A DNA stretch of 64,000 nucleotides. Source: Mytilus edulis (taxonomy: Eukaryota). The DNA is taken from NCBI RefSeq assembly GCF_963676685.1, contig NC_092355.1, positions 81,282,001 through 81,346,000 on the forward strand. The letters are read 5' to 3'. The notes beneath the pieces are model-generated. The model made no database searches and was not told the origin of the DNA. It saw nothing but the letters and a program-made list of their open reading frames with translations. Each line of letters opens with the position of its first letter. The first letter of the stretch is position 1. Shown here in pieces: positions 1 to 64,000 of this stretch. The position numbers were made by a program, and so were the translations under genes.

Positions 1-54
1 TGAATTGTAGGTTCACGGTATAGGTTTTTTCTCTCATTTTTGAAGATCATATAT

Positions 55-150
55 ACAGTTGTCTATAATTGCTTACATCCACTTCCTTTGAACTATGGTG
101 GATAGTTGTCTCATTGGCAATCATACCACATCTCCTTATTTTCATATTGA
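55..150 (+). mobile_element. 3' tail fragment of a SINE embedded in the H1 spacer (present in every unit)
   Basis: 36 bp (98-133, gtggatagttgtctcattggcaatcataccacatct) identical to the 3' end of the SINE at 53242-53277. Confidence 0.65.
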
Positions 151-1707
151 AATGACAGCAACTTAACGACACACACAAACATAGCCTGCTAGTATATACG
201 TACATGGGAGACTGAAAAATTCTGTGCTTATTGGTAAATGATAAAAAAAAACATTAAAACTTTAAGGTATGCTATGACTAAGCTTTAAATATAAGGTAGA
301 TAGGGAGTAGGAAACACACATATTTTTTTTTTTTATTTGGCCTTAATGAAGAAGAAAAGCACACACACAATATATTAGAACTTGTACTAACATCCATTAA
401 ACGCTATGCTAATATATGTCTTTAAAAGAGAACCATTATTTTATTTTAATTTATTTTTTCTTCGTTTCAATCTTGGTTTTTGATTCTTTTTACATTAAAT
501 CTGTTTTTACTGTTGCAATAGTTTACAAATATTTTTAGTCCAAATACAATTCATTGATAATATATCCCCCCTTTTTTGTCCGGATTTTTTTTTTTTTTTT
601 TTTTTTGAAAAAGGGGGGGGGGGGGGCTGGAGGTTTAGTTAAATGCAGTGGAAAAATGTTTTGCCCAAAGTCCAATGGTTCACACTGATGTGTTTTTGTC
701 CTTCTGTCTCTTTTTAATCGTCCGTGTCACGGGATGCTGCTTCACCCTTTACCGGTTCTGGTTTCACTTGCATAGCTTATATAGGTATAATGCATATGTA
801 TAGCCAGAGTCTTCACTGTGACACACATTCCCCTTTTTGAGGGGAAATAAATAACTTTTGTAATTGTCAATTAAGATACAAATGATATGTACCACTGTCG
901 AATTATAAAACTACAAAAATCTTCGTGTTTTGTTTTTGTTTTGTTGATTTTTTTTGTTTGTATCGAAACTTTCAGGCGGCCAGGCCACTTTGAGCTCAGA
1001 TCATCGGTTATTGATAATAAAATTAATGAAATATATTTTGTTGAAAAATATGGTATATTCGATAAGACATATTCGAGTTTTTGACTTGAAAGTGCGCAAA
1101 TTGTACATGCAAATGGAAATAAAAGCGAAGACGCATCATACAGAACAGTTGTTCAGTGCCTCAGATCCACTGAAAACAAAGTCGCTCTCTGAAAAGTTCC
1201 CAACGCTAGATTAAATAAAAAGATGTTTCAAATTCGTATTCTAGATATTGGGTTTGTTCATTCGACTCTTGAATGTTTGCGAAATTTCGCTCGGGTTGAA
1301 TAAAAATGTTATTTGAAGTTTTAGTAAAAATCTGCAATTAAACAATGGCGCGTGAACTTTTTGTGTGTTTCCCTCTAGCTGGAAACAAACTTATTACGAG
1401 GAGGAACATGCTTCCAGTGAATAAAAACGGAAAGAAACCTAAAGAGAAATGATTTTTCTTCCTCTGTACAATTTTACGACGATAGAATATTTGTGTAATG
1501 AGAAAAACTCGTAAATTTTCTGTCAACATACCTGCGAAGACAATTCAGTCGGTTCTACTTTAACTATTAATATCTTTTTACTGTGTACATCGAAAAATAC
1601 ACAGTTTATCTAACATGCAAGATTAATGACTGTTGAGCAATTTGGTATGCTATATGTGAATGTTTTTGATAGAATTATACTATAAATTATCATAAAAGTC
1701 TTCGAAG

Positions 1708-1802
1708 AAGCACATAATCATTTTACCGAGATCGCGTAATGGATTTTACAAGTTATTTTTAAGGGTGTCTTCGTCGAGGTCCGCGTTCGTCTGTTATAAA
1801 TA
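1708..1802 (+). promoter_or_regulatory. H1 proximal promoter: H1-box-like AAGCACA (1708-1714), H4-box/site II-like AGGTCCG (1777-1783), TATA box TATAAATA (1795-1802); repeated in every unit
   Basis: Motifs are visible ~85-175 bp upstream of the ATG. A GGTCCG H4-type element in place of a CCAAT box is characteristic of H1.0/H5-lineage promoters. Confidence 0.75.
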
Positions 1803-1884
1803 AACGAGGCCTGGAATGGCGTTATTTTCAAATCGTTATTCGTAGTATAAACTTCGTAAAGGATAATATTTTGAATCATTCAAA

Positions 1885-2460
1885 ATGGCAGACGCAACAG
1901 CAGCACCAGCAGTAGCACCAGCTAAATCACCAAAGAAAAAGGCAGCAGCCAAGCCAAAGAAGCCTTCCGCACATCCTAAATACAGCGAGATGATTGGAAA
2001 AGCCATCGCCGCTTTGAAAGAACGTGGAGGTTCTTCAAGGCAAGCAATTCTGAAGTACATCATGGCCAACTTCAACGTCGGAAAAGATGCCAAGTCAGTA
2101 AATGCTCATTTAAAACTTGCACTCAGAGCCGGAGTTAAGAACAACAGTTTGAAGCAGTCCAAGGGAACTGGAGCATCCGGATCTTTCAGAATTGGAGAGG
2201 CTAAAGTAGTTAAAAAGAAGCCAGCAAAGGCAAAGAAAGCAGCCAAACCTAAGGCCGCCAAGCCGAAGAAGGCAAAGAGCACACCCAAGAAGAAGAAGCC
2301 AGCAGCAAAGAAACCAGCTGGAGAAAAAAAGGCTGCCAAACCAAAGGCAAAAAAACCAGCAGCAAAGAAAGCAGCCAAGCCAAAGAAGCCAGCAGCCAAG
2401 TCACCAGCAAAAAAGAAGGCAGCCAAACCAAAAGCCAAGAAGACACCAAAGAAGAAGTAA
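1885..2460 (+). CDS. H1: Histone H1 (H1.0/H5-like, 191 aa), copy 1
   Basis: Ala/Pro/Lys N-tail, winged-helix globular domain (HPKYSEMI...GGSSRQAI...KQSKGTGASGSFRI), K/A/P-rich C-tail with SPKK/TPKK motifs; intronless; 3' histone stem-loop follows. Confidence 0.99.
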   Translation: MADATAAPAVAPAKSPKKKAAAKPKKPSAHPKYSEMIGKAIAALKERGGSSRQAILKYIMANFNVGKDAKSVNAHLKLALRAGVKNNSLKQSKGTGASGSFRIGEAKVVKKKPAKAKKAAKPKAAKPKKAKSTPKKKKPAAKKPAGEKKAAKPKAKKPAAKKAAKPKKPAAKSPAKKKAAKPKAKKTPKKK

Positions 2461-2503
2461 ACTGTTCCAGACTTCAGTCTGCAGAGGCTATTCAGCCACC
2501 AAA

Positions 2504-2541
2504 AGCCCTTTTAAGGGCTACCCAATTTATTCAAAAAGAAT
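2504..2541 (+). terminator. Histone mRNA 3' stem-loop AGCCCTTTTAAGGGCT (2504-2519) + ACCCA + purine-rich downstream element (AAAAAGAA); present after every H1 copy (stop +44 to +59)
   Basis: 6-bp stem/4-nt loop preceded by CCAAA and followed by ACCCA, matching the SLBP/U7 processing signal. Confidence 0.95.
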
Positions 2542-5500
2542 CTACAATTGTTGTACATTAGTTATCAAACTAAATCTAGCTGAGCCCTACCCTTTTCTTT
2601 ACTTTTCTCTGAACTTTGCACTGGTCTCTGAAATATTTTTTGGGGTCACATTATTTCCATTGTTTGTTTTATTTCACTCCTTATGACTATACTATTTCTA
2701 ACACCTAAGTATGCAGCTGGGTTTTTTTTTTTTTTTTGATATATTTTGTGTAGTTAGGCACCATTAAAGTTATATCAGTGTATTTTCACGCACTTATTTG
2801 AACTGAATATAACTTTTTCTATTCAGTTTTCGTTAGAGTGACAATCTACGAAAATAGGAAGTCATGCTAGGGTTTTATTGTGCTCTTTTTTTTAGGGGGA
2901 AGGGGGTCAAAATCACACAGCTAACCTTCAACCGAAAAATCATTTTTGTCATTATGTGAGTTTTTCCATTTCTCTCTTCTTCTTCGTATTCAACTTGACT
3001 GACATTTTTTGTTGGACTTTTTCTACACGTAAGCAAAGTCAAAGGTTGGCTCTCTATTTCATATCAACTAGTCAATGGGGAGGTAACTCTAAAATTAAAC
3101 TCAGTACTTTTTTTCAGAACTATATAAATAAACTGTTAAAATGTACATAATACAAAAGATGTATAACGTATCGTAAAAATCAGATTAGTAGCAAATGAAT
3201 GCAGTGACGTTTGTCTGTTATTTATTTATTTTTTTATTTATTACTTGTCAAAATTACTACAATAATATTGTGTATTAAAAGTTAAAAGGAAACTCTAAAG
3301 TATGGAGGTTTTTGTTCAACCTTTAACAGTTCTGCAATTATTTTGTCATTTTATTACCTGCGATTTATTATGCAAATTTCACTATTCTCTACCTTTCGAA
3401 TTTCATCTTTGTTTTACTCGTGTATAAAATAAATGCACCTACTTGTTTCTATGTTTCTTTCAAATGGTTGTCCTGTGTTTTTTCTCTTCTTTTTTCTCTC
3501 TGTTATTTAGTGCGCGACGACTTGACTGTATCTTTGCTATGTCATTTTAATCTTTCCACAGCACGCGAGGTGAATAAACCCGAAACAATACAGTGACGTC
3601 ACACGTGACTACTGTGATGAACAGAAACAAGGATGGATGGACGGACAGTGGTACAAAAAGTAAGAAAAAGTTATTTCTCTGATAAAAGGTATCGCGTGAA
3701 TTGTAGGTTCACGGTATAGGTTTTTTCTCTCATTTTTGAAGATCATATATACAGTTGTCTATAATTGCTTACATCCACTTCCTTTGAACTATGGTGGATA
3801 GTTGTCTCATTGGCAATCATACCACATCTCCTTATTTTCATATTGAAATGACAGCAACTTAACGACACACACAAACATAGCCTGCTAGTATATACGTACA
3901 TGGGAGACTGAAAAATTCTGTGCTTATTGGTAAATGATAAAAAAAAACATTAAAACTTTAAGGTATGCTATGACTAAGCTTTAAATATAAGGTAGATAGG
4001 GAGTAGGAAACACACATATTTTTTTTTTTTATTTGGCCTTAATGAAGAAGAAAAGCACACACACAATATATTAGAACTTGTACTAACATCCATTAAACGC
4101 TATGCTAATATATGTCTTTAAAAGAGAACCATTATTTTATTTTAATTTATTTTTTCTTCGTTTCAATCTTGGTTTTTGATTCTTTTTACATTAAATCTGT
4201 TTTTACTGTTGCAATAGTTTACAAATATTTTTAGTCCAAATACAATTCATTGATAATATATCCCCCCTTTTTTGTCCGGATTTTTTTTTTTTTTTTTTTT
4301 TTGAAAAAGGGGGGGGGGGCTGGAGGTTTAGTTAAATGCAGTGGAAAAATGTTTTGCCCAAAGTCCAATGGTTCACACTGATGTGTTTTTGTCCTTCTGT
4401 CTCTTTTTAATCGTCCGTGTCACGGGATGCTGCTTCACCCTTTACCGGTTCTGGTTTCACTTGCATAGCTTATATAGGTATAATGCATATGTATAGCCAG
4501 AGTCTTCACTGTGACACACATTCCCCTTTTTGAGGGGAAATAAATAACTTTTGTAATTGTCAATTAAGATACAAATGATATGTACCACTGTCGAATTATA
4601 AAACTACAAAAATCTTCGTGTTTTGTTTTTGTTTTGTTGATTTTTTTTGTTTGTATCGAAACTTTCAGGCGGCCAGGCCACTTTGAGCTCAGATCATCGG
4701 TTATTGATAATAAAATTAATGAAATATATTTTGTTGAAAAATATGGTATATTCGATAAGACATATTCGAGTTTTTGACTTGAAAGTGCGCAAATTGTACA
4801 TGCAAATGGAAATAAAAGCGAAGACGCATCATACAGAACAGTTGTTCAGTGCCTCAGATCCACTGAAAACAAAGTCGCTCTCTGAAAAGTTCCCAACGCT
4901 AGATTAAATAAAAAGATGTTTCAAATTCGTATTCTAGATATTGGGTTTGTTCATTCGACTCTTGAATGTTTGCGAAATTTCGCTCGGGTTGAATAAAAAT
5001 GTTATTTGAAGTTTTAGTAAAAATCTGCAATTAAACAATGGCGCGTGAACTTTTTGTGTGTTTCCCTCTAGCTGGAAACAAACTTATTACGAGGAGGAAC
5101 ATGCTTCCAGTGAATAAAAACGGAAAGAAACCTAAAGAGAAATGATTTTTCTTCCTCTGTACAATTTTACGACGATAGAATATTTGTGTAATGAGAAAAA
5201 CTCGTAAATTTTCTGTCAACATACCTGCGAAGACAATTCAGTCGGTTCTACTTTAACTATTAATATCTTTTTACTGTGTACATCGAAAAATACACAGTTT
5301 ATCTAACATGCAAGATTAATGACTGTTGAGCAATTTGGTATGCTATATGTGAATGTTTTTGATAGAATTATACTATAAATTATCATAAAAGTCTTCGAAG
5401 AAGCACATAATCATTTTACCGAGATCGCGTAATGGATTTTACAAGTTATTTTTAAGGGTGTCTTCGTCGAGGTCCGCGTTCGTCTGTTATAAATAAACGA

Positions 5501-5577
5501 GGCCTGGAATGGCGTTATTTTCAAATCGTTATTCGTAGTATAAACTTCGTAAAGGATAATATTTTGAATCATTCAAA

Positions 5578-6153
5578 ATGGCAGACGCAACAGCAGCACC
5601 AGCAGTAGCACCAGCTAAATCACCAAAGAAAAAGGCAGCAGCCAAGCCAAAGAAGCCTTCCGCACATCCTAAATACAGCGAGATGATTGGAAAAGCCATC
5701 GCCGCTTTGAAAGAACGTGGAGGTTCTTCAAGGCAAGCAATTCTGAAGTACATCATGGCCAACTTCAACGTCGGAAAAGATGCCAAGTCAGTAAATGCTC
5801 ATTTAAAACTTGCACTCAGAGCCGGAGTTAAGAACAACAGTTTGAAGCAGTCCAAGGGAACTGGAGCATCCGGATCTTTCAGAATTGGAGAGGCTAAAGT
5901 AGTTAAAAAGAAGCCAGCAAAGGCAAAGAAAGCAGCCAAACCTAAGGCCGCCAAGCCGAAGAAGGCAAAGAGCACACCCAAGAAGAAGAAGCCAGCAGCA
6001 AAGAAACCAGCTGGAGAAAAAAAGGCTGCCAAACCAAAGGCAAAAAAACCAGCAGCAAAGAAAGCAGCCAAGCCAAAGAAGCCAGCAGCCAAGTCACCAG
6101 CAAAAAAGAAGGCAGCCAAACCAAAAGCCAAGAAGACACCAAAGAAGAAGTAA
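5578..6153 (+). CDS. H1: Histone H1, copy 2
   Basis: Identical 191-aa ORF. Confidence 0.99.
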   Translation: MADATAAPAVAPAKSPKKKAAAKPKKPSAHPKYSEMIGKAIAALKERGGSSRQAILKYIMANFNVGKDAKSVNAHLKLALRAGVKNNSLKQSKGTGASGSFRIGEAKVVKKKPAKAKKAAKPKAAKPKKAKSTPKKKKPAAKKPAGEKKAAKPKAKKPAAKKAAKPKKPAAKSPAKKKAAKPKAKKTPKKK

Positions 6154-9100
6154 ACTGTTCCAGACTTCAGTCTGCAGAGGCTATTCAGCCACCAAAAGCC
6201 CTTTTAAGGGCTACCCAATTTATTCAAAAAGAATCTACAATTGTTGTACATTAGTTATCAAACTAAATCTAGCTGAGCCCTACCCTTTTCTTTACTTTTC
6301 TCTGAACTTTGCACTGGTCTCTGAAATATTTTTTGGGGTCACATTATTTCCATTGTTTGTTTTATTTCACTCCTTATGACTATACTATTTCTAACACCTA
6401 AGTATGCAGCTGGGTTTTTTTTTTTTTTTTGATATATTTTGTGTAGTTAGGCACCATTAAAGTTATATCAGTGTATTTTCACGCACTTATTTGAACTGAA
6501 TATAACTTTTTCTATTCAGTTTTCGTTAGAGTGACAATCTACGAAAATAGGAAGTCATGCTAGGGTTTTATTGTGCTCTTTTTTTTAGGGGGAAGGGGGT
6601 CAAAATCACACAGCTAACCTTCAACCGAAAAATCATTTTTGTCATTATGTGAGTTTTTCCATTTCTCTCTTCTTCTTCGTATTCAACTTGACTGACATTT
6701 TTTGTTGGACTTTTTCTACACGTAAGCAAAGTCAAAGGTTGGCTCTCTATTTCATATCAACTAGTCAATGGGGAGGTAACTCTAAAATTAAACTCAGTAC
6801 TTTTTTTCAGAACTATATAAATAAACTGTTAAAATGTACATAATACAAAAGATGTATAACGTATCGTAAAAATCAGATTAGTAGCAAATGAATGCAGTGA
6901 CGTTTGTCTGTTATTTATTTATTTTTTTATTTATTACTTGTCAAAATTACTACAATAATATTGTGTATTAAAAGTTAAAAGGAAACTCTAAAGTATGGAG
7001 GTTTTTGTTCAACCTTTAACAGTTCTGCAATTATTTTGTCATTTTATTACCTGCGATTTATTATGCAAATTTCACTATTCTCTACCTTTCGAATTTCATC
7101 TTTGTTTTACTCGTGTATAAAATAAATGCACCTACTTGTTTCTATGTTTCTTTCAAATGGTTGTCCTGTGTTTTTTCTCTTCTTTTTTCTCTCTGTTATT
7201 TAGTGCGCGACGACTTGACTGTATCTTTGCTATGTCATTTTAATCTTTCCACAGCACGCGAGGTGAATAAACCCGAAACAATACAGTGACGTCACACGTG
7301 ACTACTGTGATGAACAGAAACAAGGATGGATGGACGGACAGTGGTACAAAAAGTAAGAAAAAGTTATTTCTCTGATAAAAGGTATCGCGTGAATTGTAGG
7401 TTCACGGTATAGGTTTTTTCTCTCATTTTTGAAGATCATATATACAGTTGTCTATAATTGCTTACATCCACTTCCTTTGAACTATGGTGGATAGTTGTCT
7501 CATTGGCAATCATACCACATCTCCTTATTTTCATATTGAAATGACAGCAACTTAACGACACACACAAACATAGCCTGCTAGTATATACGTACATGGGAGA
7601 CTGAAAAATTCTGTGCTTATTGGTAAATGATAAAAAAAAACATTAAAACTTTAAGGTATGCTATGACTAAGCTTTAAATATAAGGTAGATAGGGAGTAGG
7701 AAACACACATATTTTTTTTTTTTATTTGGCCTTAATGAAGAAGAAAAGCACACACACAATATATTAGAACTTGTACTAACATCCATTAAACGCTATGCTA
7801 ATATATGTCTTTAAAAGAGAACCATTATTTTATTTTAATTTATTTTTTCTTCGTTTCAATCTTGGTTTTTGATTCTTTTTACATTAAATCTGTTTTTACT
7901 GTTGCAATAGTTTACAAATATTTTTAGTCCAAATACAATTCATTGATAATATATCCCCCCTTTTTTGTCCGGATTTTTTTTTTTTTTTTTTTTTTGAAAA
8001 AGGGGGGGGGGGCTGGAGGTTTAGTTAAATGCAGTGGAAAAATGTTTTGCCCAAAGTCCAATGGTTCACACTGATGTGTTTTTGTCCTTCTGTCTCTTTT
8101 TAATCGTCCGTGTCACGGGATGCTGCTTCACCCTTTACCGGTTCTGGTTTCACTTGCATAGCTTATATAGGTATAATGCATATGTATAGCCAGAGTCTTC
8201 ACTGTGACACACATTCCCCTTTTTGAGGGGAAATAAATAACTTTTGTAATTGTCAATTAAGATACAAATGATATGTACCACTGTCGAATTATAAAACTAC
8301 AAAAATCTTCGTGTTTTGTTTTTGTTTTGTTGATTTTTTTTGTTTGTATCGAAACTTTCAGGCGGCCAGGCCACTTTGAGCTCAGATCATCGGTTATTGA
8401 TAATAAAATTAATGAAATATATTTTGTTGAAAAATATGGTATATTCGATAAGACATATTCGAGTTTTTGACTTGAAAGTGCGCAAATTGTACATGCAAAT
8501 GGAAATAAAAGCGAAGACGCATCATACAGAACAGTTGTTCAGTGCCTCAGATCCACTGAAAACAAAGTCGCTCTCTGAAAAGTTCCCAACGCTAGATTAA
8601 ATAAAAAGATGTTTCAAATTCGTATTCTAGATATTGGGTTTGTTCATTCGACTCTTGAATGTTTGCGAAATTTCGCTCGGGTTGAATAAAAATGTTATTT
8701 GAAGTTTTAGTAAAAATCTGCAATTAAACAATGGCGCGTGAACTTTTTGTGTGTTTCCCTCTAGCTGGAAACAAACTTATTACGAGGAGGAACATGCTTC
8801 CAGTGAATAAAAACGGAAAGAAACCTAAAGAGAAATGATTTTTCTTCCTCTGTACAATTTTACGACGATAGAATATTTGTGTAATGAGAAAAACTCGTAA
8901 ATTTTCTGTCAACATACCTGCGAAGACAATTCAGTCGGTTCTACTTTAACTATTAATATCTTTTTACTGTGTACATCGAAAAATACACAGTTTATCTAAC
9001 ATGCAAGATTAATGACTGTTGAGCAATTTGGTATGCTATATGTGAATGTTTTTGATAGAATTATACTATAAATTATCATAAAAGTCTTCGAAGAAGCACA

Positions 9101-9270
9101 TAATCATTTTACCGAGATCGCGTAATGGATTTTACAAGTTATTTTTAAGGGTGTCTTCGTCGAGGTCCGCGTTCGTCTGTTATAAATAAACGAGGCCTGG
9201 AATGGCGTTATTTTCAAATCGTTATTCGTAGTATAAACTTCGTAAAGGATAATATTTTGAATCATTCAAA

Positions 9271-9846
9271 ATGGCAGACGCAACAGCAGCACCAGCAGTA
9301 GCACCAGCTAAATCACCAAAGAAAAAGGCAGCAGCCAAGCCAAAGAAGCCTTCCGCACATCCTAAATACAGCGAGATGATTGGAAAAGCCATCGCCGCTT
9401 TGAAAGAACGTGGAGGTTCTTCAAGGCAAGCAATTCTGAAGTACATCATGGCCAACTTCAACGTCGGAAAAGATGCCAAGTCAGTAAATGCTCATTTAAA
9501 ACTTGCACTCAGAGCCGGAGTTAAGAACAACAGTTTGAAGCAGTCCAAGGGAACTGGAGCATCCGGATCTTTCAGAATTGGAGAGGCTAAAGTAGTTAAA
9601 AAGAAGCCAGCAAAGGCAAAGAAAGCAGCCAAACCTAAGGCCGCCAAGCCGAAGAAGGCAAAGAGCACACCCAAGAAGAAGAAGCCAGCAGCAAAGAAAC
9701 CAGCTGGAGAAAAAAAGGCTGCCAAACCAAAGGCAAAAAAACCAGCAGCAAAGAAAGCAGCCAAGCCAAAGAAGCCAGCAGCCAAGTCACCAGCAAAAAA
9801 GAAGGCAGCCAAACCAAAAGCCAAGAAGACACCAAAGAAGAAGTAA
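9271..9846 (+). CDS. H1: Histone H1, copy 3
   Basis: Identical 191-aa ORF. Confidence 0.99.
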   Translation: MADATAAPAVAPAKSPKKKAAAKPKKPSAHPKYSEMIGKAIAALKERGGSSRQAILKYIMANFNVGKDAKSVNAHLKLALRAGVKNNSLKQSKGTGASGSFRIGEAKVVKKKPAKAKKAAKPKAAKPKKAKSTPKKKKPAAKKPAGEKKAAKPKAKKPAAKKAAKPKKPAAKSPAKKKAAKPKAKKTPKKK

Positions 9847-12800
9847 ACTGTTCCAGACTTCAGTCTGCAGAGGCTATTCAGCCACCAAAAGCCCTTTTAA
9901 GGGCTACCCAATTTATTCAAAAAGAATCTACAATTGTTGTACATTAGTTATCAAACTAAATCTAGCTGAGCCCTACCCTTTTCTTTACTTTTCTCTGAAC
10001 TTTGCACTGGTCTCTGAAATATTTTTTGGGGTCACATTATTTCCATTGTTTGTTTTATTTCACTCCTTATGACTATACTATTTCTAACACCTAAGTATGC
10101 AGCTGGGTTTTTTTTTTTTTTTTGATATATTTTGTGTAGTTAGGCACCATTAAAGTTATATCAGTGTATTTTCACGCACTTATTTGAACTGAATATAACT
10201 TTTTCTATTCAGTTTTCGTTAGAGTGACAATCTACGAAAATAGGAAGTCATGCTAGGGTTTTATTGTGCTCTTTTTTTTAGGGGGAAGGGGGTCAAAATC
10301 ACACAGCTAACCTTCAACCGAAAAATCATTTTTGTCATTATGTGAGTTTTTCCATTTCTCTCTTCTTCTTCGTATTCAACTTGACTGACATTTTTTGTTG
10401 GACTTTTTCTACACGTAAGCAAAGTCAAAGGTTGGCTCTCTATTTCATATCAACTAGTCAATGGGGAGGTAACTCTAAAATTAAACTCAGTACTTTTTTT
10501 CAGAACTATATAAATAAACTGTTAAAATGTACATAATACAAAAGATGTATAACGTATCGTAAAAATCAGATTAGTAGCAAATGAATGCAGTGACGTTTGT
10601 CTGTTATTTATTTATTTTTTTATTTATTACTTGTCAAAATTACTACAATAATATTGTGTATTAAAAGTTAAAAGGAAACTCTAAAGTATGGAGGTTTTTG
10701 TTCAACCTTTAACAGTTCTGCAATTATTTTGTCATTTTATTACCTGCGATTTATTATGCAAATTTCACTATTCTCTACCTTTCGAATTTCATCTTTGTTT
10801 TACTCGTGTATAAAATAAATGCACCTACTTGTTTCTATGTTTCTTTCAAATGGTTGTCCTGTGTTTTTTCTCTTCTTTTTTCTCTCTGTTATTTAGTGCG
10901 CGACGACTTGACTGTATCTTTGCTATGTCATTTTAATCTTTCCACAGCACGCGAGGTGAATAAACCCGAAACAATACAGTGACGTCACACGTGACTACTG
11001 TGATGAACAGAAACAAGGATGGATGGACGGACAGTGGTACAAAAAGTAAGAAAAAGTTATTTCTCTGATAAAAGGTATCGCGTGAATTGTAGGTTCACGG
11101 TATAGGTTTTTTCTCTCATTTTTGAAGATCATATATACAGTTGTCTATAATTGCTTACATCCACTTCCTTTGAACTATGGTGGATAGTTGTCTCATTGGC
11201 AATCATACCACATCTCCTTATTTTCATATTGAAATGACAGCAACTTAACGACACACACAAACATAGCCTGCTAGTATATACGTACATGGGAGACTGAAAA
11301 ATTCTGTGCTTATTGGTAAATGATAAAAAAAAACATTAAAACTTTAAGGTATGCTATGACTAAGCTTTAAATATAAGGTAGATAGGGAGTAGGAAACACA
11401 CATATTTTTTTTTTTTATTTGGCCTTAATGAAGAAGAAAAGCACACACACAATATATTAGAACTTGTACTAACATCCATTAAACGCTATGCTAATATATG
11501 TCTTTAAAAGAGAACCATTATTTTATTTTAATTTATTTTTTCTTCGTTTCAATCTTGGTTTTTGATTCTTTTTACATTAAATCTGTTTTTACTGTTGCAA
11601 TAGTTTACAAATATTTTTAGTCCAAATACAATTCATTGATAATATATCCCCCCTTTTTTGTCCGGATTTTTTTTTTTTTTTTTTTTTTGAAAAAGGGGGG
11701 GGGGGCTGGAGGTTTAGTTAAATGCAGTGGAAAAATGTTTTGCCCAAAGTCCAATGGTTCACACTGATGTGTTTTTGTCCTTCTGTCTCTTTTTAATCGT
11801 CCGTGTCACGGGATGCTGCTTCACCCTTTACCGGTTCTGGTTTCACTTGCATAGCTTATATAGGTATAATGCATATGTATAGCCAGAGTCTTCACTGTGA
11901 CACACATTCCCCTTTTTGAGGGGAAATAAATAACTTTTGTAATTGTCAATTAAGATACAAATGATATGTACCACTGTCGAATTATAAAACTACAAAAATC
12001 TTCGTGTTTTGTTTTTGTTTTGTTGATTTTTTTTGTTTGTATCGAAACTTTCAGGCGGCCAGGCCACTTTGAGCTCAGATCATCGGTTATTGATAATAAA
12101 ATTAATGAAATATATTTTGTTGAAAAATATGGTATATTCGATAAGACATATTCGAGTTTTTGACTTGAAAGTGCGCAAATTGTACATGCAAATGGAAATA
12201 AAAGCGAAGACGCATCATACAGAACAGTTGTTCAGTGCCTCAGATCCACTGAAAACAAAGTCGCTCTCTGAAAAGTTCCCAACGCTAGATTAAATAAAAA
12301 GATGTTTCAAATTCGTATTCTAGATATTGGGTTTGTTCATTCGACTCTTGAATGTTTGCGAAATTTCGCTCGGGTTGAATAAAAATGTTATTTGAAGTTT
12401 TAGTAAAAATCTGCAATTAAACAATGGCGCGTGAACTTTTTGTGTGTTTCCCTCTAGCTGGAAACAAACTTATTACGAGGAGGAACATGCTTCCAGTGAA
12501 TAAAAACGGAAAGAAACCTAAAGAGAAATGATTTTTCTTCCTCTGTACAATTTTACGACGATAGAATATTTGTGTAATGAGAAAAACTCGTAAATTTTCT
12601 GTCAACATACCTGCGAAGACAATTCAGTCGGTTCTACTTTAACTATTAATATCTTTTTACTGTGTACATCGAAAAATACACAGTTTATCTAACATGCAAG
12701 ATTAATGACTGTTGAGCAATTTGGTATGCTATATGTGAATGTTTTTGATAGAATTATACTATAAATTATCATAAAAGTCTTCGAAGAAGCACATAATCAT

Positions 12801-13799
12801 TTTAAATTCTCCCTCGCCCTGCTCGTCCGAATTTAAAGCATTTAATTTCTAATTCAATAGGCTATAAACAAGACAAACACAGATATAGGATTAGTTGCTC
12901 GCAGTAACATCTTATTTTCTCTTGCGATACAATATTTTATTTTACTGAATTGTACATATTTCTTCAATCGAAACATTATATAAACACATGACATATAACA
13001 TTGTTCCTCTTTCGCATCGTTTCTTTTCCCCCGGCTAATGCCTCCAACGCCTGTACGTACAATAAACATAGCAGCAACTGCACATATACCTATGTGACCA
13101 ACTTCAATCCGACGTAACTGCGAGCACCTTCGATACTAATACATTTAAATCCCAAAGTTTATATAGTACCTTTAAACCCCACCCATAAAAACCGCCAAAA
13201 CTTTCCTCGTGCCTCCTGCACCTAACATCAAACTTATAAATAGTACATACTGTTACAAAACCAGTATCCGAACTAGTTATACTAGTTCCCATCTGTAAAT
13301 ATTAACTACAAATAGCAAACGGGAAAAACCCTATTTCAAACGAAATAAAATACATTTAAATTCTCCCTCGCCCTGCTCGTCCGAATTTAAAGCATTTAAT
13401 TTCTAATTCAATAGGCTATAAACAAGACAAACACAGATATAGGATTAGTTGCTCGCAGTAACATCGAAACAAAGGAAATGAAACAGTTCAGAATAAGATG
13501 CTGATATAAAAAGTCTTTGAGATATTGCTAATTGAAGATAAATCTTCAACCACTAAACTGGACCAATATCAGTTTCAAGTCAATAATCGGAACGTCAAAT
13601 ACGACATATTGAACCGGAAGCTTCCGCAATAGATGGTTATACAGACAAATGTTTTGCAAATCTTGAATCGATGGATAATTTCTCAAACTGTTTTCTTTGA
13701 TTCTGTAAATAGAAGAACACAATCAAAACTTCATACATACATGTACTTGTATCTTAATCAGATAAACATTAAACTCTATAGATATATACATATTTCCTA

Positions 13800-14050
13800 T
13801 CTATATACATCAACTTCTAATCATAGTATGTGATTCTTTATGTTACACACTGCAACATAGCTCATGAAAGTCTAAACATATATGCATCTCAGATCTACAT
13901 ACATCAACTTCTAATCACACTGTGATCCTTTATGTCACACTGCGCAACATAGCTCATGAAAATCTAAACATATATGCATCTCAGATCTACATACATCAAC
14001 TTCATATCACACTGTGTGATCCTATTGTTACATTCATAAAAATCTAAACA
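13800..14050 (+). repeat. ~92-bp tandem repeat (about 2.5-3 degenerate copies) inside the insertion
   Basis: acatcaactt...tgtgat...ctcatgaaa.tctaaacatatatgcatctcagatctacat recurs at ~13807, 13901, 13993. Confidence 0.8.
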
Positions 14051-14472
14051 TATATATATATATATATATCTATTATATCAACAACAACAAAAAACAAAGT
14101 CTACAGCTATGTCTGAAGCTCTGACTTTGTACAAGGTTTCTTATTATCTTTGTTACATTTTTATTATCGATTTTAAATTAAAAAGTTTTCCACTCAATAT
14201 GTTATGTACTCATGTGTACGGACTGTAAAATATTACTGCTTACCGTTTTAAAATCTCTCCAAGTTGAACTCTTGGTACTGTCCGATTTATCTCACATAAA
14301 AACGGGCTACTTTTTATACCTACACCTGCATATTTGTGGCATCCGGGAAATAATTAGCACATACATAAGGTCTCCAATATAGTACTAAAACTCTGATCGT
14401 TTTATAGTAAATGCGACCTGCTGATAAAATAAAATCAAAATTGTGGTATTTAATGAAAAAACATATAAAATT

Positions 14473-15746
14473 GATGATTATTACAATCTCATCTTCAAAT
14501 CAATTGTATACATATATTTAATTATGTACAAAAGTTAATGCCTTCATATTTAATCTTTTGTTTTCTGTATATTAATTTAACTATACAACATCCCATGGTG
14601 CATTGTGCAACCAATCACATCGCTCCCAGCGACAACATTCCATGGTGCACTACACTGTGCAACCAATCACGTCGCAACATTCCATGGTGCACTACACTGT
14701 GCAACCAATCACATCGCTCCCAGCGACAACATTCCATGGTGCACTACACTGTGCAACCAATCACATCGCTCCCAGCGACAATATTCCATGGTGCACTACA
14801 CTGTGCAACCAATCACATCGCTCCCAGCGATCTAATAAAATAAATTTCATACATACCATTTCAAACTCATCTGTAACTCGTATCACTCTTCGTGACAAAA
14901 TCATCTCACTGCGAGAAGATTTAAACATATGTTGTTTCCATGTCTCAAATCTAGTACAAGTCTTACAAATTCTTTACCTGAACTTTGTACTGAAACAGTA
15001 ATCAGATTTTATACAAAAGGTGGACACTGTAATATTTAGTGAGCATTTCATCTATCAACTTTTAAATAAAAGTTGCATGCTTAAAAGCTGATTTGTTTTT
15101 CATATTAATGAACTCAACATGGTTCACATGATGATTATTACAAGTCTCATCTTAAAATCAATTGTATACATATATTTAATAATGTACAAAAAGTTAATGC
15201 CTTCATATTTAATCTTTTGTTTTCTGTATATTAATTAAACTATACAACATCCCATGGTGCATTGTACAACCAATCACATCGCTCCCAGCGACAACATTCC
15301 ATGGTGCACTACACTGTGCAACCAATCACATCGCTCCCAGCGACAACATTCCATGGTGCACTACACTGTGCAACCAATCACATCGCTCCCAGCGACAATA
15401 TTCCATGGTGCACTACACTGTGCAACCAATCACATCGCTCCCAGCGATCTAATAAAATAAATTTCATACATACCATTTCAAACTCATCTGTAACTCGTAT
15501 CACTCTCCGTGACAAAATCATCTCACTGCGAGAAGATTTAAACATATGTTGTTTCCATGTCTCAAATCTAGTACAAGTCTTACAAATTCTTTACCTGAAC
15601 TTTGTACTGAAACAGTAATCAGATTTATACAAAAGGTGGACACTGCAATATTTAGTGAGCATTTCATCTATCAACTTTTAAATAAAAGTTGCATGCTTAA
15701 AAGCTGATTTGTTTTTCATATTAATGAACTCAACATGGTTCACATG
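14473..15746 (+). repeat. ~620-660-bp tandem duplication inside the insertion, each half with a 52-bp minisatellite (5 and 4 copies)
   Basis: Blocks start gatgattattacaa at ~14473 and ~15130. The unit ccatggtgcactacactgtgcaaccaatcacatcgctcccagcgacaacatt is at 14593-14830 and 15252-15447. Confidence 0.92.
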
Positions 15747-16457
15747 GTTCAGTATTGAATGGAAATATATAACCAAATTCTATAGTATTTTAAAATAAAA
15801 TCATAAACCTGTAAAACGGTTTTTTAAAAAACAAGAACACAAATATATTGATTTTCGCTTCTAACTTAATAATTCGTTCCAGGCATGATTTCAGAATGTA
15901 AATAAAGTCAACATTATACTCAACTCCGTCATGTGAAAACATGTTCCTCTTTCGCATCGTTTCTTTTCCCCCGGCTAATGCCTCCAACGCCTGTACGTAC
16001 AATAAACATAGCAGCAACTGCACATATACCTATGTGACCAACTTCAATCCGACGTAACTGCGAGCACCTTCGATACTAATACATTTAAATCCCAAAGTTT
16101 ATATAGTACCTTTAAACCCCACCCATAAAAACCGCCAAAACTTTCCTCGTGCCTCCTGCACCTAACATCAAACTTATAAATAGTACATACTGTTACAAAA
16201 CCAGTATCCGAACTAGTTATACTAGTTCCCATCTGTAAATATTAACTACAAATAGCAAACGGGAAAAACCCTATTTCAAACGAAATAAAATACATTTACC
16301 GAGATCGCGTAATGGATTTTACAAGTTATTTTTAAGGGTGTCTTCGTCGAGGTCCGCGTTCGTCTGTTATAAATAAACGAGGCCTGGAATGGCGTTATTT
16401 TCAAATCGTTATTCGTAGTATAAACTTCGTAAAGGATAATATTTTGAATCATTCAAA

Positions 16458-17033
16458 ATGGCAGACGCAACAGCAGCACCAGCAGTAGCACCAGCTAAAT
16501 CACCAAAGAAAAAGGCAGCAGCCAAGCCAAAGAAGCCTTCCGCACATCCTAAATACAGCGAGATGATTGGAAAAGCCATCGCCGCTTTGAAAGAACGTGG
16601 AGGTTCTTCAAGGCAAGCAATTCTGAAGTACATCATGGCCAACTTCAACGTCGGAAAAGATGCCAAGTCAGTAAATGCTCATTTAAAACTTGCACTCAGA
16701 GCCGGAGTTAAGAACAACAGTTTGAAGCAGTCCAAGGGAACTGGAGCATCCGGATCTTTCAGAATTGGAGAGGCTAAAGTAGTTAAAAAGAAGCCAGCAA
16801 AGGCAAAGAAAGCAGCCAAACCTAAGGCCGCCAAGCCGAAGAAGGCAAAGAGCACACCCAAGAAGAAGAAGCCAGCAGCAAAGAAACCAGCTGGAGAAAA
16901 AAAGGCTGCCAAACCAAAGGCAAAAAAACCAGCAGCAAAGAAAGCAGCCAAGCCAAAGAAGCCAGCAGCCAAGTCACCAGCAAAAAAGAAGGCAGCCAAA
17001 CCAAAAGCCAAGAAGACACCAAAGAAGAAGTAA
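16458..17033 (+). CDS. H1: Histone H1, copy 4 (promoter interrupted by a 3.5-kb insertion)
   Basis: Identical 191-aa ORF; only 159 bp of native upstream sequence remain contiguous. Confidence 0.98.
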   Translation: MADATAAPAVAPAKSPKKKAAAKPKKPSAHPKYSEMIGKAIAALKERGGSSRQAILKYIMANFNVGKDAKSVNAHLKLALRAGVKNNSLKQSKGTGASGSFRIGEAKVVKKKPAKAKKAAKPKAAKPKKAKSTPKKKKPAAKKPAGEKKAAKPKAKKPAAKKAAKPKKPAAKSPAKKKAAKPKAKKTPKKK

Positions 17034-20000
17034 ACTGTTCCAGACTTCAGTCTGCAGAGGCTATTCAGCCACCAAAAGCCCTTTTAAGGGCTACCCAATT
17101 TATTCAAAAAGAATCTACAATTGTTGTACATTAGTTATCAAACTAAATCTAGCTGAGCCCTACCCTTTTCTTTACTTTTCTCTGAACTTTGCACTGGTCT
17201 CTGAAATATTTTTTGGGGTCACATTATTTCCATTGTTTGTTTTATTTCACTCCTTATGACTATACTATTTCTAACACCTAAGTATGCAGCTGGGTTTTTT
17301 TTTTTTTTTTGATATATTTTGTGTAGTTAGGCACCATTAAAGTTATATCAGTGTATTTTCACGCACTTATTTGAACTGAATATAACTTTTTCTATTCAGT
17401 TTTCGTTAGAGTGACAATCTACGAAAATAGGAAGTCATGCTAGGGTTTTATTGTGCTCTTTTTTTTAGGGGGAAGGGGGTCAAAATCACACAGCTAACCT
17501 TCAACCGAAAAATCATTTTTGTCATTATGTGAGTTTTTCCATTTCTCTCTTCTTCTTCGTATTCAACTTGACTGACATTTTTTGTTGGACTTTTTCTACA
17601 CGTAAGCAAAGTCAAAGGTTGGCTCTCTATTTCATATCAACTAGTCAATGGGGAGGTAACTCTAAAATTAAACTCAGTACTTTTTTTCAGAACTATATAA
17701 ATAAACTGTTAAAATGTACATAATACAAAAGATGTATAACGTATCGTAAAAATCAGATTAGTAGCAAATGAATGCAGTGACGTTTGTCTGTTATTTATTT
17801 ATTTTTTTATTTATTACTTGTCAAAATTACTACAATAATATTGTGTATTAAAAGTTAAAAGGAAACTCTAAAGTATGGAGGTTTTTGTTCAACCTTTAAC
17901 AGTTCTGCAATTATTTTGTCATTTTATTACCTGCGATTTATTATGCAAATTTCACTATTCTCTACCTTTCGAATTTCATCTTTGTTTTACTCGTGTATAA
18001 AATAAATGCACCTACTTGTTTCTATGTTTCTTTCAAATGGTTGTCCTGTGTTTTTTCTCTTCTTTTTTCTCTCTGTTATTTAGTGCGCGACGACTTGACT
18101 GTATCTTTGCTATGTCATTTTAATCTTTCCACAGCACGCGAGGTGAATAAACCCGAAACAATACAGTGACGTCACACGTGACTACTGTGATGAACAGAAA
18201 CAAGGATGGATGGACGGACAGTGGTACAAAAAGTAAGAAAAAGTTATTTCTCTGATAAAAGGTATCGCGTGAATTGTAGGTTCACGGTATAGGTTTTTTC
18301 TCTCATTTTTGAAGATCATATATACAGTTGTCTATAATTGCTTACATCCACTTCCTTTGAACTATGGTGGATAGTTGTCTCATTGGCAATCATACCACAT
18401 CTCCTTATTTTCATATTGAAATGACAGCAACTTAACGACACACACAAACATAGCCTGCTAGTATATACGTACATGGGAGACTGAAAAATTCTGTGCTTAT
18501 TGGTAAATGATAAAAAAAAACATTAAAACTTTAAGGTATGCTATGACTAAGCTTTAAATATAAGGTAGATAGGGAGTAGGAAACACACATATTTTTTTTT
18601 TTTATTTGGCCTTAATGAAGAAGAAAAGCACACACACAATATATTAGAACTTGTACTAACATCCATTAAACGCTATGCTAATATATGTCTTTAAAAGAGA
18701 ACCATTATTTTATTTTAATTTATTTTTTCTTCGTTTCAATCTTGGTTTTTGATTCTTTTTACATTAAATCTGTTTTTACTGTTGCAATAGTTTACAAATA
18801 TTTTTAGTCCAAATACAATTCATTGATAATATATCCCCCCTTTTTTGTCCGGATTTTTTTTTTTTTTTTTTTTTTGAAAAAGGGGGGGGGGGCTGGAGGT
18901 TTAGTTAAATGCAGTGGAAAAATGTTTTGCCCAAAGTCCAATGGTTCACACTGATGTGTTTTTGTCCTTCTGTCTCTTTTTAATCGTCCGTGTCACGGGA
19001 TGCTGCTTCACCCTTTACCGGTTCTGGTTTCACTTGCATAGCTTATATAGGTATAATGCATATGTATAGCCAGAGTCTTCACTGTGACACACATTCCCCT
19101 TTTTGAGGGGAAATAAATAACTTTTGTAATTGTCAATTAAGATACAAATGATATGTACCACTGTCGAATTATAAAACTACAAAAATCTTCGTGTTTTGTT
19201 TTTGTTTTGTTGATTTTTTTTGTTTGTATCGAAACTTTCAGGCGGCCAGGCCACTTTGAGCTCAGATCATCGGTTATTGATAATAAAATTAATGAAATAT
19301 ATTTTGTTGAAAAATATGGTATATTCGATAAGACATATTCGAGTTTTTGACTTGAAAGTGCGCAAATTGTACATGCAAATGGAAATAAAAGCGAAGACGC
19401 ATCATACAGAACAGTTGTTCAGTGCCTCAGATCCACTGAAAACAAAGTCGCTCTCTGAAAAGTTCCCAACGCTAGATTAAATAAAAAGATGTTTCAAATT
19501 CGTATTCTAGATATTGGGTTTGTTCATTCGACTCTTGAATGTTTGCGAAATTTCGCTCGGGTTGAATAAAAATGTTATTTGAAGTTTTAGTAAAAATCTG
19601 CAATTAAACAATGGCGCGTGAACTTTTTGTGTGTTTCCCTCTAGCTGGAAACAAACTTATTACGAGGAGGAACATGCTTCCAGTGAATAAAAACGGAAAG
19701 AAACCTAAAGAGAAATGATTTTTCTTCCTCTGTACAATTTTACGACGATAGAATATTTGTGTAATGAGAAAAACTCGTAAATTTTCTGTCAACATACCTG
19801 CGAAGACAATTCAGTCGGTTCTACTTTAACTATTAATATCTTTTTACTGTGTACATCGAAAAATACACAGTTTATCTAACATGCAAGATTAATGACTGTT
19901 GAGCAATTTGGTATGCTATATGTGAATGTTTTTGATAGAATTATACTATAAATTATCATAAAAGTCTTCGAAGAAGCACATAATCATTTTACCGAGATCG

Positions 20001-20150
20001 CGTAATGGATTTTACAAGTTATTTTTAAGGGTGTCTTCGTCGAGGTCCGCGTTCGTCTGTTATAAATAAACGAGGCCTGGAATGGCGTTATTTTCAAATC
20101 GTTATTCGTAGTATAAACTTCGTAAAGGATAATATTTTGAATCATTCAAA

Positions 20151-20724
20151 ATGGCAGACGCAACAGCAGCACCAGCAGTAGCACCAGCTAAATCACCAAG
20201 AAAAAGGCAGCAGCCAAGCCAAAGAAGCCTTCCGCACATCCTAAATACAGCGAGATGATTGGAAAAGCCATCGCCGCTTTGAAAGAACGTGGAGGTTCTT
20301 CAAGGCAAGCAATTCTGAAGTACATCATGGCCAACTTCAACGTCGGAAAAGATGCCAAGTCAGTAAATGCTCATTTAAAACTTGCACTCAGAGCCGGAGT
20401 TAAGAACAACAGTTTGAAGCAGTCCAAGGGAACTGGAGCATCCGGATCTTTCAGAATTGGAGAGGCTAAAGTAGTTAAAAAGAAGCCAGCAAAGGCAAAG
20501 AAAGCAGCCAAACCTAAGGCCGCCAGCCGAAGAAGGCAAAGAGCACACCCAAGAAGAAGAAGCCAGCAGCAAAGAAACCAGCTGGAGAAAAAAAGGCTGC
20601 CAAACCAAAGGCAAAAAAACCAGCAGCAAAGAAAGCAGCCAAGCCAAAGAAGCCAGCAGCCAAGTCACCAGCAAAAAAGAAGGCAGCCAAACCAAAAGCC
20701 AAGAAGACACCAAAGAAGAAGTAA
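20151..20724 (+). pseudogene. H1: Histone H1, copy 5, frameshifted (two 1-nt deletions; possibly sequencing/assembly error)
   Basis: caccaagaaaaagg (~20198) vs caccaaagaaaaagg, and gccagccg (~20525) vs gccaagccg; 574 bp instead of 576. Confidence 0.8.
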
Positions 20725-23700
20725 ACTGTTCCAGACTTCAGTCTGCAGAGGCTATTCAGCCACCAAAAGCCCTTTTAAGGGCTACCCAATTTATTCAAAA
20801 AGAATCTACAATTGTTGTACATTAGTTATCAAACTAAATCTAGCTGAGCCCTACCCTTTTCTTTACTTTTCTCTGAACTTTGCACTGGTCTCTGAAATAT
20901 TTTTTGGGGTCACATTATTTCCATTGTTTGTTTTATTTCACTCCTTATGACTATACTATTTCTAACACCTAAGTATGCAGCTGGGTTTTTTTTTTTTTTT
21001 TGATATATTTTGTGTAGTTAGGCACCATTAAAGTTATATCAGTGTATTTTCACGCACTTATTTGAACTGAATATAACTTTTTCTATTCAGTTTTCGTTAG
21101 AGTGACAATCTACGAAAATAGGAAGTCATGCTAGGGTTTTATTGTGCTCTTTTTTTTAGGGGGAAGGGGGGTCAAAATCACACAGCTAACCTTCAACCGA
21201 AAAATCATTTTTGTCATTATGTGAGTTTTTCCATTTCTCTCTTCTTCTTCGTATTCAACTTGACTGACATTTTTTGTTGGACTTTTTCTACACGTAAGCA
21301 AAGTCAAAGGTTGGCTCTCTATTTCATATCAACTAGTCAATGGGGAGGTAACTCTAAAATTAAACTCAGTACTTTTTTTCAGAACTATATAAATAAACTG
21401 TTAAAATGTACATAATACAAAAGATGTATAACGTATCGTAAAAATCAGATTAGTAGCAAATGAATGCAGTGACGTTTGTCTGTTATTTATTTATTTTTTT
21501 ATTTATTACTTGTCAAAATTACTACAATAATATTGTGTATTAAAAGTTAAAAGGAAACTCTAAAGTATGGAGGTTTTTGTTCAACCTTTAACAGTTCTGC
21601 AATTATTTTGTCATTTTATTACCTGCGATTTATTATGCAAATTTCACTATTCTCTACCTTTCGAATTTCATCTTTGTTTTACTCGTGTATAAAATAAATG
21701 CACCTACTTGTTTCTATGTTTCTTTCAAATGGTTGTCCTGTGTTTTTTCTCTTCTTTTTTCTCTCTGTTATTTAGTGCGCGACGACTTGACTGTATCTTT
21801 GCTATGTCATTTTAATCTTTCCACAGCACGCGAGGTGAATAAACCCGAAACAATACAGTGACGTCACACGTGACTACTGTGATGAACAGAAACAAGGATG
21901 GATGGACGGACAGTGGTACAAAAAGTAAGAAAAAGTTATTTCTCTGATAAAAGGTATCGCGTGAATTGTAGGTTCACGGTATAGGTTTTTTCTCTCATTT
22001 TTGAAGATCATATATACAGTTGTCTATAATTGCTTACATCCACTTCCTTTGAACTATGGTGGATAGTTGTCTCATTGGCAATCATACCACATCTCCTTAT
22101 TTTCATATTGAAATGACAGCAACTTAACGACACACACAAACATAGCCTGCTAGTATATACGTACATGGGAGACTGAAAAATTCTGTGCTTATTGGTAAAT
22201 GATAAAAAAAAACATTAAAACTTTAAGGTATGCTATGACTAAGCTTTAAATATAAGGTAGATAGGGAGTAGGAAACACACATATTTTTTTTTTTTATTTG
22301 GCCTTAATGAAGAAGAAAAGCACACACACAATATATTAGAACTTGTACTAACATCCATTAAACGCTATGCTAATATATGTCTTTAAAAGAGAACCATTAT
22401 TTTATTTTAATTTATTTTTTCTTCGTTTCAATCTTGGTTTTTGATTCTTTTTACATTAAATCTGTTTTTACTGTTGCAATAGTTTACAAATATTTTTAGT
22501 CCAAATACAATTCATTGATAATATATCCCCCCTTTTTTGTCCGGATTTTTTTTTTTTTTTTTTTTTTGAAAAAGGGGGGGGGGGCTGGAGGTTTAGTTAA
22601 ATGCAGTGGAAAAATGTTTTGCCCAAAGTCCAATGGTTCACACTGATGTGTTTTTGTCCTTCTGTCTCTTTTTAATCGTCCGTGTCACGGGATGCTGCTT
22701 CACCTTTACCGGTTCTGGTTTCACTTGCATAGCTTATATAGGTATAATGCATATGTATAGCCAGAGTCTTCACTGTGACACACATTCCCCTTTTTGAGGG
22801 GAAATAAATAACTTTTGTAATTGTCAATTAAGATACAAATGATATGTACCACTGTCGAATTATAAAACTACAAAAATCTTCGTGTTTTGTTTTTGTTTTG
22901 TTGATTTTTTTTTGTTTGTATCGAAACTTTCAGGCGGCCAGGCCACTTTGAGCTCAGATCATCGGTTATTGATAATAAAATTAATGAAATATATTTTGTT
23001 GAAAAATATGGTATATTCGATAAGACATATTCGAGTTTTTGACTTGAAAGTGCGCAAATTGTACATGCAAATGGAAATAAAAGCGAAGACGCATCATACA
23101 GAACAGTTGTTCAGTGCCTCAGATCCACTGAAAACAAAGTCGCTCTCTGAAAAGTTCCCAACGCTAGATTAAATAAAAAGATGTTTCAAATTCGTATTCT
23201 AGATATTGGGTTTGTTCATTCGACTCTTGAATGTTTGCGAAATTTCGCTCGGGTTGAATAAAAATGTTATTTGAAGTTTTAGTAAAAAATCTGCAATTAA
23301 ACAATGGCGCGTGAACTTTTTGTGTGTTTCCCTCTAGCTGGAAACAAACTTATTACGAGGAGGAACATGCTTCCAGTGAATAAAAACGGAAAGAAACCTA
23401 AAGAGAAATGATTTTTCTTCCTCTGTACAATTTTACGACGATAGAATATTTGTGTAATGAGAAAAACTCGTAAATTTTCTGTCAACATACCTGCGAAGAC
23501 AATTCAGTCGGTTCTACTTTAACTATTAATATCTTTTTACTGTGTACATCGAAAAATACACAGTTTATCTAACATGCAAGATTAATGACTGTTGAGCAAT
23601 TTGGTATGCTATATGTGAATGTTTTTGATAGAATTATACTATAAATTATCATAAAAGTCTTCGAAGAAGCACATAATCATTTTACCGAGATCGCGTAATG

Positions 23701-23843
23701 GATTTTACAAGTTATTTTTAAGGGTGTCTTCGTCGAGGTCCGCGTTCGTCTGTTATAAATAAACGAGGCCTGGAATGGCGTTATTTTCAAATCGTTATTC
23801 GTAGTATAAACTTCGTAAAGGATAATATTTTGAATCATTCAAA

Positions 23844-24419
23844 ATGGCAGACGCAACAGCAGCACCAGCAGTAGCACCAGCTAAATCACCAAAGAAAAAG
23901 GCAGCAGCCAAGCCAAAGAAGCCTTCCGCACATCCTAAATACAGCGAGATGATTGGAAAAGCCATCGCCGCTTTGAAAGAACGTGGAGGTTCTTCAAGGC
24001 AAGCAATTCTGAAGTACATCATGGCCAACTTCAACGTCGGAAAAGATGCCAAGTCAGTAAATGCTCATTTAAAACTTGCACTCAGAGCCGGAGTTAAGAA
24101 CAACAGTTTGAAGCAGTCCAAGGGAACTGGAGCATCCGGATCTTTCAGAATTGGAGAGGCTAAAGTAGTTTAAAAGAAGCCAGCAAAGGCAAAGAAAGCA
24201 GCCAAACCTAAGGCCGCCAAGCCGAAGAAGGCAAAGAGCACACCCAAGAAGAAGAAGCCAGCAGCAAAGAAACCAGCTGGAGAAAAAAAGGCTGCCAAAC
24301 CAAAGGCAAAAAAACCAGCAGCAAAGAAAGCAGCCAAGCCAAAGAAGCCAGCAGCCAAGTCACCAGCAAAAAAGAAGGCAGCCAAACCAAAAGCCAAGAA
24401 GACACCAAAGAAGAAGTAA
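23844..24419 (+). pseudogene. H1: Histone H1, copy 6, premature stop after V109 (possibly sequencing/assembly error)
   Basis: gtt TAA aag at 24171-24173 instead of gtt AAA aag; the rest is identical. Confidence 0.8.
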
Positions 24420-26431
24420 ACTGTTCCAGACTTCAGTCTGCAGAGGCTATTCAGCCACCAAAAGCCCTTTTAAGGGCTACCCAATTTATTCAAAAAGAAT
24501 CTACAATTGTTGTACATTAGTTATCAAACTAAATCTAGCTGAGCCCTACCCTTTTCTTTACTTTTCTCTGAACTTTGCACTGGTCTCTGAAATATTTTTT
24601 GGGGTCACATTATTTCCATTGTTTGTTTTATTTCACTCCTTATGACTATACTATTTCTAACACCTAAGTATGCAGCTGGGTTTTTTTTTTTTTTTTGATA
24701 TATTTTGTGTAGTTAGGCACCATTAAAGTTATATCAGTGTATTTTCACGCACTTATTTGAACTGAATATAACTTTTTCTATTCAGTTTTCGTTAGAGTGA
24801 CAATCTACGAAAATAGGAAGTCATGCTAGGGTTTTATTGTGCTCTTTTTTTTAGGGGGAAGGGGGTCAAAATCACACAGCTAACCTTCAACCGAAAAATC
24901 ATTTTTGTCATTATGTGAGTTTTTCCATTTCTCTCTTCTTCTTCGTATTCAACTTGACTGACATTTTTTGTTGGACTTTTTCTACACGTAAGCAAAGTCA
25001 AAGGTTGGCTCTCTATTTCATATCAACTAGTCAATGGGGAGGTAACTCTAAAATTAAACTCAGTACTTTTTTTCAGAACTATATAAATAAACTGTTAAAA
25101 TGTACATAATACAAAAGATGTATAACGTATCGTAAAAATCAGATTAGTAGCAAATGAATGCAGTGACGTTTGTCTGTTATTTATTTATTTTTTTATTTAT
25201 TACTTGTCAAAATTACTACAATAATATTGTGTATTAAAAGTTAAAAGGAAACTCTAAAGTATGGAGGTTTTTGTTCAACCTTTAACAGTTCTGCAATTAT
25301 TTTGTCATTTTATTACCTGCGATTTATTATGCAAATTTCACTATTCTCTACCTTTCGAATTTCATCTTTGTTTTACTCGTGTATAAAATAAATGCACCTA
25401 CTTGTTTCTATGTTTCTTTCAAATGGTTGTCCTGTGTTTTTTCTCTTCTTTTTTCTCTCTGTTATTTAGTGCGCGACGACTTGACTGTATCTTTGCTATG
25501 TCATTTTAATCTTTCCACAGCACGCGAGGTGAATAAACCCGAAACAATACAGTGACGTCACACGTGACTACTGTGATGAACAGAAACAAGGATGGATGGA
25601 CGGACAGTGGTACAAAAAGTAAGAAAAAGTTATTTCTCTGATAAAAGGTATCGCGTGAATTGTAGGTTCACGGTATAGGTTTTTTTCTCTCATTTTTGAA
25701 GATCATATATACAGTTGTCTATAATTGCTTACATCCACTTCCTTTGAACTATGGTGGATAGTTGTCTCATTGGCAATCATACCACATCTCCTTATTTTCA
25801 TATTGAAATGACAGCAACTTAACGACACACACAAACATAGCCTGCTAGTATATACGTACATGGGAGACTGAAAAATTCTGTGCTTATTGGTAAATGATAA
25901 AAAAAAACATTAAAACTTTAAGGTATGCTATGACTAAGCTTTAAATATAAGGTAGATAGGGAGTAGGAAACACACATATTTTTTTTTTTTATTTGGCCTT
26001 AATGAAGAAGAAAAGCACACACACAATATATTAGAACTTGTACTAACATCCATTAAACGCTATGCTAATATATGTCTTTAAAGAGAACCATTATTTTATT
26101 TTAATTTATTTTTTCTTCGTTTCAATCTTGGTTTTTGATTCTTTTTACATTAAATCTGTTTTTACTGTTGCAATAGTTTACAAATATTTTTAGTCCAAAT
26201 ACAATTCATTGATAATATATCCCCCCTTTTTTGTCCGGATTTTTTTTTTTTTTTTTTTTTTGAAAAAGGGGGGGGGGGGCTGGAGGTTTAGTTAAATGCA
26301 GTGGAAAAATGTTTTGCCCAAAGTCCAATGGTTCACACTGATGTGTTTTTGTCCTTCTGTCTCTTTTTAATCGTCCGTGTCACGGGATGCTGCTTCACCC
26401 TTTACCGGTTCTGGTTTCACTTGCATAGCTT

Positions 26432-26531
26432 NNNNNNNNNNNNNNNNNNNNNNNNNNNNNNNNNNNNNNNNNNNNNNNNNNNNNNNNNNNNNNNNNNNNN
26501 NNNNNNNNNNNNNNNNNNNNNNNNNNNNNNN
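26432..26531. other. Assembly gap (100 N) inside the array
   Basis: Run of 100 N; the flanks are out of phase with the 3693-bp period (ATG-to-ATG 4948). Confidence 0.99.
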
Positions 26532-28791
26532 AACCTTTAACAGTTCTGCAATTATTTTGTCATTTTATTACCTGCGATTTATTATGCAAATTTCACTATT
26601 CTCTACCTTTCGAATTTCATCTTTGTTTTACTCGTGTATAAAATAAATGCACCTACTTGTTTCTATGTTTCTTTCAAATGGTTGTCCTGTGTTTTTTCTC
26701 TTCTTTTTTCTCTCTGTTATTTAGTGCGCGACGACTTGACTGTATCTTTGCTATGTCATTTTAATCTTTCCACAGCACGCGAGGTGAATAAACCCGAAAC
26801 AATACAGTGACGTCACACGTGACTACTGTGATGAACAGAAACAAGGATGGATGGACGGACAGTGGTACAAAAAGTAAGAAAAAGTTATTTCTCTGATAAA
26901 AGGTATCGCGTGAATTGTAGGTTCACGGTATAGGTTTTTTCTCTCATTTTTGAAGATCATATATACAGTTGTCTATAATTGCTTACATCCACTTCCTTTG
27001 AACTATGGTGGATAGTTGTCTCATTGGCAATCATACCACATCTCCTTATTTTCATATTGAAATGACAGCAACTTAACGACACACACAAACATAGCCTGCT
27101 AGTATATACGTACATGGGAGACTGAAAAATTCTGTGCTTATTGGTAAATGATAAAAAAAAACATTAAAACTTTAAGGTATGCTATGACTAAGCTTTAAAT
27201 ATAAGGTAGATAGGGAGTAGGAAACACACATATTTTTTTTTTTTATTTGGCCTTAATGAAGAAGAAAAGCACACACACAATATATTAGAACTTGTACTAA
27301 CATCCATTAAACGCTATGCTAATATATGTCTTTAAAAGAGAACCATTATTTTATTTTAATTTATTTTTTCTTCGTTTCAATCTTGGTTTTTGATTCTTTT
27401 TACATTAAATCTGTTTTTACTGTTGCAATAGTTTACAAATATTTTTAGTCCAAATACAATTCATTGATAATATATCCCCCCTTTTTTGTCCGGATTTTTT
27501 TTTTTTTTTTTTTTTTGAAAAAGGGGGGGGGGGCTGGAGGTTTAGTTAAATGCAGTGGAAAAATGTTTTGCCCAAAGTCCAATGGTTCACACTGATGTGT
27601 TTTTGTCCTTCTGTCTCTTTTTAATCGTCCGTGTCACGGGATGCTGCTTCACCCTTTACCGGTTCTGGTTTCACTTGCATAGCTTATATAGGTATAATGC
27701 ATATGTATAGCCAGAGTCTTCACTGTGACACACATTCCCCTTTTTGAGGGGAAATAAATAACTTTTGTAATTGTCAATTAAGATACAAATGATATGTACC
27801 ACTGTCGAATTATAAAACTACAAAAATCTTCGTGTTTTGTTTTTGTTTTGTTGATTTTTTTTGTTTGTATCGAAACTTTCAGGCGGCCAGGCCACTTTGA
27901 GCTCAGATCATCGGTTATTGATAATAAAATTAATGAAATATATTTTGTTGAAAAATATGGTATATTCGATAAGACATATTCGAGTTTTTGACTTGAAAGT
28001 GCGCAAATTGTACATGCAAATGGAAATAAAAGCGAAGACGCATCATACAGAACAGTTGTTCAGTGCCTCAGATCCACTGAAAACAAAGTCGCTCTCTGAA
28101 AAGTTCCCAACGCTAGATTAAATAAAAAGATGTTTCAAATTCGTATTCTAGATATTGGGTTTGTTCATTCGACTCTTGAATGTTTGCGAAATTTCGCTCG
28201 GGTTGAATAAAAATGTTATTTGAAGTTTTAGTAAAAATCTGCAATTAAACAATGGCGCGTGAACTTTTTGTGTGTTTCCCTCTAGCTGGAAACAAACTTA
28301 TTACGAGGAGGAACATGCTTCCAGTGAATAAAAACGGAAAGAAACCTAAAGAGAAATGATTTTTCTTCCTCTGTACAATTTTACGACGATAGAATATTTG
28401 TGTAATGAGAAAAACTCGTAAATTTTCTGTCAACATACCTGCGAAGACAATTCAGTCGGTTCTACTTTAACTATTAATATCTTTTTACTGTGTACATCGA
28501 AAAATACACAGTTTATCTAACATGCAAGATTAATGACTGTTGAGCAATTTGGTATGCTATATGTGAATGTTTTTGATAGAATTATACTATAAATTATCAT
28601 AAAAGTCTTCGAAGAAGCACATAATCATTTTACCGAGATCGCGTAATGGATTTTACAAGTTATTTTTAAGGGTGTCTTCGTCGAGGTCCGCGTTCGTCTG
28701 TTATAAATAAACGAGGCCTGGAATGGCGTTATTTTCAAATCGTTATTCGTAGTATAAACTTCGTAAAGGATAATATTTTGAATCATTCAAA

Positions 28792-29367
28792 ATGGCAGAC
28801 GCAACAGCAGCACCAGCAGTAGCACCAGCTAAATCACCAAAGAAAAAGGCAGCAGCCAAGCCAAAGAAGCCTTCCGCACATCCTAAATACAGCGAGATGA
28901 TTGGAAAAGCCATCGCCGCTTTGAAAGAACGTGGAGGTTCTTCAAGGCAAGCAATTCTGAAGTACATCATGGCCAACTTCAACGTCGGAAAAGATGCCAA
29001 GTCAGTAAATGCTCATTTAAAACTTGCACTCAGAGCCGGAGTTAAGAACAACAGTTTGAAGCAGTCCAAGGGAACTGGAGCATCCGGATCTTTCAGAATT
29101 GGAGAGGCTAAAGTAGTTAAAAAGAAGCCAGCAAAGGCAAAGAAAGCAGCCAAACCTAAGGCCGCCAAGCCGAAGAAGGCAAAGAGCACACCCAAGAAGA
29201 AGAAGCCAGCAGCAAAGAAACCAGCTGGAGAAAAAAAGGCTGCCAAACCAAAGGCAAAAAAACCAGCAGCAAAGAAAGCAGCCAAGCCAAAGAAGCCAGC
29301 AGCCAAGTCACCAGCAAAAAAGAAGGCAGCCAAACCAAAAGCCAAGAAGACACCAAAGAAGAAGTAA
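28792..29367 (+). CDS. H1: Histone H1, copy 7
   Basis: Identical 191-aa ORF. Confidence 0.99.
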   Translation: MADATAAPAVAPAKSPKKKAAAKPKKPSAHPKYSEMIGKAIAALKERGGSSRQAILKYIMANFNVGKDAKSVNAHLKLALRAGVKNNSLKQSKGTGASGSFRIGEAKVVKKKPAKAKKAAKPKAAKPKKAKSTPKKKKPAAKKPAGEKKAAKPKAKKPAAKKAAKPKKPAAKSPAKKKAAKPKAKKTPKKK

Positions 29368-32300
29368 ACTGTTCCAGACTTCAGTCTGCAGAGGCTATTC
29401 AGCCACCAAAAGCCCTTTTAAGGGCTACCCAATTTATTCAAAAAGAATCTACAATTGTTGTACATTAGTTATCAAACTAAATCTAGCTGAGCCCTACCCT
29501 TTTCTTTACTTTTCTCTGAACTTTGCACTGGTCTCTGAAATATTTTTTGGGGTCACATTATTTCCATTGTTTGTTTTATTTCACTCCTTATGACTATACT
29601 ATTTCTAACACCTAAGTATGCAGCTGGGTTTTTTTTTTTTTTTTGATATATTTTGTGTAGTTAGGCACCATTAAAGTTATATCAGTGTATTTTCACGCAC
29701 TTATTTGAACTGAATATAACTTTTTCTATTCAGTTTTCGTTAGAGTGACAATCTACGAAAATAGGAAGTCATGCTAGGGTTTTATTGTGCTCTTTTTTTT
29801 AGGGGGAAGGGGGTCAAAATCACACAGCTAACCTTCAACCGAAAAATCATTTTTGTCATTATGTGAGTTTTTCCATTTCTCTCTTCTTCTTCGTATTCAA
29901 CTTGACTGACATTTTTTGTTGGACTTTTTCTACACGTAAGCAAAGTCAAAGGTTGGCTCTCTATTTCATATCAACTAGTCAATGGGGAGGTAACTCTAAA
30001 ATTAAACTCAGTACTTTTTTTCAGAACTATATAAATAAACTGTTAAAATGTACATAATACAAAAGATGTATAACGTATCGTAAAAATCAGATTAGTAGCA
30101 AATGAATGCAGTGACGTTTGTCTGTTATTTATTTATTTTTTTATTTATTACTTGTCAAAATTACTACAATAATATTGTGTATTAAAAGTTAAAAGGAAAC
30201 TCTAAAGTATGGAGGTTTTTGTTCAACCTTTAACAGTTCTGCAATTATTTTGTCATTTTATTACCTGCGATTTATTATGCAAATTTCACTATTCTCTACC
30301 TTTCGAATTTCATCTTTGTTTTACTCGTGTATAAAATAAATGCACCTACTTGTTTCTATGTTTCTTTCAAATGGTTGTCCTGTGTTTTTTCTCTTCTTTT
30401 TTCTCTCTGTTATTTAGTGCGCGACGACTTGACTGTATCTTTGCTATGTCATTTTAATCTTTCCACAGCACGCGAGGTGAATAAACCCGAAACAATACAG
30501 TGACGTCACACGTGACTACTGTGATGAACAGAAACAAGGATGGATGGACGGACAGTGGTACAAAAAGTAAGAAAAAGTTATTTCTCTGATAAAAGGTATC
30601 GCGTGAATTGTAGGTTCACGGTATAGGTTTTTTCTCTCATTTTTGAAGATCATATATACAGTTGTCTATAATTGCTTACATCCACTTCCTTTGAACTATG
30701 GTGGATAGTTGTCTCATTGGCAATCATACCACATCTCCTTATTTTCATATTGAAATGACAGCAACTTAACGACACACACAAACATAGCCTGCTAGTATAT
30801 ACGTACATGGGAGACTGAAAAATTCTGTGCTTATTGGTAAATGATAAAAAAAAACATTAAAACTTTAAGGTATGCTATGACTAAGCTTTAAATATAAGGT
30901 AGATAGGGAGTAGGAAACACACATATTTTTTTTTTTTATTTGGCCTTAATGAAGAAGAAAAGCACACACACAATATATTAGAACTTGTACTAACATCCAT
31001 TAAACGCTATGCTAATATATGTCTTTAAAAGAGAACCATTATTTTATTTTAATTTATTTTTTCTTCGTTTCAATCTTGGTTTTTGATTCTTTTTACATTA
31101 AATCTGTTTTTACTGTTGCAATAGTTTACAAATATTTTTAGTCCAAATACAATTCATTGATAATATATCCCCCCTTTTTTGTCCGGATTTTTTTTTTTTT
31201 TTTTTTTTTGAAAAAGGGGGGGGGGGGGCTGGAGGTTTAGTTAAATGCAGTGGAAAAATGTTTTGCCCAAAGTCCAATGGTTCACACTGATGTGTTTTTG
31301 TCCTTCTGTCTCTTTTTAATCGTCCGTGTCACGGGATGCTGCTTCACCCTTTACCGGTTCTGGTTTCACTTGCATAGCTTATATAGGTATAATGCATATG
31401 TATAGCCAGAGTCTTCACTGTGACACACATTCCCCTTTTTGAGGGGAAATAAATAACTTTTGTAATTGTCAATTAAGATACAAATGATATGTACCACTGT
31501 CGAATTATAAAACTACAAAAATCTTCGTGTTTTGTTTTTGTTTTGTTGATTTTTTTTGTTTGTATCGAAACTTTCAGGCGGCCAGGCCACTTTGAGCTCA
31601 GATCATCGGTTATTGATAATAAAATTAATGAAATATATTTTGTTGAAAAATATGGTATATTCGATAAGACATATTCGAGTTTTTGACTTGAAAGTGCGCA
31701 AATTGTACATGCAAATGGAAATAAAAGCGAAGACGCATCATACAGAACAGTTGTTCAGTGCCTCAGATCCACTGAAAACAAAGTCGCTCTCTGAAAAGTT
31801 CCCAACGCTAGATTAAATAAAAAGATGTTTCAAATTCGTATTCTAGATATTGGGTTTGTTCATTCGACTCTTGAATGTTTGCGAAATTTCGCTCGGGTTG
31901 AATAAAAATGTTATTTGAAGTTTTAGTAAAAATCTGCAATTAAACAATGGCGCGTGAACTTTTTGTGTGTTTCCCTCTAGCTGGAAACAAACTTATTACG
32001 AGGAGGAACATGCTTCCAGTGAATAAAAACGGAAAGAAACCTAAAGAGAAATGATTTTTCTTCCTCTGTACAATTTTACGACGATAGAATATTTGTGTAA
32101 TGAGAAAAACTCGTAAATTTTCTGTCAACATACCTGCGAAGACAATTCAGTCGGTTCTACTTTAACTATTAATATCTTTTTACTGTGTACATCGAAAAAT
32201 ACACAGTTTATCTAACATGCAAGATTAATGACTGTTGAGCAATTTGGTATGCTATATGTGAATGTTTTTGATAGAATTATACTATAAATTATCATAAAAG

Positions 32301-32486
32301 TCTTCGAAGAAGCACATAATCATTTTACCGAGATCGCGTAATGGATTTTACAAGTTATTTTTAAGGGTGTCTTCGTCGAGGTCCGCGTTCGTCTGTTATA
32401 AATAAACGAGGCCTGGAATGGCGTTATTTTCAAATCGTTATTCGTAGTATAAACTTCGTAAAGGATAATATTTTGAATCATTCAAA

Positions 32487-33062
32487 ATGGCAGACGCAAC
32501 AGCAGCACCAGCAGTAGCACCAGCTAAATCACCAAAGAAAAAGGCAGCAGCCAAGCCAAAGAAGCCTTCCGCACATCCTAAATACAGCGAGATGATTGGA
32601 AAAGCCATCGCCGCTTTGAAAGAACGTGGAGGTTCTTCAAGGCAAGCAATTCTGAAGTACATCATGGCCAACTTCAACGTCGGAAAAGATGCCAAGTCAG
32701 TAAATGCTCATTTAAAACTTGCACTCAGAGCCGGAGTTAAGAACAACAGTTTGAAGCAGTCCAAGGGAACTGGAGCATCCGGATCTTTCAGAATTGGAGA
32801 GGCTAAAGTAGTTAAAAAGAAGCCAGCAAAGGCAAAGAAAGCAGCCAAACCTAAGGCCGCCAAGCCGAAGAAGGCAAAGAGCACACCCAAGAAGAAGAAG
32901 CCAGCAGCAAAGAAACCAGCTGGAGAAAAAAAGGCTGCCAAACCAAAGGCAAAAAAACCAGCAGCAAAGAAAGCAGCCAAGCCAAAGAAGCCAGCAGCCA
33001 AGTCACCAGCAAAAAAGAAGGCAGCCAAACCAAAAGCCAAGAAGACACCAAAGAAGAAGTAA
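32487..33062 (+). CDS. H1: Histone H1, copy 8
   Basis: Identical 191-aa ORF. Confidence 0.99.
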   Translation: MADATAAPAVAPAKSPKKKAAAKPKKPSAHPKYSEMIGKAIAALKERGGSSRQAILKYIMANFNVGKDAKSVNAHLKLALRAGVKNNSLKQSKGTGASGSFRIGEAKVVKKKPAKAKKAAKPKAAKPKKAKSTPKKKKPAAKKPAGEKKAAKPKAKKPAAKKAAKPKKPAAKSPAKKKAAKPKAKKTPKKK

Positions 33063-36000
33063 ACTGTTCCAGACTTCAGTCTGCAGAGGCTATTCAGCCA
33101 CCAAAAGCCCTTTTAAGGGCTACCCAATTTATTCAAAAAGAATCTACAATTGTTGTACATTAGTTATCAAACTAAATCTAGCTGAGCCCTACCCTTTTCT
33201 TTACTTTTCTCTGAACTTTGCACTGGTCTCTGAAATATTTTTTGGGGTCACATTATTTCCATTGTTTGTTTTATTTCACTCCTTATGACTATACTATTTC
33301 TAACACCTAAGTATGCAGCTGGGTTTTTTTTTTTTTTTTGATATATTTTGTGTAGTTAGGCACCATTAAAGTTATATCAGTGTATTTTCACGCACTTATT
33401 TGAACTGAATATAACTTTTTCTATTCAGTTTTCGTTAGAGTGACAATCTACGAAAATAGGAAGTCATGCTAGGGTTTTATTGTGCTCTTTTTTTTAGGGG
33501 GAAGGGGGTCAAAATCACACAGCTAACCTTCAACCGAAAAATCATTTTTGTCATTATGTGAGTTTTTCCATTTCTCTCTTCTTCTTCGTATTCAACTTGA
33601 CTGACATTTTTTGTTGGACTTTTTCTACACGTAAGCAAAGTCAAAGGTTGGCTCTCTATTTCATATCAACTAGTCAATGGGGAGGTAACTCTAAAATTAA
33701 ACTCAGTACTTTTTTTCAGAACTATATAAATAAACTGTTAAAATGTACATAATACAAAAGATGTATAACGTATCGTAAAAATCAGATTAGTAGCAAATGA
33801 ATGCAGTGACGTTTGTCTGTTATTTATTTATTTTTTTATTTATTACTTGTCAAAATTACTACAATAATATTGTGTATTAAAAGTTAAAAGGAAACTCTAA
33901 AGTATGGAGGTTTTTGTTCAACCTTTAACAGTTCTGCAATTATTTTGTCATTTTATTACCTGCGATTTATTATGCAAATTTCACTATTCTCTACCTTTCG
34001 AATTTCATCTTTGTTTTACTCGTGTATAAAATAAATGCACCTACTTGTTTCTATGTTTCTTTCAAATGGTTGTCCTGTGTTTTTTCTCTTCTTTTTTCTC
34101 TCTGTTATTTAGTGCGCGACGACTTGACTGTATCTTTGCTATGTCATTTTAATCTTTCCACAGCACGCGAGGTGAATAAACCCGAAACAATACAGTGACG
34201 TCACACGTGACTACTGTGATGAACAGAAACAAGGATGGATGGACGGACAGTGGTACAAAAAGTAAGAAAAAGTTATTTCTCTGATAAAAGGTATCGCGTG
34301 AATTGTAGGTTCACGGTATAGGTTTTTTCTCTCATTTTTGAAGATCATATATACAGTTGTCTATAATTGCTTACATCCACTTCCTTTGAACTATGGTGGA
34401 TAGTTGTCTCATTGGCAATCATACCACATCTCCTTATTTTCATATTGAAATGACAGCAACTTAACGACACACACAAACATAGCCTGCTAGTATATACGTA
34501 CATGGGAGACTGAAAAATTCTGTGCTTATTGGTAAATGATAAAAAAAAACATTAAAACTTTAAGGTATGCTATGACTAAGCTTTAAATATAAGGTAGATA
34601 GGGAGTAGGAAACACACATATTTTTTTTTTTTATTTGGCCTTAATGAAGAAGAAAAGCACACACACAATATATTAGAACTTGTACTAACATCCATTAAAC
34701 GCTATGCTAATATATGTCTTTAAAAGAGAACCATTATTTTATTTTAATTTATTTTTTCTTCGTTTCAATCTTGGTTTTTGATTCTTTTTACATTAAATCT
34801 GTTTTTACTGTTGCAATAGTTTACAAATATTTTTAGTCCAAATACAATTCATTGATAATATATCCCCCCTTTTTTGTCCGGATTTTTTTTTTTTTTTTTT
34901 TTTTGAAAAAGGGGGGGGGGGGCTGGAGGTTTAGTTAAATGCAGTGGAAAAATGTTTTGCCCAAAGTCCAATGGTTCACACTGATGTGTTTTTGTCCTTC
35001 TGTCTCTTTTTAATCGTCCGTGTCACGGGATGCTGCTTCACCCTTTACCGGTTCTGGTTTCACTTGCATAGCTTATATAGGTATAATGCATATGTATAGC
35101 CAGAGTCTTCACTGTGACACACATTCCCCTTTTTGAGGGGAAATAAATAACTTTTGTAATTGTCAATTAAGATACAAATGATATGTACCACTGTCGAATT
35201 ATAAAACTACAAAAATCTTCGTGTTTTGTTTTTGTTTTGTTGATTTTTTTTGTTTGTATCGAAACTTTCAGGCGGCCAGGCCACTTTGAGCTCAGATCAT
35301 CGGTTATTGATAATAAAATTAATGAAATATATTTTGTTGAAAAATATGGTATATTCGATAAGACATATTCGAGTTTTTGACTTGAAAGTGCGCAAATTGT
35401 ACATGCAAATGGAAATAAAAGCGAAGACGCATCATACAGAACAGTTGTTCAGTGCCTCAGATCCACTGAAAACAAAGTCGCTCTCTGAAAAGTTCCCAAC
35501 GCTAGATTAAATAAAAAGATGTTTCAAATTCGTATTCTAGATATTGGGTTTGTTCATTCGACTCTTGAATGTTTGCGAAATTTCGCTCGGGTTGAATAAA
35601 AATGTTATTTGAAGTTTTAGTAAAAATCTGCAATTAAACAATGGCGCGTGAACTTTTTGTGTGTTTCCCTCTAGCTGGAAACAAACTTATTACGAGGAGG
35701 AACATGCTTCCAGTGAATAAAAACGGAAAGAAACCTAAAGAGAAATGATTTTTCTTCCTCTGTACAATTTTACGACGGTAGAATATTTGTGTAATGAGAA
35801 AAACTCGTAAATTTTCTGTCAACATACCTGCGAAGACAATTCAGTCGGTTCTACTTTAACTATTAATATCTTTTTACTGTGTACATCGAAAAATACACAG
35901 TTTATCTAACATGCAAGATTAATGACTGTTGAGCAATTTGGTATGCTATATGTGAATGTTTTTGATAGAATTATACTATAAATTATCATAAAAGTCTTCG

Positions 36001-36180
36001 AAGAAGCACATAATCATTTTACCGAGATCGCGTAATGGATTTTACAAGTTATTTTTAAGGGTGTCTTCGTCGAGGTCCGCGTTCGTCTGTTATAAATAAA
36101 CGAGGCCTGGAATGGCGTTATTTTCAAATCGTTATTCGTAGTATAAACTTCGTAAAGGATAATATTTTGAATCATTCAAA

Positions 36181-36756
36181 ATGGCAGACGCAACAGCAGC
36201 ACCAGCAGTAGCACCAGCTAAATCACCAAAGAAAAAGGCAGCAGCCAAGCCAAAGAAGCCTTCCGCACATCCTAAATACAGCGAGATGATTGGAAAAGCC
36301 ATCGCCGCTTTGAAAGAACGTGGAGGTTCTTCAAGGCAAGCAATTCTGAAGTACATCATGGCCAACTTCAACGTCGGAAAAGATGCCAAGTCAGTAAATG
36401 CTCATTTAAAACTTGCACTCAGAGCCGGAGTTAAGAACAACAGTTTGAAGCAGTCCAAGGGAACTGGAGCATCCGGATCTTTCAGAATTGGAGAGGCTAA
36501 AGTAGTTAAAAAGAAGCCAGCAAAGGCAAAGAAAGCAGCCAAACCTAAGGCCGCCAAGCCGAAGAAGGCAAAGAGCACACCCAAGAAGAAGAAGCCAGCA
36601 GCAAAGAAACCAGCTGGAGAAAAAAAGGCTGCCAAACCAAAGGCAAAAAAACCAGCAGCAAAGAAAGCAGCCAAGCCAAAGAAGCCAGCAGCCAAGTCAC
36701 CAGCAAAAAAGAAGGCAGCCAAACCAAAAGCCAAGAAGACACCAAAGAAGAAGTAA
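36181..36756 (+). CDS. H1: Histone H1, copy 9
   Basis: Identical 191-aa ORF. Confidence 0.99.
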   Translation: MADATAAPAVAPAKSPKKKAAAKPKKPSAHPKYSEMIGKAIAALKERGGSSRQAILKYIMANFNVGKDAKSVNAHLKLALRAGVKNNSLKQSKGTGASGSFRIGEAKVVKKKPAKAKKAAKPKAAKPKKAKSTPKKKKPAAKKPAGEKKAAKPKAKKPAAKKAAKPKKPAAKSPAKKKAAKPKAKKTPKKK

Positions 36757-39700
36757 ACTGTTCCAGACTTCAGTCTGCAGAGGCTATTCAGCCACCAAAA
36801 GCCCTTTTAAGGGCTACCCAATTTATTCAAAAAGAATCTACAATTGTTGTACATTAGTTATCAAACTAAATCTAGCTGAGCCCTACCCTTTTCTTTACTT
36901 TTCTCTGAACTTTGCACTGGTCTCTGAAATATTTTTTGGGGTCACATTATTTCCATTGTTTGTTTTATTTCACTCCTTATGACTATACTATTTCTAACAC
37001 CTAAGTATGCAGCTGGGTTTTTTTTTTTTTTTTGATATATTTTGTGTAGTTAGGCACCATTAAAGTTATATCAGTGTATTTTCACGCACTTATTTGAACT
37101 GAATATAACTTTTTCTATTCAGTTTTCGTTAGAGTGACAATCTACGAAAATAGGAAGTCATGCTAGGGTTTTATTGTGCTCTTTTTTTTAGGGGGAAGGG
37201 GGTCAAAATCACACAGCTAACCTTCAACCGAAAAATCATTTTTGTCATTATGTGAGTTTTTCCATTTCTCTCTTCTTCTTCGTATTCAACTTGACTGACA
37301 TTTTTTGTTGGACTTTTTCTACACGTAAGCAAAGTCAAAGGTTGGCTCTCTATTTCATATCAACTAGTCAATGGGGAGGTAACTCTAAAATTAAACTCAG
37401 TACTTTTTTTCAGAACTATATAAATAAACTGTTAAAATGTACATAATACAAAAGATGTATAACGTATCGTAAAAATCAGATTAGTAGCAAATGAATGCAG
37501 TGACGTTTGTCTGTTATTTATTTATTTTTTTATTTATTACTTGTCAAAATTACTACAATAATATTGTGTATTAAAAGTTAAAAGGAAACTCTAAAGTATG
37601 GAGGTTTTTGTTCAACCTTTAACAGTTCTGCAATTATTTTGTCATTTTATTACCTGCGATTTATTATGCAAATTTCACTATTCTCTACCTTTCGAATTTC
37701 ATCTTTGTTTTACTCGTGTATAAAATAAATGCACCTACTTGTTTCTATGTTTCTTTCAAATGGTTGTCCTGTGTTTTTTCTCTTCTTTTTTCTCTCTGTT
37801 ATTTAGTGCGCGACGACTTGACTGTATCTTTGCTATGTCATTTTAATCTTTCCACAGCACGCGAGGTGAATAAACCCGAAACAATACAGTGACGTCACAC
37901 GTGACTACTGTGATGAACAGAAACAAGGATGGATGGACGGACAGTGGTACAAAAAGTAAGAAAAAGTTATTTCTCTGATAAAAGGTATCGCGTGAATTGT
38001 AGGTTCACGGTATAGGTTTTTTCTCTCATTTTTGAAGATCATATATACAGTTGTCTATAATTGCTTACATCCACTTCCTTTGAACTATGGTGGATAGTTG
38101 TCTCATTGGCAATCATACCACATCTCCTTATTTTCATATTGAAATGACAGCAACTTAACGACACACACAAACATAGCCTGCTAGTATATACGTACATGGG
38201 AGACTGAAAAATTCTGTGCTTATTGGTAAATGATAAAAAAAAACATTAAAACTTTAAGGTATGCTATGACTAAGCTTTAAATATAAGGTAGATAGGGAGT
38301 AGGAAACACACATATTTTTTTTTTTTATTTGGCCTTAATGAAGAAGAAAAGCACACACACAATATATTAGAACTTGTACTAACATCCATTAAACGCTATG
38401 CTAATATATGTCTTTAAAAGAGAACCATTATTTTATTTTAATTTATTTTTTCTTCGTTTCAATCTTGGTTTTTGATTCTTTTTACATTAAATCTGTTTTT
38501 ACTGTTGCAATAGTTTACAAATATTTTTAGTCCAAATACAATTCATTGATAATATATCCCCCCTTTTTTGTCCGGATTTTTTTTTTTTTTTTTTTTTGAA
38601 AAAGGGGGGGGGGCTGGAGGTTTAGTTAAATGCAGTGGAAAAATGTTTTGCCCAAAGTCCAATGGTTCACACTGATGTGTTTTTGTCCTTCTGTCTCTTT
38701 TTAATCGTCCGTGTCACGGGATGCTGCTTCACCCTTTACCGGTTCTGGTTTCACTTGCATAGCTTATATAGGTATAATGCATATGTATAGCCAGAGTCTT
38801 CACTGTGACACACATTCCCCTTTTTGAGGGGAAATAAATAACTTTTGTAATTGTCAATTAAGATACAAATGATATGTACCACTGTCGAATTATAAAACTA
38901 CAAAAATCTTCGTGTTTTGTTTTTGTTTTGTTGATTTTTTTTGTTTGTATCGAAACTTTCAGGCGGCCAGGCCACTTTGAGCTCAGATCATCGGTTATTG
39001 ATAATAAAATTAATGAAATATATTTTGTTGAAAAATATGGTATATTCGATAAGACATATTCGAGTTTTTGACTTGAAAGTGCGCAAATTGTACATGCAAA
39101 TGGAAATAAAAGCGAAGACGCATCATACAGAACAGTTGTTCAGTGCCTCAGATCCACTGAAAACAAAGTCGCTCTCTGAAAAGTTCCCAACGCTAGATTA
39201 AATAAAAAGATGTTTCAAATTCGTATTCTAGATATTGGGTTTGTTCATTCGACTCTTGAATGTTTGCGAAATTTCGCTCGGGTTGAATAAAAATGTTATT
39301 TGAAGTTTTAGTAAAAATCTGCAATTAAACAATGGCGCGTGAACTTTTTGTGTGTTTCCCTCTAGCTGGAAACAAACTTATTACGAGGAGGAACATGCTT
39401 CCAGTGAATAAAAACGGAAAGAAACCTAAAGAGAAATGATTTTTCTTCCTCTGTACAATTTTACGACGATAGAATATTTGTGTAATGAGAAAAACTCGTA
39501 AATTTTCTGTCAACATACCTGCGAAGACAATTCAGTCGGTTCTACTTTAACTATTAATATCTTTTTACTGTGTACATCGAAAAATACACAGTTTATCTAA
39601 CATGCAAGATTAATGACTGTTGAGCAATTTGGTATGCTATATGTGAATGTTTTTGATAGAATTATACTATAAATTATCATAAAAGTCTTCGAAGAAGCAC

Positions 39701-39871
39701 ATAATCATTTTACCGAGATCGCGTAATGGATTTTACAAGTTATTTTTAAGGGTGTCTTCGTCGAGGTCCGCGTTCGTCTGTTATAAATAAACGAGGCCTG
39801 GAATGGCGTTATTTTCAAATCGTTATTCGTAGTATAAACTTCGTAAAGGATAATATTTTGAATCATTCAAA

Positions 39872-40447
39872 ATGGCAGACGCAACAGCAGCACCAGCAGT
39901 AGCACCAGCTAAATCACCAAAGAAAAAGGCAGCAGCCAAGCCAAAGAAGCCTTCCGCACATCCTAAATACAGCGAGATGATTGGAAAAGCCATCGCCGCT
40001 TTGAAAGAACGTGGAGGTTCTTCAAGGCAAGCAATTCTGAAGTACATCATGGCCAACTTCAACGTCGGAAAAGATGCCAAGTCAGTAAATGCTCATTTAA
40101 AACTTGCACTCAGAGCCGGAGTTAAGAACAACAGTTTGAAGCAGTCCAAGGGAACTGGAGCATCCGGATCTTTCAGAATTGGAGAGGCTAAAGTAGTTAA
40201 AAAGAAGCCAGCAAAGGCAAAGAAAGCAGCCAAACCTAAGGCCGCCAAGCCGAAGAAGGCAAAGAGCACACCCAAGAAGAAGAAGCCAGCAGCAAAGAAA
40301 CCAGCTGGAGAAAAAAAGGCTGCCAAACCAAAGGCAAAAAAACCAGCAGCAAAGAAAGCAGCCAAGCCAAAGAAGCCAGCAGCCAAGTCACCAGCAAAAA
40401 AGAAGGCAGCCAAACCAAAAGCCAAGAAGACACCAAAGAAGAAGTAA
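39872..40447 (+). CDS. H1: Histone H1, copy 10
   Basis: Identical 191-aa ORF. Confidence 0.99.
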   Translation: MADATAAPAVAPAKSPKKKAAAKPKKPSAHPKYSEMIGKAIAALKERGGSSRQAILKYIMANFNVGKDAKSVNAHLKLALRAGVKNNSLKQSKGTGASGSFRIGEAKVVKKKPAKAKKAAKPKAAKPKKAKSTPKKKKPAAKKPAGEKKAAKPKAKKPAAKKAAKPKKPAAKSPAKKKAAKPKAKKTPKKK

Positions 40448-43408
40448 ACTGTTCCAGACTTCAGTCTGCAGAGGCTATTCAGCCACCAAAAGCCCTTTTA
40501 AGGGCTACCCAATTTATTCAAAAAGAATCTACAATTGTTGTACATTAGTTATCAAACTAAATCTAGCTGAGCCCTACCCTTTTCTTTACTTTTCTCTGAA
40601 CTTTGCACTGGTCTGTGAAATATTTTTTGGGGTCATTGTTTGTTTTATTTCACTCCTTATGACTATACTATTTCTAACACCTAAGTATGCAGCTGTTTTT
40701 TGGATATTTTTTGTGTAGTTAGGCACCATTAAAGTTATATCAGTGTATTTTCACGCACTTATTTGAACTGAACAGAACTTTTTCTATTCAGTTTTCGTTA
40801 GAGTGACAATCTACGAAAATAGGAAGTCATGCTAGGGTTTTATTGTGCTCTTTTTTTTAGGGGGAAGGGGGTCAAAATCACACAGCTAACCTTCAACCGA
40901 AAAATCATTTTTGCCATTATGTGAGTTTTTCCATTCCTCTCTTCTTCTTCGTGTTCAACTTGACTGACATTTTTTGTTGGACTTTTTCTACACGTAAGCA
41001 AAGTCAAAGGTTGGCTCTCTATTTCATATCAACTAGTCAATGGGGAGGTAACTCTAAAATTAAACTCAGTACTTTTTTTCAGTACTATATAAATAAACTG
41101 TTAAAATGTACACAATACAAAAGATGTATAACGTATCGTAAAAATCAGATTAGTAGCAAATGAATGCAGTGACGTTTGTCTGTTATTTGTTTATTTGTTT
41201 ATTTATTATTTGTCAAAATTACTACAATAATATTGTGTATTAAAAGTTAGAAGGAAACTCTAAAGTACGGAGGTTTTTGTTCAACATTTAACAGTTCTGC
41301 AATTATTTTGTCATTTTATTACCTGCGATTTATTAGGCAAATTTCACTATTCTCTACCTTTCGAATTTCACCTTTGTTTTACTCGTGTATAAAATAAATG
41401 CACCTACTTGTTTCTATGTTTCTTTCAAATGGTTGTCCTGTGTTTTTTCTCTTCTTTTTTCTCTCTGTTATTTAGTGTGTGACGACTTGACTGTATCTTT
41501 GCTATGTCGTTTTAAGCTGTCCACAGCGCGCGAGGTGAATAAACCCGAAACAATACAGTGACGTCACATGTGACTACTGTGATGAACAAAAACAAGGATG
41601 GATGGACGGACAGTGGTACAAAAAGTAAGAAAAAGTATATATTTCTCTGATAACAGGTATCGCGTGAATTGTAGGTTCACGGTATAGGTTTTTTCTCTCT
41701 CATTTTTAAAGATCATATATACAGTTGTCTATAATTGCTTACATCCACTTCATTTGAACTATGGTGGATATTTGTCTCATTGGCAATCATACCACATCTC
41801 CTTATTTTCATATTGAAATGACAGCAACTTAACGACACACACAAACATAGCCTACTAGTATATACGTACATGGGAGACTGAGAAAATCTGTGCTTATTGG
41901 AAAATGATAAAAAAGAAAAAGAATCTTTAAGGTATGCTATGACTAAGCTTAAAATAAAGGTAGATAGGGAGTAGGAAACACACATATTCTTTTTTATTTG
42001 GCCTTAATGAAGAAGAAAACCACACACACAGCATATTAGATCTTGTACTAACAGCCATTAAACGCTATGCTAATATGTCTTCAAAAGAGAACCCTATTAT
42101 ATATCCCCCCTTTTTTCTCCGGATTTTGTTTTTTTTTGGAAAAAAGGGGGAGGGGCTGGCGGTTTAGTTAAATACAGTGGAAAAAAGTTTTGCCCAAAGT
42201 CCAATGGTTCACACTGATGTGTTTTTTGTCCTTCTGTCTCTTTTTAATCGTCCGTGTCACGGGATGCTGCTTCACCCTTTACCGGTTCTGGGTTCACTTG
42301 CACATATATATATAGCTTATATAGGTATAATGCATATGTATAGCCAGAGGTCTTCACTGTGACACACATTCCCCTCTTTGAGGGGAAATAAATGAACTTT
42401 TGTAATTGTCAATTAAGATACAAATGATATGTACCACTTTCGAATTATAAAACTACAAAAATCTTCGTGTTTTGTTTTTGTTTGTATCGAAACTTTCAGG
42501 CGGCCAAGCCACTTTGAGCTCAGATCATCGGTTCTTGATAATACAATTAATTAAATATATTTTGTTGGAAAATATGGTATATTCTATAAGACATATTCGA
42601 GTTTTTGACTTGAAAGTGCGCAAATTGTACATGCAAATGGAAATAAACGCGAAGACGCATCATACAGAACAGTTGTTCAGTGCCTGAGATCCACTGAAAA
42701 CAAAGTCGCTCTCTGAAAAGTTCCCAACGCTAAATTAAATAAAAAGATGTTTCAAATTCGTATTCTAGATATTGGGTTTGTTCATTCGAATATTTAATGT
42801 TTGCGAAATTTCGCTCGGGTTGAATAAAAATGTTATTTGAAGTTTTAGTAAAAATCTGCAATTAAACAATGGCGCGTGAACATTTTGTGTGTTTCCCTCT
42901 AGCTGGAAACAAACTTATTACGAGGAGGAACATGCTTCCAGTGAATAAAAACGGAAAGAAACCTAAAGAGAAATGATTTTTCTTCCGCTGTACAATTTTA
43001 CGACGATAGAATATTTGTGTAATGAGAAAAACTCGTAAATTTTCTGTCAACATACCTGCGAAGACAATTCAGTCGGTTCTACTTTAACTATTAATATCTT
43101 TTTACTGTGTACATCGAAAAATACACAGTTTATCTAACATGCAAGATTAATGACTGTTGAGCAATTTGGTATGCTATATGTGAATGTTTTTGATAGAATT
43201 ATACTATAAATTATCATAAAAGTCTTCGAAGAAGCACATAATCATTTTACCGAGATCGCGTAATGGATTTTACAAGTTATTTTTAAGGGTGTCTTCGTCG
43301 AGGTCCGCGTTCGTCTGTTATAAATAAACGAGGCCTGGAATGGCGTTATTTTCAAATCGTTATTCGTAGTATAAACTTCGTAAAGGATAATATTTTGAAT
43401 CATTCAAA

Positions 43409-43984
43409 ATGGCAGACGCAACAGCAGCACCAGCAGTAGCACCAGCTAAATCACCAAAGAAAAAGGCAGCAGCCAAGCCAAAGAAGCCTTCCGCACATCC
43501 TAAATACAGCGAGATGATTGGAAAAGCCATCGCCGCTTTGAAAGAACGTGGAGGTTCCTCAAGGCAAGCAATTCTGAAGTACATCATGGCCAACTTCAAC
43601 GTCGGAAAAGATGCCAAGTCAGTAAATGCTCATTTAAAACTTGCACTCAGAGCCGGAGTTAAGAACAACAGTTTGAAGCAGTCCAAGGGAACTGGAGCAT
43701 CCGGATCTTTCAGAATTGGAGAGGCCAAAGTAGTTAAAAAGAAGCCAGCAAAGGCAAAGAAGGCAGCCAAACCTAAGGCCGCCAAGCCTAAGAAGGCAAA
43801 GAGTACACCCAAGAAGAAGAAGCCAGCAGCAAAGAAACCAGCTGGAGAGAAAAAGGCGGCCAAACCAAAAGCAAAAAAACCAGCAGCAAAGAAAGCAGCC
43901 AAGCCAAAGAAGCCAGCAGCCAAGTCACCAGCCAAAAAGAAGGCAGCCAAACCAAAAGCCAAGAAGACACCAAAGAAGAAGTAA
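43409..43984 (+). CDS. H1: Histone H1, copy 11 (edge copy, synonymous divergence only)
   Basis: Same protein; about 9 synonymous substitutions counted by eye relative to the central copies. Confidence 0.99.
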   Translation: MADATAAPAVAPAKSPKKKAAAKPKKPSAHPKYSEMIGKAIAALKERGGSSRQAILKYIMANFNVGKDAKSVNAHLKLALRAGVKNNSLKQSKGTGASGSFRIGEAKVVKKKPAKAKKAAKPKAAKPKKAKSTPKKKKPAAKKPAGEKKAAKPKAKKPAAKKAAKPKKPAAKSPAKKKAAKPKAKKTPKKK

Positions 43985-45934
43985 ACTGTTCCAGACTTCA
44001 GTCTGCAGAGGCTATTCAGCCACCAAAAGCCCTTTTAAGGGCTACCCAATTTATTCAAAAAGAATCTACAATTGTTGTACATTAGTTATCAAACTAAATC
44101 TAGCTGAGCCCTACCCTTTTCTTTACTTTTCTCTGAACTTTGCACTGGTCTCTGAAATATTTTTTTGAGTCAAATTATTTCCATTGTTTGTTTTATTTTA
44201 CTCCTTATGACTATACTATTTCTAACACCTAAGTATGCAGCTGTTTTTTGGATATTTTTTGTGTAGTTAGGCACTATTAAAGTTATATCAGTGTATTTTC
44301 ATGCACTTGTTAGAACTGAATAAAACTTTTTCTAATCAGTTTTCGTTAGAATGACAATCTACGCAAATAGGAAGTCATGCTAGGGTTTTATTGTGCTCTT
44401 TTTTTAGGGGGAAGGGGGTCAAAATCACACAGCTAACCTTCAACCGAAAAATCATTTTTGTCATTATATGAGTTTTTCCATTTCTCTCTTCTTCTTCGTG
44501 TTCAACTTGACTGACATTTTTAGTTGGACTTTTTCTACACGTAAGCAAAGTCAAAGGTTGGCTCTCTATTTCATATCAACTAGTCAATGGGGAGGTAACT
44601 CTAAAATTAAACTCAGTACTTTTTTTCAGTACTATATAAATAAACTGTTAAAATGTACACAATACAAAAGATGTATAACGTATCGTCAAAATCAGATTAG
44701 TAGCAAATGAATGCAGTGACGTTTGTCTGTTATTTATTTATTTTTTTATTTATTATTTGTCAAAATTACTACAATAATATTGTGTATTAAAAGTTAGAAG
44801 GAAACTCTATAGTACGGAGGTTTTTGTTCAACATTTAACAGTTCTGCAATTATTTTGTCATTTTATTACCTGCGATTTATTATGCAAATTTCACTATTCT
44901 CTACCTTTCGAATTTCACCTTTGTTTTACTCGTGTATACAATAAATGCACCTACTTGTTTCTATGTTTCTTTCAAATGGTTGTCCTGTGTTTTTTCTCTT
45001 CTTTTTTCTCTCTGCTATTTAGTGTGTGACGACTCGACTGTATCTTTGCTATGTCGTTTTAATCTGTCGACAGCACGCGAGGTGAATAAACACGAAACAA
45101 TACAGTGACGTCACATGTGACTACTGTGATGAACAAAAACAAGGATGGATGGACGGACAGTGGTACAAAAAGTAAGAAAAAGTTATTTCTCTGATAACAG
45201 GTATCGCGTGAATTGTAGGTTCACGGTATAGGTTTTTCTCTCTCATTTTTGAAGATCATCTCTACAGTTGTCTATAATTGCTTACATCCACTTCATTTGA
45301 ACTATGGTGGATAGTTGTCTCATTGGCAATCATACCACATCTCCTTATTTTCATATTGAAATGACAGCAACTTAACGACACACACAAACGTAGCCTACTA
45401 GTATATACATACATGGGAGACTGAGAAAATCTGTGCTGATTGGAAAATGATAAAAAAAAAAAAACAACACTTAAGGTATGCTATGACTAAACTTAAAATA
45501 TAAGGTAGATAGGGAGTAGGAAACACGCATATTAGATCTTGTACTAACATCCATTAAACGCTATGCTAATATGTCTTCAAAAGAGAACCCTTATTTATTA
45601 CTTTATTTTAATTTATTTTTTCTTCTTTTCAATCTTTGTTTTTGATTCTTTTTACATTAAATCTGCTTATCACTGTTGCAATAGTTAACAAATATTTTTT
45701 GTCCAAATACATTTCATTGAAAATGTATCCCCCCTTTTTTCTCCGGATTTTTTTTTTAAAAAGGGGGGCTGGTTAAATACGGTGGGAAAATGTTTTGCCC
45801 AAAGTCCAATGGTTCACACTGATGTGTTTTTGTGCTTCTGTCTCTTTTTAATAGTCCGTCTGAATGCTGCTTCATCCCGTTTACCGGTTCTGGTTTCCGA
45901 CTTGCATAGCTTATAACTTATACATCCTATGATA

Positions 45935-46172
45935 TAAAACTGATGATTGCCAATCAGACAGCTCTCATGAAGAGACCAAAATGACACAGTTTAGGTCATC
46001 GCACTGCCTTCAACAATGTGCAAAGCCCATACCACATAGGTCAAATAATAAAGGCCTAGAAATGAACATGTGATAAAATTCAAATGAGAAAAACAAACGA
46101 TCTAATTTAAATTAAAGAAAATGAACGAAAAAACAAATATGTAACACATAAACAAACAACAACCACTGAATT
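45935..46172 (-). mobile_element. Degenerate SINE 3' half at the array boundary
   Basis: Reverse complement resembles 53030-53285 (gattgccaat..., ccttcaacaatg.gcaaagcccatacc, aacaaccactgaatt). Confidence 0.7.
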
Positions 46173-46230
46173 CTGTTTTCTTATTTTTTTGTTAATGGTA
46201 TGGTCCTGGGAACAGTATATCTAACGGGAA

Positions 46231-47610
46231 ATGAATCTGATAGGCTTTTCTTTTCAGTATAAAATTAATGAAAACTACAGGCCAGTCTCATTGACATCAG
46301 TACCATGTAAACTTCTTGAGCACATCATATGCCGTCATATACTCAAACATCTGGAAAAGCATAATGTATTAACATCACTAAACCACGGCTTTAGATCTGG
46401 ATATTCCTGTGAGACCCAACTTGCCATTACAATCCATGATATGCTACAATCCTACGATAAAGGAAACCAAGTAGATATTGCGATTCTGGATTTTTCAAAA
46501 GCGTTCGACACAGTACCTCATGATAGACTCTTGCACAAAATAGACCAATATGGAATTAGAGGAAATATCCACAAATGGCTAACTTCATTCCTAACCGAAA
46601 GAAAAATGCGAGTACAACTTGATGGAGAAAACTCGAGCAATGCTTCAGTTGAATCCGGAGTCCCCCAAGGAACGGTACTAGGACCCATCCTCTTCCTGTG
46701 TCATATAAATGATCTCCCAGATGCAGTAAACTCATCAGTACGACTATTTGCAGACGACTGTTTGCTCTACCGGGAAATCAAAAACCAAAATGACCATAAC
46801 AAACTACAAGAGGATCTCAAATCACTAGAAAAATGGACCGACGACTGGGGTATGCGCTTCAACGCCAAAAAATGTTATATGCTCAGCCTGAAAAGTAAAA
46901 GTCAGCGTTTTTACAACCTTAACAACCACACGCTTGAACAAGTGTCATCCAACCCATACCTAGGACTACAAATACAAGAAGATCTTAAATGGGAAGAACA
47001 AATAACAAATACGTGTAACAAAGCCAGTTCTACCCTAGGCTTCCTTAGAAGGAACCTACAACACTGTCCTATGGAATGCCGTAAAACTGCATATATAGCT
47101 CTCATACGATCAATAATGGAGTATGGATCAATTATTTGGGACCCATATACCCAAAAAGACATCGACAAACTAGAATCCATACAAAAGAGAGGTGCTAGAT
47201 TCATTACCAAAGACTACAAATCAAGAGAGGAAGGATGTATGACAAAAATGCTAAAAGAACTTCAGCTCCCGTCATTACAATCAAGACGCCAACAACAACG
47301 ACTGATCTTCTTTTTCAAAGTGGTTGAGGGGAAGATACCAGCGCTTCCTCCCGACGATTTAATCCAATTTCATAGACCAAAGAGACAAATCAAAGCAACA
47401 ACATATAATAACTTTGTAACAAAAAACATTATAGACCACCAAGTCCGTAACAACAAACGTGCGGTCATAGTTCCAACTAGTAAGACAGAACAGTACAAGA
47501 ACTCTATTTTTGTGCGCACTGCAATAAACTGGAACCATCTGGAAGACTCAGTAGTGTGCGCCACTACTGCCGAGGAGTTTAAATCAGCACTCCTCAGCAA
47601 GCGCGACTAA
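46231..47610 (+). CDS. Reverse transcriptase, C-terminal part of ORF2 of a 5'-truncated CR1/L2-group non-LTR retrotransposon (homology starts ~46270)
   Basis: NYRPVSLTS, HGFRSGYSCETQL, LDFSKAFDTVPH, SGVPQGTVLGP, LFADD, W.MRFNAKKC, YLG and EY...WDP motifs; endonuclease missing; no stops. Confidence 0.93.
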   Translation: MNLIGFSFQYKINENYRPVSLTSVPCKLLEHIICRHILKHLEKHNVLTSLNHGFRSGYSCETQLAITIHDMLQSYDKGNQVDIAILDFSKAFDTVPHDRLLHKIDQYGIRGNIHKWLTSFLTERKMRVQLDGENSSNASVESGVPQGTVLGPILFLCHINDLPDAVNSSVRLFADDCLLYREIKNQNDHNKLQEDLKSLEKWTDDWGMRFNAKKCYMLSLKSKSQRFYNLNNHTLEQVSSNPYLGLQIQEDLKWEEQITNTCNKASSTLGFLRRNLQHCPMECRKTAYIALIRSIMEYGSIIWDPYTQKDIDKLESIQKRGARFITKDYKSREEGCMTKMLKELQLPSLQSRRQQQRLIFFFKVVEGKIPALPPDDLIQFHRPKRQIKATTYNNFVTKNIIDHQVRNNKRAVIVPTSKTEQYKNSIFVRTAINWNHLEDSVVCATTAEEFKSALLSKRD

Positions 47611-47705
47611 TTGTGCGCAGACCAACCCGTCACATAATAGCCGAAAGGAATCTGTGACGTACCCATCCTAATTACAGAAGTGGGAAATACAGATACAGAT
47701 ACAGA
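46270..47705 (+). mobile_element. 5'-truncated LINE (CR1/L2 group) with 3' stem-loop and (ATACAG)n tail
   Basis: RT ORF, then a short 3' UTR with a cgtcaca...tgtgacg stem (47628-47659) and tail atacagatacagatacag (47687-47704). Confidence 0.88.
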
Positions 47706-48322
47706 ATCTCGTACTCCCCAAGACTTCCGAAATTTATAGATTTGGTAGCGTCTGACTGAAAAATATCGGAACTGCTCAATAAATTAACCACATAACTCTA
47801 ATCATAAATAAATACAATCAATATATATGTTCCTGTGTGGTCTATGTCGCCGATGTGGCATTTTTAAAACAACATCAATCATTAGTATAGGCCGAGTTTG
47901 TAATGGGCCGAGATTGAGGGGGGGCTAGAGGGGGTCTCATCCCGATTTCCCGGTTTTAATATCAGAAAATCCCGAAATCCCGGACATATTTTGTTAAAAA
48001 TCCCGATCCCGATAAACAAGAAATCACCATTTATTTATTAAAGAGGTCCTCCACTATTTTAGGTAACGAATAGACACATCTGACACATCTTTTAAAGGAG
48101 GCCGTCCTGGTAAACTTTGAAAATTAAACCCTCTGAATAATGTTGTTCTTAATTATTTGCTTTCCTGAATTTGTGCATTTTGAACAATATATTCAGTACG
48201 TACATTTTAAACACGTCAAGTTGGGGTATTTGTTTTCTTCAAAATTGTAGAATGTCATAAATATTTTTATATGATATTCGATTATAGAGAAGACTGTGTC
48301 TATGAAATTATCTGTGTAGTAA

Positions 48323-48565
48323 GGCCAAGAAAAAATACAGGTGTTTCAGGTAACATCCCCTAAAAAATTAGGATAGGTAGGAAAGCAAAATTTTTTTTTT
48401 TTCAAACGTTTTTGACTGGTTCATATGGAAAAAAAAATCTGACTTTATAAGTGCTTGTCCACATAACATCCAAAAAACTTTAGTTGTAGAGTTAGATTAT
48501 AGGTACTTAAAATTGGGGTAGATATATTTAAGGGTACCGGAAACACATGTGTTTTCTTTTAGGTC
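48323..48565. mobile_element. Degenerate Tourist/PIF-Harbinger-like MITE (nested)
   Basis: taa-ggccaagaaaaaatacaggtgtttc ... gaaacacatgtgttttcttttaggtc-tta, imperfect TIRs. Confidence 0.5.
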
Positions 48566-48948
48566 TTACATAATCTTACTCTTATTGAAAATATCCAAAG
48601 CAAGTCTAACTTTTGGGAAGGGTTGTAAAGAGGCGTTATGTTCACGGACAAACGCGAAATAAAATTCAAATTTCACGATGAACGAAAAATAAAAAAATTG
48701 CTTGCACGTTGCCGTTTTTACCAATTTCACAGTGAAGCACGAACTGTTTTCACGGGAGGTTGAAATTAAAAATGGCAAAACACGTTGCACGAAAAAAAAA
48801 CCTTTACCACCCTCTTTGGGTATACTGATCCTCTAAATCAGAGCGACACTAATACCAAGGAGATTAGACATTTATCATGAATTTTGGTTAGCATTTCATT
48901 CACGTACAGTGGATATAAAATATATGGCACTGGCTACGGTTACTTTAA

Positions 48949-49416
48949 AACAAGAATGTGTCCAAAGTACACGGATGCCCCACTTGCATTATCATTTACC
49001 ATTTTCAATGGACCGTGAAATTGGGTAAAAAATCTAATTTGGCCTTAAAGGTAAAAAGATCAACCAATAGGGAACATATGTACTAAGTTTCAAGTTGATT
49101 GGACTTGAACTTCATTAAAAACTACCTTGACCAAAAACTTTAACCTGAAACTCGCACTTCCATTTTCTATGATCAGTGGACCATGAAAATGGGGTCAAAA
49201 GTCTAATTTCGTTTTAAAATAAGAAAGATCATATCATAAGGAACATGTGTACTAAGTTTCAAGTTGATTGGACTTCAGCTTCATCAAAAACTACCTTGAC
49301 CAAAAACTTTAACCGGAAGCGGGACAGCTGGACGAACGAACGGACGGATGGACGGATGAACGGACGCACAGACCAGAAAACATAATGCCCCTCTACTATC
49401 GTAGGTGGGGCATAAA
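48949..49416. mobile_element. Non-autonomous Helentron-like (HINE/'pearl'-type) element (nested)
   Basis: aacaagaatgtg start, two ~170-bp internal tandem repeats, GGAC/GAAC microsatellite, terminal palindrome atgcccc...ggggcat. Confidence 0.75.
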
Positions 49417-49815
49417 CACGAGCAGAAAATAACAATAAGATCTGGATCTACTCTGTTTCTAGATGCGATTCGGATTGAAGTATTATGAAAATGGCACTTT
49501 TATCTGTCCAAGGTAGTTTTTTGTCAATCCCGTTATATTTCAACATAAAAATCCCGATTTCCCATGGCTAAAAACGTGGGTTTCCCGTATCCCGATGTTT
49601 TTCTATCCCGAATTCCCGATCTTTAAAAAAAGCAATCCCAATTTCCCGTTGCTAAAATCGGTCAATCCCGGCGTCCCGAAAATGGTCTCGCCCCCCCTCG
49701 AGATTGTCAAGGGCCGAGTTATGGTAATTATTTGTATATACCCGGTTAACATAAAGTACTTGATGAAATCCACAATAAATCACGAAGTTAGGATGTGATT
49801 GAGCCCTTGTATATA

Positions 49816-50041
49816 GAGGGCCCTCATGGGGTTTTTGATTATGTGATTACTTGGCCGTTTTTTTTAATGATTATTTGATTATTAAGCCAAATATTTCATG
49901 ATTATTTGATTACCTAGGACTGTATTTTTAGTTTATGATTATTTGATTACTAAAGATAAGCAAATATTTAATGATTATGTGATTATATTGGCAAAAAAAT
50001 GGTGATTATGTGATTACTAGGACCCCCCCATGAGGGGCCTC
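49816..50041. mobile_element. Sola-like MITE with internal TGATTA repeats
   Basis: TIRs gagggccctcatgggg / ccccatgaggggcctc, flanked by tatata on both sides; internal ~9-bp tgattattt/tgattatg iterations. Confidence 0.8.
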
Positions 50042-50494
50042 TATATAGCAACATCGATGTAACACCGTATGGAGGTGCGCCTGAGAGAGGCGGAATCTAC
50101 AGATTAAGTAACATGTAAAACGCCTGTAATCATCGGACATGCTTCCTTCCCCATACCAGGCGTTACCATTCCAATATTTTGATTACAGATTATCTTTTTC
50201 TTATTTTTGGTAAGCAGTCAATCACATCTGAAATACAAAGTCTAGAATGTTAGACAAACATCCACACACCCACACGCACTTATTAACACACAAACTAAAT
50301 TACTATGGGATACAGTGGAAAACAAATGCATGGATACAGGCAAGGGCGTTAGAAAGAAACGATGCTCAAGCAACAACTACAGAGCGAGACCCTTTTATAC
50401 AGAAAAATAGTTTTTATTCCGGTTTTCGGTCATAGGACGGTTAAAAGAGGTGCTATATGTAGTAGGAACTTATAACAAAATTATGATTGTATAA

Positions 50495-50777
50495 GGCAGC
50501 AACCATTTGATTTTCTGGGGGGGGCTATGGTTTTTTTTTCTGTACAAACTTTTTTTTTCGCCTGCGGCGAAAAACAATCTATTTTTTTCGCGACAAGTCG
50601 AAAACAATTTTTTTCTTTCAATTTTAGCATTACATATAGTGGCAGTTGGGGGTGAAACAAACAAATTTTTTTTCTCAGAATCAAAAACAAATTATTTTTT
50701 TCTCCAAAAACTGGAAACAAACTTTTTTTTCCAAAAAAAACCATAGCCCCCCCCCAGAAAATCAAATGGTTGCTGCC
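50495..50777. mobile_element. PIF/Harbinger (Tourist-like) MITE
   Basis: ~45-bp TIR ggcagcaaccatttgattttctgggggggggctatggttttttt; TAA target duplication at 50492-50494 and 50778-50780. Confidence 0.9.
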
Positions 50778-51516
50778 TAACTATAAATCTTCTGAATAGA
50801 GTAATATTACTTAAACAACACATGATACAGAATTTACTCAAAATCGTTAAAATTCTGATCTTTGGGTCTAGGCAGAAACAAACTTCTCTATTACTTTGTC
50901 AATATTCACACTGAAATACCGATGAACATGATGAATATGCAGTAATGCTAGTAACTGCACGTTGTTGTTTATTGTTGGTTGTACGTTTGTTTTCAACATA
51001 CCTATAGTCGCAGTCAGCTGAAATTCGTAGCGGTTATTGGTAAAAAATTTCTAAACTACCAACCGCGTTCACTGGAGATATAGTTTTTCTCATTCCATTA
51101 AAAAATCGCAAAAATAAAAACCACTACTGACCTAAAAAAAAAAGGACCTTCATCAGAGGCAGAATAATGTCAAAATGTTACCGTAAAATGTCAAAAAGTT
51201 TACTGTATTAAACATGTACATTAGCTAAATATAGATAACTGTAACCATGGGAAATCCCACTGGGATTTTTGCCTGAAAGGATAACTGAACCTGTTTAGAT
51301 ATCAACCAGATATATATTCGTCCACTGGATAACATGTTGATCCGCCAGTTAACTCTGAACCGCTGGTGAACTCTGAACTGCCGGATTACTCAATGGGCAG
51401 TTAATCTGAACCGCCGGTTAACTCAACGGGCTGTTAATCTGAAACTCAAACGCCGGTTTACTAAACCGCCGGTTACCATATCTATATAAATAGGGTGCAA
51501 ACATTAATCCACCAAT

Positions 51517-51561
51517 CTGCATCTGATAAAGGTCCTTTTTGGACCGAAACCGGTCAGGCTG
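51517..51561 (+). ncRNA. Degenerate minimal type I hammerhead ribozyme motif (Penelope-like element relic)
   Basis: CTGATAA-a-ggtcc-ttttt-ggacc-GAAAC-cg-GTC. Core CUGAUGA has G>A and stem I is mismatched; preceded by TATATAAA (51483) and a GC-rich short repeat (51340-51477). Confidence 0.55.
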
Positions 51562-52199
51562 TAAAACATCACCAGGCGCTGTTAATTATGTGTATTGGTA
51601 TACATGTATATATATTTTTATGCTTTTACCTTTTTTCTCACTGATACACATAGTTAATATGGCTTCTACTAACAAAAGCTCCATTTGGAGTTATTGTGTT
51701 TAGAGACTAGTTATGACAGTACACTTTTCCTATATTGCCAAAAGAAAGATAATTAATTTATACCCAATAACCATTTTGGCAGGCATTTTAGTTATGATTT
51801 TTCACACACAGCGATTAAAAAGTAAACCAAAGGTACTAAAAATAGGAGACAACAAAAGTTACACAGCTAAACACAAAATATAAAAACATATTCTAAAGCT
51901 TTTATATAACATGTATAACTTGTGATAGTACATGTAGGCAACCTTTGTTGATTGGTTGTAGCACATACATGTACATTTGCATGGGTTGTCATTGAAACAC
52001 TATTACTGAAAAGACGACAAAAGTTACACAGCTAAACACAAAATATACATGATATTAAAACATATATATATATTCTAAAACTTTTATATAACTTGTGAAA
52101 ATAAGTAGGCAACCCTTTTTGTTGATCGGTTGTTGAATGTGCATTTCACTAAAAATCTCCTTGTAGATACTGTTATAGTATTAAGAATCCAATCCCACA

Positions 52200-52828
52200 A
52201 AACATAGAGAATACAGAATAAAACAGTGCTAAAAATAGAGAATACAGAATAAAACAGTGCTAAAAATAGAGAATACAGAATAAAACTGCTAAAAATAGAG
52301 AATACAGAATAAAACTGCTAAAAATAGAGAATACAGAATAAAACTGCAAAAAAAAGAGAATACAGAATGAAGCAGTGCTAAAATAGAGAATACAGAATAA
52401 AACAGTGCTAAAATAGAGAATAAAACAGTGCTAAAAATAGAGAATACAAAATAAAACAGTGCAAAATATAAACTACAGAATAAAACTGCTAAAAATAGAA
52501 GATACAGAATAAAACAGTGCTAAAATAGAGAATACAGAATAAAACAATGCTAAAAATAGAGAATACAGATTAAAACAGTGCTAAAATAGAGAATACAGAA
52601 TAAAATAGTGCTAAAATAGAGAATACAGAATAAATCAGTGCAAAAAATAGAGAATACAGAATAAAACAGTGCTAAAATAGAGAATACAGAATAAAACAGT
52701 GCTAAAATAGAGAATACAGAATAAATCAGTGCAAAAAATAGAGAATACAGAATAAAACAGTGCTAAAATAGAGAATACAGAATAAAACAGTGCTAAAATA
52801 GAGAATACAGAATAAAACAGTGCTAAAA
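52200..52828 (+). repeat. ~30-bp A-rich minisatellite (aaaatagagaatacagaataaaacagtgct)n, ~20 copies
   Basis: Directly visible tandem repeat. Confidence 0.97.
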
Positions 52829-52867
52829 TGTATCAAAAATAATAAATGGATAAGGAAAACATATTCC

Positions 52868-53290
52868 ATCTGATGAGTTAAGCCTTTTTCAACTGATTTT
52901 TATAGTTTGTTCTTATGTTGTACTGTTATACCACAGTCCCAGGTTAGGGGAGGGTTGGGATCCCGCTAACATTGTTGAACTGGCCTCATTATCTATGTAC
53001 ATGAATGTGCCTGTCCCAAGTCAGGAGCCTGTAATTCAGTGGTTGTCGTTTGTTTAAGTGTAACATATATTTGTTTTTCGTTCATTTTTTTATATAAATA
53101 AGGCCGTTAGTTTTCTCGTTTGAAGTTTTACATTGTCTTATCGGGGCCTGTTATAACTGACTATGCGGTATGGGCTTTGCTCATTGTTGAAGGCCGTACG
53201 CTGACCTATAGCTGTTAATGTTTGTTTCATTTTGGTCTTTTGTGGATAGTTGTCTCATTGGCAATCATACCACATCTTCTTTTTTATATA
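52868..53290 (+). mobile_element. Abundant bivalve SINE (Meta/MESC-like central domain; family name from recognition only)
   Basis: gagggttgggatcccgctaac...tgtgcctgtcccaagtcaggagcct core and ...tctcattggcaatcataccacatcttcttttt tail. Related fragments occur at 55-150 (each unit), 45935-46172 and 57755-57795. Confidence 0.7.
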
Positions 53291-53366
53291 GATAACTTAT
53301 CATGATTAAAAGTATGCTAAGTAATGATGAAAATTTTATTTAATTTTCAGCTGAGACAATAATAAG

Positions 53367-53411
53367 ATGCCAGATTCAATTCAGAAATGTTGGGATGGAT
53401 TAAAGAAAAAG
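53367..53411 (+). CDS. C2H2 zinc-finger gene, first coding exon (MPDSIQKCWDGLKKK)
   Basis: ttttcag acceptor at 53350, ATG 53367, AG|gtatca phase-0 donor that joins in frame with 55267. Confidence 0.6.
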
Positions 53412-53469
53412 GTATCAAGTATAGAATTATGGTTAATATAAAAATAATTAAAATTGTCCAAATTACGTT

Positions 53470-53838
53470 CTTTGTCTGGCCTGCGACGAAAGTCTCAATG
53501 CGAGACATAGGGATTTCTTTTCCAACAACTGTGTAAAATATTATTAAAGTTTTGAGATTAGGACAGTTTCTCAGAAACTGTTTATGGTAGGCCACTGATA
53601 TTTGGTCTATGGTTTTATATGGTAGGTATACATGTCAAACACCTTTCACCAGACATTAACATCATTTCTTGGTTCACTGAACAGATGAACTTTTTGAGAC
53701 AAATTCTGTTTCTCAGTAACATGTAGTAAGTTACTTTACGTGACTTTTTTGCATTAAGATACTATAAGCAGTATATAATCTATAATATGTGTATGTAATT
53801 ATTTAAAAAGGCAAGACATTCCATTGTATTTACTCTTT
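53470..53838. mobile_element. Degenerate Helentron-like non-autonomous element (intronic)
   Basis: tttgtctggcctgcgacgaaagtctcaatgcgagacatagg start with subterminal hairpin; aggcaagacat near the other end. Confidence 0.45.
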
Positions 53839-53903
53839 AAGTTGTTTTGAATATTAATAATTTAAAACCACGGTTTTTATCTAACGTTGTCAAAGGTTGA
53901 AAT

Positions 53904-54082
53904 TTTTGCCATTTTAGATAGATAATATACGTATAGTGTCTTGAAATATGAAATTTATTTGTATGAGGCTTAGAAACGGGAAAATGCGAGGTTCTACCGA
54001 GCCGAATACAAATAAATTTCATATTTCAAGACACTATACGTATATTGTCTAATTATAAACATATCTATCTAAAATGGCAAAA
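53904..54082. repeat. Long inverted repeat/foldback (about 60 bp of pairing)
   Basis: ttttgccattttagatagata / tatctatctaaaatggcaaaa, plus ~40-bp aatatacgtatagtgtcttgaaatatgaaatttatttgtat and its reverse complement around a ~40-nt loop. Confidence 0.9.
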
Positions 54083-54691
54083 TGAAAAAAATATATATAA
54101 CAAAAATTGTTAAAAAACAGTGTTTGGAATTTCCCTCTTGAGGTACCATTTTGGGGTATTTCCCTATGAGTGTAGTGCAGGCGATAAGACATTGACATAT
54201 TAAGGAATTAGAAAGGGAAAATGAACTTAATTAATAATATTTGATAATCATGGTATATAAATAACCAATTTGAAGACATAAAAGTTTGACCATTGTTACT
54301 TAACGTTGTCATGGTCGTGTTGTGACGTTGTTAATGAATTACAATAAGGAGGCGGGGTTTATAGGTTAGTTGGGGTCATTGACGTATAAAGCTAACGTTT
54401 ATACGTATAGCTTTATCTGTATAGTAAAATAGCTGATTGCAGTATAATATTATTTTGGACTTGTATTATGTTTGACTTCGGGTTTACATAATATGTTCAT
54501 CCTATTTTGACTATTAATATTACAGATTCAATCTTAATAAAGGAAAACTTATATGTCCTTCCAAATACTGATTCAATTCCTAACATCACTTAAAAGACAT
54601 TTATTGTCTAAATCCAGATATGGTGTTACAATTTGTACACCTCATGTATGTGGTATACATGGTATATATACCATCTTTTCGGCAGATTAGT

Positions 54692-55155
54692 AACAAGTGA
54701 AACTGCCAGCTACTGCTCACTGATGATACCCCCGCCGCAAGTGGATAATATTAATAGTGTAAAAATATGCAAGTGTTCGGTAAACAGGAAGTTGTCGAGT
54801 GATGAATCTGAAAACGCATCACACAGTATAGGTGACTTATATAAATCCTGAAACCAAATTTCAGAAATCCTTGTATTGTAGTTCCTGAGAAAAATGTGAC
54901 AAAAATTTTCAACTTGGCTATCATGTGTAAAATCATACAAGTGTTCGGTAAACAGGAAGTTGTCAAGTGATCAATCTGAAAACGCATCACACGGTATAGC
55001 TGACTTAGATAAACCATGAAACCAAATTACAGAAATCCTTGTATAGTAGTTCCTGAGAAAAATATTCATGGGACGGACAGACTGACTGACGGACTGATGG
55101 AAGGACAGACAGAGGTAAAACAGTATACCCCCCCTTTTTTAAAGCGGGGGTATAA
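54692..55155. mobile_element. Non-autonomous Helentron-like (HINE) element
   Basis: aacaagtg start, two ~168-bp internal repeats, GGAC/GACT microsatellite, terminal palindrome tatacccc...gggggtata. Confidence 0.78.
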
Positions 55156-55266
55156 TTAAGATCCATTTTGTAACATTAGGTGTTCTATTTATTGTCAATC
55201 GCCAAGGCTGTCAGCAGTGTGTTGTTCAACATGCTACACCATTAACATTCTTTGTTTTTTTTCAAG

Positions 55267-55345
55267 GTGTTGGAGTTTGATCAGAAATACCCAACAGCCC
55301 ATGTGATTTGTCTTGCCTGGATAGATAACAGTATCGTTTGTGAAG
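55267..55345 (+). CDS. C2H2 zinc-finger gene, exon (VLEFDQKYPTAHVICLAWIDNSIVCE)
   Basis: Polypyrimidine + caag acceptor, open frame, AG|gtaata phase-1 donor. Confidence 0.7.
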
Positions 55346-55463
55346 GTAATAAGTTAATACTGTGTGAGTTGTGAAGGTAAAGGGGGTCATTACAGTTTGA
55401 AATCATCTCTAGCTATAGACAAAGGGATTATTACAGTTTGACATCATCTCTATCAAAATGCAG

Positions 55464-56529
55464 TTTTTATACGCTCGTCTTTTAGACGGGACGTATTATG
55501 GTATACTGTTGTCCGTCTGTCAGTCCGTCCACAGTTTGGTCAATAACTCAAAAACACTTTCACCAATTTCCATGAAACTTAAGTGAATTGTTTATATCTA
55601 TTGATGTAAGCTCCCTTTCTTTTTTTTTAATTTAGATTTTAAGTTTTGTATTTATGGGGCTTTATTCATAAAAAAAGGGGGGATTTTCAACATTTCGGAC
55701 AATAACTCAAAAAGGTTTTCACCAATGTCCATGAAACTTTGGTGAATTGTTTATATCTATTGATGTAAGCTCTCTTACGTTTGTTTTTAATTTCAGATTT
55801 TAAGTTTTGGATTTATGGGGCTTTATTCATAAAAAAGGGGGGATTTTCAACACTTCGGACAATAACTCGAAAAGGCTTTCACCAATGTCCATGAAACTTT
55901 GGTGAATTGTTTATATCTATTGATGTAAGCTCCCTTTCAATTTTTATAAATTTCGGATTTTAAGTTTTGGATTTATGGGGCTTTATTCATAAAAAAGGGG
56001 GATTTTTAACACCTCGGACAATAACTCAAAAAGGCTTTCACCAATGTCCATGAAACTTTGGTGAATTGTTTATATCTATTGATGTAAGCTCCCTTTGAAT
56101 TTTTATAAATTTCGGATTTTAAGTTTTGGATTTATGGGGCTTTATTCATAAAAAAGGGGGATTTTTAACACCTCGGACAATAACTCAAAAAGACTTTCAC
56201 CAATGTCCATGAAACTTTGGTGAATTGTTTATATCCATTGGTGTAAGCTCCCTTTCAATTTTTATGAATTTCAGATTTAACATTTCCGTGTTATGAATTT
56301 TTATGCTTAAAAAAGGGGGATTTTCCAATTATGCAACTTTGATGAATTGTTTATATCTATTGAACTTAATAGTGCCAATTTTTTTGTGCATTTTTATTTA
56401 TTATTTGGGGGGGGGGACATTTGACAGGGCTCACACTATTTCTAGTTGATCATATAAATTCATTTAAAGCATAAAAGACAAGTTTAAAGAGCAACAGGCG
56501 TATCATGCGCTAAAGCGCAGCCCTTTATT
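55464..56529. mobile_element. Helentron-like element with five ~159-bp internal tandem repeats
   Basis: Terminal hairpins cgtct-ttt-agacg and tgcgct-aa-agcgca, GTCC microsatellite; caataactc repeats at 55541, 55700, 55860, 56019, 56178; inserted in a T run. Confidence 0.8.
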
Positions 56530-57070
56530 GGTTTATAACTCAAAAAATGAAGCATTTACTTTAAAGCAAATCTGAAGGGGTTGACATGTTTATCAGGTCA
56601 AGATCTATCTGCCCTGAAATTTTCAGATGGATTGGACAACATGTTGTTGGGTTGCTGCCCCCAATTGGTAATTTTAAGGAAATTTTGTCGTTTTTTATTA
56701 ATATCTTGAATATTATTATAGACAGAGATAAAGTGTTAACAGCAATAATGTACAGCAAAGTAAGATCTAAAAAAGACAACATGACCAAAATGGTCAATAA
56801 ACCACCTAAGGAGTTATTGTCCTTTATAGTCAATTTTTAACAATTTTCATAAAAATGTAAATTTTTACTAAGATTTTCCACTGAAATTTACTGGGCCAAG
56901 TTCATTGTAGATAGAGATAATTGTAAGCAGCAAGAAGTTCAGTAAAGTAAGATGAACAAACACATCACCATTACCAAAACACAATTTTGTCATGTATTCA
57001 TCTGCTTCCTTTGTTTAATATTCACATTTAGACCAAGGTGAGCGACACAGCCTCTTTAGAGCCTCTAGTT
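56530..57070. mobile_element. Partial copy of the Helentron-like family at 60351-61626
   Basis: High similarity to 61090-61626, with the same ccaaggtgagcgacacag...tctttagagcctctagtt end. Confidence 0.8.
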
Positions 57071-57144
57071 AGATTATTCTTTAATATTTGTCTAAACAGC
57101 AATTTCAATCAAGTTTAATTTTAAGTTTGCTTCATACATTGCAG

Positions 57145-57291
57145 GTAGTGATAAAATTAAAAAGACGTCACTAGAACCAATAAAGGAGAAATACAAGAAC
57201 CGTCTAGCAGTGTGTACCTCTGCACCTGTTACACCTCGTCATGAGAACCCTCTAGCAGTGTGTACCTCTCCACCTTTTACAATTCCTCAAG
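57145..57291 (+). CDS. C2H2 zinc-finger gene, exon (phase 1-1, 147 nt)
   Basis: attgcag acceptor, open frame SDKIKKTSLEP...PFTIPQ, AG|gtaaga donor; contains a short internal duplication (LAVCTS twice). Confidence 0.75.
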
Positions 57292-58170
57292 GTAAGACCA
57301 AACAACATCAATGTGTATAATGATTTTCCAACAATTCTAATTATACCCCATGCATTACAGTTGTGGAGGGTATAACGTTTATCAACATTCCAAATTTAAT
57401 AAGACTAACCATAACTATGGATGGAAGTGATAATAAGAAAAAGGAGAGCAAGGGAGACAACTCTTTAAGTCAATTATACGTTTGTAAAAGTCAAGTTTCA
57501 TCAATGTATTTTAAGCATTTACCTGAAACGGATTGGAAATAGTCTATGTTACCTTGAAGCTTAGAATACATTTATGAAAATGGTTGACACAAACGTACTG
57601 ATGATTTTAAGAGTTATTTCCCTTAATCAAGGTCTACCTCCTTAAGAAAGTTATTAGAATTTCAAAAACTTTTCCACAAAGTGAATATTTGTGGACCTGC
57701 CCCCTCTGTTGATGGAATGTAAGATCGCTATGTTTCGATAAAAGTCTAAGGCTCAAAAAAAGGAAGATGTGGTTTGATTGCCATCGAGACAACTCAATAA
57801 ATCTCTCATTGCTCCTGTTTTCTAACATACAAAAGTTGGAGATCATAAGGCTGTTTCAAATATTAACACATGGTGAGGGAGTGTTTTTTCCCCATAGAAT
57901 TTGTTAGAATTGTATGTAAAATATCAAATTTTATTTAAAGGTTGGTGGAGTCTAAAAACAATGCTTCTCTTCTAAACTTGCATTTAATTCTGAAACACAC
58001 CTATTGAAACAATTTGACATCGTAATTTTGTTTTGCTGAACAATGAAATATCAGCTTTGGCAATGTTTAACTTTATTGAAAAGTTGCCGCAATCTCATTG
58101 GTCAAGTGGAGCAAACCTACAGGGTCAATTAAAAATAAGACAAAATGAAGTTAAAGTTGGATATTTACGT

Positions 58171-58835
58171 TTTTTTCTAGCTTGACAGAGTCATAAAGTG
58201 AGACCTAGGTATGCTGTTTCCAGCTTTGGCGACGGCGGCGTCAACAATGTATTAGTTAATGATTAGGTCTAGTTTATGGTGAACTACTAGTGATAAGTCA
58301 AAGATAATTGGTATGCAGTTGTATAAGTATTGGCACATCTCATTACCATGGAGATTATTTGACCCCGCCCCCTCAGTTATGGTATATTGACTTTGAAACT
58401 TTTGGTTAGTTTTCATGTATTAGTTTGTGATTAGGTCAGTTGATGGGGAACCAGTAGTGGTAGGTCAATGATACTTTGTATGCAGTTGTATTAACATTGG
58501 CACCTCTCATTACCATGGAATTTTTTTACCCTTCCCCTCAGTTATGGTTCATTGACTTTGAAATTTTGCTTAGTTTACTTGTATTAATTTGTGGTAAGGT
58601 TTGTTTAAAGAGAACTACTTATGATATAAAGTCAATGGTATTTAGTATGCAGCTGTATTAGCATTGGCAAATCTCATTTCCATGGAGATTGTTTAGCCAT
58701 GTACTTCCAGTCATAGTTCATTGACTTTGAATATTTGCTAAACTTACATGTTAAAGTGTTGCTATTTTTTATTTCAACATTTGCATTATTGAAATTATAA
58801 AAAAGCGAGACATATTTCTGTAATAACAGTTTATT
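58171..58835. mobile_element. Helentron-like element with ~160-bp internal repeats
   Basis: T-run start, GGC microsatellite, three degenerate copies of gtatgcagttgtat..cattggcacatctcatt.ccatgga, gcgagacata near the end. Confidence 0.6.
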
Positions 58836-58880
58836 ATGTTTGCTGTTATGGTCATTAATTATTTTTTCTTTTCTATTAAG

Positions 58881-59591
58881 GTACCAAAGGTAAAGATGTA
58901 GCTTCAGCCAATCTACCTGTTCTGCAGTTGACGCTACAGGTTGTAAATGCTCCAGCTACGAATAATGTTGACACTAATGACAAACAGACACATGATAAAA
59001 GTAACACCCCTGCTGTGGCACAGTTAAGTTTATCTGCTCTGAATACTTCAACATTATTTTCCAAGGAGAAGCCTGATGATCCAAAAATCATTTCTTCCGC
59101 ACCAAGTCCAGTGGGTGTAAATAAATCACCGATGCCATGCATAGTGCAGTTAAAACATCTAGCTGCTAATACTTCAACAATAAAAACAAGAGGCAGAACA
59201 GAAAAGGAGAAATATAATCAAAAGAAACATTGTGTTCCGATGGTGACACGGTCATGTAAATCTAATGGAAAACGTTCAACTGTCCAACCTACAGTAGGTA
59301 ATGTCAAGGATAAAAACGACACAGAGACTTATGGACAAATGAAAAATTCACCTACTTTGTCAACTATATCAGATGGGGAGTGTTCATCCACCAAAGATCC
59401 AGGAATTGGTACCAAGGAGAAATATACTCCAACAAAACCAATTGCAGTTATAAGCCAGTCAAGTCCATCTAGTTCAAATAACTCAGATCCTGATATTATC
59501 ATACCTCTTGAGTCTATTAAAACTGAAAGCATTTTGGAAACCAGTCTTTCTGACGAATACGATTCAGCTGTTGACAGTGAAGAGTTGTCCA
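58881..59591 (+). CDS. C2H2 zinc-finger gene, large S/T/K/P-rich exon (phase 1-1, 711 nt)
   Basis: ttttctattaag acceptor, in frame with ORF 58928-59599, A|gtaagt donor at 59592. Confidence 0.8.
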
Positions 59592-59979
59592 GTAAGTAGT
59601 CTCAACCATTTCTATAAATATGCATGCACAGTTTTGAAATAATATGTCTAATATGTTTAGTGAAAAGCTACAGCATGTTTGCAGGTAACAACTGGCAAGA
59701 CACTGGCGGTGTGTTAAAAGGGTTTATTTCCAATGGGGTCCTTTTAGTGAAAAATACATCTTACATATCGATAAAAAAATAAGCAACATGGCATTAAATT
59801 TATAATTTGTAATAGTATCAAAACAACAAATATAATGCATAATAGAGATGGGTCATTGTGTACATATACCAAGAGGAAACTTTGTGAAGAGCTTTAATAT
59901 TTATCGTTCCATTGTGTTCGAGAGAAAAAGTGGACATTGTGGCAAATAGATCAATATTTTTAAAGTAAACCCACAGTCT

Positions 59980-60355
59980 GTCATCCTCTTCAACTTCGTA
60001 CTTTGGACTTTTTAACATTTTTTTTATTCAAGCGTCACTGATGAGTCTTTTGTAGACGAAACATGTGTCTGGTGTAAATATAAAATTTCAATCCTGGTTT
60101 CTGTGATGAGTTTATTTACAACCACTGGGTCGATGACACTGCTGGTGGAGTTTTAATACCCAATAGTCAGCACTTCTGTGTTGACATGAGTTATCATTGA
60201 TATGTTCATAAATATAAATTAACTGTTAACAAAACTTTGAATTTCTGTAATACTAAGGCTTTTCTACCTCAGGAATAGATTACGTTGCTGTTTTTGGCAA
60301 AACTGAATGTTTGGTTCTCAATGCTCTTCAACTTTGTACTTTATTTGGCTTTTTT
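59980..60355 (+). mobile_element. Retrozyme-like monomer (~340 bp) containing a type I hammerhead ribozyme
   Basis: ctcttcaactt.gtactt repeated at ~59986 and ~60324, giving a monomer of ~340 bp; hammerhead at 60032-60075. Confidence 0.72.
60032..60075 (+). ncRNA. Type I hammerhead ribozyme
   Basis: gcgtca-CTGATGA-gtct-tttgt-agac-GAAA-c-atgt-GTC|tggtgt: intact catalytic core, 4-bp stem II, minimal stem III, stem I with G-U pairs; predicted cut after C60069. Confidence 0.82.
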
Positions 60356-61626
60356 AGCTCACCTAGCCTAAAAGGCCAAGTAAGCTTTTCTCATCACTTG
60401 GCTTCCGTCGTCCGTTGTCATTAACTTTTATTACAAAAATCTTTTTCTCTAAAACTACTGGGCCAAATTAAACCAAACTTGGCCACAATGATCATTGATG
60501 TATCTAGTTAAAAAAAAATGTTTTTTGACCCGGCCAACCAACCAAGACGGACCCCATGGCTAAAAATAGAACATAGGGGTAAAATGCAGTTTTTGGCTTA
60601 TAACTCAAAAACCAAAGCAATTAGATCAAATCTGACATGGTGTAAAATTTTTTATCAGGTCGAGATCGATCTGCCCTGAAATTTTCAGATGAATCAGACA
60701 ACCCATTGTTGGGTTGCTGCCCCTAAATTGGTAATTTTAAGGAAATTTTACTGTTTTTGGTTGTTATCTTGAATATTATTATAGATGGAGATAAACTGTA
60801 AACAGCAATAATGTTCAGCAAAGTAAGATTTACAAATAAGTCAACATGACCAAAATGGTCAGTTGACCCCTTTAGGAGTTATTGTCCTTTATAGTCATTT
60901 TTAACTAATTTCGTAAATCTCCATGATCTTTTACAAAATCTTCTCCTCTGAAACTCTTGGGCCAAATTAATCCAAACTTGGCCACTACCATCTTTGGGGT
61001 ATTAATTTTAAAAAATGTGTCCGGTGACCCAGCATCAAACCGAGATGGCCGCCACGGCTAAAAATAGAACATGGAGGTTAAATGCAGTTTTTGGTTATTA
61101 CTCAAAAACCAAAGCATTTAGAGCAAATCTGACAGGGATAAAATTGTTTATCTGGTCAAGATCTATCTGCCCTGAAATTTTAAGATGAATGGGACAACCC
61201 GTTGTTGGGTTGCTGCCCCTGAATTGGTAATTTTAAGGAAATTTTGCTGTTTTTGGATATTATCTTGAATATTATTATGGATAGAGATAAACTGTAAACA
61301 GCAATAATGTACAGCAATTTAAGACTAAAAAATAAGTCAAAATGACCAAAATGGTCAATTGACCCCCTAGAAGTTATTGTCCTTTATAATCAATTTTTAA
61401 CAATTTTCATAAAATTTGTAAATTTTTACTAACATTTTCCACTGAAACTACTCGGACAAGTTCATTATAGATAGAGATAATTGTAAGCAGCAAGAACGTT
61501 CAGTAAAGTAAGATGTACAAACACATCACAATCACCTAAACACAATTTTGTCATGAACTGTCTGCTTCCTTTGTTTAATTCACATATACCAAGGTGAGCG
61601 ACACAGGCTCTTTAGAGCCTCTAGTT
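60351..61626. mobile_element. Non-autonomous Helentron-like element with ~490-bp internal tandem repeats
   Basis: Subterminal inverted repeats gctcacct (60357) / aggtgagc (61592), terminal hairpin ggctct-tt-agagcc, CGTC microsatellite, inserted in a T run without TSD. Confidence 0.8.
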
Positions 61627-61781
61627 ATCGTTCTTAATGGAAAAAAAACCATGCTGACTCCTCGATCATAGTTGAATGGTCATTCCACAATTAATGATGA
61701 ACAAGAGACATGTGTTTCCACCACTCCCTTTTTCCCATTAAACATGATAAACCTATTTTAATGATTGCATTGTTTTACTAG

Positions 61782-63136
61782 GTTTTGATGAAAATAGAGA
61801 AGAAAATGTAAAGAAAAAGAAACAATCCTTAAGGTGTGATTATGGTGGATGTGGAAAAGTGTTTACCTTGAATAAATACTTAAAAAGACACTTATTAATA
61901 CATTGTGGAGACAAGCCCTTCGTGTGTGACATGTGTAATAAAAGTTTCACAGTCAAAAGATATCTCAAAAGGCACATGTTAACACACACAGATGATAAGA
62001 GTTACAAGTGTGAAGTGTGTGATAAAAGGTTTAGTAATAAGGACAGTTTAAGACCTCACATGAAGATGCATACTGGTGATAGAGATCACATATGTTATGT
62101 ATGTGGTCAAGGGTTTTATCAGAAACGATATATGTTGAAACACTTTAATCGTACACATACTGGAAATACAACTCAGTGTGACGTGTGTAGTTTGTGGATT
62201 AGGAATGATAGAGTTCAGAAACACACAGAAAATCACCTATGTAAAAATCAGTCCCCTGGGAAACTCAACCTTTCTAGAACTGCATTTGGAAGACCTGTCA
62301 AGTCGAGTTCTTCTAAAGGAGAACAATTGCATGGGAAACAAAATCTTTCTGGATCTGCATTTGGAAGACTTGTCAACTCGAGAACTCCAGAAGGAAAGCA
62401 GTCTGCATCTTCTACAAACATTGAGATCAAGAAGAAGTATTATCAGAATAAATCGGCGTCGAATCCATCTAGTGCGAAAAGTATTTCTTCATTGTCAACA
62501 GGCAGTATAACTGTTGAGAACTTTGATCAAAGTAGTATCAATCTAGATGTCAATGTCACTCGACCAATCGATTCAGGTGTTGCTATTTCAGACATTCCTT
62601 TTACCTCAGACCAGGCTCATCCCTTAAAAATTACTACATCGAAAACCTTAAACACAGTTGCAAAAAATGTCAACTTTGAAGAGGCTGCCGTGATAGCTGT
62701 TAATAAATCTGATACTGAAATGGATATAGAGTCGCAGGAGGCAGTGGAGAACTTGGAGGAGTCTTCTATGAAAGATGTCAACAAATCTGATACTGAAATG
62801 GATATAGAGTCGCAGGAGGCAGTGGAGAACTTGGAGGAGTCTTCTATGATGGGTGTCAACAAATCTGAGACTGAAATGGATTCAGAGTCGAAAGAGGCAG
62901 TTGAGGTATTAGAAAGTCTTTTTGGAGTTTCACACACAGATATTTCTGATTCAGACGTTAACGACTTAGCTGCTGCATCTGGTGATAATAATTCACCTCC
63001 TGAAACAGGAAAATCTGTGGCGTCCATTAAGATAGAACCAGAGTTAGAAACCAGTTATTCAGACGAAGAACATCCACTCTCATGCAGAAAAGATGAAGAT
63101 TTGTCAAGTAAGTTATTTTGTTTAAACACGTCTTGA
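61782..63136 (+). CDS. C2H2 zinc-finger gene, exon with 5 C2H2 fingers and acidic repeats (may end at donor 63107/63108 and continue outside the window)
   Basis: ttactag acceptor in phase with the previous exon. Fingers: CDYGGC..H..H, CDMC, CEVC, CYVC, CDVC, with TGEKP-like linkers. Three 26-aa VNKSDTEMDIESQEAVENLEESSM repeats. Confidence 0.9.
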
Positions 63137-63170
63137 TTGAAAATGTGATGAAAGAGGCAACACCTCTTAT

Positions 63171-63550
63171 AACCAGATGCTCCACAGGGCGCAGCTTCAT
63201 ACGACCGCAGAGGTCGTACTCTAAACAGTAAGGGCAAGTATGGACACAACATTTAAGCTTAATTAAGTTTAATTTTGGCCCCTTTTGGCCCCTATTCGTT
63301 AGGACCAAAACTGTCACAATCAATCCAAACCTTCCTTTTGAGGTCATAAAACTTGTGTTAAAAGTTCATAAATTCCTATTAACTTATACTAAAGTTATTG
63401 TGCAAAAAACAAGAAAAGTTATTTGGGACCTGTTTTTGGCCCCTAATTCGTAAACCGTTAATACTAAAACTCCCAAAATCAATCATAATCTTCTTTTTGT
63501 AGTACCTGATGTTAAAATTTCATAGATTTCTGTTTGCTTATACTTAATTT
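63171..63550. mobile_element. Partial Helentron-like/interspersed repeat
   Basis: aaccagatgctccacagggcgcagc...cgaccgcagaggtcg start, followed by degenerate ttttggcccct internal repeats. Confidence 0.5.
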
Positions 63551-64000
63551 GATTAACCAATAACAAATAATATTTTCTGATTATTTGCCATTTGCCATTC
63601 AACTTGGAATTGAGTTCTCTAAGACTTAAATAACATTACAAATTCTAACATGAAATTGAGTTCTCTAAGACTTAAATAACATTACAAATTCTAACAAATA
63701 ATCCTCTACCTCAAATATGCTTGTTCCTCTAATTTATTGTGTCACCATGGAAATTAAAATAATATTTGTGAGCCAAAAAACATGGCGACATGGCCACTGT
63801 ATGGTCCATCATAAATTCAAAATAGCACCAAATATATAGTAGAAAATATAGCAATGGATATAGTTGGTTTCTCAATGCTATAATGCCATAAGCATGCTAA
63901 GGAAGAAATTCATCCAAGATAGAACCACTGTAGAAAATATAGCAATGGGTATAGTTGGTATCCCCATGCTATAATGCCCTAAGCAAGAAACTCATCTAAG

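Follow-up and report, generated by a model that had tools for sequence, protein, structure and literature searches.

The 64-kb window analysed in our study (the whole stretch of DNA, 64,000 nucleotides) was found to contain a non-autonomous PAT-like retrotransposon of 3,494 bp inserted into a tandem array of histone H1 units. The element is opened and joined to its host at one point, T|TTA, and, judged from the junctions of 98 copies, the TTA acts as part of a putative recombinase-binding arm adjoining the cut rather than as a homology core. By structure the element belongs to a known group; our results suggest that the palindromic target, the one-sidedness of the crossover and the predicted fold of the junction are apparently new for PAT elements. 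No PAT target logo or palindrome, one-sided crossover or junction hairpin was found in the literature covered; subscription papers (including Goodwin and Poulter, 2004, and the kangaroo paper) and Repbase lay outside that scope and may describe parts of these.

The insertion and its relatives

The window opened with tandem units of 3,693 bp that each contain a histone H1 gene; the H1 ORF of another unit matched Pfam Linker_histone. The insertion was present in one of the 11 units bearing the site, 162 bp upstream of the H1 ORF start, and the remaining 10 were empty. The contigs of all other runs (4/4) also carried the empty unit, against which the alignment skipped 3,494 bases with four letters fitting either side. 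The initial annotation had reported four junction strings, and all of them were recovered: the left one at 12795, the internal one at 13348-13364, the right one at 16289 and the empty site elsewhere. The features of the locus are as follows.

1716, 5409, 9102, 19982, 23675, 28623, 32318, 36012, 39703 and 43240: empty site in 10 H1 units
12792..12801, no strand: host DNA to the left of the cut (target positions -10 to -7 and the six-base spacer)
12802..16295, minus strand: whole element, 3,494 bp, non-autonomous, PAT-like (self-comparison; boundaries from 98 copies; 3,494-base skip)
12802..12911, minus strand: B2 repeat, 3' end of the element (111/111 bases the same as B1, shared T included)
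12997..13355, minus strand: A2 repeat (99.7% identical to A1)
13342..13403, minus strand: internal junction with predicted hairpin (crossover point between 13355 and 13356)
13356..13465, minus strand: B1 repeat (self-comparison)
13526..13717, minus strand: remnants of a tyrosine recombinase ORF (tblastn with the L064 protein, E 3e-10)
14081..15930, minus strand: remnants of an RT/RNaseH ORF, interrupted by tandem arrays and an internal duplication
15938..16295, minus strand: A1 repeat, 5' end of the element (self-comparison)
16296..16299, no strand: host DNA to the right of the cut, TTAC (right target arm)
16458..17033, plus strand: histone H1 ORF of the interrupted unit

Two H1 units had shifted frames and a third was partial, with a spacing of 1,255 (20255-20950, 23844-24173, 25277-26831); either errors of assembly or decay of the copies may account for these. 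Two small contigs (L031, L032) repeated the 10-kb locus of the window, including the insertion, with no substitutions and 8-9 gaps, and may be alternative assemblies or a spread within the H1 array, both of which would fit. Beyond the H1 array, the window contained a reverse-transcriptase frame (46231-47610) and a C2H2 zinc-finger frame (61859-63136).

On the element strand, self-comparison gave the order A1, decayed ORFs, B1, A2, gap and B2, which is that of split direct repeats; only direct repeats were found, and the inverted terminal repeats and long internal complementary region of DIRS1-like elements were absent. The remnants of the RT/RNaseH frame contained 52-bp tandem arrays at 14604-14830 and 15263-15447 and an internal duplication of roughly 620-650 bp, and 92-bp tandem arrays were also present in this copy. 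Both A repeats contained about 60 bp of gag-derived DNA (12994-13080 and 15943-16020). The gag segment adjoins A1 only after an internal deletion, so that A1 was apparently the template from which A2 was recopied. Of the 98 copies, 54 were solo B-gap-A units of about 558 bp, and the internal junction was absent in 13 (various loci from L072 to L158). The ratio of these two classes agrees with recombination of A repeats with each other and of B repeats with each other, or the solo units may have arisen by direct insertion of a small circle.

A search of the genome with the element gave 41 matches from the best 40 scored of 659 candidates, and most of the approximately 40 loci compared (39-40) had the same B-A-B-internal-A layout. 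Three open frames were found on the element strand in L063 and L064. Those of L064 matched zf-CCHC, RVT_1 with RNase H and a Dam-like domain, and Phage_integrase (Pfam), so that RT/RNaseH and tyrosine recombinase lie on the same strand with the recombinase downstream. The window copy was 74-90% identical to L064 in pieces and held the three frames as remnants only; with the Phage_integrase match of L064 and the recombinase remnants of this copy, the earlier attribution to a tyrosine-recombinase element was borne out. The Pfam Dam match after RNase H was found in L064 (E 3e-5, 24.2 bits), L200 (2e-6, 28.0 bits) and L220 (3e-4, 20.8 bits), all just under the curated cut-off of 28.1 bits. The zf-CCHC match in Gag was under the cut-off in L064 (19.1 bits) and over it in L200 (21.5 bits), and the Pfam search found none in L220. 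The Pat1-like group is defined in PMC4157794 by split repeats, a methyltransferase and a Gag zinc knuckle, unlike Ngaro. Membership of Ngaro was rejected in view of the Dam-like matches in the relatives. By structure, the element is thus probably PAT-like, order DIRS; the recombinase tree covered the recombinases of this genome. A PDB search with the recombinase gave nothing meaningful.

The many dispersed copies of the subfamily were 95-99% alike, and because of this likeness it is likely that the non-coding subfamily of the window copy has moved recently by using the proteins of a helper. The long ORFs of three loci (L043, L047, L051) were considered as helpers and rejected; they lie in other elements, which have long RT frames, are nested within copies of the present one and are LINE-like where an endonuclease was found (L047 and L051). 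One copy (L061) was itself nested, in the opposite orientation, within a related recombinase retrotransposon. At least 150 related recombinase matches were found genome-wide, many with open frames and in several young families, and the genome is unusually rich in PAT-like elements.

The crossover point and the target

The 121 rows examined gave 98 distinct copies with both ends, after the removal of 5 duplicates, 14 rows in which an end could not be located, 3 in which the A end was not intact and 1 that was rearranged. At the B end, the first letter was that of the host (T 44, A 23, G 19, C 12), followed in 91/98 copies by the TTA of the element. At the A end, the first letter was the T of the element in 96/98 and the next three were those of the host. 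The host triplet matched TTA in 30/98 copies, where 4.1 were expected, and had one mismatch in 37, two in 24 and three in 7. The TTA was found on the left only in 64 copies and on the right only in 3. The base before the cut was T in 43-44/98 copies, against about 34 (33.6) expected (p 0.055). The enrichment of the triplet and the near-chance frequency of the first T indicate that TTA is a real preference and that the first T is close to chance.

Fifteen copies had an empty paralogous site among the sequences compared, and in 9 of them the empty site exactly matched the left letter followed by the right three letters; 7 of these 9 were other than TTTA, and such sites read GTTA, CTTG, TCTC, GAAG, TCAA and GTTC. 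Of the others, 4 had a gap of four letters, which were diverged or mixed, and 2 had a gap of three; a duplication was found in none. At mismatched sites the one-point crossover rests on paralogous, not orthologous, empty sites. From the junction tally and the empty paralogs together, the element therefore spans exactly 12802-16295 and was opened at the single point T|TTA. The internal junction is, as had been noted, the junction that a circle would have. The absence of a target-site duplication was also confirmed, as duplication lengths in the 98 copies were equal to those of the shuffled control and the empty paralogs had none.

The initial annotation had proposed TTTA as the constant recombination core of the family, with the crossover taking place within it. 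The latter was exact at this locus, where the plus strand of the window contains 684 TTTA sequences and the four-letter match is thus partly luck; as a rule of the family it failed, since the mismatches fell almost only on the A side, and TTTA was present at both junctions in only 11/98 copies. The family does not target H1 units, one of which made up 1 of the 98 distinct sites. The 13-letter junction motif recurring inside A was found, as reported, at 13138-13150 and 16078-16090, and it was conserved in the coding relatives. As a second crossover site it was rejected, with no break at its T|TTA in 174 A hits (one locus, L123, had an unrelated insertion a few bases left of the motif, and another, L151, had a deletion); the motif may be an accessory recombinase-binding site.

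The host letters right of the cut, at +1 to +4, were biased to T55, T62, A71 and A47 among the 98 copies, and those left of it, at -10 to -7, to T48/A39, T62, A60/C23 and A47, with a weaker bias at -2. The target is thus a loosely palindromic sequence, WTMW-N6-|WTMW, with the cut at the right-hand end of the central six bases. The mirror image of the +1 to +4 profile was best at -10 to -7 (0.58 vs -1.11 +/- 0.17), and the bias persisted in 45 copies that were not chosen via W-anchored patterns. The logo and the mirror scan gave two inverted arms around a 6-bp central region with the cut at its edge; they were weaker in one of the further families (F3) described below. At the window's own site, -10 to -7 is a poor match to the left arm of the family. 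A 4-base staggered cut centred on TTAA was rejected, with no mirror signal at +11 to +14.

The spacer of the target was identical to that of the element in 0/98 copies. If both strands were exchanged over such an unmatched spacer, about half of the copies would be expected to have the element's spacer at the B end; it was found at the left junction in 1/115, and 56/57 right ends kept their own spacer when the six letters were left free in the search pattern. The single odd right end had the same left flank as L126, was altered or truncated, and had no element spacer on the left. Coupling sequences of the Tn916 type give two product classes. Such classes were not seen here, the odd right end included.

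The search for recombinases, in which the best 150 of 1,385 candidates were scored and 40 loci compared, gave five further families whose recombinases were 41-48% identical to that of L064 and whose junctions were again one-sided. In four of these families the joined ends read ATAA-N6-|TTAT, and ATAA was present at -10 to -7 in 8/51 of their targets (p 6e-7). The left target arm was weak in F3, in which ATAA was found in only 2/33 targets and -8 alone stood out (p 0.006); a T before the cut was present in 8/33, i.e., there was no identity preference. In F5 the arm of the element was TTCT, yet the targets contained A at +3 in 10/11 and C in 0/11. The letters after the cut are therefore likely to be read by protein rather than by base pairing.

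A reciprocal crossover between circle and target in a shared TTTA/TTA homology core, with the recombinase exchanging both strands, is the standing model for DIRS1-like elements, in which the crossover takes place in an identical 3-bp sequence of junction and target (PMC3266345). It fits this one locus exactly, and the enrichment of TTA in the targets agrees with it. However, 68/98 targets mismatched TTA, the letter beside the cut was the least conserved of the three, heteroduplex would give both classes of mismatch instead of the one-sided ratio of 64 to 3, and the F5 targets followed A, not the element's C. Its strict form is already contradicted by the 98-copy tally, the empty paralogs and F5, and we consider the model the least likely of all the readings. 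A blunt insertion is also very unlikely. Here the same bond would be cut on both strands, or the end of a linear cDNA joined, at flexible A/T sites whose TA steps are spaced by ten bases, and the apparent palindrome would be a preference for DNA bending. The single crossover point with neither loss nor gain agrees with this, as does the -10 to -7 profile, which also resembles +1 to +4 as a direct repeat one helical turn away. Tyrosine recombinases, as described in PMC5357621, cut staggered around a central region, and a blunt insertion gives no reason for the compensated hairpin at the junction.

The predicted junction hairpin and the proposed route of integration

Folding of the internal junction predicted an outer stem, in which 13342-13351 pairs with 13394-13403, and an inner stem, in which 13355-13363 pairs with 13383-13391 and which closes a loop of 19 nt. 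Beside the cut, a small bubble was predicted that has one more base on the cut strand. Among 16 junctions, the inner stem kept 123/128 pairs and the outer stem 123/160; when the partners were swapped among families, the values fell to 105 and 94, respectively. The observed value of either stem was reached in 0/20,000 swaps, counts that are not independent events because the families are related. Alternative registers of the outer stem gave 48-68 pairs, and at least 7/8 inner pairs were present in 15/16 junctions. The exception was F5, with 6/8 inner pairs and no outer stem, the junctions of which were still one-sided. In an alignment of 10 rows, 8/19 pairs changed on both sides, and 88% of the cells paired, against 34-53% for slid partners; when the test was confined to pairs with a two-sided change, the observed value was reached by 47/500 shuffles. 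The two-sided changes were spread over several branches of the tree of this genome's recombinases. The folding energies were modest (z about -2 for the window junction), and the sense strand folded more stably in 11/11 junctions. As the outer stem needs the end of A beside the start of B, it can form in two settings only, the internal junction and a joined intermediate. As predicted by folding, the junction can form a two-stem hairpin with a bubble at the cut, which appears to be kept by compensation across the families and which the recombinase may use.

Read from the end products, integration would be a single strand exchange on folded single-stranded cDNA, finished by host replication, and we hold this somewhat probable. 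The helper-encoded recombinase would bind the two stems of the folded junction and the two short arms of the double-stranded target. It would then cut the sense strand of the element beside the bubble, together with the matching strand of the target, and the resulting pseudo-Holliday junction would be resolved by host replication or a host resolvase. That the sense strand would be the one cut, provided the enzyme stays on the TTA arm, follows from the recombinase chemistry described in PMC5357621. Single-stranded cDNA is reported for DIRS-1 (PMC7192593), and integration by a single exchange for the CTX and VGJ phages (PMC3442271, PMC5357621). Several points stand against the folded strand. Identity at the base beside the cut, which integrons need, was weak here and absent in F3. 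Both the geometry and the folding energy point to the sense strand in this family, whereas the DIRS-1 cDNA that accumulates is the antisense strand, according to PMC7192593. F5 was one-sided despite its weak fold, and the left arm was weak in F3 and poor at the window site.

The end products fit a single-stranded and a double-stranded donor alike. From a double-stranded circle, one strand pair would be exchanged at the edge of arm and spacer, the unmatched spacer would block the second exchange, and host replication or resolvase would finish the reaction. The hairpin would then serve an earlier step, for example by splinting the cDNA ends so that the circle can close, like an internal complementary region in miniature, or by acting as a primer of reverse transcription; for DIRS-1, a hairpin at the 3' end has been put forward as such a primer (PMC7192593). 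The one-sided products are explained equally well in this way, VGJ phage is described as integrating so from double-stranded DNA (PMC3442271, PMC5357621), the circle junction of the four families is a perfect ATAA-N6-TTAT palindrome as a double strand, and the one-sided junctions of F5 with their weak hairpin suit such a circle. On the other hand, the circle alone leaves unexplained the one-base-asymmetric bubble beside the cut and the stem over each arm, and double-stranded circle junctions of DIRS-1 could not be amplified, as stated in PMC7192593. We consider the double-stranded circle the main rival of the folded strand, though less probable than not.

The integration of tyrosine-recombinase retrotransposons has so far been a model without biochemical test, and the specificity of the recombinase had not been investigated experimentally according to PMC7192593. 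Our analysis supplies the exact cut point, a logo of 98 target sites, a predicted reactive strand and a predicted folded substrate of 62 bases with natural compensatory variants, so that oligonucleotides and a single purified protein would suffice to test the folded-strand route. If this route is true, it would mean a eukaryotic integrase that acts on single-stranded DNA, leaves no scar and does not depend on homology. More broadly, we tentatively propose, as something possible but short of probable, that retrotransposons with split direct repeats are the eukaryotic counterparts of integron cassettes, in which folded single-stranded cDNA undergoes one exchange with a loose double-stranded palindrome and needs no homology. 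On this view the hairpin would correspond, in miniature, to the internal complementary region of DIRS1, integration from single strands would hold for all of the DIRS order, and the textbook scheme of a double-stranded circle with a 3-bp core would be incorrect.

Comparison with known systems

PAT elements contain the same A1-B1-A2-B2 split direct repeats and, as here, make no target duplication (PMC4157794). They are described with a Gag zinc knuckle, RT/RNaseH, a methyltransferase-like domain and a recombinase on one strand, as in the relatives of our element; the difference is that the window copy belongs to a recently spread non-coding subfamily. Ngaro elements share the repeat layout and the isolated solo AB repeats (PMC9210276, PMC8547959), and are described as being without the methyltransferase domain, which the relatives here carry weakly. 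DIRS1-like elements are likewise integrated by a recombinase at the junction of the two ends without duplication (PMC3266345, PMC7192593), and they resemble the present element in having an internal sequence complementary to both ends. They differ in their inverted terminal repeats and in the long, perfect form of the internal complementary region as described, and the identical 3-bp target needed by their model is not needed by our family (TTA in 30/98). In Table 3 of PMC3266345, several DIRS1-like elements have a starting triplet that agrees with the circle junction and an ending triplet that does not; this may be one-sidedness of the kind seen here.

The Xer/dif system of CTX and VGJ has two arms around a 6-bp central region, as in the targets here (PMC3442271, PMC5357621), and uses an exchange of a single strand pair finished by replication, as proposed here. 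The folded single-stranded attP of CTX is like the proposed substrate (PMC3442271). These phages differ, as described, in using host recombinases and one specific 28-bp target and in requiring base pairing beside the cut; the homology of the central region was not matched here (0/98 spacers). Integron attC/attG recombination includes a folded single-stranded site cut beside a central bubble, which resembles the site proposed in our study (PMC2811028; bioRxiv 10.1101/2022.09.11.507474). The two T nucleotides after the cut (T2T3) are set by protein and not by homology in integrons (PMC2811028), a likeness to this family, and the genomic target is short and degenerate in both, GWT in integrons (bioRxiv 10.1101/2022.09.11.507474) and N|WTMW here. 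In integrons the base before the cut must be identical (PMC2811028), whereas this family has no such need, and integron cassettes are described as bacterial DNA cassettes that are not reverse-transcribed, whereas the element here is a retrotransposon.

Follow-up and report, generated by a model that had tools for sequence, protein, structure and literature searches.

The element and its insertion site

A stretch of 64,000 nt of the Mytilus edulis genome (NC_092355.1, positions 81,282,001 to 81,346,000), here called the window, contains an insertion in which the predicted 5' end of the RNA is complementary to the edge of another repeat of the same element. The locus raises the question of what kind of element this is and what such a pairing could do. 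Across positions 1-45100, a 3.69-kb unit carrying one histone H1 gene is repeated in tandem about 12 times with near-identical sequence; no core histone ORF was found among the ORFs listed for these units, and the array resembles the solitary H1 clusters of mussels. Two further ORFs, at 46225-47610 and 61751-63136, encode a reverse-transcriptase fragment (RVT_1) and a C2H2 zinc finger.

Comparison with the intact 3.69-kb units revealed that the array is interrupted in one unit, 160 bp 5' of the histone H1 start codon, by a 3,498-bp insertion on the minus strand (12801-16298). The same 4-nt core occurs at either end of the element, in the empty site and at the internal B|A junction. On the minus strand, the order is A1-internal-B1-A2-spacer-B2, with the following features:

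12801..16298, minus strand: whole element, delimited by array comparison and the shared 4-nt core
15942..16298, minus strand: A1, repeat A at the 5' end, 357 nt, with the same sequence as A2
16098..16105, minus strand: TATA box TATATAAA, placed 31 nt upstream of 16074, the predicted start
16070..16074, minus strand: initiator-like (A)TCG|A motif, with the transcription start predicted at about 16074
16042..16069, minus strand: leader segment, including the 18-mer 16068-16051, with complementarity to B at its 5' edge
13466..15941, minus strand: internal region with pol/YR remnants, 52-bp and 92-bp tandem arrays and a 0.6-kb duplication
13464..13480, minus strand: 5' edge of B1 with a pyrimidine tract and the second TCG|A, where B1/B2 identity begins
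13447..13474, minus strand: B1 partner segment across the B boundary, 25 bp, -34.2 kcal/mol
13355..13465, minus strand: B1, internal copy of B, 111 nt, ending in the conserved recombination-junction motif
13002..13358, minus strand: A2, internal copy of A; its leader copy is 13129-13102
12912..13001, minus strand: spacer, with AATAAA at 12941-12936, 30 nt before B2
12801..12911, minus strand: B2, terminal copy of B, identical to B1; 12911-12893 (18-19 nt) can pair with the leader
16458..17033, plus strand: host histone H1 gene of the interrupted unit, outside the element

The interior consists of decayed, non-coding pol and tyrosine recombinase (YR) remnants, colinear with an autonomous relative (L143). 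Judged from its sequence, the insertion is a non-autonomous PAT-like tyrosine-recombinase retrotransposon without genes of its own.

The same insertion with the same flank was observed in two small contigs, and may either have been duplicated along with the array or assembled repeatedly. The window family has a repeat A that exceeds that of L143 by about 90 nt. In both A copies (15942-16030 and 13002-13090) its end is made of spacer-like sequence followed by a gag remnant, which indicates a two-way movement of sequence between the A positions.

Classification

L143 is 80-90% identical to the window element in A and B, and has genes for a zinc-knuckle Gag, for RT/RNase H/Dam-type methylase and for a YR in sense orientation. 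The methylase gave a Dam match of E=3e-5, below the Pfam cut-off, and 155 bits to a local MT profile. The Gag zinc finger matched zf-CCHC with E=0.0014, just under the cut-off, and those of L062 and L065 were above it. The autonomous relatives carry gag-pol-YR on the strand that has A1 first, in agreement with the minus-strand orientation put forward in the first-pass annotation of this DNA.

In an RT/RH tree of 25 rows, rooted at the midpoint, built without named reference sequences and with L099 dropped, the PAT-like, DIRS1-like and Ngaro groups were clean (support 99/97, 100/99 and 100/100). Under this midpoint root, the PAT-like group was the sister of the DIRS1-like group, apart from Ngaro. 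L099 has no methylase match, its B1 and A2 are non-adjacent, and it shows no pairing; it was left out of the sets. The PAT-like hallmarks found were split direct repeats and a core in common with the B|A junction, with no variable target-site duplication; a methylase, whose absence marks Ngaro, is present in the PAT-like relative L143. By the definitions in the accessible text of PMC4157794, the window family is Pat1-like of the echinoderm form. The accessible parts of PMC4157794, PMC3266345 and PMC7192593 give PAT-like elements the layout seen in the window, A1-B1-A2-B2 with the internal repeats after the YR, whereas the window copy departs from the type in being a decayed, non-autonomous derivative. 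The initial description as a generic split-repeat element was right about the split repeats and has to be narrowed to PAT-like specifically. The pairing is not general in Ngaro of this genome.

Pairing between the leader and the edge of B

The 18-nt complementarity proposed in the first-pass annotation was found in place: 16068-16051 (repeated at 13128-13111) pairs with 12911-12894 (repeated at 13465-13448) by 15 Watson-Crick pairs and one G-U pair of 18. The signals listed around it, TATATAAA at 16105-16098, GC boxes in A, two hairpins and AATAAA/ATTAAA, were likewise located. The first hairpin (13270-13288) keeps its shape in three relatives, as compared by eye, and the second (13081-13096) is absent there. 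The A-versus-B pairing score was equalled in 21 of 2000 dinucleotide shuffles, and an equal score at most 3 nt from the B boundary was reached in 0 of 2000.

The match had been described as ending exactly at the B boundary. This holds for B2; with B1 the duplex continues across the boundary. It is formed by 16069-16042 with 13474-13447, comprises 25 bp at -34.2 kcal/mol (-29.1 for B2) and is about 9 nt longer than the leader:B2 pairing. The fold of the window cassette selects B1:A2, with an overall z of just -1.9, and the minimum-free-energy fold of the predicted 3.2-kb transcript contains both leader:B2 and B1:A2. By sequence, A1 and A2 fit equally as the pairing partner.

Conservation and covariation

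A genome search gave 502 candidates, of which 40 were scored and 30 loci taken, 23 with the full cassette and seven as solo A-spacer-B copies. In a recombinase-family search, 96 of 894 candidates were scored, among them autonomous split-repeat and DIRS1-type elements, and 40 stretches were examined. A junction-pattern search returned 139 matches, including the window family, and 0 in the reversed control; a 9-mer pattern search was dropped as too unspecific. All families in the pairing tests come from one genome.

The main set comprised 20 families and subfamilies with one intact representative each, some of them close relatives. The 32 nt after TCG|A in A were tested, with the best of 1-3 motifs taken per family. 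For the first nine families, the cognate assignment was the best among 362,880 permutations. In 20/20 PAT-like families and subfamilies, the segment after TCG|A outscored every non-overlapping segment of A and spacer. In this set, the energy was -22.7 kcal/mol for cognate and -13.2 kcal/mol for non-cognate pairs (0/100,000 permutations), and the cognate partner was best in 15 of the 20 rows. The bases before the two motifs also covary across the 20 families (permutation p=0.005). In an unanchored test on 12 distinct families, whose repeats are alignable mostly near the junction only, the best segment lay at -9 to +1 from the motif in all 12, and the cognate partner was best in 11. When whole A was aligned locally against whole B with G-U pairs allowed, the alignments ran off into long AT-rich stretches and were of no use for Ngaro (59.6 vs 60.0).

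Covariation, proposed as a check in the first-pass annotation, was observed: the paired sequences differ between families, relatives show compensatory changes (e.g. the window element vs L196, L065 vs L114), and loss without compensation, named there as a refuting outcome, was not seen. In a 21st family, GCG|A stands in place of the motif at both sites and a pairing of 14 bp is retained. L203 was dropped as a counter-example, since this copy has a deletion in B1 and its sister copies retain the pairing. Judged by these comparisons, the pairing of the leader with the start of B is a conserved feature of the PAT-like family as a whole.

Twelve Ngaro families of the same genome, submitted to the same test, showed no general signal (-20.2 vs -18.8, p=0.055); individually, L163, L176 and L181 each show pairing of A with the start of B. 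A metagenome scan yielded 11 loci, none with a full B1-A2-B2 cassette; neither L154 nor L160, both without B2, scored above shuffles (16 and 13 of 40). The junction pattern had 0 matches in viral contigs.

The B boundary and traces of replication

The flank of B1 adds -6.7 kcal/mol to the pairing, compared with -1.6 kcal/mol for the flank of B2, and B1 was better in 19 of the 20 families. Shuffled B1 flanks gave -3.3 kcal/mol, the true flank being better (p=0.0002), and a family's own flank was slightly better than those of other families (p=0.036). In about six of the 20 families, the gain from the B1 flank was no higher than with shuffled sequence.

Identity between B1 and B2 begins at -2 to +1 of TCG|A in 72 of 87 distinct cassettes; in the others it begins at +3 or +5 (five) or at -4 (one), or no usable motif is present (nine). 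In six copies, B2 carries 2-4 additional bases of the B1 flank. In L208, the initial 25 nt of B precede a complete B that begins in the B1 flank, and L105 has a private change at B position 3 in both B1 and B2. The additional flank bases, L208 and the L105 change indicate that B2 is rebuilt from B1, the template's own part of B2 being about 25 nt. The putative role at a priming or strand-transfer boundary, as first suggested, is supported by the start of B1/B2 identity at TCG|A and the shared change in L105.

In L093 and L098, A terminates exactly with the paired segment. This indicates that the segment would be the sole homology available for the jump and must be copied. In L064 (7400-7500), the spacer is gone and A2 runs straight into B2 at TTCG, the end of the paired segment, possibly as the result of a mis-jump by microhomology.

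Predicted transcript

The leader had been assigned a promoter-like position, and TATA-like boxes and the initiator-like motif accord with this. A TATA-like box was found 33-35 nt before the A of TCG|A in 11 of the 20 families, a count made without a control. The (A)TCG|A motif resembles the Drosophila INR1 TCATTCG, as given in the accessible text of PMC1779564. Together, box and motif lead to the predicted start near 16074. AATAAA or ATTAAA occurs within 45 nt before B2 in 19 of the 20 families, again without a control and with a rough chance expectation of about 1 in 6; in the window, AATAAA is located at 12941 (spacer) and ATTAAA at 12846 (B2). Of the listed carriers of the sequence, none was recorded as RNA. 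The 34 RNA-seq reads on the element came from both strands with no start peak, and among the loose ends listed for the contigs of four runs, none had a poly(A) junction.

In 12912-13481 of the window, small RNAs of about 30 nt with 5' U were observed, nearly all from the plus strand, antisense to the predicted transcript (110 reads, three runs, one study). They are piRNA-like.

Across the 20 families, G-U exceeded A-C mismatches by 31:11 (p=0.003; p=0.028 against the non-cognate rate), and in the 12 distinct families the ratio was 15:7 (p=0.13). With fixed windows, the sense strand was more stable in just 11 of the 20 families. The G-U excess weakly favours a role at the RNA level over one at the DNA level.

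Proposed mechanism and alternatives

The reading tentatively preferred here, with a probability of about 0.45, is that, through the leader:B duplex, the transcript docks with its ends on the internal B1-A2 copy, and that this duplex determines the point at which reverse transcriptase switches, so that the ends are rebuilt. The RNA would start at the initiator-like motif, pass the poly(A) signal and end within B2, about 20-30 nt from its start. Because both leader copies can pair with both copies of the B edge, the RNA could alternate between leader:B2 with B1:A2 and leader:B1 with A2:B2. Such alternation would bring the terminal repeats into register with their respective internal twins, with which, as direct repeats, they cannot pair. 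Reverse transcriptase would then copy the upstream part of A and the whole of B from the internal copy and halt at TCG|A, where RNase H cuts or the duplex blocks, fixing the B boundary. The 4-nt core would be where the tyrosine recombinase inserts the closed circle. The duplex would thereby serve as DIRS1's internal complementary region (ICR) does, in an element with a direct internal copy. According to the accessible text of PMC7192593, the ICR of DIRS-1 is required to complete reverse transcription, not to begin it. Docking of this kind does not account for the primer, and two RNA molecules may be needed.

Alternatively, PAT-like elements might self-prime in the manner of Tf1: RNase H would cut the leader within the duplex, the annealed 5' fragment would prime minus-strand DNA at TCG|A, and the cut at the twin motif would give primer and repeat boundary together. 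B2 would then be copied entirely from B1. Three observations are in line with priming: on its outer side the pairing stops at the predicted RNA 5' end, in the families displayed the helix extends inwards as far as B positions 1-3, and the B boundary is sharp with small shifts. In the available parts of the cited papers, the first 11 bases of Tf1 RNA pair with the PBS and are cut by RNase H (PMC7175516), and no primer is known for the group to which the window element belongs (PMC7192593). However, removal of the leader in L093 and L098 would leave the first jump without homology; L208 indicates that the first 25 nt of B2 were copied, contrary to priming on B2; and DIRS-1 without its ICR still produces cDNA, as reported in the accessible text of PMC7192593. 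Self-priming, the main rival of docking, is regarded as rather unlikely. If true, it would mean that a primer had for the first time been identified in a tyrosine-recombinase retrotransposon, and the split direct repeats would conceal a vestigial inverted repeat in common with DIRS1.

A hepadnavirus-like translocation of a capped 5' oligomer was rejected, since the extra bases of L208 match the B1 flank and not the initiator. For Ngaro, tRNA priming was considered because B begins with TGGC, and was rejected because those bases are often missing from B2.

A further proposal, already made in the first-pass annotation, is that the pairing circularises the transcript. The RNA 5' end would pair with the start of B2 in a terminal panhandle, a vestige of the inverted terminal repeats of DIRS1, with a role in stability, packaging, translation or first-strand transfer. 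Part of this stands: the minimum-free-energy fold of the predicted transcript does contain the panhandle with B2 beside B1:A2, a poly(A) signal lies immediately before B2, and the PAT-like and DIRS1-like groups are sisters. Nevertheless, the local fold favours B1, and a panhandle needs neither the family-specific extension into the B1 flank nor the B1 motif. As that extension, seen in 19/20 families, is into the flank of B1 and not of B2, circularisation alone is insufficient. It is improbable as the whole explanation and can coexist with docking on the internal copy.

The duplex might instead act in DNA, where the 3' end of the single-stranded cDNA would snap back on the B1 complement and prime the plus strand, or a B1:A2 stem would mark the cassette for the recombinase or a nuclease. 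The G-U bias is weak within the window's own clade, 2 bp contributed by the A2 flank lie flush with the B1 edge in L093/L107, and DIRS-1 intermediates are single-stranded according to the accessible text of PMC7192593. Against this, the sense strand shows a G-U excess overall, snap-back explains neither the B boundary at TCG|A nor the B1-flank bases in B2, and a local stem need not stop at a promoter motif. A DNA-level role is thus given a low probability. A chance match or functionless relic can practically be dismissed, for although the window match is modest by itself, the pairing occurs in the same place with different sequences in 21 families whose repeats are alignable mostly only at the junction, Ngaro controls lack a general signal, and permutation tests refute chance unless the junction pattern biased the sampling of families.

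Comparison with known elements

TOC1 of Chlamydomonas is gene-less and has the layout A-internal-B-A-spacer-B, internal tandem arrays and solo A-spacer-B copies. The window family is similar to it in layout, arrays and solo copies (7/30 loci), and differs in kingdom and sequence.

In the literature searched, which lies outside the founding kangaroo, Ngaro, PAT and TOC1 papers and supplements, no A-B complementarity was found for PAT-like elements, and among the papers listed for it none linked self-priming to Ngaro. The accessible parts of PMC4157794, PMC3266345 and PMC7192593 contain no mention of A-B complementarity or of a primer for PAT-like elements. The element is of a known kind, and its cis-acting pairing, well supported by the comparisons above, is apparently undescribed. 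The pairing bears on how tyrosine-recombinase retrotransposons start reverse transcription and restore their ends; the accessible text of PMC7192593 gives the primer of DIRS-1 as not determined. A conserved, covarying pairing of 20-30 bp at a fixed position, with a twin motif and aberrant copies in which intermediates are preserved, offers a precise mutable target for distinguishing priming from strand transfer. It also suggests a way in which the direct-repeat (PAT) and inverted-repeat (DIRS1) ends may be variants of one mechanism.

As in the DIRS1 ICR, following the accessible text of PMC7192593, a junction copy lies 3' of the YR and its edge pairs with terminal sequence, which would be required for restoring the ends. 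The ICR, however, is inverted, exact and long and acts on cDNA, whereas the window element has a direct copy and an imperfect helix of 20-30 bp that probably forms in RNA. DIRS1-type inverted terminal repeats and an ICR are absent from the window element and present in the true DIRS1-like copies of the genome. In Tf1/sushi, as covered in the accessible parts of PMC7175516, the RNA 5' end is complementary to a site inside the element where a repeat begins or ends, and the predicted RNA 5' end of the window element would be comparable. Tf1 differs in its exact 11-nt primer beside the 5' LTR and its integrase; in the window element the partner is near the 3' end and cleavage is hypothetical. Ngaro has the same repeat layout (PMC8547959 and PMC4157794, accessible parts); its members in this genome likewise have a motif at the edge of B1, and a C-rich tract follows their A2. 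It differs in having no methylase but a GDSL hydrolase, in forming a separate clade and in lacking a general pairing of A with the start of B.

A CCCACCC-like tract was observed directly after the internal junction copy in 12/12 Ngaro families and in 5/9 PAT-like families plus one sister copy, and after the ICR in 5/5 DIRS1-like elements; it is absent from the window family. This tract may be a signal common to YR retrotransposons. The B1 edges of Ngaro (L163-L181) have a TTTGGC-like motif, and the start of B2 varies within it. Three Ngaro copies (L164, L167 and L174) carry tandem extra A-spacer-B units at the 3' end.

What the first reader, a model, noticed from the sequence alone, without database searches (positions are those of the whole stretch)
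12805..16298. Young, ORF-less split-direct-repeat (tyrosine-recombinase-type) retroelement inserted in a histone H1 promoter
Seen: one array unit carries an exact 3494-bp insertion, and the other units give the empty site. Read on the minus strand the layout is A1 (16298-15942) - internal 2.5 kb - B1 (13465-13359) A2 (13358-13002) - 90-bp spacer - B2 (12911-12805). A1=A2 (357 bp) and B1=B2 (107 bp) are identical. Established: A1...B1A2..B2 is the split-direct-repeat layout of PAT/Ngaro/VIPER/TOC1-type tyrosine-recombinase retrotransposons, in which the B1A2 junction templates the circle junction. Inference: with no gag/RT/YR coding, this is a non-autonomous passenger family mobilised in trans. 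I do not recognise it as a described bivalve family. Perfect terminal repeats alongside older, diverged internal duplications argue for a very recent reverse-transcription cycle.
Basis: partly seen in the sequence, partly recalled or inferred. Interest (0 to 1): 0.92.

Follow-up and report, generated by a model that had tools for sequence, protein, structure and literature searches.

The report
Young defective retroelement in H1 array
One repeat of a mussel histone H1 gene array carries a very recent 3.5-kb insertion of a defective, non-coding jumping gene of the tyrosine-recombinase (DIRS/PAT-like) retrotransposon kind. This is a clean, young example of a known type, not a new kind of element.

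Summary
Window 12805-16298 is a 3494-bp insertion in one 3693-bp unit of an H1-only histone array, and the other units show the empty site. On the minus strand it reads A1 - internal - B1A2 - 90-bp spacer - B2, with A1=A2 (357 bp) and B1=B2 (107 bp) identical.

The genome (Mytilus edulis by protein identity) holds about 30 copies with this layout and about 215 solo A-spacer-B units. No copy has a target-site duplication. Targets share 0-10 bp with the B|A junction.

Variants private to one copy sit in both A1 and A2, so the repeats are rebuilt from one template each cycle.

The element is non-coding but keeps decayed remnants of a pol N-terminus. Older family members keep a pseudogene of the Dam-like methyltransferase domain typical of DIRS/PAT elements. 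Its B repeat and junction are homologous to those that follow the recombinase gene of RNaseH-MT-YR elements in this genome. One family with open pol and recombinase reading frames has a junction 88-89% identical, shown by coordinates only.

Verdict: a young, non-autonomous PAT-like (DIRS-order) retroelement, a new member of a known kind. The scan's first readers have noted similar split-repeat elements elsewhere in this genome. Reads and further genome letters could not be obtained.

The parts
12805..16298 (-). Whole inserted element (3494 bp). Element coordinates q1-3494 run from 16298 down to 12805.
   Evidence: The flanks are collinear with the empty units. Full-length copies with the same ends sit at unrelated loci.
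15942..16298 (-). A1, the 5' split direct repeat (357 bp). It starts (TAA)ATGTATTTTATTTCG and has a TATATAAA box at 16098-16105.
   Evidence: Identical to A2. The TATA box is read from the sequence; its promoter role is inferred.
13466..15941 (-). Internal region (2476 bp), non-coding, with decayed pol remnants and tandem repeats.
   Evidence: No ORF longer than 132 aa. tblastn remnants.
15739..15894 (-). pol N-terminal remnant (q405-560), aligned to aa 124-158 of the public RT-RNH-MT polyprotein P0045.
   Evidence: 33% identity over 52 aa, E 2e-4. Collinear with the next remnant.
15551..15628 (-). pol remnant at the start of the RT domain (q671-748; NLITVSVQSSGKE..RLVLDL).
   Evidence: 54-62% identity to L050 ORF, P0026, P0045, P0060 and P0114. 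Pfam RVT_1 begins just after the aligned residues in P0045. There is also an 80% nucleotide match to L050.
14934..15035 (-). Second copy of the same pol remnant (q1264-1365), inside the 616-bp internal duplication.
14472..15746 (-). Two roughly 616-bp internal duplicates, each with 52-bp tandem repeats (14530-14821 and 15189-15438). All young-subfamily copies examined share them, so they are older than this insertion.
14139..14291 (-). Weak RNase H-like remnant (q2008-2160; SSTWRDFK ... DNKN). It is out of order relative to pol and is not relied on.
   Evidence: 13 bits, against a best of 7.4 bits in 600 shuffled frames. Full-length pols did not find it.
13779..14023 (-). 92-bp tandem repeats.
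   Evidence: D8, D9.
13359..13465 (-). B1 (107 bp). Its 3' half is homologous to the B repeats of autonomous YR elements.
13339..13378 (-). B1|A2 junction ...GAGAATTTAA|ATGTATTTTATTTC, an imperfect AT-rich palindrome (GAATTTAAAT-GT-ATTTTATTTC, 8 of 10). It is the copy of the joined ends.
   Evidence: The motif is conserved as ..AGAAnnTAA|ATnTATTT.. in six autonomous families.
13002..13358 (-). A2 (357 bp).
12912..13001 (-). 90-bp spacer found only between A2 and B2. A-spacer-B is also the solo unit.
   Evidence: 252 candidate places in the genome, of which the 40 scored are at least 99% identical.
12805..12911 (-). B2 (107 bp), the 3' end ...GGGAGAATTTAA.
12801..12804 (.). Target bases TTTA (TAAA on the element strand), shared with the end of A. 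This is the crossover microhomology, not a duplication.
   Evidence: the empty site reads AATCATTTTA|CCGAGATCG.
16458..17117 (+). Histone H1 gene (191 aa) and its 3' stem-loop (17072-17117), just downstream of the insertion.
   Evidence: Pfam PF00538. Rfam RF00032.

Best explanation
The insertion is a non-autonomous, internally deleted and decayed member of the PAT-like branch of the DIRS order, the tyrosine-recombinase retrotransposons with split direct repeats.

Likely cycle (inferred from the published DIRS/SDR model):
1. A sub-genomic RNA starts inside A1 and ends inside B2.
2. It is reverse-transcribed by RT supplied by an autonomous relative.
3. The internal B1A2 segment is the template that restores the missing outer ends and joins them.
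4. The helper's tyrosine recombinase crosses the B|A junction (..GAATTTAA|ATGTATTT..) with a similar AT-rich genomic site. No bases are duplicated or lost.

Here the crossover used TAAA, 160 bp upstream of one H1 gene of the array. The identical repeat pairs show this happened very recently. The roughly 215 solo A-spacer-B units are what remains after A1 x A2 recombination or an equivalent recombinase-made deletion.

Shown: anatomy, family, absence of TSD, junction microhomology, repeat homogenisation, pol/MT remnants, and homology of B and the junction to YR-encoding elements.

Inferred: the RNA ends, the joined-end intermediate, supply of enzymes in trans, and which family is the helper.
For: 1. 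The layout A-int-B-A-sp-B is found in all 19 loci that hold both A repeats, counting the histone locus three times (L001-L003); the order is never permuted.

2. There are about 29 A1-to-internal boundaries, 38 B|A junction matches and 252 candidate A-sp-B units in the genome.

3. There is no TSD. Copies with zero homology define the ends as ATGTA...TTTAA. Target-to-junction microhomology averages 3.8 bp against 0.97 at random sites (2 of 20000 resamples reach it). This matches the junction-trinucleotide rule reported for DIRS elements (PMC7192593).

4. In 14 independent copies, variants private to one copy occur in both A1 and A2 (L001 col 202, L005 col 161, L008 col 22, L010 col 66, L011 col 31 and col 322, L020 col 235). 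The same holds for B1 and B2 (L020 col 94, L006 col 35).

5. Coding remnants: the pol N-terminus and RT start at q405-748, 54-62% identical to RT-RNH-MT polyproteins. Older family copies L017 and L027 keep a Dam-like MT pseudogene (E 1e-16 to 2e-23).

6. YR loci in the same genome are RNaseH + Dam-MT + YR followed by B1-A2-B2, with B1-to-B2 spacing of 360-642 bp, mostly 524-642 (ours is 554). Our B aligns to theirs (z = 10.4 for L035; conserved blocks).

7. The junction 110-mer is 88-89% identical at four places that lie 84-86 bp downstream of open 339-340-aa YR reading frames 99-100% identical to XP_071151635.1. Two of these four (C4, C7) also showed a 790-aa open RNH-MT frame.

8. The literature describes A1-[ORFs]-B1A2B2, lack of TSDs, solo AB repeats, and SIRE = A2+B2 of VIPER with a private ~30-bp spacer (PMC8547959, PMC8969392, PMC6681497).
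Against: - This copy has no intact RT or YR, and no helper has been verified at sequence level. The candidate is known only by coordinates, and its MT region is only 71% identical at nucleotide level to the family's MT pseudogene. A different relative (C9:79.27 Mb) is 90% identical there but has a stop in its YR.
- No RNA, cDNA or circle data exist; the reads tools could not be used.
- If the intermediate were a circle with two equal B|A junctions, permuted insertions (A-sp-B-A-int-B) would be expected, and none was seen in 14 or more copies.
- One B1-only variant shared by L008 and L015 (col 90) shows that B1 and B2 are not always homogenised.
- The RNase H-like remnant is weak and out of order.
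Confidence: 0.85

Rival explanations
1. DNA-only movement. The element is now a Crypton-like passenger. A tyrosine recombinase excises it as a double-stranded circle by crossing its two ends and re-inserts it, with no reverse transcription. The split repeats would be a relic of its retroelement ancestor.
For: There is no TSD, and junction-target microhomology is present. The genome is rich in YR genes. No RT is encoded.
Against: - Private variants shared by A1 and A2, and by B1 and B2, in many copies need both repeats to be regenerated from one template at each move. Cut-and-paste does not do that.
- About 30 full and 215 solo copies at 94-100% identity indicate copy-and-paste growth.
- The B1A2 segment is kept in every copy, as expected if it is needed.
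Confidence: 0.07
2. Rolling-circle (Helitron/Helentron-like) composite. A long and a short element sharing ends lie head to tail because the first terminator was read through, and the pair moves as one unit.
For: A head-to-tail arrangement of two units with the same ends, no TSD, and AT-rich targets.
Against: - There are no 5'-TC or CTRR-3' ends and no GC-rich 3' hairpin.
- Insertion points are not fixed at A|T or T|T; they vary with homology to the junction.
- A1/A2 are homogenised within copies.
- The internal remnants are RT/MT of DIRS-type pol, not Rep/helicase.
- B and the junction are homologous to the sequence that follows YR genes.
Confidence: 0.02
3. A non-autonomous LTR retrotransposon (LARD/TRIM-like) integrated by a DDE integrase, with A as the LTR (it begins TG and ends CA).
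For: A starts TGTA and ends AACA. A purine-rich tract precedes A2. A1 and A2 behave like LTRs.
Against: - None of the 14 copies has a 4-6-bp TSD.
- Every copy ends with spacer+B2 beyond A2, and that B2 repeats B1.
- No tRNA-type primer-binding site follows A1.
- Relatives encode YR and MT, not an integrase.
Confidence: 0.02
4. Assembly artefact. A repeat copy was wrongly placed into the histone array.
For: The array is highly repetitive and has a gap at 26432-26531. Reads could not be inspected.
Against: - Both junctions are clean to the base against the empty site, with the family's usual microhomology.
- The same junctions were assembled on three contigs.
- The copy has its own private variant in both A repeats.
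Confidence: 0.03

Closest known systems
PAT-like elements of the DIRS order (Pat1, TOC1, Kangaroo type): tyrosine-recombinase retrotransposons with split direct repeats and a methyltransferase-like domain
   Same: - A1-internal-B1A2-B2 layout, no TSD, and integration at sites resembling the junction.
- Relatives in the same genome encode RNaseH, Dam-like MT and YR, followed by B1-A2-B2.
- Family members keep an MT pseudogene.
- PAT/Pat1-like elements are already reported from molluscs (PMC4157794).
   Different: This family has no intact gene, carries satellite-like tandem repeats and a 616-bp internal duplication, and has a 90-bp private spacer between A2 and B2.
SIRE / VIPER of Trypanosoma cruzi
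   Same: SIRE is a short non-coding unit equal to A2 plus B2 of VIPER, with a private ~30-bp piece between them (PMC6681497). The 554-bp A-spacer-B units here are its structural counterpart, and they raise the same question of whether such units are remnants or mobile.
   Different: A different host kingdom and a different YR clade. VIPER lacks the MT domain. Here a 3.5-kb non-autonomous form with all four repeats also exists.
Ngaro elements
   Same: The same split-direct-repeat layout, with solo AB repeats scattered in the genome (PMC8547959).
   Different: Ngaro lacks the MT-like domain (PMC9210276, PMC4157794). The relatives and pseudogene remnants of this family have it.
DIRS-1 of Dictyostelium
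   Same: An internal copy of the joined ends is needed to rebuild the element from a short transcript, and this has been shown experimentally. A junction trinucleotide is proposed to define the target (PMC7192593).
   Different: DIRS-1 has inverted terminal repeats and an internal complementary region, not split direct repeats.

Membership tests
DIRS order, split-direct-repeat type (PAT-like) | Terminal layout A1-internal-B1-A2-B2 with A1=A2 and B1=B2 | tested here: met
   All copies keep this order. There is an extra 90-bp spacer between A2 and B2.
DIRS order, split-direct-repeat type (PAT-like) | No target-site duplication; the target resembles the joined-end sequence | tested here: met
   no TSD in 14 copies, and microhomology of 3.8 bp against 0.97 expected.
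DIRS order, split-direct-repeat type (PAT-like) | Encodes gag, RT/RNase H, MT-like domain and tyrosine recombinase | tested here: not met
   No intact ORF, only decayed pol N-terminus remnants. It therefore qualifies only as a non-autonomous derivative.
DIRS order, split-direct-repeat type (PAT-like) | Sequence homology to coding members (descent from one) | tested here: met
   MT pseudogene in the older copies L017 and L027 (E down to 2e-23). B repeat and junction are homologous to those after YR genes. The junction is 88-89% identical next to open YR reading frames, two of which also have an open pol frame nearby.
DIRS order, split-direct-repeat type (PAT-like) | Repeat pairs regenerated from one template at each cycle | tested here: met
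   copy-private variants are present in both members of a pair. One B1-only shared variant is an exception.
DIRS order, split-direct-repeat type (PAT-like) | Sub-genomic transcript and single-stranded or circular cDNA intermediate | not testable with these tools
DIRS order, split-direct-repeat type (PAT-like) | Autonomous partner with the same A and B ends | tested here: inconclusive
   There is only coordinate-level co-location of the junction match, YR and pol. The DNA could not be fetched.
Ngaro | Absence of the MT-like domain | tested here: not met
   A Dam-like domain is present in relatives (PF05869) and as a pseudogene in family members.
Helitron/Helentron | 5'-TC...CTRR-3' or asymmetric inverted ends, a 3' hairpin, a fixed AT or TT target, and Rep/helicase relatives | tested here: not met
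LTR retrotransposon derivative (LARD/TRIM) | Identical LTRs at the two extremes, flanked by a 4-6-bp TSD | tested here: not met
Retrozyme / Penelope-like pseudo-LTR element | Hammerhead ribozyme in the repeats | tested here: not met
   Rfam scan at E up to 1 found nothing.

The most novel reading that the evidence does not exclude
The roughly 215 solo A-spacer-B units may be primary insertions, not leftovers of deleted full copies. On this reading, the joined-end intermediate carries two B|A sites in direct orientation. The helper's recombinase resolves it into a 2.9-kb and a 0.55-kb circle, and the small circle integrates on its own.

This would make a SIRE-like short interspersed element produced by a recombinase instead of by truncation. 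It would also explain why solos outnumber full copies about 7:1 while being just as young (99-100% identical).
Probability: 0.2. Interest if true: 0.5.

Novelty: new member of a known kind. Interest (0 to 1): 0.33.

Why it matters
- It shows that tyrosine-recombinase retrotransposition has been active very recently in Mytilus edulis, and that defective passengers ride on it.
- It gives natural evidence for the split-repeat replication model, because private variants are copied into both members of a repeat pair.
- It gives a readable integration rule: no duplication, and a crossover at sites resembling ..TTTAA|ATGTA...
- It puts a 3.5-kb insertion about 70 bp upstream of the TATA box of one H1 gene in a tandem array. 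That insertion is a handy marker for how insertions spread or are purged by unequal exchange in gene arrays.
- For annotation, the family and its 554-bp solos should be masked as DIRS/PAT-like, not left as unknown repeats.

Tried and rejected
- **Longer family copies as autonomous partners.** L031 and L032 only carry nested LINE insertions (endonuclease + RT ORFs). L033's extra 2.7 kb has no long ORF.
- **Hammerhead or other Rfam motifs** in the insertion: none at E up to 1.
- **Plain nucleotide similarity to 30 YR loci:** nothing except 55 bp to L050. Homology of B appeared only with local alignment against shuffles.
- **RNase H-like remnant at q2008-2160:** 13 bits, out of order with the other remnants, and not found by full-length pols. 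It is kept only as a weak note.
- **Pfam on the L050 N-terminal ORF:** no RT call. This was settled instead through its full-length homologues.
- **L035,** the locus with the most similar B among the first 30, is a single-copy family, so it is not a likely helper.
- **RNH-MT protein search** did not list the 7-kb relative at C6:33.23 Mb, so its coding state is unknown.
- **Junction palindrome** (8 of 10): AT-rich sequence makes such palindromes by chance, so it gets low weight.
- **Findings search** by sequence was blank.
Full report
**1. The observation**

A self-comparison of the window shows a tandem array with a 3693-bp unit. Each unit holds one 191-aa linker histone gene (Pfam PF00538, E 1e-28) and a histone 3' stem-loop. 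There are eleven stem-loops in the window, and no other ORF of 100 aa or more apart from an antisense one inside H1. H1-only tandem repeats are known in Mytilus edulis (Drabent et al. 1999, as cited in PMC4106214).

One unit is 3494 bp longer. Its left flank 10000-12804 is 100% identical to 6307-9111, and the right flank resumes exactly where the other units continue.
- Empty site: AATCATTTTA|CCGAGATCG.
- Filled site: AATCATTTTA|AATTCTCC...ACATTTA|CCGAGATCG.

Only TTTA is shared between the target and the element end, so there is a 4-bp ambiguity and no duplication.

The insertion point is 160 bp upstream of the H1 ATG and about 70 bp upstream of TATAAATA. The element is antisense to H1.

**2. 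It is a real, multi-copy family**

The genome search found full-length copies with the same first and last bases on six other chromosomes (C3, C5, C7, C8, C11, C13) and on unplaced contigs, at 94-98% identity. It also found many 554-bp copies consisting of A-spacer-B only.

All 19 loci that hold both A repeats have the order A-int-B-A-sp-B. That count includes the histone locus three times, as L001-L003.

Boundary-specific queries give:
- about 29 A1-to-internal boundaries, 22 of them at 95% or more;
- 38 B|A junction matches;
- 252 candidate A-spacer-B places, of which the 40 scored are all at least 99% identical.

That is roughly 30 full elements and 215 solos.

The same histone insertion is also on contigs C1321 and C861. 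They differ from the window copy only by single-base indels, so they are haplotigs or further array units.

**3. Ends and integration**

Copies whose flanks share nothing with the element (L005, L006) define the ends as ATGTATTTT...GAGAATTTAA. The internal B1|A2 joint is these two ends abutted with nothing between them.

No copy has a TSD. Instead the flanks tend to continue the junction sequence. Summed left and right matches are 4, 10, 0, 0, 4, 2, 4, 6, 2, 9, 1, 3, 6 and 2 bp in 14 independent copies. The mean is 3.8 against 0.97 at random positions of the same flanks, and 2 of 20000 resamples reach it.

This is what a crossover between a joined-end (B|A) site and a similar target gives. It matches the junction-trinucleotide rule proposed for DIRS elements (PMC7192593).

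The junction is a short imperfect AT-rich palindrome. I give that little weight.

**4. The repeat pairs are rebuilt at each move**

I aligned A1 and A2 of 14 independent copies. Variants found in only one element are, again and again, present in both of its A repeats: L001 col 202, L005 col 161, L008 col 22, L010 col 66, L011 cols 31 and 322, and L020 col 235. L009 and L032 share col 132 in all four repeats. B behaves likewise (L020 col 94, L006 col 35).

Six of the 14 copies have identical A1 and A2. This LTR-like behaviour argues for replication through a template-copying step. It argues against cut-and-paste or rolling-circle propagation of a fixed composite.

One exception is noted: L008 and L015 share a variant in B1 only.

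**5. What it descends from**

A Pfam YR search of the genome gave 894 candidates, and all 96 scored passed the cut-off. About half of the 30 loci fetched show direct repeats of roughly 100-190 bp just after the YR ORF. Their spacing is 360-642 bp, mostly 524-642, against 554 in ours, i.e. B1-A2-B2.

Their upstream ORFs are RNase H plus a Dam-like methyltransferase domain. With split direct repeats, that is the PAT-like arrangement (PMC4157794, PMC7192593).

Our B aligns significantly with their B: z = 10.4 for L035, and 6-7 for L039 and L050. A multiple alignment shows shared blocks, AAATnnTTTAnnTTCG ... GAG..CGAA ... AGAAnnTAA|ATnTATTT, running across the junction.

Inside our element, q405-560 and q671-748 (duplicated at q1264-1365) translate, with stops, to the N-terminal part of pol up to the first RT motif. 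They are 54-62% identical to the L050 ORF and to public polyproteins. Pfam reads those polyproteins as RVT_1 + RNase H + Dam, with RVT_1 starting just after the aligned residues.

Older family members (79-84% at the A1 boundary) keep more. L017 and L027 carry a frameshifted MT-domain pseudogene (E 1e-16 to 2e-23). In L017 the pol N-terminus is fused to it, which is a plain internal deletion of RT-RNase H.

An RNase H-like stretch at q2008-2160 is weak and out of order. I do not rely on it.

**6. Candidate helper**

The 110-bp junction query also hit four places at 88-89% identity: C7:40506591-40506701, C4:55886095-55886205, C1186:16592-16702 and C11:73180598-73180707.

Each lies 84-86 bp downstream of an open 339-340-aa YR frame. 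Those frames are 99-100% identical to XP_071151635.1 of Mytilus edulis. At two of the four (C4, C7), an RNH-MT match inside a 790-aa open frame lies just upstream.

So a young family with open pol and YR reading frames, and a very similar B|A junction, exists. I could not fetch its DNA, so whether all of A and B match is open.

Its MT region is only 71% identical at nucleotide level to the family's MT pseudogene. A relative at C9:79.27 Mb is 90% identical there but has a stop in its YR. The helper assignment is therefore an inference.

**7. Species**

The L035 YR is 100% identical to a Mytilus edulis RefSeq protein. Contig lengths recorded for M. edulis proteins equal those of G000: 126,317,657. 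P0275 maps at 100% to C1186. G000 is therefore an M. edulis assembly.

**8. Comparison with what is known**

The A1-[ORFs]-B1A2B2 layout, the lack of TSDs and solo AB repeats are textbook DIRS/Ngaro/PAT features (PMC8547959, PMC8969392). PAT-like elements are reported from molluscs (PMC4157794). A short non-coding unit equal to A2+B2 with a private spacer is known as SIRE of VIPER (PMC6681497).

This family is thus a new member of a known kind. First readers of this scan have noted several other split-repeat elements elsewhere in this genome. I did not test whether any of them is this family.

**9. What was not possible**

No reads were available, so there is no direct check of the assembly, of polymorphism, of transcripts or of circles.

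I built no consensus and no repaired frame. Broken frames were read only as they are, with X or * at stops.

**Verdict**

The insertion is a young, non-autonomous, PAT-like DIRS-order retroelement. Interest is moderate to low, because it is a clean instance of known biology.

Noticed in passing
window 26432-26531: There is a 100-N assembly gap inside the H1 array. The unit sequence overlaps by about 1.15 kb on the two sides (24573-26431 against 26532-28632), so an unknown number of units is missing there. I did not fill or look up the Ns.
   Followed up: no
window 39703-45915: The last array units are only 94-96% identical to the others, and the last spacing is 3537 bp instead of 3693. This is a degenerating array edge, and beyond about 45.9 kb the array ends.
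   Followed up: no
L031:3035-9575 and L032:2594-4782: Two different LINE elements inserted into two different family copies at almost the same spot (q2239-2244), in the element's orientation. One is full-length with ORF1, endonuclease and RT; the other is a 5'-truncated RT. This may be a LINE target hotspot.
   Followed up: partly
L026:1-423 and L027:367-1000 (G000 C8:2.08 Mb, C6:33.24 Mb): In the older subfamily, the internal 52-bp repeat is a 47-bp unit expanded into long satellite-like arrays.
   Followed up: no
G000 C6:33232556-33239239: A roughly 7-kb relative of the family has about 0.85 kb extra between A1 and the pol N-terminus. It also has about 2.46 kb extra exactly at the RT-RNase H deletion point of L017. 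It may be a less deleted or coding form. I could not fetch it.
   Followed up: partly
L008 and L015, B1 column 90: Two copies share a variant in B1 that is absent from their B2. Part of B can therefore be inherited separately, which may mark where the transcript ends.
   Followed up: no
G000 genome-wide: There are 900-1600 candidate loci for DIRS-type YR and RNH-MT. Dozens have open frames of 650-900 aa, and several near-identical multi-copy families exist. L051 is a DIRS1-like form with 314-bp inverted repeats and a fused RNH-MT-YR frame.
   Followed up: partly
window 12785-12795 (GAAGAAGCACA): A motif resembling the vertebrate H1-box (AAACACA) ends about 9 bp upstream of the insertion point, so the insertion separates it from the TATA box. 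The motif is recognised from memory and its function here is untested.
   Followed up: no
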